From: Notoacmeibacter marinus
GTDB taxonomy: Bacteria; Pseudomonadota; Alphaproteobacteria; Rhizobiales; Rhizobiaceae
Length of the DNA stretch: 24,000 bases
Direction of reading: 5' to 3'
Assembly (NCBI RefSeq): GCF_002238045.1
Contig: NZ_NBYO01000001.1
Coordinates: 1,466,161 to 1,490,160 of the forward strand
Both the position numbers and the translations under genes were made by a program. Under the pieces are notes generated by a model. That model did no database searches and had not been told where the DNA came from. It worked only from the letters and a program-made list of their open reading frames with translations. How positions within the stretch are numbered: position 1 is the stretch's first letter; each line of letters starts with the position of its first letter. Positions 1 to 24,000 of this stretch are shown here, piece after piece.

Positions 1-228
1 CGCCGCCGCCAGCCCGCCGGAGAGGAAGGCCCCGGCGGCGAAGGGCAGACCCAGCATATAGGCACCGGCAACACCCGGCACGATGGAGTGAGACAGCGCA
101 TCGCCGATCAGCGACCAGCCCTTCAGCATGACGAAAGCGGACAGGAAGGCGCAGACCGCGCCGGTCAGCGACGCCAGCAGGATCGCATTGCGCATATATT
201 CATAGGTGAAGGGTTCGAAGAGGCTCAT
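1..228 (-). CDS. sitC: Metal (Mn/Fe-type) ABC transporter permease, first 76 codons only; the gene continues past the window start
   Basis: My own minus-strand translation from the ATG at 228-226 gives MSLFEPFTYEYMRNAILLASLTGAVCAFLSAFVMLKGWSLIGDALSHSIVPGVAGAYMLG..., a typical N-terminus of ABC-3 (TroC/SitC/MntC/ZnuB) permeases. The start overlaps the stop of the upstream ATPase gene (TGATG). It is the third gene of an SBP-ATPase-permease operon. Confidence 0.75.
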   Translation of the reverse strand, partial: MSLFEPFTYEYMRNAILLASLTGAVCAFLSAFVMLKGWSLIGDALSHSIVPGVAGAYMLGLPFAAGAFLSGGLAAA

Positions 229-1166
229 CACCTTGTCGGCTCGTCATCTTCGATTTCAGGCACGCCGTCATCTGCCGCCTTATGCGGCTGGTGTTCGTCG
301 CCGTAGAGCACGAAGGGCCGTTCCTCATCGGTGATGACGGTCAGGTGCCGCTCATCGTGATCCTCGTGCAGATCGGTGCCGGCCAGCACGAAATGGCGCA
401 GCGTGCCGCCGAAGGCCTCCTTCAGATTGTCGGGATTGAAGACCTCGGCGGTCGGACCGCTCGCCAGAACCGTGCCGCGCACGAAGACGGTCCTGTCGCA
501 ATATTCAGGCACCGAGCCGAGGTCGTGCGTGGAGACCAGAATGACGGAGCCTTCTTCCCGCAATTCGCGCAGGAGCGAAATGATCTTCTCTTCGGTGCCG
601 ACATCGACGCCGGTAAAAGGCTCGTCGAGCAAAATCAGATCGGCCTGCTGGGCCAGCGCACGGGCCAGGAAAACGCGTTTCCTCTGGCCGCCGGAAAGTT
701 CGCCGATCTGGCGGGTGGCGTAATCCTGCATCCCGACCCGAGCCAGCGCACCGGCCACTTTCTCATGGTCCCGCCGTCGCGCGCGGCGCAGCCATCCCAT
801 ATGGCCGTATCGGCCCATCATCACCACATCGCGCACCAGCACCGGAAAGGTCCAGTCGACCTCCTCGGCCTGGGGCACGTAGGCGATGCAGTTTGCGCGG
901 CGAGCCTCGCTCACCGTTCCTCCGAACACGCGAACCGAGCCCTCGGCCAGTGGCACGAAACCCATGATTGCCTTGAATAGGGTGGATTTTCCCGCGCCAT
1001 TGATGCCGACGAGAGCGGAAATGGTGCCGGTCGGCATGGTGCAGCTGGCGCCCCGAAGCGCCGTATGGCCATTGCGGTAGGTGACCGTGACGTTGTCGAT
1101 GACAAGGCCGCCGTTCATCTCCGCCAAGGGGCTGCCGGGCGCTCGATCCATGCGGCGGGCGCTCAT
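228..1166 (-). CDS. sitB: Metal ABC transporter ATP-binding protein with a His/Asp/Glu-rich C-terminal tail
   Basis: 312-aa ORF with Walker A GINGAGKST, ABC signature LSGGQRKR and Walker B LILLDEP. Its ATG overlaps the sitA stop (ATGA at 1163-1166). Confidence 0.88.
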   Translation of the reverse strand: MSARRMDRAPGSPLAEMNGGLVIDNVTVTYRNGHTALRGASCTMPTGTISALVGINGAGKSTLFKAIMGFVPLAEGSVRVFGGTVSEARRANCIAYVPQAEEVDWTFPVLVRDVVMMGRYGHMGWLRRARRRDHEKVAGALARVGMQDYATRQIGELSGGQRKRVFLARALAQQADLILLDEPFTGVDVGTEEKIISLLRELREEGSVILVSTHDLGSVPEYCDRTVFVRGTVLASGPTAEVFNPDNLKEAFGGTLRHFVLAGTDLHEDHDERHLTVITDEERPFVLYGDEHQPHKAADDGVPEIEDDEPTR

Positions 1167-2107
1167 CGTTCCAACGCCTTCGCAATGGCGTCCGTCGTCA
1201 CTGTCATCAGATCGAGATAACTTGGCACCGGTCCGCCCGGCTCCGAAAGGCTGTCGACATAGAGAACGCCGCCATAGGCAACGCCCGCTTCGCGCGCGAC
1301 CTGTCTGGCGGGTTTGTCGGAGACGGTGCTTTCGGAGAAGACGGCCGGTGCGCCGCTCTGCCGGACATCGGTAATCATGACCCGCATCTGGTCGGGTGTG
1401 CCCTGCGCATCGGCATTCATAGGCCAGATATAAAGTTCGCGCAGGCCGAGATCGCGCGCGAGATAGGAGAACGCGCCTTCCGATGTCGCCAGAACGCGGC
1501 GCTCCTCGGGCACCGCGGCGAGTCGCTCACGCAGCGTGCCATCCAAGGCATCGATTTTCGCAAGGTAGGATTCGGCGTTGGCGCGGTAGGCCTCTTCGCT
1601 GTCCGGGTCGATTTCGATGAGCGCTTCGCGGATATTCTCAACGTAGAGGCGGGCATTGCTGAGGCTCATCCAGGCGTGCGGATTCGGCACGTCGGCCCCG
1701 TCCACGCCGATGGAGATCGGCTCCACACCCTCAGACACAAGAATGGACGGCGCGTCGATGCCTTCGAGGAACCGCTCGAACCAGATTTCCAGATTGAGGC
1801 CGTTCCAAAGCAGCAGATCGGCAGACTGGATCGAGGCGATGGCCGGGGGCGTCGGCTGATAGGTATGCACATCCGCCCCGATTGGCACGATTGAAACGAC
1901 CTCCGCTTCTTCACCGCCGACATTGCGCGCCAGATCGGCGACGATGCTGAAGGTCGTCACGACCATCGGCTTGCCATCTGCAACGCCGGAACCGGCGTCG
2001 GCCGAAGCCTCGTTGCCGCCGCGCCCGCTATCCGAACAGGCGGAGAGCACAGCAAGGGCGATTGCCGCCATAAGGATACGAGGGATCGAACGCACACAGA
2101 ACTCCAT
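1163..2107 (-). CDS. sitA: Periplasmic metal-binding lipoprotein, TroA/PsaA/SitA cluster A-I solute-binding protein, probably Mn/Fe
   Basis: 314-aa ORF with a lipoprotein signal (ALAVLSAC lipobox). Candidate metal ligands in PsaA-like context: VHTYQP, NPHAWMS, TSEGAFSY, VDSLS (His/His/Glu/Asp pattern). It lacks the His-rich loop of ZnuA. Confidence 0.85.
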   Translation of the reverse strand: MEFCVRSIPRILMAAIALAVLSACSDSGRGGNEASADAGSGVADGKPMVVTTFSIVADLARNVGGEEAEVVSIVPIGADVHTYQPTPPAIASIQSADLLLWNGLNLEIWFERFLEGIDAPSILVSEGVEPISIGVDGADVPNPHAWMSLSNARLYVENIREALIEIDPDSEEAYRANAESYLAKIDALDGTLRERLAAVPEERRVLATSEGAFSYLARDLGLRELYIWPMNADAQGTPDQMRVMITDVRQSGAPAVFSESTVSDKPARQVAREAGVAYGGVLYVDSLSEPGGPVPSYLDLMTVTTDAIAKALER

Positions 2108-2121
2108 GATCGGTCATAGGC

Positions 2122-2180
2122 GCAAATGCATATGACAATAATTCGCAACTGGCAAGCTCTTGCGAATGAGTTGCATTTAA
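2122..2180. promoter_or_regulatory. Candidate Fur/Mur operator region in the sitA-fur divergent promoter (nested inverted repeats)
   Basis: ATTCGCAA (2141-2148) and TTGCGAAT (2160-2167) form a perfect 8-bp inverted repeat with an 11-nt spacer. It is flanked by GCAAATGCA (2122-2130) and TGCATTTAA (2172-2180), an imperfect IR. TGACAATAATTC resembles a Fur-box half. Binding is untested. Confidence 0.35.
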
Positions 2181-2218
2181 AATTGAACTGGATTTCGCCT
2201 CGTGCTAGCACGCAGTTC

Positions 2219-2653
2219 ATGACAGAACGCGATCCGCAGATTCTCGACGAGCTGGAAAACGATCTGCGCGCCGAAGGCGTTCGGATCACGCGTCAGCGCA
2301 TGGCGATCCTCTCCGCGCTGGCGGGATCGACGGATCACCCGACCGCCGAGGAACTGCTGAGCCGCGCTCGCGAGCAGGACCCGTCGGTTTCGCTGGCGAC
2401 AGTCTATCGTACCCTCTCAATCCTGGTCGAAGGCGGTACGGTGCTGCGCAACGAGTTCGAGGGAACGGGCGCGCGGTTCGAGCTGGCGGACAAGCCGCAT
2501 CACGATCACCTGATCGACCTCGATACGGGCGATGTGATCGAGTTCAGTTCGCGGCGCATCGAGAAGCTGCAGGAAGAGATCGCCGAGGAACTGGGCTACG
2601 ATATCGTCTATCACCGGCTCGAACTCTATGGGCGGGTGAAGAAGAAACCGTAG
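2219..2653 (+). CDS. fur: Fur-family metalloregulator (Mur/Fur-like; a manganese-responsive role is suggested by the sit neighbourhood)
   Basis: MTERDPQILDELENDLRAEGVRITRQRMAILSAL...HHDHLIDLDTGDVIEF has a winged-helix N-domain and the HHDH metal-site motif. I place the start at ATG 2219 (144 aa, typical Fur length) rather than the track start 2126, which lies inside the promoter repeats. Confidence 0.85.
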   Translation: MTERDPQILDELENDLRAEGVRITRQRMAILSALAGSTDHPTAEELLSRAREQDPSVSLATVYRTLSILVEGGTVLRNEFEGTGARFELADKPHHDHLIDLDTGDVIEFSSRRIEKLQEEIAEELGYDIVYHRLELYGRVKKKP

Positions 2654-2686
2654 GGACTTCCTGGGGACTTTTTCGCCTATTGCTCT

Positions 2687-2796
2687 ACCGTCATTCCGGG
2701 GCTTGTACCCGGAATCCAGAAGACAACGGCGCCACCCGGGATCCCGGCAATAAATGCCGAGATGACGGTCGTTATTGAATGCCGGGATGACGGCGT
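2687..2796. repeat. REP/RIME-like palindromic intergenic element between the convergent fur and fumC genes
   Basis: Hairpin ATTCCGGG-N7-CCCGGAAT (2693-2715). CCGTCAT (2688-2694) is complementary to ATGACGG at 2762-2768 and 2787-2793. There are two direct copies of AATGCCGRGATGACGG (2753-2768 and 2778-2793). Confidence 0.5.
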
Positions 2797-2810
2797 GACC
2801 GATGCTGGCT

Positions 2811-4259
2811 TCACGCGCCTGCCAGGCCGTCGCCGGTCATCGTTTCGGGACGGATGATGCGGTCATACTCTTCTTCAGTCACCTTGCCGCTGCGCAGCGC
2901 GGCCTGTCGCAAGGTGTCGCCTGTCTTGGCTGCATCCTTGGCGATATCGGCGGCAGCGTTGTAGCCGATCTCCGGCGCGAGCGCCGTCACCAGCATGAGC
3001 GAGCGCTCGACGTCGCCATCGATCCGCTCGCGGTTCAGTTCGGTGCCCTCGATGCAGAAGCGCCGAAAATTGATGGCGCCATCGGTCAGGATGCGGACGG
3101 AACGAAGCACATTGTCGATGACGACCGGGCGCATCACGTTCAATTGAAGATTGCCGCGCGCGCCGCCCATCGCCACGGCCTGATCGTTCGCCATGACCTG
3201 AATGGCGATCATCATCAGCGCCTCGCTCTGCGTCGGGTTGACCTTGCCCGGCATGATGGACGAGCCCGGCTCGTTCGGCGGGATCTGCAATTCGCCAAGG
3301 CCGAGGCGCGGGCCGGAGGCCAGCCAGCGAATATCGTCTGCAAGCTTCATGAGGACGACCGCCACGCCGCGCAGCCCGCCGCTCGCCTTCACCATGGCGT
3401 CGAGCCCGCCCTGTGCGGCGAATTTGTTCGGCGCGGTGACGAAGGTCTTGCCGGTCAGGTCCGCGATTTCCGCTGCGGTATCGGCCGAGAAACCCTCCGG
3501 TGCGTTGAGGCCGGTGCCGACGGCGGTGCCGCCGAGCGCCAGTTCCAGCAGCTTGCCGCTGGTCTCCTCGACGGTTTCGATGGCGTCACGAAGCTGGCCT
3601 GCCCAGCCATGCCATTCCTGCCCGACCGTTACCGGTACCGCGTCCTGCAAATGGGTGCGGCCGGTCTTGACCACATCCATCCAGCCATCGGCCTTCGTCT
3701 CGATGGCGCCGGCAAGATCGCGAAGCGCCGGCAGCAGATCGTCATCAATGGCGATTTTCGCGGCGATATGCATGGCGGTCGGAAAGGTGTCGTTCGATGA
3801 CTGGCCCATATTGACGTCATCGTTCGGGCCGACCGGGTCCTGGCTGCCGAGTTCGCCGCCAAAAAGCTGGATGGCGCGGTTCGCGATCACCTCATTGACG
3901 TTCATGTTGGTCTGGGTGCCGGACCCCGTCTGCCAGACGAAGAGCGGAAAATGATCGTCCAGCTTGCCGCCGATCACCTCGTCCGCCGCGCGGATGATCG
4001 CGTCGGCCTTCCAGTCCGCAAGGCGGCCCGCCTTGCGGTTGACGATGGCGCAGGCCTTCTTGACGACGCCATAGGCACGGTGAACCTCCGGCGCCATCCT
4101 GTCGCGGCCGATGGAGAAATGGTACAGCGAACGCTGCGTTTGCGCGCCCCAATAACGGTCGGCCGGCACCTCGACCTTGCCGAGGCTGTCGAACTCCGCG
4201 CGCATACCCTCGGCATCGATACCGATGGGCCGGTCTGTCATTTGCGGGTGGTCGCTCAT
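2811..4259 (-). CDS. fumC: Class II fumarate hydratase
   Basis: 482-aa ORF with WQTGSGTQTNMNVNEVIANRA, GQSSNDTFPTAMHIAA and the signature GSSIMPGKVNPTQSEAL (fumarase-type TQxE rather than the aspartase form). AGGAGC RBS lies before the ATG at 4259. An internal Met at 4205 would give a more canonical ~464 aa. Confidence 0.9.
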   Translation of the reverse strand: MSDHPQMTDRPIGIDAEGMRAEFDSLGKVEVPADRYWGAQTQRSLYHFSIGRDRMAPEVHRAYGVVKKACAIVNRKAGRLADWKADAIIRAADEVIGGKLDDHFPLFVWQTGSGTQTNMNVNEVIANRAIQLFGGELGSQDPVGPNDDVNMGQSSNDTFPTAMHIAAKIAIDDDLLPALRDLAGAIETKADGWMDVVKTGRTHLQDAVPVTVGQEWHGWAGQLRDAIETVEETSGKLLELALGGTAVGTGLNAPEGFSADTAAEIADLTGKTFVTAPNKFAAQGGLDAMVKASGGLRGVAVVLMKLADDIRWLASGPRLGLGELQIPPNEPGSSIMPGKVNPTQSEALMMIAIQVMANDQAVAMGGARGNLQLNVMRPVVIDNVLRSVRILTDGAINFRRFCIEGTELNRERIDGDVERSLMLVTALAPEIGYNAAADIAKDAAKTGDTLRQAALRSGKVTEEEYDRIIRPETMTGDGLAGA

Positions 4260-4313
4260 GGGGTGCTCCTGTCCTTGCCACCCATTTAATGCAGCGGACG
4301 ATGGAAAGAAGCG

Positions 4314-5786
4314 TCAGTCCTCGCTTCCGTCCGGGCGGGCAAGGGGGGCAAGCGCGTGATAGAGCGCACGGTAGCGTCGGTGGCGCTCGGCATGATGGTC
4401 GGCCTGATCGACGTTCGCCTCGAAGACCTTTTCGGTCGCCGGCTTTTCAGCCAGATCGTCGAGGGAGAGTTCGCCGCTCATCACCGCTGCGAGACGCGCC
4501 GCGCCATAGGCCGGACCGGTCTCCGCGCCGACCGTCCGCACCAGCGTGAGACCGAGCGCATCGGCAAGCGTCTGCAACACAAGATCGCTGCGCGTGCCGC
4601 CGCCGATCGCCATGGCCCGGTCGACCACGCCGCCAGCCGCTGCCAAACTGTCACGCGCGTCGCGAAAGCAATAGGCGATGGCGTCGATCACGGCGCGGGC
4701 CATCTCGCCGCGGCTCGTGGAAGATTCCAAGCCGGAGAAGGTGCCGCGAATATAGGGGTCGTTATGCGGGCTCCGTTCGCCCGTGAGATAGGGCAGGAAG
4801 AGCGGCAGCCGATCCTCTCTTGCTTGGCCCGCCTCGGCCAGAAGGGTCGGGATGTCGGCGCCGGCCACCGATGAAAACCAGGCCAGTGGCGACGCGCCGT
4901 TCAGCATAACGCCCATGCGGAACCAGCGCTCCGGCACCGCATGGGCAAAAGCGTGGACGTAGCTTTCCGGGTTGGGCCGATAGGTCTCGTCGGCAATGAA
5001 GAACTGCCCGGACGTGCCGAGCGACAAAAACGCATCGCCGTCTTTCACCGCGCCGATGCCGACCGCGCCGGTCGCCGCATCGCCGCCGCCCGCCGCGACG
5101 GGCGTTCCCGGCTGGAGGTCGAGCGCCTCGGCCGCCTCTGCGGTCAGACGGCCGCTTTCCTCGGTGCCTTCGTAGAGGGCCGGCAACCAGGCGGGATCGG
5201 TCGCGCTCGCCTCACACAGCGCGTCCGACCATTGGCGGCGCGCTTCGTCCAGCCAGAGCGTGCCGGCGGCATCGGCCATGTCGGTCGCCACTTCACCGGT
5301 CATTTGCAGGCGGACATAATCCTTCGGCAGCAGGATATGGGCGATCGCGCCGTAGGTTTCCGGCTCGTGGTCGCGCAACCACAGGATCTTCGGCGCGGTA
5401 AAGCCGGGCATGGCGGGCACGCCGGCGATCTGGCCGAGGCCCGGCAGGTTCTCCGCCATGACGTTGCATTCGGCGAAGGCGCGCCCATCGTTCCAGAGAA
5501 TCGCCGGGCGAAGGGGACGCCGGTCCGCGCCCAGAACGGTTGCGCCATGCATCTGGCCGGACAGGCCGATGGCGGCGATCTTCGCCCATGCGTCCGGTGC
5601 GTGGGCACGAGCTTCGGCGCAAGCGGCAACTGTCGCCGTCCACCAATCGTCAGGCGCCTGCTCGCTCCAGAGCGGACGGGGGCTCGAAATCGTCAGCGGC
5701 GCGCTCGCGGTCGCGACGACATCGCCATGAGCTGGCGCGACGACGACCTTGACGGCCGAGGTCCCGATATCGATGCCAAGAAACAT
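4314..5786 (-). CDS. xylB: Xylulokinase (FGGY carbohydrate kinase)
   Basis: MFLGIDIGTSAVKVVV..., GLSGQMHGATVLG and PAILWNDGRA motifs. The start is set at ATG 5786, preceded by GGAGGG, instead of the track start 5858. Confidence 0.85.
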   Translation of the reverse strand: MFLGIDIGTSAVKVVVAPAHGDVVATASAPLTISSPRPLWSEQAPDDWWTATVAACAEARAHAPDAWAKIAAIGLSGQMHGATVLGADRRPLRPAILWNDGRAFAECNVMAENLPGLGQIAGVPAMPGFTAPKILWLRDHEPETYGAIAHILLPKDYVRLQMTGEVATDMADAAGTLWLDEARRQWSDALCEASATDPAWLPALYEGTEESGRLTAEAAEALDLQPGTPVAAGGGDAATGAVGIGAVKDGDAFLSLGTSGQFFIADETYRPNPESYVHAFAHAVPERWFRMGVMLNGASPLAWFSSVAGADIPTLLAEAGQAREDRLPLFLPYLTGERSPHNDPYIRGTFSGLESSTSRGEMARAVIDAIAYCFRDARDSLAAAGGVVDRAMAIGGGTRSDLVLQTLADALGLTLVRTVGAETGPAYGAARLAAVMSGELSLDDLAEKPATEKVFEANVDQADHHAERHRRYRALYHALAPLARPDGSED

Positions 5787-5997
5787 GGAAACCCTCCCAA
5801 TACCGGCCGGACCACCGTGCCCGCCGATCATCCGGTTTTTCGAGGCGACACATAGCACAGGCGGCCGCCCGGGGAAGTTCCTATCGACCAGGGTTCATCC
5901 GGCTCTTCGGCACCGCATGGCAGGGCTGGACGAGATATCCCCTTGCTATGATGCCGCGCCGATCTCCATCGATTTTCGTAAAATCCAGCGCTCGACA

Positions 5998-6011
5998 GTT
6001 GCATCTGCAAC
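5998..6011. promoter_or_regulatory. 14-bp perfect palindrome GTTGCATCTGCAAC upstream of the TRAP SBP gene (candidate operator)
   Basis: Read directly: GTTGCA-TC-TGCAAC, 58 nt upstream of ATG 6069, in the xylB/TRAP-SBP divergent intergenic region. Confidence 0.25.
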
Positions 6012-6068
6012 CTTCCTGTCGAATGATGGGTTCATGCATACCGCATCGGTATGGAGAGGAGGATTGCA

Positions 6069-7190
6069 ATGAACTACACCCGTCACATGTTTATGGCCGG
6101 AATGGTCGGACTGGGCGCTCTTTTGGCCAGCGGCGCTGCACAGGCGCAGGAGGTCACGCTCCGGCTGCATCAGTTTCTGCCGCCGCAGGCCAATGTGCCG
6201 CAATTCGTGATCGATCCGTGGATCGAGCGGGTTGAGGAAGCCGCTGGCGGCAAGCTCAAGATCGAGCACTTTCCGGCCATGCAGCTCGGTGGCAAGCCAC
6301 CGGAGCTGATCGATCAGGTGATCGACGGGGCGGTCGACATCGCATGGACGGTGAACGGCTTTACGCCCGGCCGCTTTCCCCGGCCGGAAGTCTTCGAACT
6401 TCCCTTCATGATGACCAACGCCGAAGCGGCCTCCCGCGCCTATTGGGAACTCTTCGAAAAGGAGATGAAGGACACCGATTACGCCAATCTCCATATGCTC
6501 GGCGCATGGGTTCACGGCCCGGGCGTGCTGCACGTCAACAAACCGGTCGAAACCATGGACGACATGGCGAACGTCAAGTTCCGCACGCCGAGCCGGATGA
6601 TCGGCTTCCTTCTGGAAGAGCTCAACGCCGCGCCAATCGGCATGCCGATCACCTCGATCCCCGAAGCGCTGTCCAAAGGCGTGATCGACGGCGCGGTGGT
6701 GCCGTGGGAAGTGACGACGGCGCTGAAAATTCCCGAAATGGTCAAGAACCACACCGAGTTTGCCGAGGGCAACGCCTTCTACACCGTCACCTTCACGCTC
6801 TCCATGAACAAGGCCAAATATGAGAGCCTGCCGGACGATATCAAAAAGGCCATCGACGACAATTCCGGCATGGAATTCTCCGCGATGGGCGGCAAGATCC
6901 AGGCTTCCTACGATGCCCCGGCGCGCGAGAAGGCCGTGGAGATGGGCAACAACATCATCACCATCAGCCCGGAAGAAACGAAGAAATGGCGCGAAGCCGC
7001 GCAGCCCGTCTATGAACGCTGGGCCGCCGATATGGAAGCCAAGGGCATCGACGGCAAAGCGCTGATCGAAGAGGCGCAGGCGCTGATCGCCAAATATACC
7101 GAGCAGCAGGGCAATGGCTCTGCCGAACCGTCGACAGACGAAGCGGGCATGGACAAGCCTGCCGAAGGCGAGACGGCCCCCGCGCAGTAA
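6069..7190 (+). CDS. TRAP transporter solute-binding protein (DctP family), orphan, with a low-complexity acidic C-terminal tail
   Basis: Signal peptide MNYTRHMFMAGMVGLGALLASGAAQAQ. DctP-like core (LRLHQFLPP..., FELPFMM, FRTPS...). Start at ATG 6069 after GGAGAGGAGG. No DctQ or DctM gene is present in the window. Confidence 0.85.
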   Translation: MNYTRHMFMAGMVGLGALLASGAAQAQEVTLRLHQFLPPQANVPQFVIDPWIERVEEAAGGKLKIEHFPAMQLGGKPPELIDQVIDGAVDIAWTVNGFTPGRFPRPEVFELPFMMTNAEAASRAYWELFEKEMKDTDYANLHMLGAWVHGPGVLHVNKPVETMDDMANVKFRTPSRMIGFLLEELNAAPIGMPITSIPEALSKGVIDGAVVPWEVTTALKIPEMVKNHTEFAEGNAFYTVTFTLSMNKAKYESLPDDIKKAIDDNSGMEFSAMGGKIQASYDAPAREKAVEMGNNIITISPEETKKWREAAQPVYERWAADMEAKGIDGKALIEEAQALIAKYTEQQGNGSAEPSTDEAGMDKPAEGETAPAQ

Positions 7191-7220
7191 GCAGGGGCGC
7201 TCCCCAAGCCAAAACAGAAT

Positions 7221-7256
7221 GACGAACCCGGAGGGCGCAAGCCCTCCGGGTTCGTC
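7221..7256. terminator. Bidirectional intrinsic terminator between convergent genes
   Basis: Perfect 16-bp stem GACGAACCCGGAGGGC / GCCCTCCGGGTTCGTC with a GCAA loop. A T-rich tract follows on the minus-strand reading (CTGTTTT) and a weaker one on the plus strand. Confidence 0.7.
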
Positions 7257-7296
7257 GCTTCATTGGCCGCTGAGGCATCGGGCAAATCGCCGGCCG

Positions 7297-8139
7297 TCAG
7301 CCCCGTCGCTGCCAGACGCCCTCAATATCGACACGGCAGTTCTGACCACCACCGATTATTTTGGCCAGATGCGGCGCAAGGTTCAGTTTGATCCGCGTGC
7401 GGAGGCCGATGGTGTCGGTATCGCGTATCTCAATCCACTGGCGATTGCTGAAGGACATGCCGCTTTGCTGACCGGTCGTTTCCGGCGAAACCTCCACAAT
7501 CGTCGACGCCCAGCTGTTCGGACCCGTCGTCTTCCAGGAAAAGCGCGCAAAGCCCGGTCCGATCGATGTCGGATCGAACGGGTCGGAAAAAGCCAGTTCG
7601 CGCGGTGTGCTCGGCGGGATTTGCTGCTTCATTGCTCCTGCGAGCATGGCGGGGCAGCCAGTCATGTCTTGCGAGACCAGTTCCGGCACCCAGGTGCCGT
7701 CGGCAGGCTGGATCGACAATCCGGCACTGTCTTGGTCAAACACCTCCTCCGGCGCTTTCTCCGGCAGCTTCGACAGATCGGCGGGTTTGCCCTTCTTCGC
7801 CGGAGGCAGCTTTTGCGGCGGGCTCGGCGTATGATCGAGCTCCACCTCGACCTCGCCATCGCCGCCGAACTGGCGATCGATCTCGTCCAGCGGCGCGCGC
7901 GACCAGCGCGGCGGCATACCCTCTTCCAGAATGACGATACTGACATCGTCCGGCGCGTTCCAGATATCGTCCGGCAGGCCGCTCTGGACGATCAGGCGGT
8001 CGACCGTTCGGAACGCCGCGCCCTTTCCATCGGCCGCCGGTGTGGCGACGATGATGGTCGAGGCGGAGGGTTCGGCCGTCTGCGCGTGCGCCATGGCCGT
8101 GCCGAGCAGCAGCGCGGTGACGAGAAGCGGTGCTCTCAC
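7297..8139 (-). CDS. Secreted hypothetical protein with a Pro/Lys-rich linker, translationally coupled to the vWA gene
   Basis: The GTG start at 8139 overlaps the vWA stop (GTGA). Signal peptide MRAPLLVTALLLGTAMAHA. Linker PSPPQKLPPAKKGKPADLSKLPEKAPEE. I recognise no family. Confidence 0.6.
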   Translation of the reverse strand: MRAPLLVTALLLGTAMAHAQTAEPSASTIIVATPAADGKGAAFRTVDRLIVQSGLPDDIWNAPDDVSIVILEEGMPPRWSRAPLDEIDRQFGGDGEVEVELDHTPSPPQKLPPAKKGKPADLSKLPEKAPEEVFDQDSAGLSIQPADGTWVPELVSQDMTGCPAMLAGAMKQQIPPSTPRELAFSDPFDPTSIGPGFARFSWKTTGPNSWASTIVEVSPETTGQQSGMSFSNRQWIEIRDTDTIGLRTRIKLNLAPHLAKIIGGGQNCRVDIEGVWQRRG

Positions 8140-10331
8140 TGGACTTCTCCTGCAGTGCGGGCCAGCAGGGCGTCGATCTGCGCCTGGGTCATGGGCTCGT
8201 TGCCGATGACGCCGCCTTCGAGGCCCGCCCGAATCATGGCAAAGTCCGCCAGATCGCCCGGGTCGTCCGTCTCATCATGGCAAAGCGTGCCAACCGGCAC
8301 CTCGGTGCACGGCCCGAGATCGGCGGCGCGCTGGCGCATGTTGAGCGTGACGCCGAACGCTTTCGGCCCGTCTGCGCGTTTCGTCATCACCAGCGTCGGA
8401 TGCTCGGCTTTGGCGCCGCCGGCTGTCGTGTAGCGATAGGGCGTTTCGGCCTGCCAATCCGGCGGAAGGGTCCAGGCCAGACCGGTTTCGGCGTCGAAAT
8501 AGCGGCACGGGACCGGCGTATCGCAGCGATAATCCGAGCGGTTTTCGCCCTTGGCGGGCGGGGCGTCGTCCTCTCCAATGTGACTGGCGCTCGGCGGTAT
8601 CAGGTCGATCGTGCCGACATCGAGGGTGATCGCGCCGTCCCGGTCGAGCTTCAGCCGGTAAGCGCCCGGTTCGAGCGCCGCCGGTACGCCGAAGCCTTCC
8701 GCCGTCTCCAGCGTCATCTGCGCCGCTTCCTGTCCGCTCTCATCGAGAAAAATGAGCCTGTCGCCGGCGCGGACAGCACCGTTCAGTCGCAGACCATCGG
8801 GATCGGACGTCACCAATGGTTCAGCCGCGACGATGGCCAGTTCCTGCGGCTCGACTTCGATCGGAAGACGCGCCATCTCGATGCGGTCGCCGTAAGGATC
8901 GGCGACGAGAATGACATCGTAGGGCCCGGGCGACATCGTGGCGAGAATGGAGGTGAATTCGCCGTCCAGTTCCGCACTGTCGATCTCCTCGCGATCGGCG
9001 CCGCCGCGCGGCACGATCCGGTAGCGTGCTTCCGGCATCGGCTCTTCGGCAGAGCCGTCGAGCCAGAGCGTGATCGCCTCGCCATGACGCGCGGGCGTGT
9101 CGAGCGCGATCCGGACGGTCGGCAGAGCCGCCTTCTCCGAGACGATCTCGACAGGCGCGTCCATATAGATGTCGTCGAGATTTTCGCCGGTGATGCGAAG
9201 GCGGTATCGGCCCGGCTCGTCCGGGATGCCCCACTCATCGGCATAGACGCCGACCGGTTCCGCCGAAAGAAAGCTGCGCTTGACGACTTCGCCGACTTCC
9301 TTCGCCCAGACCAGCCGCCAGGTCTGGTTTGGCGGCATCGGATCGCGCACATCGATACGAATTTCGGCCAGTTCGCCGGCCACGAACGGCCCTTCGGTCA
9401 GAAGCGCGAACCGCGTCCGGCCCACATCATAGGGGATTTCGTATCGCTCACCGGCGACCGGGGTGATCTCGATGCTGCCGCGCCCAATTCCCTCGGCCGT
9501 GATCCGCCATTCTTCGTCGCTCAATGTCACCGGCATCGCCTGCAATATCTGGTCCGCGCCGGTCAATGTGCCGAGATCGCGTGTTTCTCCGGTCGCCAGA
9601 TTGGTCGCCGAAAAGGTGATTTCGGACGGCCGGCTGACCCCTTCGGCAGGCGCCAGGACGATCTTGATCTCTGTCGGGTTCGGCTCCTCCGGCTCGCTCG
9701 CCGCGACATCGGCAAAGGCTTCGTTCAGGCTGGCGGCGTCGGACGCATCGAGGTAGCGGCCGCCGGTGTTCTCCGCCAGGCACTGCAGCTGGGCCTTGTC
9801 GTCCGGATCGGTGATGTCAAAGCCGATGACATGCGCCGTGAAATCGACGCCAAGCCGCTCCAGTTCCGCGCCGACCGCGCAGGGGTCTGCGTTGCAGGTC
9901 TCGCGCCCATCGGAGAGCAGCACGACCGTGGCGGCGTTCTCGGTGAATTTCAGAACGTCGGCGGCCTTGCGCACGGCGTCGGAGAGCGGCGTCTTGCCCT
10001 TGGGCGTCAGCCGGTTCACAACGCCCGGCATGGCATCGGCCGATGTCCGGCTCGGCTTGGACATCACCTCGATATCGCTGCAATCGCCCTTGCGGCGGTG
10101 CCCATAGGCGACGAGGCCGGCAGCCACGCCGTCGCGCGCCCAACCGGCGGATAGATCGCCGAAAGCCTGACGGGCGATCTCGATCTTCGTCACGCCGTCG
10201 ATCTGCCCCCACATCGAGCCGGACACGTCGAGCACGACCATGAGTTGGCGGCCATCGTCCGCCGCTATTGCGCATGGTCCTGCCGAGAGCCCTGCGGCAA
10301 GCGCCGCGAAGGCCAGAATTGTCTTTCGCAT
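8136..10331 (-). CDS. Secreted von Willebrand factor type A (vWA) domain protein with C-terminal repeated beta-sandwich-like modules
   Basis: Signal peptide MRKTILAFAALAAGLSAGPCAIA. MIDAS motif LDVSGSM followed by the vWA core (...LTPKGKTPLSDAV...VVLLSDGRETC). The recurrent module ending xPGxYxhxh occurs three times (EPGRYRLRI, SPGPYDVIL, EPGAYRLKL). The tail is Cys-containing. Confidence 0.8.
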   Translation of the reverse strand: MRKTILAFAALAAGLSAGPCAIAADDGRQLMVVLDVSGSMWGQIDGVTKIEIARQAFGDLSAGWARDGVAAGLVAYGHRRKGDCSDIEVMSKPSRTSADAMPGVVNRLTPKGKTPLSDAVRKAADVLKFTENAATVVLLSDGRETCNADPCAVGAELERLGVDFTAHVIGFDITDPDDKAQLQCLAENTGGRYLDASDAASLNEAFADVAASEPEEPNPTEIKIVLAPAEGVSRPSEITFSATNLATGETRDLGTLTGADQILQAMPVTLSDEEWRITAEGIGRGSIEITPVAGERYEIPYDVGRTRFALLTEGPFVAGELAEIRIDVRDPMPPNQTWRLVWAKEVGEVVKRSFLSAEPVGVYADEWGIPDEPGRYRLRITGENLDDIYMDAPVEIVSEKAALPTVRIALDTPARHGEAITLWLDGSAEEPMPEARYRIVPRGGADREEIDSAELDGEFTSILATMSPGPYDVILVADPYGDRIEMARLPIEVEPQELAIVAAEPLVTSDPDGLRLNGAVRAGDRLIFLDESGQEAAQMTLETAEGFGVPAALEPGAYRLKLDRDGAITLDVGTIDLIPPSASHIGEDDAPPAKGENRSDYRCDTPVPCRYFDAETGLAWTLPPDWQAETPYRYTTAGGAKAEHPTLVMTKRADGPKAFGVTLNMRQRAADLGPCTEVPVGTLCHDETDDPGDLADFAMIRAGLEGGVIGNEPMTQAQIDALLARTAGEVQ

Positions 10332-10334
10332 GGT

Positions 10335-10414
10335 TCTACCTGAGATTGGACAAGGGTTGCCGGAGCGTAACCGCGGCCACTATGCTCAACAAGCTCAGGA
10401 TTTCCTCAGGTAGA
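10335..10414. promoter_or_regulatory. Pair of inverted 10-nt motifs (TCTACCTGAG / CTCAGGTAGA) framing the vWA-luxR divergent promoter
   Basis: 10335-10344 and 10405-10414 are perfect reverse complements. Each gene therefore carries CTCAGGTAGA in its own leader, 3 nt before the vWA ATG and 11 nt before the luxR GTG. Confidence 0.3.
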
Positions 10415-10425
10415 CGGTATCAATC

Positions 10426-11145
10426 GTGGATGCAGATCAGTTTGCCGACTATGTGGAGCGTCTCGGTCGGGCCGACTCCAGGGACGTGGTCTGGTCCGTC
10501 GTTTGCGGTTATTTCGATCAGGCCGGCTTCGATGGGGTGTTCTATGCCGATCTTGCGCCCGGCCGCGCGATCCTTCGCACCAATCTGACGAAATGCTGGA
10601 CCGATCACTACGCCGCCGAGCACTATTTCGACATCGATCCCTTTTTCCGGCATTCCTGCAGCCAGTTGGCCGTGACCTCGACGGGTCAGGACTATTTCGA
10701 CGAACACCCCTATCTCGACCGCCAGGAGCGCCAATTCATTCTAACGGCGGGCGAAACCGGCATGACGGCGGGGTTGGCGCTGCCCGTCCGCCTGGCCGGT
10801 CCGGGAGGGGTCGGCGGCTGGAACGTGGTGACGAGCCATGGCCGTGAAACGGTTGACCGCCTGCGTGGAAGTGGATGGAGGATCTTTCACCTCGCTGCGC
10901 TTCTGGCCCACGAGCGAATGCGCGACATGACCGCGACGGACAAATCCGCGCCGCTGACCGAGCGGGAGATGGAAACGCTGCGCTGGGCGGCCAGCGGCCT
11001 GCGAACCAAGGAAATCGCGCTGAAGATGCGCATCAGCGCGGCGACCGTGGAATTTCACGGCCGGAACGCCCGCCACAAGCTCGGCGCGAAAACCCGCGAG
11101 CAGGCCGTCGCCATCGCCCTGACACGCGGGCTGATAGCGATGTGA
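10426..11145 (+). CDS. LuxR-family transcriptional regulator with an N-terminal autoinducer-binding-like domain (LuxR solo)
   Basis: 239 aa with a GTG start. The N-domain has the W..Y...Y.DIDP pattern (WTDHYAAEHYFDIDPF). The C-terminal HTH reads LTEREMETLRWAASGLRTKEIALKMRISAATVEFHGRNARHKLGA. No LuxI-type synthase is in the window. Confidence 0.85.
   Translation: MDADQFADYVERLGRADSRDVVWSVVCGYFDQAGFDGVFYADLAPGRAILRTNLTKCWTDHYAAEHYFDIDPFFRHSCSQLAVTSTGQDYFDEHPYLDRQERQFILTAGETGMTAGLALPVRLAGPGGVGGWNVVTSHGRETVDRLRGSGWRIFHLAALLAHERMRDMTATDKSAPLTEREMETLRWAASGLRTKEIALKMRISAATVEFHGRNARHKLGAKTREQAVAIALTRGLIAM
10962..11145 (+). repeat. Direct repeat copy 1: the intact 3' end of luxR
   Basis: My hand alignment to 22685-22867 finds 19 substitutions plus one 1-nt gap over 184 nt, about 89% identity. 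Confidence 0.9.
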
Positions 11146-11277
11146 GGGGGCCATGCAAAAAGACGGTCCTGAAAGTTTATCGAACCCCCGATATGTCTCC
11201 GGCCCACGAGGCGGGCTTTGGCCAAAACATCGCTTTACGACGCTGCCCTGACACGCCCCCGCTGCTCGGACCGAAAA

Positions 11278-13134
11278 TTATTGCACTGGACGATATACTG
11301 TAATTCGACGATCAACATATGCGACAGGGACGGACGGTCCCACGGCACGATAGTCCTCCGGGAATTGCAGCCCAATCGGTTTCAGACTTGCGTTGAGCAC
11401 TTCGGTGGAGAGGCCGTTTCGCGCTCCTTCAGGGCCTGGCATATACACGGCGATCCACATGGTGCGCAGATCGTCCTCGGTCAGTCGTGACAGCGCCCAG
11501 GTCAGAAAGTCGTTACTCCCATCATAGCCGGATAGAATCCAGGGCATGGACGGCACCCGGAAATCACCCATCCAGTTCAAGCCCGGAGCGCGGCCCGACA
11601 GGTCCAGCAGAACAGGGCGACCGTCCTGCCGTGCTTCTTTCCATTGCCGCGTCTCGCGCAATGCCGCCATCGCGCGATAGGTCTCGGCGATGGGCGGTGT
11701 GACACGCCAGACTTCGCCGCCGGCCTGGACGCGTTCTGTCGCTGCTGAGAGGGGCTCAAGCATTCGGTAGGGTTTGGAAGCTGCCAGATCGAGCGCGCTG
11801 AATGTAAGGCCCGCGCCGAGAAGCACCGTTATAGCCATCGCCGTATGGCGGCCGCGCTCCAAAGCCAAGGCCACGAGGAAAAGCGCCGCAATGGATGCTC
11901 CCGTGAAGATTGTCGCATGCGAAATGATTCTGCTGGCCGTGCCCAGACTCAACCCATACGGTGCACAACCGAAGAGCGTCGCAAAGAGCGCCAAACGCAG
12001 ATCGCGGCCCGGCGCGAGCCAGACGAGTAGAGATGCGCCCAAGCCAAAAACCCATACGCGCTGGGCCATATTGTCGAAGTCGTTCACGTACTCCACCACG
12101 AGTGCGCATGTCCCGAGAAGTGCCAGCACCGTCAGGATCATCGGCATCCAACGCTGTCGGTCGTAGAGCCGGGTCTGCGCGAGGCCAAGACACAAAAGTG
12201 GCAACATGAGCATCAGCGGTTCGCCGAAGAGATATTCGGCAAACTGGGCAAGCGTGTCGAAAAGCTCTACTATGAGCTTTCCCAGGCTCACGTCGTGACT
12301 GGCGAGGATCGCCGCCGTCTCGAACCCGGTCGTCAAACGTTCCCACAAGATGGACAGCGGGAGCGTTGCGGCGGAGAGCAGCAGTGCAGAGACGAGCCCA
12401 CCCATGATGACGCAGGATGCGACGAGGACGAGCGCTCCGAACACCCGGCCTGCCGGGAGCCGCGCTTGCCACAGCGCGGCGAGGGCGAAGAGCGGCAGAG
12501 CCATTACGACGAAGGCGACGCCGGAGCTGATCTTCAGAAACAGCAAACAGAAGAGTGCCGCACCCAGAGCAAGTCCGCCGCCGATCGCGGCAGTGACCCT
12601 ACCGCTTGTTGCCGCGCTCCACAGTGCCCAGAGCGCAGCCGAGGCGATGAAGACGACCGGGAGGACGAGCCCGTTGTAATTCGGGTCCATCAGAAGCCAT
12701 TTGTAGTAGGCCGAGTTCCCGGCCATGGCTGCAAGAAGCCCGGCAAGCAGAAGCGGCCACGGTTCTCCCTGCCGTCGTGCCCCAAGAATGGCGGGCACCA
12801 GTAAAGCGAGCGGGGCCGCGAAGATGAAGATGAGCGTGGCAAGCCGGATGGTTTGCAACGAGGCGTCCCCTGCGAAGGCGGCGACCAACGGACCGAAACC
12901 CGTCAGATTGCTGGCGATCTCGGCGTATTCCGTGTGCATGAGGACGTAGAAGGCACTGTCGGACAGCTCTGGTCCGAGGTCGATCGCGCCCCAAAGGAAG
13001 AACAGGGCCCATCCCAGCGCACCTGCCGCCAGAGCCAACGAGAGCCAGGGGACGAGATCGGCAAGAACACCCATCGCCCGCGTTGCGACCCTGATGGAGG
13101 CCGCCTTTGCTGGCAAAGTGCTGGGCGCGGTCAT
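11278..13134 (-). CDS. Polytopic inner-membrane protein with a C-terminal soluble domain; candidate GT-C-type (ArnT/Gtr-like) polyprenyl-phosphate-sugar-dependent glycosyltransferase
   Basis: About a dozen hydrophobic segments are followed by a ~150-aa non-hydrophobic C-terminus. Acidic residues sit in the first predicted loop (DLGPELSDS). Start set at ATG 13134 (GGAGA RBS) rather than 13245. It is transcribed divergently from the sugar operon. The fold assignment is inference. Confidence 0.55.
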   Translation of the reverse strand: MTAPSTLPAKAASIRVATRAMGVLADLVPWLSLALAAGALGWALFFLWGAIDLGPELSDSAFYVLMHTEYAEIASNLTGFGPLVAAFAGDASLQTIRLATLIFIFAAPLALLVPAILGARRQGEPWPLLLAGLLAAMAGNSAYYKWLLMDPNYNGLVLPVVFIASAALWALWSAATSGRVTAAIGGGLALGAALFCLLFLKISSGVAFVVMALPLFALAALWQARLPAGRVFGALVLVASCVIMGGLVSALLLSAATLPLSILWERLTTGFETAAILASHDVSLGKLIVELFDTLAQFAEYLFGEPLMLMLPLLCLGLAQTRLYDRQRWMPMILTVLALLGTCALVVEYVNDFDNMAQRVWVFGLGASLLVWLAPGRDLRLALFATLFGCAPYGLSLGTASRIISHATIFTGASIAALFLVALALERGRHTAMAITVLLGAGLTFSALDLAASKPYRMLEPLSAATERVQAGGEVWRVTPPIAETYRAMAALRETRQWKEARQDGRPVLLDLSGRAPGLNWMGDFRVPSMPWILSGYDGSNDFLTWALSRLTEDDLRTMWIAVYMPGPEGARNGLSTEVLNASLKPIGLQFPEDYRAVGPSVPVAYVDRRITVYRPVQ

Positions 13135-13246
13135 CGTATGATCTCCATTCTGCCCCGTGGAGTGGACGGATTGCGGCTTTGGATTCGGCAGCGTGTGGTG
13201 TATGTGCCAAACGATCTGCGTTGTCCATGAGAGGTGTCCCACCACA

Positions 13247-13627
13247 ATGTTCAGCTATGCGACGTCCTTGGTTTTGCTGGCCTTGAGCATAATGTCGGTG
13301 GCGTCGTCTCAGTTGATCCTGAAATGGCGATTGGGCGATCTGACCGGTGAAGGCGACGGACGTTTGCCGTTGAGCCGATTTATCTGGGCCGCGGTCTCGG
13401 ATGTCTGGGTCTGGGCCGGCGGTGCTTTGATCATCGTCAGCGCTGCCATGTGGTATGCTGCACTGACGCGGCTTCCCTTGTCCTTCATGATGCCCGCCGC
13501 CGCCCTTATCGCGCCCATCACCGTGATTTTCGCATATTTCCTTCTTCGCGAGCCGGTCTCACTCGGTCAGGCTTCGGCGATCCTGGTCATCACGGCAGGT
13601 GTCGCATGGCTGAGCTACCAGCAGTAG
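13247..13627 (+). CDS. Small 4-TM EamA/SMR-like membrane protein, ArnE/ArnF-like candidate flippase for a polyprenyl-phosphate-linked sugar
   Basis: 126 aa from ATG 13247. It has four hydrophobic segments. SVASSQLILKW and LREPVSLGQASAILVITAGV resemble ArnE/ArnF (…SVAGQL…, …HEPVS…). It is the first gene of the operon. Confidence 0.6.
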   Translation: MFSYATSLVLLALSIMSVASSQLILKWRLGDLTGEGDGRLPLSRFIWAAVSDVWVWAGGALIIVSAAMWYAALTRLPLSFMMPAAALIAPITVIFAYFLLREPVSLGQASAILVITAGVAWLSYQQ

Positions 13628-13635
13628 GACAGGGC

Positions 13636-14514
13636 ATGGACAGGCTGCTCGATCGTCTCGATTCTTTTACAGAACGGCTGGACCGGGCAGCACTGGTGGA
13701 TGCCGTTCTCCGTTATCGGGATATGCCCCGTGACCGGGCGACGCTGATGATTGAGACGTATCTGGGCGAGATGCCGACAGGCGCACGGATCGTGGCGCCG
13801 CATCTACAGCCCGGCCAACGCATCCTGGAGGTCGGCTCCGGCATCGGCGTGCTGAGTGCATTCCTGTTGAGCGAAGGTTTCGAAGTTCTCGGGATCGAAC
13901 CGGGCCAGGACGGCGGTTTCAGCTTCATGACTGCGCTCTGCCAAGCGGTGCTCGATCAGATCCCGGCGGATTTTCGCCCGGATATCCTGCCCATCGGAGC
14001 CGAGGCGCTGACACCGGCGGAGCATGGGACCTTCGATTTGATCTTCTCGGCCAATGTGCTGGAGCATATCATGGCGCTCGACGCGGCGATTCCAGCCATG
14101 CGCGATGTGCTGAAACCCGACGGACTGATGCGGCACCTGTGTCCGAACTACCGCTTTCCCTACGAGCCGCATCTTGGCGTACCCCTGCTTCCTTTCGCGC
14201 CTCAGGCGACGCGTCACCTCATGCCCGGCAAGGTTGCCGCGAACCATGAAATCTGGTCGGGCGTGAATTTCATTACCGCTCACCGCATTGCACGTCTGGC
14301 GCGCGCGAACGGACTGTCCATCGCCTTCGATGATAGCGTGATGGGTGCCTATATGCGCCGGCTCAACGACGATCCCATTTTCGCCAGGCGCCATGGCGGC
14401 CTGCTGGGCGCCGTGGCGCGACGACCGCGCCTTGTGGAAGGGCTGGCGCGCCTGCTGGACGCGGTGCCTTCGGGATGGGCCAGCCCAATGACGCTGACAT
14501 TGCGTCACAGCTGA
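13636..14514 (+). CDS. Class I SAM-dependent methyltransferase
   Basis: Motif I ILEVGSGIGVLS and post-I/II FDLIFSANVLEH. The start at ATG 13636 lies 8 nt after the preceding stop; ATG 13606 is an alternative. Confidence 0.8.
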   Translation: MDRLLDRLDSFTERLDRAALVDAVLRYRDMPRDRATLMIETYLGEMPTGARIVAPHLQPGQRILEVGSGIGVLSAFLLSEGFEVLGIEPGQDGGFSFMTALCQAVLDQIPADFRPDILPIGAEALTPAEHGTFDLIFSANVLEHIMALDAAIPAMRDVLKPDGLMRHLCPNYRFPYEPHLGVPLLPFAPQATRHLMPGKVAANHEIWSGVNFITAHRIARLARANGLSIAFDDSVMGAYMRRLNDDPIFARRHGGLLGAVARRPRLVEGLARLLDAVPSGWASPMTLTLRHS

Positions 14515-14554
14515 GCCCGTTTGTCATTGAACGAAATACTTGTATGGACACTCC

Positions 14555-15502
14555 ATGAACAAATCTTTCGAAATTATTCTTGTCACCGGCGGGTTAGGCT
14601 TCATCGGCAAGCATTTCGTGCGACGCTGCCTGGATAACGGTTGCTTTGTGCGCAACATCGATAAGGTGAGCTACGCGGCAGACCTTAAATCGATGGTCGA
14701 ATTCGACGCCCACCCGCATTACCGGCTCCTGCAGATGGATGTCGCGGAGTGTGACTTCCTGCCGGAATGCGACGTCATCGTAAACTTTGCCGCCGAAAGC
14801 CATGTCGACAACGCCATTACGTCCAACAAGCAGTTCTGCCAGTCGAATTTCATGGGCGTCCAGAACATGCTTGAGCGGGTGCGTGCCAAGCAGGCGCGTG
14901 AACGCCCTCTGTTCATTCAGATCTCCACCGACGAGGTCTATGGCGACATCTCCAACGGAAAGCATTCCGAAGCCGATCTTTTGAAACCCTCGAACCCCTA
15001 TTCGGCGACGAAGGCCTCGGCGGACATGCTTGTCACCAGCTGGGGCCGGACCTACGGGATCGACTGGAACATCATGCGTCCGACCAACAATTACGGTTGC
15101 CAGCAATATCCCGAGAAGCTTATCCCCAAGAGCGCCTGGCGGATGCGGCGCGGTCAGCCGGCGCTGATGCACGGGGATGGCAGTTATGTGCGTTCCTGGC
15201 TCCATGCAGAAGATACGGTCGATGCCATCCTGACGGTGATCGAGCGGGGGGAGCGCAACAGCATCTACAATATCGGCAGCGATACCGAATTGCGTAACAT
15301 CGAAGTGCTTCGGGCGATCGCCGAGCATCTGAAGGTGCCCGAGGAAGATGCATGGATGGCGACCGGCAACCGAACGGGCCAGGATGTCCGCTACAGCCTC
15401 GACGACAGCAGGCTGCGAGAACTCGGCTGGGCGCCGAAGCGCCAATTTTTCGAGGAGTTGCCCGGCATTGTAGACAGCTTCGATTTCATGCGCTTCAGCT
15501 GA
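14555..15502 (+). CDS. rmlB: dTDP-glucose 4,6-dehydratase-like SDR (RmlB/RfbB family)
   Basis: ILVTGGLGFIGKHF, NFAAESHVDNAI, ISTDEVYG, NPYSATKASADML and NNYGCQQYPEKLIP together match the RmlB signature set. Start set at ATG 14555. Confidence 0.85.
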   Translation: MNKSFEIILVTGGLGFIGKHFVRRCLDNGCFVRNIDKVSYAADLKSMVEFDAHPHYRLLQMDVAECDFLPECDVIVNFAAESHVDNAITSNKQFCQSNFMGVQNMLERVRAKQARERPLFIQISTDEVYGDISNGKHSEADLLKPSNPYSATKASADMLVTSWGRTYGIDWNIMRPTNNYGCQQYPEKLIPKSAWRMRRGQPALMHGDGSYVRSWLHAEDTVDAILTVIERGERNSIYNIGSDTELRNIEVLRAIAEHLKVPEEDAWMATGNRTGQDVRYSLDDSRLRELGWAPKRQFFEELPGIVDSFDFMRFS

Positions 15503-15530
15503 GTGAGCGGAGCCAAGCGAGAGCCATACG

Positions 15531-16685
15531 ATGAAGGTGGATTTCTACAAACACGGATTGACCGAGACGGATGCGGCGGGGATCGCCGAGGTCCTCAAGA
15601 CGCCCTTCCTGACGACCGGGCCCGTCGCGCATGGGGTCGAGGACCAGCTTCGGCGCTATTTCGACGTGCCCCACGCCGCGCTGGTCAACAGCTGGACGAA
15701 CGGCGCAGTGGCGACGCTCCTTGCCATGGGCGTCGGACCTGGTGACGAAGTCCTTGTCCCGGCAGAGACATTCGTCGCATCTGCCAATGTCGTCGAATTG
15801 ATCGGTGGGACAGCGCGGCTCGTGGATGTGGATCCCGATACGCTCCTCCTTACACCCGAAACTGCCGCTGCTGCCGTGACCGAGCGGACGAAAGCCGTCA
15901 TGCCGGTCCACCTCTATGGCCGGATGGTGGATATCGCTGCGCTCCGTGATGCGATCGAAGCTGCCGCAGCGCCCGGCCAACGCATATACATCCTGGAGGA
16001 TTGCGCCCACTGCTTTGAAGGAAAACTGGACGGGGACCGTCCGGGGGCTCATTCCGATGCGGCGATCTTTTCATTCTACGCGACGAAGAACGTCACATGC
16101 GGCGAGGGCGGCGCGGTGATCCTGCGGGATGATGCCCTGCATGGGAGCCTGTTGGAGACCCGCCTTCACGGCATGTCCGCGACCGCGATCGATCGCTTCA
16201 AAGGCGGTAAGTATAATCACTGGGGCATGGAGCAATTGGGCGTGAAGGCGAACCTGCCCGATCTGCTGGCGGCGCTTCTGCCGAGGCAAATCGAGACGAT
16301 CGACGAGCTGCTTTCCCAACGTCATGCCCTCGCCGGTCGCTACCGCGCCGCGTTCGACGGCACGGGACTTCGGATGCCGGCCATCGTCGAGGGCGCGACG
16401 GATGCCGCGCACCTCTTCACCATCGGGGTGAATGAGCGTGACCGGGTCATCGCCATTCTCAACAACGCGGGAATCTCGGTGACGGTGAATTTCAGGGCGC
16501 TTCCCGACCTCGGTTATTACGCCAAGAAATACCCCGAGAGCCTGGCCGCCTGTCCGGCCGCCGTCGCCTGGGGACGCCAGACGATCAGCCTGCCGTTTTA
16601 TCCGGGTATGCCGCAGGCGCATCAGGATCACGTTATCGAGACCGTTCTGCAGATTGCGGCATCGCCAGAGTTCCAGCTGCTATGA
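15531..16685 (+). CDS. DegT/DnrJ/EryC1/StrS-family PLP-dependent sugar aminotransferase
   Basis: 384 aa with ...ALVNSWTNGAVATLLAMGVGPGDEVLVP... and the catalytic-Lys region FSFYATKNVTCGEGG. Confidence 0.9.
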   Translation: MKVDFYKHGLTETDAAGIAEVLKTPFLTTGPVAHGVEDQLRRYFDVPHAALVNSWTNGAVATLLAMGVGPGDEVLVPAETFVASANVVELIGGTARLVDVDPDTLLLTPETAAAAVTERTKAVMPVHLYGRMVDIAALRDAIEAAAAPGQRIYILEDCAHCFEGKLDGDRPGAHSDAAIFSFYATKNVTCGEGGAVILRDDALHGSLLETRLHGMSATAIDRFKGGKYNHWGMEQLGVKANLPDLLAALLPRQIETIDELLSQRHALAGRYRAAFDGTGLRMPAIVEGATDAAHLFTIGVNERDRVIAILNNAGISVTVNFRALPDLGYYAKKYPESLAACPAAVAWGRQTISLPFYPGMPQAHQDHVIETVLQIAASPEFQLL

Positions 16686-17812
16686 CTTGCGTGGCCTGTG
16701 GGACGGCGACATTGGATCTGCCGGTGCCTCACCCCACACAATCTATGCTCAGCGATGGGCGAATCTCGCAGCGCGTGCTGGCAAAATCGCGTTGTCCGGC
16801 CTGCGGCCTCATCCAGCATTCGGAATTGCCGGACATAGCCACCGTGCGGAGCTTCTACGGGGCGGAATATAACCTGGCCGTGGAGACTGCGCCATCCGAC
16901 GTGTCCCGGTCGTCTGCCTATGCTGATCTTCTGCTGGCGCGCCTGGATGCCGTACCTCTGCGCGTTATGGAAATCGGGTGCGGGTCAGGCCATACGCTGC
17001 GCGCCCTGGCCGCGACCTGGCAGAACACCGCCTTCGTGGGCTATGAGGCTGCGCCCCAAGTTGCGGCTTCGGCCAAAGGTGCAGACCCGCGCGTGACGAT
17101 ACGGAACGGCTTTGTCGAAGATCTGCTTCTGCCCGAGGCCGGAGCCGGATTCGACATGGTCTTTTCGATCAACGTCTTCGAACATGCCGCCGATCCGGTT
17201 GCCTTCCTCGCGGCTAAGGCTGCGCAGCTCACGATGGGCGGCGCGATCGTGATCATCTGTCCAAAGTCGGTTCCACCCAACATGGAGCTGGTTTTCCAGG
17301 ATCACATTTACAGCTTCACACCGGAAGCTGTCGCCGCATTGGCCGAACGGGCTGGGCTCGTTTTGATAGAACATGATCCGGCTCCGGCTGGACTGGGCGA
17401 TTTCCAACTCTTCGTCTTTTCCCGCGACGGTCAGAGCGCCGAGACCGCTTCTGCCGCCTCGCATGACGATTTTGCGACATACATGGCTGGTTGGTCGCGG
17501 CTCGACGCGGTGCTGTCAGAAGCCCTGAACGACATCACCGGCCATGCTTTCGTTTTTGGCGCGGGAGAAATGGCAGGGCTCCTTCGGGCCTATGCGCCCG
17601 CGACCTGGGGAGCGGTGGAAGCGTGCGTCGTGGACGACCTTGCCGGCGCGCGTGCGCTGGGAGTGCCGGTAAAAAAGCTGGAAGAGGTTCAGCCGGGCAA
17701 TTGCGACGCCGTCATCGTCGCCACGCATCCCCGCACCCAGAAGGCCATTGCGCGGCGGTTCGGTGCATCGGAGGCGACCATCCTTACCTTCGACGAGCTG
17801 ATCGCCCGATAA
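16682..17812 (+). CDS. SAM-dependent methyltransferase with an N-terminal Cys4 zinc ribbon and an extra C-terminal domain (NDP-hexose C-methyltransferase-like architecture)
   Basis: CVACG...CPACG ribbon, motif I VMEIGCGSGHTL, then FDMVFSINVFEH, followed by a ~120-aa C-terminal Rossmann-like region (FVFGAGEMAG). ATGA overlap with the aminotransferase stop. Confidence 0.7.
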   Translation: MTCVACGTATLDLPVPHPTQSMLSDGRISQRVLAKSRCPACGLIQHSELPDIATVRSFYGAEYNLAVETAPSDVSRSSAYADLLLARLDAVPLRVMEIGCGSGHTLRALAATWQNTAFVGYEAAPQVAASAKGADPRVTIRNGFVEDLLLPEAGAGFDMVFSINVFEHAADPVAFLAAKAAQLTMGGAIVIICPKSVPPNMELVFQDHIYSFTPEAVAALAERAGLVLIEHDPAPAGLGDFQLFVFSRDGQSAETASAASHDDFATYMAGWSRLDAVLSEALNDITGHAFVFGAGEMAGLLRAYAPATWGAVEACVVDDLAGARALGVPVKKLEEVQPGNCDAVIVATHPRTQKAIARRFGASEATILTFDELIAR

Positions 17813-17828
17813 GACAGGAGACCGTTCC

Positions 17829-18662
17829 ATGGAAATGGCAGTCAAGAATTACGGCGTGAAGCATCGAACTCCGCCAGGCGATGTCGTGGATCGCGCCCTG
17901 GAGCAACTGAAGCTCGTCGGATACGCAGTGGTCGACTCAGGGTACGATGCCGAAGAGCAAGCCGAAATCGCCGCCGCATTCGATCGCGCTCACGCGGCGC
18001 AGGCGGAAAGATACGGCGCCGATGCACTGCGCGAGATCGACGAGCACAATACCGTGCGGATGCCCATGCTCTATGAGGCGATCTTCGGAAAGCTGGCGCA
18101 GAACCCGCGGGTCCTGGCGATCACCGAGCACCTGATTGGCGGCTCATATAGCACCGGGACTTTCATCCTCAATCAGCAGAACGGGATCGTCAATCCGGCC
18201 GGGAAGGACTACAATCAGGCAGCCTATCACCGCGACCTGCCGTATCAGCACTTCACCAGCTCGCGTCCTCTCGCGCTGAACGCACTTTACTGTGTCGATC
18301 CCTTCACAAGCGAAAATGGCGCGACACTCGTCGTTCCAGGTACGCACAAAAGTGAACCGTTTCCGTCCGATGACACGGTGCGCGCCCTGGAGCGGCAGAT
18401 CACGGCATCGGCAGGCAGTTTCCTCGTTCTCGACTGCATGGTCTATCATTCCGGGGCTCCCAACCGAAGCACCGCCGATCGCCGCGCTGTCAATCACGTC
18501 TACACGATCCCGATGATCCGTCAGCAGATCGACATGCCGGCGATCCTGGGCCATCGGGACGACCTGTCGGACGACGCGCGAAAGCTTTTCGGTTACGGCG
18601 CGCAGCACATCACGTCGCTCGACGCCTACTACGCCTCACGGCGTTCTCGATTGGAAGGCTAG
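17829..18662 (+). CDS. PhyH-family Fe(II)/2-oxoglutarate-dependent oxygenase
   Basis: 277 aa with a candidate HxD...H facial triad (YHRDLPY ... VYHSGAPNRS). AGGAG RBS lies 8 nt upstream. Confidence 0.7.
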   Translation: MEMAVKNYGVKHRTPPGDVVDRALEQLKLVGYAVVDSGYDAEEQAEIAAAFDRAHAAQAERYGADALREIDEHNTVRMPMLYEAIFGKLAQNPRVLAITEHLIGGSYSTGTFILNQQNGIVNPAGKDYNQAAYHRDLPYQHFTSSRPLALNALYCVDPFTSENGATLVVPGTHKSEPFPSDDTVRALERQITASAGSFLVLDCMVYHSGAPNRSTADRRAVNHVYTIPMIRQQIDMPAILGHRDDLSDDARKLFGYGAQHITSLDAYYASRRSRLEG

Positions 18663-18666
18663 GGAT

Positions 18667-19407
18667 ATGACAAGCCAGAAGACGGTCGTCATCCTCCAGT
18701 CGAACTACATCCCCTGGAAGGGCTATTTCGATCTGATGAATGCCGCGGATGTGTTCGTGCTCTTCGATGAAGTGCAGTTCTCCCGCCGTGACTGGCGCAA
18801 CCGCAACAAGATCATCATCCAGGGACAGCCACGCTGGCTGACCATACCGGTGCAATCGAAGGGCAAGTATGCCGCCCCGGTCTCGGAAATCGAAGTCACC
18901 GATGGCAGCTGGGCCCAGAAGCACTGGACCTCCATCGAGCTCGCCTACGGCAAATCACCGTTCTTCCGGGACTACGCCCCTGGCCTCGAAACCACTTATG
19001 GAGAGGCCGCCAAGGAAACGCACCTGAGTTCGATCAACCGACTTTTCCTTGACCATCTGGCGACGGCCCTGGGCATAAACGTCACCTTCGGGCGGTCCGA
19101 TTCCGTCCCGCGACAAAGCGATGATCCGGCCGAACGCCTGATCGAAATTTGCCGGGGGTACGGCGCGACGCGCTATCTTTCCGGGCCGGCGGCCAAGAGT
19201 TACATTGATCCCCAGCTATTCGTCGATGCCGGGATAGACCTCCGCTATGCCGATTATTCCGGCTATCCGACCTATGCGCAGCAAAGCGAGGATTTCGAGC
19301 ACGGGGTGAGTATCATCGACATGTTGATGACCTTGGGGCCCGACACGGCCAGCCACCTGAAGTCGCAGATCCCCGGCGGCTTGTTCGAAACGCCAGAAAA
19401 GCGCTAA
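18667..19407 (+). CDS. WbqC-family protein (biochemical function unknown; typical of polysaccharide loci)
   Basis: The N-terminus VVILQSNYIPWKGYFDLMNAADVFVLFDEVQFSRRDWRNRNKI matches the WbqC-like pattern (hxQPxYhPWxGYF...D). Confidence 0.65.
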   Translation: MTSQKTVVILQSNYIPWKGYFDLMNAADVFVLFDEVQFSRRDWRNRNKIIIQGQPRWLTIPVQSKGKYAAPVSEIEVTDGSWAQKHWTSIELAYGKSPFFRDYAPGLETTYGEAAKETHLSSINRLFLDHLATALGINVTFGRSDSVPRQSDDPAERLIEICRGYGATRYLSGPAAKSYIDPQLFVDAGIDLRYADYSGYPTYAQQSEDFEHGVSIIDMLMTLGPDTASHLKSQIPGGLFETPEKR

Positions 19408-19416
19408 AGGGCCTTC

Positions 19417-21000
19417 ATGCGCATTTCCCTCGTTACCCCGCTCTACCGAAGCGCATCCAGCCTGCGTGAGTTGTGCGACAGGGCTGATGCGACGATGAGA
19501 GCGCTGACGCCCGATTACGAGATCGTACTGGTCAATGATGGTTGTCCTGACAATAGCCTGACGGTCGCACGCGAGATTGCAACGGAAAATCCCCATGTCC
19601 GGGTCATCGATCTGTCACGAAATTACGGCCAGCACCCAGCGCTGATGACAGGGCTGGAGGCCGCGACCGGCGATTACATCTTCATTTGTGACAGCGATTT
19701 GGAAGAAGAACCGGAATGGATCGCGACCTTCTTTTCGCGACTTGTGGAAGAAGACGATTGCGACGTCGTCTATGGCATCCAGCAGGCGCGCAAAGGCAAC
19801 ATGTTCTATCGTGGCGCCAGGCGCCTGTTCTACCGAACATTGAGCTGGACGTCCGGCATCGATTTTCCCGCCAACATCATCACTGCCCGCCTGATGACCC
19901 GTCGCTACGTCGATGCGGTCCTTCAGTTCAGGGAACGAGAGCTTTTCGCCGCAGGCATCTGGCACATGGCGGGCTTTCGCCAGATTCCTTACGCCGTGGA
20001 CAAACCACCACGCGATGACACCACCTACACATTCCGAAAGCTCGTGGGCATCTTCGTCAACGCGGTAACGGCCTTCTCCGTGCGGCCGCTTCAGGCGATC
20101 TCCATTGCAGGCGTTGTGCTCTCGCTTTCCGCAATCATTTTTATCATCTATCTGATATTCCAGCGGTTTTTCGGAGTAGTGCTGGAAGGTTGGACGTCCG
20201 TTATCGCAGCGATTCTTCTTGTTGGCGGGGTGACGCTTTTCTTCAACGGCGTCATCGCAATCTATCTTGCGAAAGTGTTTCTCGAGGTGAAGCGACGCCC
20301 GCTGACGATTGTGCGAGAGGTCATCAATCCCGAGCTTCCGCCCGCAATGATCGAAGGCGGCAATTATCGCAGCATCGTTTCCCATTACGAGGCATGTCTC
20401 GAGGATTACGGAGTGGGTCCCAAGGCGGTGGACTGGAAGGACGAGCATGCCGCCACGACGCGCTACGACGTCATGCTCGACCTACTGCCTAAAACAAAAG
20501 AGCCCGTGACACTTCTCGATTTCGGATGCGGGCTCGGCGGCCTGAAGAAGCATATCGACGCGCGGGGCCTCGACCATATCCAATATGAAGGCCTCGACCT
20601 TTCGCCAGCCTATGTTGAGGCCGCACGGAATGCCCTGCCCGGAACGACGATTCACTGTCTCAATGTTCTGGAAACGCCGGAGGCGCTGGGCAGCTACGAT
20701 TACATCGTGATGAACGGGATCTTCACGCGGCGCCAGGACCTGACCGAAGCGGAGATGTTTTCCTATCTGGAACGACTTGGCGGGGCTGTCTTTGCCAGGG
20801 CCAAACGGGGGCTGGCCTTCAACGTCATGTCCATGCATGTCGACTGGAAGAACGAGAAGCTGTTTCACCCAGAAACTGCCGCACTCGCGCAGGTCGTATG
20901 CCGCGCATTCTCCCGGCACATAGTTCTGCGGGAGGATTATGGGCTCTATGAATGCACGTGCTACGCCTACAAGGCGGCCACATCCAGGAAAGACGTCTGA
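19417..21000 (+). CDS. Fusion protein: GT2 polyprenyl-phosphate glycosyltransferase (ArnC/GtrB/DPM1-like, two TM helices) plus a C-terminal class I SAM methyltransferase domain
   Basis: GT2 part: ISLVTPLYRS..., EIVLVNDGCPDNS, RNYGQHPALMTGLEAATGDYIFICDSDLEEEP. TM helices: AISIAGVVLSLSAIIFIIYLIF and WTSVIAAILLVGGVTLFFNGVIAIYLAKVF. MTase part: LLDFGCGLGGL, YDYIVMNGIF. Confidence 0.8.
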   Translation: MRISLVTPLYRSASSLRELCDRADATMRALTPDYEIVLVNDGCPDNSLTVAREIATENPHVRVIDLSRNYGQHPALMTGLEAATGDYIFICDSDLEEEPEWIATFFSRLVEEDDCDVVYGIQQARKGNMFYRGARRLFYRTLSWTSGIDFPANIITARLMTRRYVDAVLQFRERELFAAGIWHMAGFRQIPYAVDKPPRDDTTYTFRKLVGIFVNAVTAFSVRPLQAISIAGVVLSLSAIIFIIYLIFQRFFGVVLEGWTSVIAAILLVGGVTLFFNGVIAIYLAKVFLEVKRRPLTIVREVINPELPPAMIEGGNYRSIVSHYEACLEDYGVGPKAVDWKDEHAATTRYDVMLDLLPKTKEPVTLLDFGCGLGGLKKHIDARGLDHIQYEGLDLSPAYVEAARNALPGTTIHCLNVLETPEALGSYDYIVMNGIFTRRQDLTEAEMFSYLERLGGAVFARAKRGLAFNVMSMHVDWKNEKLFHPETAALAQVVCRAFSRHIVLREDYGLYECTCYAYKAATSRKDV

Positions 21001-21001
21001 A

Positions 21002-21667
21002 ATGCCCAAGCCTATCGTAATCTTCGGGACGGGAGAACTGGCAGAGGTCGCGGCGTTCTATTTCGAGGCCGACGCAGGCCGGGAGATTGCGGCCTTCACC
21101 ATCGACGGAGACCGGATCGGGTCGAATCGTTTCGCCGGAAAAGCCGTGCTGCCCTTCGAAGATATCGTGACAAGTCATGGACCCGGCGACCACGATCTCT
21201 TCGTGGCGGTCGGCTATTCGGGGCTGAACGACCTGCGGGCGGCGAAATGCGCCGAGGCGGAAGGCAAGGGTTACACTCTGCCGAGCTACGTTTCGTCCAG
21301 GGCGACAACATTCTCGGATTTCGCCTGTGGGTCCAACTGTTTCATCCTCGAAGACAACACCATCCAACCATTCGTGCGCATCGGACGCGGTGTGACGCTA
21401 TGGAGCGGCAACCATATCGGGCATCACAGCAGCATCGGAGATTTCGCCTTTATCAGCAGCCATGTCGTGATCTCCGGCGGCGTCAGTGTCGGCGCCCATA
21501 GCTTCATAGGGGTCAACGCGACCACCAACGACCACATCGCAATCGGAGCGCGCTGCGTCATCGGTTCGGGTACGACGGTCGCAAAGTCCATTCCTGACGA
21601 GACGGTCATCACGTCGGAGCCGGGCAAGATCGCCAAGATCCCGAGTTCCCGCCTCCGGGGTTTTTGA
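21002..21667 (+). CDS. NeuD/PglD-type sugar N-acyltransferase (N-terminal Rossmann-like domain plus left-handed beta-helix)
   Basis: MPKPIVIFGTGELAEVAAFYFE... is followed by hexapeptide repeats (IGRGVTLWSGNHIGHHSSIGDFAFISSHVVISGGVSVGAHSFIGVNATT). Start set at ATG 21002, one nt after the preceding stop. Confidence 0.8.
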   Translation: MPKPIVIFGTGELAEVAAFYFEADAGREIAAFTIDGDRIGSNRFAGKAVLPFEDIVTSHGPGDHDLFVAVGYSGLNDLRAAKCAEAEGKGYTLPSYVSSRATTFSDFACGSNCFILEDNTIQPFVRIGRGVTLWSGNHIGHHSSIGDFAFISSHVVISGGVSVGAHSFIGVNATTNDHIAIGARCVIGSGTTVAKSIPDETVITSEPGKIAKIPSSRLRGF

Positions 21668-21670
21668 CGG

Positions 21671-22585
21671 GTGGAGTTCAGGCGACTCAAGCGGGTCTTC
21701 GGTGCGGAGGACGGCCCTGACTGGATGGTCAGCCATGCCGCCTATCCAACCCCAGTTTGGCTGTCGGACGATCATCTGAGAGTCTTCATCGTCGCACGCG
21801 ACAGCGACAATCGGGGTTCTGTCGGGTGGGTGGATCTGGACCCTCAGGATCCCACTCAGGTCGTTGCCGTTTCGGAAACGCCGGCTCTGCGGCCCGGTCC
21901 CACCGGAACGTTCTACGACCGTGGAATATCGATCGGCTCGATCCATCGGCGGCCGGACGGCGCGCTCTGGATGTATTTCCTTGGATGGAACAAGTCGGCC
22001 GACGTTCCCTTCCGCAACTCCATCGGCCTTGCCATAGACAGATCGGGGCGCGGTGACAGGTTCGAGCCTGCCTTCGAGGGTCCGCTCATCGACCGCAGCC
22101 GCCACGATCCATTCACGCTGAGCTATCCTTACACCAGTCCGCCACAGGCGACCGGTTGCCGGTGGCACATGCTCTACGGAACCAGTCGCGGAGGCGGTCT
22201 CGACGAGCGACAGATGCAACATGCGTTGTCCGAAGCCTGGTCGTCTGACGGGATCGACTGGTCACCGACAGGGCGTGATGTGATTCCCCTGGAGGAAGGC
22301 GAATACGGGTTGTCTCGACCCTGGATTTTCGATGCGCTGGGCGCACGGCAGGTCGTCTTCGCCATACGCCGCGCACAATACACGATAGGCTGGTCGAGCT
22401 GGGATCCGGATGCCGGTATCTGGCATCGCCAATCGCGGGACCTTCTGGGCCCTGGTGCCAAATGGGACGGTGAGGCCACCTGTTACCCGGCCGTGACCCA
22501 CCTGGTTGGAAGGATTCTGTTGTTCTATAATGGCAATGGTTATGGGCGGACGGGCTTCGGTGTTGCCGAATGGACCGGACGATAG
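21671..22585 (+). CDS. Cytoplasmic 5-bladed beta-propeller protein of the GH43/32/68/130-like superfamily (function unknown)
   Basis: Recurrent blade-like patterns: DGALWMYFLGWN...SIGLAIDRSG, AWSSDGIDWSP, ILLFYNGNGYGRTGFGVAEW. No signal peptide. GTG start at 21671; ATG 21725 is an alternative. Confidence 0.5.
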   Translation: MEFRRLKRVFGAEDGPDWMVSHAAYPTPVWLSDDHLRVFIVARDSDNRGSVGWVDLDPQDPTQVVAVSETPALRPGPTGTFYDRGISIGSIHRRPDGALWMYFLGWNKSADVPFRNSIGLAIDRSGRGDRFEPAFEGPLIDRSRHDPFTLSYPYTSPPQATGCRWHMLYGTSRGGGLDERQMQHALSEAWSSDGIDWSPTGRDVIPLEEGEYGLSRPWIFDALGARQVVFAIRRAQYTIGWSSWDPDAGIWHRQSRDLLGPGAKWDGEATCYPAVTHLVGRILLFYNGNGYGRTGFGVAEWTGR

Positions 22586-22684
22586 ATGCATCTCTGATGT
22601 AACCGCTGTCCCGCGGCGATGATTTCGGTTCTCTTTTTGATTTGTGGTGTGAGGGTTTGCGGTCGGCCTCGCCGCACGTGCCCG

Positions 22685-22867
22685 GCGGGAGATGGAAACG
22701 CTGCGCTGGGTGGCCAGCGGTCTGCGAACCAAGGCGATCGCGCTGAAGATGCGCATCAGCGCGGCGACCGTGGAATTTCGCGGACGCAACGCCCGCAGGA
22801 AGCCCGGCGCCAAAACCTGCGAGCGGCTGTCGCCATCGCCCTGACGCGCGGCCTGATTGCGGTGTTA
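22685..22867 (+). pseudogene. LuxR-family HTH remnant: direct repeat copy 2, 5'-truncated and frameshifted
   Basis: It translates as ...EMETLRWVASGLRTKAIALKMRISAATVEFRGRNARRKPGAKTCE. A 1-nt deletion relative to copy 1 then brings in a premature TGA. The ancestral stop position reads TTA. There is no N-terminal domain or start codon upstream. Confidence 0.85.
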
Positions 22868-22918
22868 GGGCCGAAGTACTAGTATGGACTGATGTGTCCA
22901 GAACGGACACTTGAAAAA

Positions 22919-22965
22919 TGGCGATCCCGACAGAATTCAAACCTGTCCCGCAGATTCAAATCCTG
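22919..22965 (-). pseudogene. Partial, decayed copy of the 3' half of tRNA-Arg(CCT) (att-like direct repeat)
   Basis: 22919-22946 matches 23465-23492 at 26 of 28 nt. The next 10 nt match 9 of 10 after a 2-nt gap. Similarity fades through the anticodon arm, and there is no 5' half. Confidence 0.75.
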
Positions 22966-22980
22966 CCATTCCGACCATTT

Positions 22981-23340
22981 TCAACAGCGACAATTCAGCT
23001 CATACTCAGGCTCAGGTTCGCAGAAAAGCTCTTGCCGGGGAAATTCGATCTTGCCGCCAGGAAAAGTTGCGAAGAAGCCGCCATTCGCCCAGCACCACTC
23101 GCCATAACCAAATGCCTTCACATGGGCATCGCATGATCGGCCCAAGGCAAGCGTCTCGCGCTCAGACTTGATCTGTGTACCAGCGCCGTGCCCGATGAAT
23201 CGGCCGACCGGATTGACAGACTTCAAGCTATAACCATTGGCATTGCAGGTCAGCCTATATTCATGCCCCTCTCCAGACATGTAGGCCGACGCTGGAGCCG
23301 CGAGGGCTATCAGAAAAATTCCTGCAAGTCCCAGCTTCAT
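22981..23340 (-). CDS. Small secreted cysteine-rich hypothetical protein
   Basis: Start at ATG 23340 after GGAGAGG. Signal peptide MKLGLAGIFLIALAAPASA. The ~100-aa mature part has six Cys. It is the only gene in the lower-GC islet. Confidence 0.55.
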   Translation of the reverse strand: MKLGLAGIFLIALAAPASAYMSGEGHEYRLTCNANGYSLKSVNPVGRFIGHGAGTQIKSERETLALGRSCDAHVKAFGYGEWCWANGGFFATFPGGKIEFPRQELFCEPEPEYELNCRC

Positions 23341-23464
23341 GCGCCTCTCCATGTTGCGTGGAACAGCCGAGCATAGCTGTATCTCGTTGTATTTCAATGG
23401 TTGCCAGTGCAACATGATCCAACATGAAATCAGCCAGATTGAAAACGTAAGCTTTTAAAATAGT

Positions 23465-23541
23465 TGGCGATCCCGACAGGATTCGAACCTGTGACCCTCA
23501 GATTAGGAATCTGATGCTCTATCCTGCTGAGCTACGGGACC
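23465..23541 (-). tRNA. tRNA-Arg (anticodon CCT), 77 nt with encoded CCA
   Basis: Cloverleaf folded by hand: GGTCCCG TA GCTC AGCAGGATA GAGC A TCAGA TTCCTAA TCTGA GGGTC ACAGG TTCGAAT CCTGT CGGGATC G CCA. Confidence 0.9.
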
Positions 23542-23731
23542 GCGCGCTTTCCGCTTAGCAGAAGCGGCCGGGTCTTTCCAAGATGCAAAGAAGGGCGATA
23601 TATCCCTGCGCTCTGGACCGGCGCGGCCGGAACGGCAATATTTGCGCTTCACGTCCGGGACCGTCCCATTGCCGCCGCAACTGGTTGTCAAAGCCGGCCG
23701 GATCAACGCTCAACGCCGTTCAGGACCAAAG

Positions 23732-24000
23732 ATGCGCCACCGCTCCTTCCTCGCCAGCCTTCTCGTGCTCTGCCTGTCCATCGGAGCGGCGGGAGCCAAT
23801 CCGCATATCGTAGTCGACGTCGAAACGGGCAAGGTATTGGCGCACGAACGGGCCTTCGACCGCTGGTATCCGGCCTCGATCACCAAGATCATGACGGCCT
23901 ATCTGGCGTTCGAGGCCGTGCAGTCTGGCGATCTTTCCATGCGCTCGCCCGTCAGGATCACCAAGCGCGCCGCCGCCGAACCGCCGAGCAAGATGGGCTA
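23732..24000 (+). CDS. D-alanyl-D-alanine carboxypeptidase (S11 penicillin-binding protein), N-terminal part; continues past the window end
   Basis: My own translation from ATG 23732 gives MRHRSFLASLLVLCLSIGAAGANPHIVVDVETGKVLAHERAFDRWYPASITKIMTAYLAFEAV..., with the SxxK active-site motif SITK after a signal peptide. Confidence 0.8.
   Translation, partial: MRHRSFLASLLVLCLSIGAAGANPHIVVDVETGKVLAHERAFDRWYPASITKIMTAYLAFEAVQSGDLSMRSPVRITKRAAAEPPSKMG

Follow-up and report, generated by a model that had tools for sequence, protein, structure and literature searches.

Homologous exchange within a luxR gene combined with a single illegitimate joint, an HFIR-like displacement of the 3' end of the gene, probably explains, though with considerable room for doubt, how a glycan cluster came to lie between two copies of the luxR 3' end in Notoacmeibacter marinus. 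We analysed a window of 24,000 nucleotides (the whole stretch of DNA, to which all positions refer). Given the empty and alternative sites found in relatives, the cluster is a strain-specific island in a luxR/tRNA-Arg(CCT) hot spot of Notoacmeibacter. The relevant features are as follows.

10426-11145, + strand: intact LuxR-solo gene, 239 aa, with Pfam matches Autoind_bind (PF03472) and GerE (PF00196)
10865-11100, + strand: imported 'W-type' tract within luxR, nearest to Logan contig L004
10962-11148, + strand: left repeat copy (direct repeat), from luxR codon 179 through the stop codon and 3 nt beyond, spanning the HTH domain
11149-11277: left junction of the island; TGAGGGGG matches the L002 empty site, followed by island-specific DNA
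11278-13245, - strand: polytopic membrane protein, first island gene (annotated form 618 aa), candidate GT-C/RgtA-like glycosyltransferase
13450-22585, + strand: nine-gene glycan operon, by domain matches: a methyltransferase, a dTDP-glucose 4,6-dehydratase-like protein, a DegT aminotransferase, a second methyltransferase, a PhyH dioxygenase, WbqC, an ArnC/PgfS-like GT2 fused to a methyltransferase, a NeuD/VioB acetyltransferase and a GH130/DUF377-like protein
22586-22655: island tail past the last gene, homologous to the tail of related cluster L009
22656-22685: zone of the illegitimate, non-homologous joint at which island DNA meets luxR-internal sequence, where homologies end and begin
22685-22870, + strand: right repeat copy, displaced and 5'-truncated luxR 3' end, a pseudogene fragment
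22871-22918: spacer, found in L001 directly behind intact luxR (51 nt from the stop codon)
22919-22958, - strand: 3'-half relic of tRNA-Arg(CCT), direct repeat of 23465-23504
22981-23415, - strand: small ORF with a signal-peptide-like N-terminus, the sole cargo left in a 0.55 kb islet between relic and tRNA
23465-23541, - strand: intact tRNA-Arg(CCT) (ARAGORN), 3' end toward luxR and the islands

The luxR 3' end pair is the only long repeat in the window and was recovered in three ways: with MAFFT, with a repeat finder (families D1 and D2, spacing 11722-11723) and with BLASTN of the window against itself (10946-11148 against 22666-22870, 206 columns, 87.4%, E=1.4e-67), the last being a check proposed in a preliminary description of this DNA. 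Aligned over 10962-11148 and 22685-22870, the copies shared 164 of 183 bases with one gap and included a run of 43 nt without mismatch (11014-11056). A site-by-site tally gave 19 substitutions and one 1-nt deletion, the same counts as that description had obtained by hand. The deletion lies in the right copy at 22824/22825 (11102 in the left copy) and puts roughly the last 45 nt out of frame, while the stop codon at 22865-22867 has changed from TGA to TTA; frameshift and stop loss had both been read correctly beforehand. The lack of an N-terminal domain in the right copy was likewise borne out, with island-tail homology rather than luxR N-terminal sequence lying upstream, as was the early end of homology past the stop codon, where the copies have GGG alone in common before they diverge.

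The intact gene encodes a protein 100% identical to N. marinus B7H23_07065. It carries an autoinducer-binding domain and a GerE HTH and is a LuxR solo at the level of the locus: neither the 24 kb window nor the 20 kb loci compared in relatives contain a luxI-type gene. Over 9800-10860, the left flank and the 5' part of the gene agree with L001 and L002 at mostly 97-100% identity, the one exception being 10100-10249 (89% to L001). Beyond about 10860, luxR identity to these two island-free relatives drops from 97-100% to 64-82%. Here the window is closest to L004, with 90-93% identity across 10865-11100 compared with about 79% in the luxR 5' part, and L001 and L004 are themselves only 60-78% identical across this tract. 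The intact gene is mosaic: its 3' tract (about 10865-11100) stems from a more distantly related lineage. The two other N. marinus-like genomes have the other luxR allele. Diagnostic sites in the left copy are L004-like through 11100 and L001/L002-like at 11124 and 11130, and the final ca. 45 nt, plus GGGGG, agree with the L002 empty site. This switch, recorded by two diagnostic sites and the GGGGG context, marks a candidate homologous crossover at about 11100-11124. Both repeat copies belong to the same L004-like allele class, which the right copy keeps over its full length. The foreign block as a whole is limited by about 10865 and 22870; the immediate flanks outside it are 97-100% identical to L001/L002, and the luxR portions within it only 64-82%.

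Comparison with relatives showed what the locus looks like without the island. The preliminary description had suggested a search for empty sites in which luxR is directly followed by tRNA-Arg(CCT), and two were found: in L002 the luxR stop and the tRNA are separated by 17 nt and in L004 by 11 nt. In L001, the order behind an intact luxR is 51-nt spacer, tRNA-Arg 3' relic, small ORF and tRNA-Arg, so that only the islet is present. L003 carries 9 kb of unrelated cargo in the slot, at which neither a tRNA repeat nor an integrase was found. The entire nine-gene block is missing from L001, L002 and L003, has 70-76% DNA identity to metagenome contigs L005-L007 and shows GC3 slightly below that of the flanks. 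For the first island gene, Pfam and NCBIfam searches gave no match; its UniRef name is 'Glycosyltransferase RgtA/B/C/D-like', its homologues share 66%, 61%, 46% and 42% identity, and three of them are located within glycan clusters.

The sequence behind the right luxR fragment is the one found behind intact luxR in L001 (98-100% identity). Spacer and relic differ from L001 at three positions in about 100 nt, the small ORF is 97-100% identical, and in 100-nt windows identity was 92-99% over 22835-22984 and 87-100%, mostly 97-100%, over 22885-24000. The small ORF had no family match, and its GC3 is 0.59 compared with 0.73-0.82 in flanking genes. The islet is bounded by a direct repeat of ca. 40 nt of the tRNA (22919-22958 and 23465-23504), the relic (score 54) being the best match after the self-matches of the tRNA gene. 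The relic, which L001 carries in the same decayed state, is an old attachment-site scar. The slot is a hot spot at the 3' flank of tRNA-Arg(CCT), with an older 0.55 kb islet here and other cargo in other strains. The preliminary description did not include the relic, which bears on the interpretation of the locus.

The borders of the island differ in kind. Its left end lies 16 nt past the luxR stop. A possible, very decayed tRNA-Arg 3' relic at 11164-11186 gave a marginal local score of 10 (p about 0.05) and was missed by the window-wide scan; its offset from the luxR stop equals that of the real tRNA in L002. At the right end, the island tail aligns with the L009 tail (local alignment score 19, shuffle p=0.0003) and shows no similarity to luxR upstream of codon 179 (34/84 identical in alignment). 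Homology to luxR starts at 22685 or, with gaps, possibly about 19 nt earlier at 22666. The last island homology (about 22655) and the first luxR homology (22666-22685) do not overlap, so the right joint is non-homologous. Family searches of the main ORFs in the window found no integrase, excisionase or transposase domain, in line with what had been reported earlier for integrases and transposases. Further, neither integrase nor transposase occurred among the syntenic annotated genes of relatives, and the repeat finder detected no inverted repeats at the island ends.

At 14 sites that do not vary among W, L001, L002, L003 and L004, the right copy has a private substitution; these changes are distributed 3:6:5 over the codon positions. 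It is a pseudogene in neutral decay, as these private changes on all three codon positions, the frameshift and the lost stop demonstrate. Judging from its sequence context, it appears to be the displaced 3' end of luxR from an island-free haplotype. About three quarters of the 11% divergence between the copies is decay of the right copy and not divergence between donor and recipient. The earlier view that the repeat is not a recent target-site duplication holds. Private change in the right copy amounts to ca. 8%, compared with 0-3% difference from L001 in the adjoining spacer and islet; for the displacement set out next this counts as a difficulty, since a later homologous exchange in the right flank would be required.

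In the recombination that we infer, an island-bearing haplotype (luxR, TGAGGGGG, island) would have been fused with an island-free one (luxR, 51-nt spacer, relic, small ORF, tRNA-Arg). A homologous exchange would have taken place within the luxR 3' region or immediately to its left, and a single non-homologous joint would have linked codon 179 of the second luxR to the tail of the island (about 22656-22685). The incoming segment would have supplied the complete luxR 3' end, and the old 3' end would have moved 11.7 kb downstream with its original downstream context and then decayed. A homologous anchor is present on the left, where flank and gene 5' part are nearly identical to island-free relatives, and the orphan 3' end retains the downstream context of the island-free haplotype, with spacer, tRNA relic, small ORF and tRNA as in L001. 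Against this displacement stands that the L004-like luxR tract must have been present in both parents, although it is the other allele that occurs in the two further N. marinus-like genomes. Among the loci compared, no island with an intact right end and no full-length W-type luxR with the 51-nt spacer was found. The earlier proposal of an insertion or recombination event in which the 3' end of luxR was rebuilt finds support in the empty sites and in the intact L001 haplotype of the right copy, and its two mechanisms, Campbell-type integration and donor-type replacement with an illegitimate right junction in the resident luxR, remain the best two.

In experiments HFIR occurs only rarely (PMC5361080, which cites de Vries & Wackernagel 2002, Prudhomme et al. 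2002 and Meier & Wackernagel 2003), and recipient DNA is usually deleted with no overlap left; both points speak against it here. A case in E. coli conjugation is known (PMC3240628). It has been invoked for displaced orphan 3' regions at rhs and T6SS loci (PMC5361080). The N. marinus locus shares with HFIR a homologous anchor at one end (luxR and left flank), a non-homologous joint at the other (22656-22685) and integration of foreign DNA without a recombinase of its own. The known cases arose in the laboratory, involve at most a few kb and usually come with a loss of recipient DNA, whereas here an old natural product of 11.5 kb keeps 140-186 nt of the anchor gene twice. C-terminal (3'-end) displacement is described for rhs, CDI and T6SS effector-immunity loci (Kirchberger et al. 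2017, PMC5361080, where Jackson et al. 2009 is also cited). There, too, an incoming module shares the conserved upstream part of a gene and brings a new 3' end plus cargo, and the old 3' end remains downstream as an orphan fragment with its old neighbours. The displaced gene is however a LuxR-family regulator instead of a toxin, the cargo is a glycan biosynthesis operon instead of a toxin tip and immunity pair, and there is one displaced copy, with no array and no evident retained function. As in the replacement of surface-polysaccharide loci (O-antigen and capsule) through homologous exchange in conserved neighbouring genes, a glycan cluster is present, absent or exchanged among close strains and flanking genes are mosaic. 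In classical replacements each side is a homologous crossover and no gene end is duplicated, whereas one side is illegitimate here.

A circular donor is a possible though doubtful alternative. In this Campbell-type integration, a circle with the island and a luxR 3' fragment (codon 179 to stop) would have entered by a single RecA-dependent crossover in the ca. 186-nt homology; it could have arisen by aberrant excision of a tRNA-integrated island that took along the adjacent luxR end in lambda-gal fashion. This predicts the observed order and orientation exactly, with the luxR segment doubled naturally. The L004-like to L002-like switch in the left copy is as expected for a crossover within the repeat, the 43-nt identical run could support RecA exchange, and the marginal tRNA relic at the left end of the island fits a former tRNA-integrated element. 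That relic is not significant, however, and no circular form, replication or mobilisation function is present. The right copy shows no informative reciprocal switch, because its proximal part shares the allele class of the left copy. Circle and linear displacement yield an identical product, and the circle too requires one illegitimate joint and is therefore no more parsimonious.

We regard the reverse direction as rather unlikely. Here, the island would already have been in place, as an old integrant at tRNA-Arg of an L002-like haplotype, perhaps accompanied by an integrase near the tRNA. Incoming island-free DNA (luxR, 51-nt spacer, relic, small ORF, tRNA and right flank) would have recombined homologously on the right and illegitimately on the left, deleting the tRNA-proximal end of the island and depositing the luxR fragment, and a second patch from the same donor would have converted 10865-11100. 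This would account for the missing integrase, for the L002-like luxR end and GGGGG at the left border of the island, for the W-type patch flanked on both sides by core-type sequence and for the shared allele class. It also fits the right flank, which is unusually close to L001 in sequence, and natural transformation with multiple discontinuous donor segments close together is reported in PMC13344027. However, ca. 8% private decay next to 0-3% in the co-imported spacer and islet is hard to square with one recent import, 10962-11100 would be used twice, and direct evidence that the island ever held an integrase is missing.

Genomic islands at tRNA genes are tyrosine-integrase elements that duplicate the tRNA 3' end. 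The glycan island resembles them in its position at the tRNA-Arg(CCT) 3' flank, a classic target, its strain-variable content, its slightly low GC3 and the neighbouring islet with its tRNA direct repeat; further, the nearest related cluster (L005/L007) directly adjoins a tRNA-Arg(CCT) on the 3' side of that tRNA. Site-specific insertion with the luxR 3' end as part of the attachment site or as a long target duplication is nevertheless very improbable and largely refuted. No tyrosine or serine recombinase domain occurs in the main ORFs of the window, and neither att cores nor target-site duplications resemble a 186-nt repeat that begins inside a gene's coding sequence and is 90% identical. The repeat does not include the tRNA relic, the outer end of the island has no significant tRNA repeat, and the visible scar is the luxR repeat and not an att repeat. 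In addition, the L005 cluster is oriented opposite to that here relative to the tRNA, and none of 24 more distant cluster relatives has tRNA-Arg(CCT) within 10 kb.

Ancient tandem paralogy, with a luxR gene originally on each side of the cluster and later degeneration of the right-hand one, has negligible probability: nothing beyond the repeat itself speaks for it, L001-L004 have a single luxR at the locus, the 5' boundary of the right copy against island DNA is abrupt, its downstream context is that of the single luxR in L001, and the scenario is excluded because no relative carries two full-length luxR genes, the case that the preliminary description had named as refuting an insertion. A transposon or IS insertion would be recognised by its transposase, by inverted repeats at its termini and by an identical target duplication as short as 2-14 bp. 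With no transposase, no inverted repeats at the ends and a repeat of 186 nt that is 10% diverged, this candidate was rejected.

A speculative and improbable reading is that the two luxR repeats form an integrase-free, RecA-dependent excision module, in which exchange in the 43-nt core loops out the 11.7 kb cluster. If so, luxR would be fused to the frameshifted, stop-less right end, and glycan decoration and a quorum-sensing-type regulator would both be switched off. This would amount to an on-to-off switch at the population level, with a circular donor able to re-insert through the same homology. The locus is an ordinary but clearly documented footprint of integrase-free exchange of a gene cluster between bacterial strains.

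MAFFT, a repeat finder and BLASTN alike recovered the direct repeat of the luxR 3' end that the preliminary description had placed around the glycan cluster. It was returned by the repeat finder as families D1 and D2, with a spacing of 11722-11723 nt, and by BLASTN as an alignment of 10946-11148 with 22666-22870 (87.4% identity over 206 columns, E=1.4e-67). The 24-kb window has no other long repeat. Over 10962-11148, 164 of 183 aligned bases are identical between the copies, and an earlier hand count of 19 substitutions and one 1-nt deletion was reproduced exactly, site by site. An intact LuxR-type gene (10426-11145, + strand) ends in the left copy, which encodes its HTH; the 239-aa product has Autoind_bind and GerE domains and shows 100% identity to Notoacmeibacter marinus B7H23_07065. 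The right copy, at 22685-22870, had been described as a fragment that is frameshifted near its end and has lost its stop codon, which proved accurate: no N-terminal part is present, the deletion falls at 22824/22825 (ca. 45 nt before the end) and the stop codon is changed from TGA to TTA at 22865-22867. Homology was also said to end shortly after the stop codon, and GGG alone is common to both copies there. The copies have a 43-nt identical core in common, and the differences are unevenly distributed, the first 95 nt containing 4 of them and the last 89 nt 15 as well as the indel. Gene conversion of one copy by the other was considered as the cause of this unevenness; once allelic sites were removed, the imbalance was marginal (rough binomial estimate, p ~0.03) and we make no claim for it. 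A further reading, of low probability, is that the repeats continue to support RecA-dependent loss of the island, which would at the same time inactivate luxR.

The ca. 11.5 kb island enclosed by the two copies contains the following.

Between the copies, - strand: polytopic membrane protein of 655 aa, without a family match and named an RgtA/B/C/D-like glycosyltransferase by one source
Between the copies, + strand: nine-gene operon, characterized by family matches of its products

The operon encodes two methyltransferases, a dTDP-glucose 4,6-dehydratase-like enzyme, a DegT aminotransferase, a PhyH dioxygenase, WbqC, an ArnC/PgfS-like GT2 fused to a methyltransferase, a NeuD/VioB-type acetyltransferase and a GH130/DUF377-like protein. 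Judging from these gene families, the cluster would make a modified amino-deoxyhexose, load it onto a lipid carrier and transfer it to an acceptor in the periplasm; in other bacteria, homologous gene sets sit inside larger polysaccharide loci. As mechanically called, the ORF of the GT2-methyltransferase (19417-21000) runs 62 nt into that of the acetyltransferase (20939-21667), the shared stretch being 20939-21000. The true start of the acetyltransferase probably lies downstream of 20939, since its family match begins only at residue 26. Island GC content is 60.3% compared with 64.0% in the flanks (GC3 0.68-0.77 and 0.73-0.82, respectively), and the tetranucleotide signature does not separate island from flanks (r=0.92 vs 0.87-0.88 within regions). 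This composition is consistent with a related donor or long residence.

Searching with LuxR homologues yielded four syntenic loci in relatives.

L002, N. marinus GCA_003336765.1: luxR stop, 17 nt, tRNA-Arg(CCT), Peptidase_S11 gene; a true empty site
L004, Logan contig: luxR stop, 11 nt, tRNA; likewise empty
L001, GCA_006346345.1: intact luxR, 51-nt spacer, tRNA relic, small ORF, tRNA
L003 (10736-19659), Notoacmeibacter sp. MSK16QG-6: 9 kb of unrelated cargo in the slot between luxR and tRNA-Arg

The first two are empty sites of the kind that the preliminary description had proposed to look for, with luxR followed by tRNA-Arg(CCT). The L003 cargo comprises a LysR regulator, an ABC transporter, an aminotransferase, a PEP mutase and a glutamate dehydrogenase, and this slot holds no tRNA direct repeat, integrase or luxR fragment. 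The sequence that follows the intact luxR of L001 is the same as that which follows the right luxR fragment of the window, with 22885-24000 mostly 97-100% identical to L001 apart from a dip to 87-94% at ca. 23335-23534. No second luxR gene was found at any of the four loci. Compared with several of these haplotypes, none of which has a second luxR, the glycan cluster is therefore inserted DNA. Across five genomes the luxR/tRNA-Arg(CCT) interval occurs in at least four haplotypes, and it is thus a hot spot of recombination in Notoacmeibacter. Ancient luxR paralogy, named beforehand as the scenario that would speak against insertion, is excluded by the single luxR in every relative. The luxR of L002 (10001-10594) carries a 126-nt in-frame deletion that takes out the linker and the terminal part of the autoinducer-binding domain, leaving 197 aa vs 239. 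Elsewhere in the window, ca. 160 nt between fur and fumC (2653-2812) are absent from L001 and L002; this stretch contains CCGGG...CCCGG hairpin motifs and repeated GCCG(A/G)GATGACGG units and looks like a small MITE/REP-type intergenic element.

Between the right luxR copy and the intact tRNA-Arg(CCT) gene (23465-23541, - strand), two further features were found.

22919-22958: relic of the tRNA-Arg(CCT) 3' half, 51 nt past the right luxR copy, missed in the preliminary description
22981-23415, - strand: ORF of 144 aa with a signal-peptide-like start, no family match and a GC3 of 0.59

The relic repeats 23465-23504 of the intact gene in the same orientation (ca. 40 nt, three mismatches and a 2-nt gap). 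The ORF is the only one in the 0.55 kb islet between relic and tRNA, which is also present in L001 and is built just as a typical tRNA-integrated element in decay. A putative third tRNA relic at 11164-11186, 16 nt past the left luxR stop, has a fitting offset and a match that is only marginal and not significant, and it was not used as evidence.

Comparison with the relatives delimits the foreign DNA. The whole left flank is ca. 95% identical to L001 and L002; inside luxR, at ca. 10865, identity drops to 64-82% and stays low until the stop codon. The right fragment is 72-81% identical to the L001 luxR, rising to 92-100% right after the lost stop codon. The block foreign to L001 and L002 therefore spans ca. 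10865-22870 and has both copies inside it. Directly beside this block, 9800-10860 and 22885-23330 are mostly 97-100% identical to L001/L002 compared with about 90-96% farther out, which suggests a recent homologous exchange or sweep around the locus. Compared with L004, the 3' part of the window luxR is 90-93% identical and the 5' part ca. 79%, while the same 3' part is only 60-78% identical between L001 and L004. Because only its 3' part is close to L004, the intact luxR is a chimera of two lineages, with a resident 5' two-thirds and an L004-like 3' tract. At the sites that tell L004 apart from L001/L002, the two copies agree with L004 over 10962-11100; farther on, at 11124 and 11130, only the right copy does so, and the left one matches L001/L002. 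Past the stop codon the left copy runs on with GGGGG, like the L002 empty site. These two sites and their context modestly suggest that the last ca. 45 nt of the left copy and the left border of the island belong to an L002-like haplotype, with a homologous crossover at ca. 11100-11124.

On the right side, 22586-22655, beyond the final gene of the island, can still be aligned with the cluster tail of the metagenome contig L009 (score 19, shuffle p=0.0003), and luxR similarity starts at 22666-22685. Since island and luxR homology meet there as unrelated sequences, the right joint is illegitimate and located within ca. 30 nt. The window encodes no integrase or transposase, as reported before, and no excisionase either. 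The length and divergence of the repeat are far beyond those of a target-site duplication, bearing out the earlier argument against a recent simple one. Promoter scans, terminator scans and RNA folds at the junctions gave nothing above shuffles.

The right copy carries its own record of age. Fourteen of the 19 substitutions are private to it, at sites invariant in the left copy and L001 to L004, and are spread 3:6:5 over codon positions 1, 2 and 3. This spread, the frameshift and the lost stop codon amount to neutral decay. A functional mini-HTH protein (50-aa ORF, 22692-22844) was rejected because private changes affect residues invariant in all orthologues. The remaining five differences are third-position sites at which the right-copy state also occurs in L001, L003 or L004. 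Given 14 private and five allelic differences, the copies were probably ca. 97% identical or better at birth, and, by the measure of these strains, the private divergence of ca. 8% is old. The spacer, relic and islet next to the fragment are 0-3% diverged from L001. Set against the ca. 8% private decay, this implies that the right flank must have been replaced by homologous recombination more recently than the fragment arose, a loose end of our account.

Haplotypes, joint and decay pattern together support and sharpen the earlier interpretation as the footprint of an insertion or recombination event. With slightly better than even confidence, we favor one-ended homologous plus illegitimate joining and leave its direction open. 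An island-bearing haplotype would have met an island-free one, with one homologous exchange within luxR and one illegitimate joint on the other side, and the old luxR 3' end would have been moved downstream along with its own neighbors. The product is as expected from these two events. It matches homology-facilitated illegitimate recombination in the sense of PMC3240628 and also fits the "3'-end displacement" put forward for loci of rhs and T6SS effectors, in which orphan 3' regions build up (PMC5361080). Conceptually, this reading overlaps with the next two. The same product would come from a circle with a luxR 3' fragment that integrated by one Campbell-type crossover; this would account more naturally for the duplicated stretch, though we consider it rather unlikely. 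Slightly less probable still are reversed roles, in which the island was resident and incoming island-free DNA took away its tRNA-proximal end; this would account for the missing integrase and the embedded luxR patch but fits poorly with a decayed fragment beside a nearly L001-identical spacer and islet. Integrase-mediated insertion or paralogy, given a window free of integrase genes and relatives with one luxR each, deserves hardly any credence. Scans of genome contigs with the 655-aa membrane protein, and of metagenomes with DNA of the window's own luxR allele and a membrane-protein alignment, did not find a parental haplotype.

The nearest relatives of the cluster lie on metagenome contigs (L005-L007 and L009), with 66% identity for the membrane protein and 70-76% at the DNA level. 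In L005 (11849-15146) and L007 (8320-11617), the membrane-protein stop codon overlaps the 3' end of tRNA-Arg(CCT), on whose 5' side lie an HTH_17 (AlpA-like) gene and a VapE-like primase gene. Relative to this tRNA, the cluster in L005 and L007 is oriented in reverse of the window, and DNA downstream of the membrane gene shows no homology between L005 and the window. After the last cluster gene of L009 (5465-7565), GTGAGAGTGAGTCCAAC-TGTCGAT... aligns with the L004 junction of luxR stop, GGTGAGTCCAA spacer and tRNA 3' end (shuffle p=0.003), and an IS5-like DDE transposase gene comes next. This far end is possibly a relic of a luxR/tRNA junction in another organism, and it hints, together with the L005/L007 arrangement, that this cluster lineage has a past at tRNA-Arg(CCT). 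The cluster family is not generally tied to this tRNA: the association is absent in 24 more distant relatives and several metagenome contigs, and the closest relative (L005/L007) alone adjoins it.

In conclusion, the locus is a well-documented instance of known processes, namely a hot spot beside a tRNA gene, displacement of a gene end and exchange of an island without an integrase. It offers a clean natural case of a whole polysaccharide-modification operon moved between close strains without mobile-element machinery, where the neighboring conserved gene would have been the homologous handle and a decaying gene end is the dated scar. The chimeric LuxR solo could matter for studies of ligand or DNA specificity, with recognition-helix residues that appear nearly unchanged. 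Scars of the decaying gene-end type can be searched for systematically and may lead to integrase-free islands overlooked by island-prediction tools.

Follow-up and report, generated by a model that had tools for sequence, protein, structure and literature searches.

In our study, an 11.5-kb island of Notoacmeibacter marinus was found to contain 11 tightly spaced genes (G1-G11) at positions 11278-22585 of the window, the whole 24,000-nucleotide stretch of DNA that was analysed. We consider it likely that this block arrived by horizontal transfer and serves as a self-contained periplasmic glycosylation module of the three-component (Arn/Gtr-style) kind, in which the pathway to the donor sugar is also encoded. 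The three-component scheme, in which a polyprenyl-phosphate sugar synthase acts together with a flippase and a GT-C enzyme, is well established (PMC11127046).

The gene block, its setting and its relatives

The gene models were open reading frames (ORFs) with GC3 support, one (G1) on the minus strand and ten (G2-G11) on the plus strand. Every gene described in the first-pass annotation was recovered (Table 1). The ORF coordinates bore out its account of ten plus-strand genes with gaps of 40 nt or less (they range from 1 to 40 nt) and of an ATGA at 16682, shared by the overlapping G5 and G6. Neither a significant sigma-70-like site nor an inverted repeat was found in the divergent region that presumably holds the promoters. 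The scan of ORFs in the window turned up no wzx, wzy, wzm/wzt, chain-length regulator (Wzz), initiating phosphoglycosyltransferase or rmlA, in agreement with the earlier reading.

Table 1. Features of the block and its borders, with positions in the window.
Feature	Position	Strand	Basis
Left direct-repeat copy, 187-nt, 3' end of intact luxR-type gene (10426-11145)	10962-11148	+	
G1, polytopic membrane protein of 618 aa; by prediction a GT-C-fold glycosyltransferase (attachment in the periplasm)	11278-13134	-	AF2/Foldseek
Intergenic region separating G1 from the divergent ten-gene operon; promoters presumed here	13135-13246	.	ORF coordinates
G2, small membrane protein (126 aa, 4 TM); candidate flippase of the lipid-linked sugar	13247-13627	+	Weak EamA/ArnF
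G3, SAM-dependent methyltransferase	13636-14514	+	Methyltransf_23
G4, RmlB-like NDP-hexose 4,6-dehydratase	14555-15502	+	TIGR01181 below cut-off; PDB sequences
G5, DegT-family PLP aminotransferase, ArnB-like, probably C-4	15531-16685	+	DegT; ArnB identity
G6, methyltransferase, candidate NDP-4-ketosugar C-methyltransferase	16682-17812	+	KijD1/TcaB9 matches
G7, PhyH-type Fe(II)/2-oxoglutarate dioxygenase	17829-18662	+	PhyH
G8, WbqC-family protein, cassette core member	18667-19407	+	PF08889
G9, ArnC/GtrB-type polyprenyl-phosphate glycosyltransferase fused to cytoplasmic methyltransferase domain	19417-21000	+	Pfam, NCBIfam, PDB sequences
G10, NeuD/PglB/VioB-family hexapeptide N-acyltransferase	21002-21667	+	TIGR03570
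G11, soluble GH130/DUF377-like five-bladed propeller protein	21671-22585	+	Homologues, family profile
Right direct-repeat copy, orphan frameshifted luxR 3' fragment, block's right edge	22685-22870	+	

The block is flanked on both sides by 187-nt direct repeats of the luxR 3' end, and a tRNA-Arg att-like scar adjoins it. The GC content of the block is lower than that of the upstream flank, which carries znuC/znuA/zur, fumarase, FGGY kinase, DctP, VWA protein and LuxR genes. Chance does not account for this gene order, because the same set was seen again in independent contigs.

A cassette for the donor, made up of the acyltransferase, the propeller, WbqC, the GT2 with or without a methyltransferase, and DegT, is widespread, and the polytopic membrane proteins paired with it are unrelated. 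When the co-occurrence of the gene set was checked, as the first-pass annotation had proposed, the cassette recurred as a unit among 32 surveyed loci. The acyltransferase and the GT2 were each present in 31 of the 32, followed by WbqC (30/32), DegT (27/32) and PhyH (18/32); G6, an accessory part, was found in four. A large polytopic ORF was located near the cassette in 24/32 loci, and some of the sampled partners matched GT-C Pfam families. The RmlB-like gene was missing from the majority of the distant cassettes (6/32), and therefore their donor chemistry may differ from a simple NDP-level route. The close cassettes (the window, L012 and L010) sit outside full O-antigen loci, which fits the stand-alone status that had been proposed.

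Membrane components

G1 is identical to the 618-aa protein B7H23_07070 (NCBI, Notoacmeibacter marinus). It matched no Pfam family even at E = 10 and no NCBIfam family, and sequence similarity to characterised GT-C enzymes was not found. The AF2 model of G1 (pLDDT 95, pTM 0.93) had its best Foldseek matches in the PDB with STT3, EmbA/B/C, ArnT, AftA, PglB and Pmt, with a probability of up to 1.0 and a moderate TM of about 0.4; the E-values were no better than 1e-4. The nine highest fold matches were all GT-C enzymes, and transporters appeared at low probability only. From this model, G1 is predicted to be a GT-C-fold enzyme of a family without a Pfam or NCBIfam match, consistent with the earlier description of the protein as GT-C-like. 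A conserved acidic catalytic loop had been named as the test of that description, and Asp59 in the first periplasmic loop was found to be invariant in 80 family members, followed by a DPxYN motif conserved in the second loop (150-154).

The GT2 protein of the block, G9, contained a Glycos_transf_2 domain at residues 1-305, where ArnC and PgfS models also matched, and a methyltransferase domain at the C-terminus (about 350-460). These two parts are fused in G9 whereas they are separate genes in L005, L007, L009 and L096. Hydropathy revealed two hydrophobic stretches in G9, at about 222-292. Among PDB sequences it matched GtrB (5ekp, 6.5e-47) and ArnC (9hwj, 4.6e-40), and it shared 31% identity with E. 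coli ArnC in an alignment of 312 aa that includes the DxD region. Judged by these alignments, the GT2 part belongs to the polyprenyl-phosphate type throughout, the two TM helices included, as first annotated.

G2 had been described as a small 4-TM ArnE/F-like protein. Its four hydrophobic stretches were seen in the hydropathy profile, but the likeness to ArnF and EamA proved weak (EamA at E 0.002; ArnF at E 0.003 with 17.9 bits, where the cut-off is 99), and no similarity to E. coli ArnF was found. A small 4-TM gene is placed divergently beside the G1 homologues in L001, L002 and L008, and a GtrA-family protein occupies the same place in L013 and L014. The weak similarity together with the conserved position makes G2 a candidate flippase.

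Enzymes of the donor sugar

The first-pass annotation had read G4, G5 and G10 as an RmlB-like dehydratase, a DegT aminotransferase and a NeuD/PglD-type acyltransferase, and here the profile and PDB-sequence matches agreed. G4 matched GDP_Man_Dehyd/Epimerase and the TIGR01181 model of dTDP-glucose 4,6-dehydratase (5e-92); its 308 bits fall short of the equivalog cut-off of 365 bits, and its nearest PDB sequences were dTDP-glucose 4,6-dehydratases (2hun at 1e-69). The nucleotide sugar is therefore uncertain, since rmlA is missing and G4 lies under the equivalog cut-off. G5 matched DegT at 1e-85, and its nearest PDB sequence was ArnB (1e-57). G10 matched TIGR03570 (NeuD/PglB/VioB) with 164 bits, above the cut-off of 160.8, and its nearest PDB sequences were the perosamine N-acetyltransferase PerB, PglD and VioB.

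The three methyltransferase domains claimed earlier were located in G3, in G6 and at the C-terminal end of G9, which are covered by the Methyltransf_23/12/11/25 families. G3 matched Methyltransf_23 at 2e-13 and has orthologues in L008 (71%), L012 (51%), L005 and L009. The role of G6 could be refined: its nearest PDB sequences were the sugar 3-C-methyltransferases KijD1 (5t64, 7e-11) and TcaB9 (3ndi), and its translation contained an N-terminal CxxC...CxxC motif, the four-Cys motif of the TcaB9/KijD1/TylC3 NDP-4-ketosugar C-3 methyltransferases. The matches to that group extended over ~230 residues (7e-11 to 4e-7), but the similarity is low, and the activity and regiochemistry of G6 are putative. 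G6 is thus a candidate TcaB9/KijD1-like sugar C-methyltransferase, and the sugar may therefore be branched.

The PhyH-type oxygenase and the WbqC protein were recognised again in G7 (PhyH, 7e-25) and G8 (PF08889, 4e-72). The WbqC gene adjoins G1-family genes in L005, L007/L013 and L008; the AF2 model of G8 (pLDDT 92.6) showed no convincing fold match in the PDB. Neither G8 nor G11 contained hydrophobic stretches. G11 had no Pfam match even at E = 10, but its homologues of ~40% identity bear PF04041/PF22847, and the family profile matched GH130 phosphorylases (9fj8 at 6e-11, 7fip) and GH117/32/43. The 'beta-propeller' of the earlier reading is thus a GH130/GH43/GH32-superfamily protein. G11 is always the gene immediately downstream of G10, and the two are also neighbours in L008-L012 and L096.

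Known systems, proposed route and alternatives

The block resembles ArnBCADTEF (L-Ara4N on lipid A; E. coli b2253-b2258) in NDP-sugar oxidation, C-4 transamination and N-acylation, followed by loading of undecaprenyl phosphate by a GT2 with two C-terminal TM helices, flipping by a small 4-TM protein and transfer by a GT-C enzyme. Over 384 aa, G5 is 35% identical to ArnB of E. coli, next to the 31% between G9 and ArnC. In Arn, however, the ArnA decarboxylase stands in place of the 4,6-dehydratase and a formyltransferase in place of the hexapeptide acyltransferase; an ArnD-type deformylase is absent here, sequence homology between G1 and ArnT could not be detected (hhalign probability 0.2%), G2 is unlike ArnF, and methyltransferases, PhyH, WbqC and the GH130-like protein are added.

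The GtrABC system of O-antigen glucosylation and the Gml, Gac, CsbB/YfhO and pentofuranose/GT136 systems (the last in PMC11127046) also combine a polyprenyl-phosphate sugar synthase and a flippase with a variable GT-C enzyme; they frequently reside on mobile elements and exchange their GT-C with one another. G9 is close to the GtrB structure, whereas the window lacks a GtrA-family (PF04138) protein, the donor is not a common housekeeping sugar and has a dedicated multi-enzyme pathway in the same operon, and the GT2-methyltransferase fusion and the GT-C family without a profile match are further differences. Judged from these comparisons, the block is neither an Arn nor a Gtr orthologue, as had been supposed.

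The 4,6-dehydratase, DegT aminotransferase and NeuD/PglB/VioB-family N-acyltransferase are shared with the dTDP-D-Qui4NAc, dTDP-Fuc4NAc and GDP-PerNAc pathways (RmlB-VioA-VioB, WecE-WecD, Per-PerB; for the RmlA/RmlB/VioA/VioB route see PMC7685785). In contrast to these, RmlA is absent here, the aminotransferase is nearer ArnB than VioA or WecE, the product apparently passes to a polyprenyl-phosphate GT2 instead of a cytoplasmic O-unit glycosyltransferase, and C-, O- or N-methylation and an oxygenase are added.

We infer the following route, including its catalytic steps, nucleotide carrier, regiochemistry, lipid carrier, flippase and acceptor. G4 would dehydrate an NDP-glucose, most likely dTDP-glucose, which by pure conjecture is taken from the host, to a 4-keto-6-deoxy sugar; a C-methyl branch would be added beside the keto group, perhaps by G6, followed by C-4 amination by G5 and N-acylation of the amine by G10. 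The GT2 part of G9 would load the sugar onto undecaprenyl phosphate at the cytoplasmic face, with putative tailoring before or after loading by the tethered methyltransferase domain, G3, G7, G8 and G11. The lipid-linked sugar would then be flipped by G2, and G1, with Asp59 as the catalytic residue, would move it onto a pre-existing periplasmic acceptor, most likely LPS.

An Arn-type charge modification, in which the N-acyl or N-formyl group only drives the pathway and WbqC, standing in functionally for ArnD/NaxD/LgmC, takes it off again on the lipid carrier, appears unlikely to us. A cationic 4-amino-4,6-dideoxyhexose on lipid A or core phosphates would then alter resistance to cationic peptides. 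The Arn steps are paralleled one-to-one, from the SDR oxidising enzyme, the ArnB-like aminotransferase and the N-acylating enzyme to the ArnC-like GT2, small 4-TM protein and GT-C; a true sugar N-formyltransferase replaces the hexapeptide enzyme in the close relative L005, WbqC accompanies the GT2 and GT-C genes and contains His and Asp residues that are invariant, and PagL adjoins one relative. The WbqC model, however, is unlike NodB- or YdjC-type deacylases or any PDB hydrolase, L013 contains WbqC without a recognisable acyltransferase, G1 and ArnT are unrelated in sequence, and three methyltransferase domains together with a dioxygenase point to a sugar that is neutral and heavily decorated instead of simply cationic.

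The acceptor for the same donor module could instead be a protein or some polymer other than LPS (pilin, S-layer, periplasmic glucan or EPS), with G1 acting like PMT, TfpW or an oligosaccharyltransferase. STT3 subunits are the best Foldseek matches, the membrane partners of the cassette are very diverse, one having a TMEM260-like/PMT_2 domain (protein O-mannosyltransferase family), and the window lacks LPS genes. We hold this to be improbable: a WWDYG-like motif is not evident in the C-terminal domain sequence of G1, the block encodes no candidate acceptor protein, and the informative contexts of relatives include LPS or polysaccharide genes, namely PagL and Wzy_C beside one G1 relative (an LPS-linked context) and genes for GT4 and UDP-sugar dehydrogenase. 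Very improbable is an ordinary cytoplasmic sugar-biosynthesis cluster with a conventional GT2 in G9 and, in G1, a membrane protein other than a glycosyltransferase (polymerase, ligase, transporter or acyltransferase). The missing family assignment and moderate fold similarity of G1 would allow it, but the alignment of G9 with ArnC and GtrB takes in the TM helices by which the polyprenyl-phosphate subgroup is defined, the nine best fold matches of G1 are without exception GT-C enzymes, GtrA-family flippases, along with GT2 and deoxysugar genes, adjoin distant G1-family members, and Wzx/Wzy, an ABC exporter and an initiating transferase are absent from the window.

A glycosylation system of this type is already well known, and the block brings no new principle. 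If the proposed periplasmic module is true, an unusual methylated amino-sugar would be attached to a surface molecule of Notoacmeibacter marinus by a flip-then-transfer route.

Gene content of the block and the predicted donor-sugar pathway

The ORF listing and codon-position GC supported eleven genes (G1-G11) in the block, and the description of the sequence in the first-pass annotation (eleven genes, close packing and an ATGA overlap) was accurate by these two measures. Only G1 was present on the minus strand, and its product was found to be 100% identical to B7H23_07070 of Notoacmeibacter marinus. G2-G11 constituted ten plus-strand genes with a spacing of 1–40 nt. The counts obtained from promoter and terminator scans were not above those of shuffled sequence, and no inverted repeat or lux-box-like site was detected in the divergent promoter region. 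The coordinates of the features are presented in the table.

The proteins of the block were assigned to families by Pfam and NCBIfam scans. Candidate enzymes for an N-acyl-4-amino-4,6-dideoxyhexose route were found, comprising a dehydratase (G4), an aminotransferase (G5), and an acyltransferase (G10). G4 is predicted to be an RmlB-like 4,6-dehydratase; its closest solved sequences were dTDP-glucose 4,6-dehydratases throughout, and in NCBIfam it was far nearer to dTDP-glucose 4,6-dehydratase (5e-92) than to ArnA (3.5e-5), with a score against TIGR01181 of 308 bits that lies below the equivalog cut-off of 365 bits. G5 was a DegT aminotransferase whose closest solved relatives were ArnB (1e-57; runner-up 2.5e-44); it shared 35% identity with E. 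coli ArnB across 384 aa, and its nearest relatives are C-4 enzymes. G10 was closest to PerB, PglD, and VioB and scored above the curated NCBIfam cut-off of the NeuD/PglB/VioB sugar N-acyltransferase family. The domain scans of the ORFs found no nucleotidyltransferase in the window.

Class I SAM methyltransferases were found by profile-HMM in G3, in G6, and in the last third of G9, in agreement with the three methyltransferase domains proposed earlier, and G7 was assigned by Pfam as a PhyH-type dioxygenase. G6 was nearest to the NDP-4-ketosugar 3-C-methyltransferases KijD1 and TcaB9 (7e-11 to 4e-7) and contained a CxxC...CxxC motif at its N-terminus. This likeness, missed in the first-pass annotation, together with the cysteine motif suggests that the sugar may be branched.

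Neither the WbqC protein (G8) nor the propeller protein (G11) contained a hydrophobic segment. G8, a member of a family with at least 8000 homologues, had no sequence match in the PDB, and a literature search found no functional study of WbqC. The model of G8 (pLDDT 92.6) had BshC as its top fold match, with a probability of 0.85 and a TMq of 0.44, which is not convincing; matches to metal-binding SBP were dismissed as noise (TM 0.2). A role of WbqC as an analogue of ArnD was unsupported, since neither a PDB sequence match nor a convincing fold match was found. G11 had no Pfam match of its own; its homologues at ~40% identity contained a GH130/DUF377 domain (PF04041), and its family profile reached the GH130 phosphorylases (6e-11, over part of the sequence only) and GH117/32/43 enzymes. 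The beta-propeller proposed for G11 was therefore upheld at the level of the superfamily. G11-like propellers were present in more than 530 metagenome loci.

Membrane components of the proposed route

The GT2 part of G9 is predicted from sequence to belong to the polyprenyl-phosphate subgroup of GT2 (GtrB/ArnC/DPMS type). Residues 2-306 aligned with GtrB (5ekp, 6.5e-47) and with three ArnC structures, including 9hwj and 9bhc, and the NCBIfam models of PgfS and ArnC matched at 1e-46 and 4e-41, respectively. G9 contained two hydrophobic helices, and its 31% identity with E. coli ArnC over 312 aa reached through both TM helices, with DSDLEEEPE of G9 opposite DADLQNPPE of ArnC in the DxD region. 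The methyltransferase fused to G9 at its cytoplasmic C-terminus is a hint that part of the tailoring may take place membrane-side, possibly with the lipid-linked sugar as substrate; the close coupling of WbqC to GT2 and GT-C genes likewise hints at membrane-side tailoring.

G2, a protein of 126 aa with four TM segments, matched EamA and ArnF weakly and had no similarity to E. coli ArnF in BLASTP. Its position beside G1 was conserved in other loci, and the place was filled by GtrA-family proteins in L013 and L014. G2 is therefore a candidate flippase on the basis of its size, topology, and conserved position. In L002, the locus of a close relative, G3 was replaced by two proteins of 384 and 461 aa lacking a Pfam match and by a second small membrane protein of 126 aa, which hints at a heterodimeric flippase of the ArnE/F style there. 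Membrane proteins of the LPG_synthase_TM family (PF03706) adjoined the cassette in L011 and L012 and may represent either alternative flippases or accessory parts of the membrane machinery.

No Pfam or NCBIfam model matched G1, and 80 of its relatives were likewise devoid of any GT-C family match, even at E = 10. The profile of the G1 family showed no homology to E. coli ArnT in hhalign (probability 0.2%). An exhaustive profile search found a coherent family of ~600-aa proteins around G1, with 551 representatives at E ≤ 1e-3. The AlphaFold2 model, built with an 80-sequence alignment, reached a pLDDT of 95 and a pTM of 0.93. The leading PDB matches of this model in Foldseek were all GT-C proteins (STT3, EmbA/B/C, ArnT, AftA, and PglB, with Pmt lower), with probabilities up to 1.0, followed by transporters at low probability only; the TM scores of ~0.4 indicate a shared fold class and not a particular family. 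The topology of the model was GT-C-like: TM1 was long, the first periplasmic loop contained two short helices, and the C-terminus formed a periplasmic alpha/beta domain. Asp59, located where this first loop begins, was invariant among the 80 sequences, and the D150-P-x-Y-N motif of the second loop was highly conserved. The structural check proposed in the first-pass annotation thus yielded both a predicted GT-C fold and a conserved acidic loop, the two features whose absence would have spoken against its reading. From the model and the alignment, G1 is predicted to be a transferase of the GT-C fold whose first extracytoplasmic loop holds a conserved acidic residue. Its identification as an oligosaccharyltransferase was judged unlikely because a WWDYG-type motif was absent.

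In the proposed mechanism, the sugar would be built on a nucleotide carrier and loaded by G9 onto undecaprenyl phosphate, after which G2 would flip the lipid-linked sugar and G1 would transfer it to an acceptor. The genomic contexts of the relatives favour LPS as the probable acceptor.

Conservation of the cassette and genomic setting of the block

The closest relatives of G1 (66% identity) were metagenomic and were found in the same cluster, with counterparts of G2 and G4-G9 at 60–86% identity. The HTH_17 (excisionase-like) and VapE-like primase genes following the G1 orthologue in L002 and L004 would mark the cassette in this closest metagenomic relative as carried by an integrative or mobilisable element. 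In L005, with a G1 relative at 61% identity, the variant cassette contained the GT2 and the methyltransferase as two genes, and a sugar N-formyltransferase (Formyl_trans_N and N_formyltrans_C) replaced the hexapeptide acyltransferase, which strengthens the parallel with ArnA. The same cassette was present at loci located through close homologues of WbqC or G11, including those of Mesorhizobium albiziae, Bosea, and Bradyrhizobium erythrophlei. One locus (L012) was near-collinear with the window and had no O-antigen genes around it.

We surveyed 32 metagenome loci that were anchored on homologues of G11 and had a minimum length of 11 kb. The acyltransferase and the GT2 were each present in 31 of the 32 loci, with the GT2 match running through the TM region in 29, followed by WbqC (30), DegT (27), and PhyH (18). 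The RmlB-like dehydratase was found in six loci and the C-methyltransferase in four. In 24/32, a large polytopic ORF (≥400 aa, ≥8 TM segments) was located within 6 kb. Over all loci examined, the large polytopic ORFs belonged to many unrelated sequence families and few of them to the G1 family; among ten sampled, one was TMEM260-like/PMT_2 and one was weakly GT87. Distant members of the G1 family adjoined GtrA-family flippases, GT2s, and other deoxysugar pathways, and at one such locus a PagL and a Wzy_C protein were adjacent. The pattern is that of a donor module that is conserved and a membrane transferase that can be exchanged, as is known for three-component systems (PMC11127046).

Features of the window and of the comparison loci
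Location	Feature	Coordinates	Strand	Remarks
Window	ORF, 439 aa	7114-8433		codon-position GC 0.68/0.58/0.69
Window	Overlapping opposite-strand ORFs	8130-10331	+/-	674 aa (+), 731 aa (-)
Window	LuxR-type autoinducer-binding regulator	10426-11145		directly beside the island
Window	Direct repeat, left copy	10962-11148		3' end of intact luxR-type gene
Window	Block, G1-G11	11278-22585		
Window	G1	11278-13134	-	618 aa
Window	ATGA overlap	16682-16685		
Window	Direct repeat, right copy	22685-22870		orphan frameshifted fragment, stop codon lost
Window	28-nt copy of tRNA-Arg(CCT) 3' end	22919-22946		2 mismatches
Window	ORF inside att-like scar	22981-23415	-	144 aa, signal-peptide-like N-terminus; only ORF there
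Window	tRNA-Arg(CCT), intact	23465-23541	-	
L002	Proteins in place of G3	6469-8995		
L002	HTH_17 and VapE-like genes	12637-15146		
L004	HTH_17 and VapE-like genes	9108-11617		
L005	Sugar N-formyltransferase	4824-5621		
L011	LPG_synthase_TM protein	11624-12550		
L012	LPG_synthase_TM protein	12387-13451		

The whole block was bracketed by an imperfect direct repeat of 187 nt, the copies of which were ~90% identical with one 1-nt indel; these luxR-derived repeats suggest that the 3' end of luxR was the site of an insertion or a duplication. The 28-nt copy of the tRNA-Arg(CCT) 3' end was located 48 nt beyond the right repeat and ~520 bp from the intact tRNA, with which it was taken to form an att-like scar, where the GC content fell to 0.56. 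The GC content of the block was 0.603 as against 0.640 upstream, and no integrase was present. We read the block as an island acquired at a recombination hot spot, which fits the earlier idea of an add-on system without proving it. No luxI was found among the scanned ORFs of the window. Control by the neighbouring LuxR regulator was set aside for want of support, since no LuxR homologue accompanied the cassette elsewhere and the luxR 3' end was the probable site of insertion or duplication; its adjacency to the island looks incidental. A scan of genome contigs with 15 G1 sequences found a Planktotalea MAG as the sole locus and missed N. marinus itself, possibly through masking. Viral and metagenome scans found no G1 relatives and thus gave no evidence of phage carriage.

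Two regions upstream contained questionable ORFs. GC3 and a VWA-domain match favoured the minus-strand ORF of 731 aa over the overlapping plus-strand ORF of 674 aa, the latter being of the spurious antisense kind typical of the GC-rich N. marinus genome. The 439-aa ORF had no Pfam match, and its codon-position GC was not convincing; this ORF may be spurious, or a different frame may hold the actual gene.

Relation to known systems and significance

The block would share its working scheme with the Arn and Gtr systems and is a member of neither, as the first-pass annotation had held; no ArnA, ArnD, ArnT-family, or GtrA-family protein was found. Homologues of the ArnB-type aminotransferase and ArnC-type GT2 were present, but G5 and G9 scored below the NCBIfam equivalog cut-offs and are thus homologues and not orthologues. 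The block differed from Arn in having no ArnT-family (GT83/PMT_2) transferase by Pfam and hhalign, no ArnA decarboxylase, and no ArnD, and neither a formyltransferase nor a deacetylase-family protein was found in the window by Pfam/NCBIfam scans. It differed from Gtr in lacking a GtrA-family flippase, with no PF04138 match in the window.

Three-component periplasmic glycosylation is established and widespread, and its GT-C partners diverge strongly (PMC11127046, PMC8035078), so its principle is not new here. Several features appear to be new: the donor, a methylated N-acyl aminodideoxyhexose, would have a multi-step pathway of its own; the GT2 is fused to a methyltransferase; WbqC and a GH130-like protein are conserved partners; and the GT-C family has no match in Pfam or NCBIfam. 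Literature searches, which were of incomplete coverage, did not turn up any account of such a system. A wider joint reading is possible but rather doubtful as a whole. In it, the window would be one example of periplasmic glycan-decoration systems that form a large and so far uncharacterised class. Their conserved donor cassette, composed of an ArnC-type GT2 to which a methyltransferase is tethered, WbqC, a hexapeptide acyltransferase, and a GH130-like propeller, would make and tailor an aminosugar partly on undecaprenyl-phosphate. WbqC and the propeller would then represent new classes of enzyme with lipid-linked sugars as substrates, many unrelated acceptor-specific GT-C families would be served by the cassette, and the G1 family, which has ~550 clusters at 50% identity and lacks a Pfam model, would count as a new family of glycosyltransferases.

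Periplasmic add-on glycosylation alters serotype, phage receptors, and interactions with complement and antimicrobial peptides. The sugars delivered by the known examples are simple, namely Glc, Gal, GlcNAc, Ara4N, GalN, GalA, and pentofuranoses. If the module works as proposed, this repertoire would gain an N-acyl aminodideoxyhexose that is pathway-built, methylated, and perhaps branched. The module would likewise establish a GT-C family without a Pfam or NCBIfam match, place WbqC and the GH130-like propeller, both widespread orphan families, in functional contexts open to testing, and make a portable cassette available to glycoengineering.
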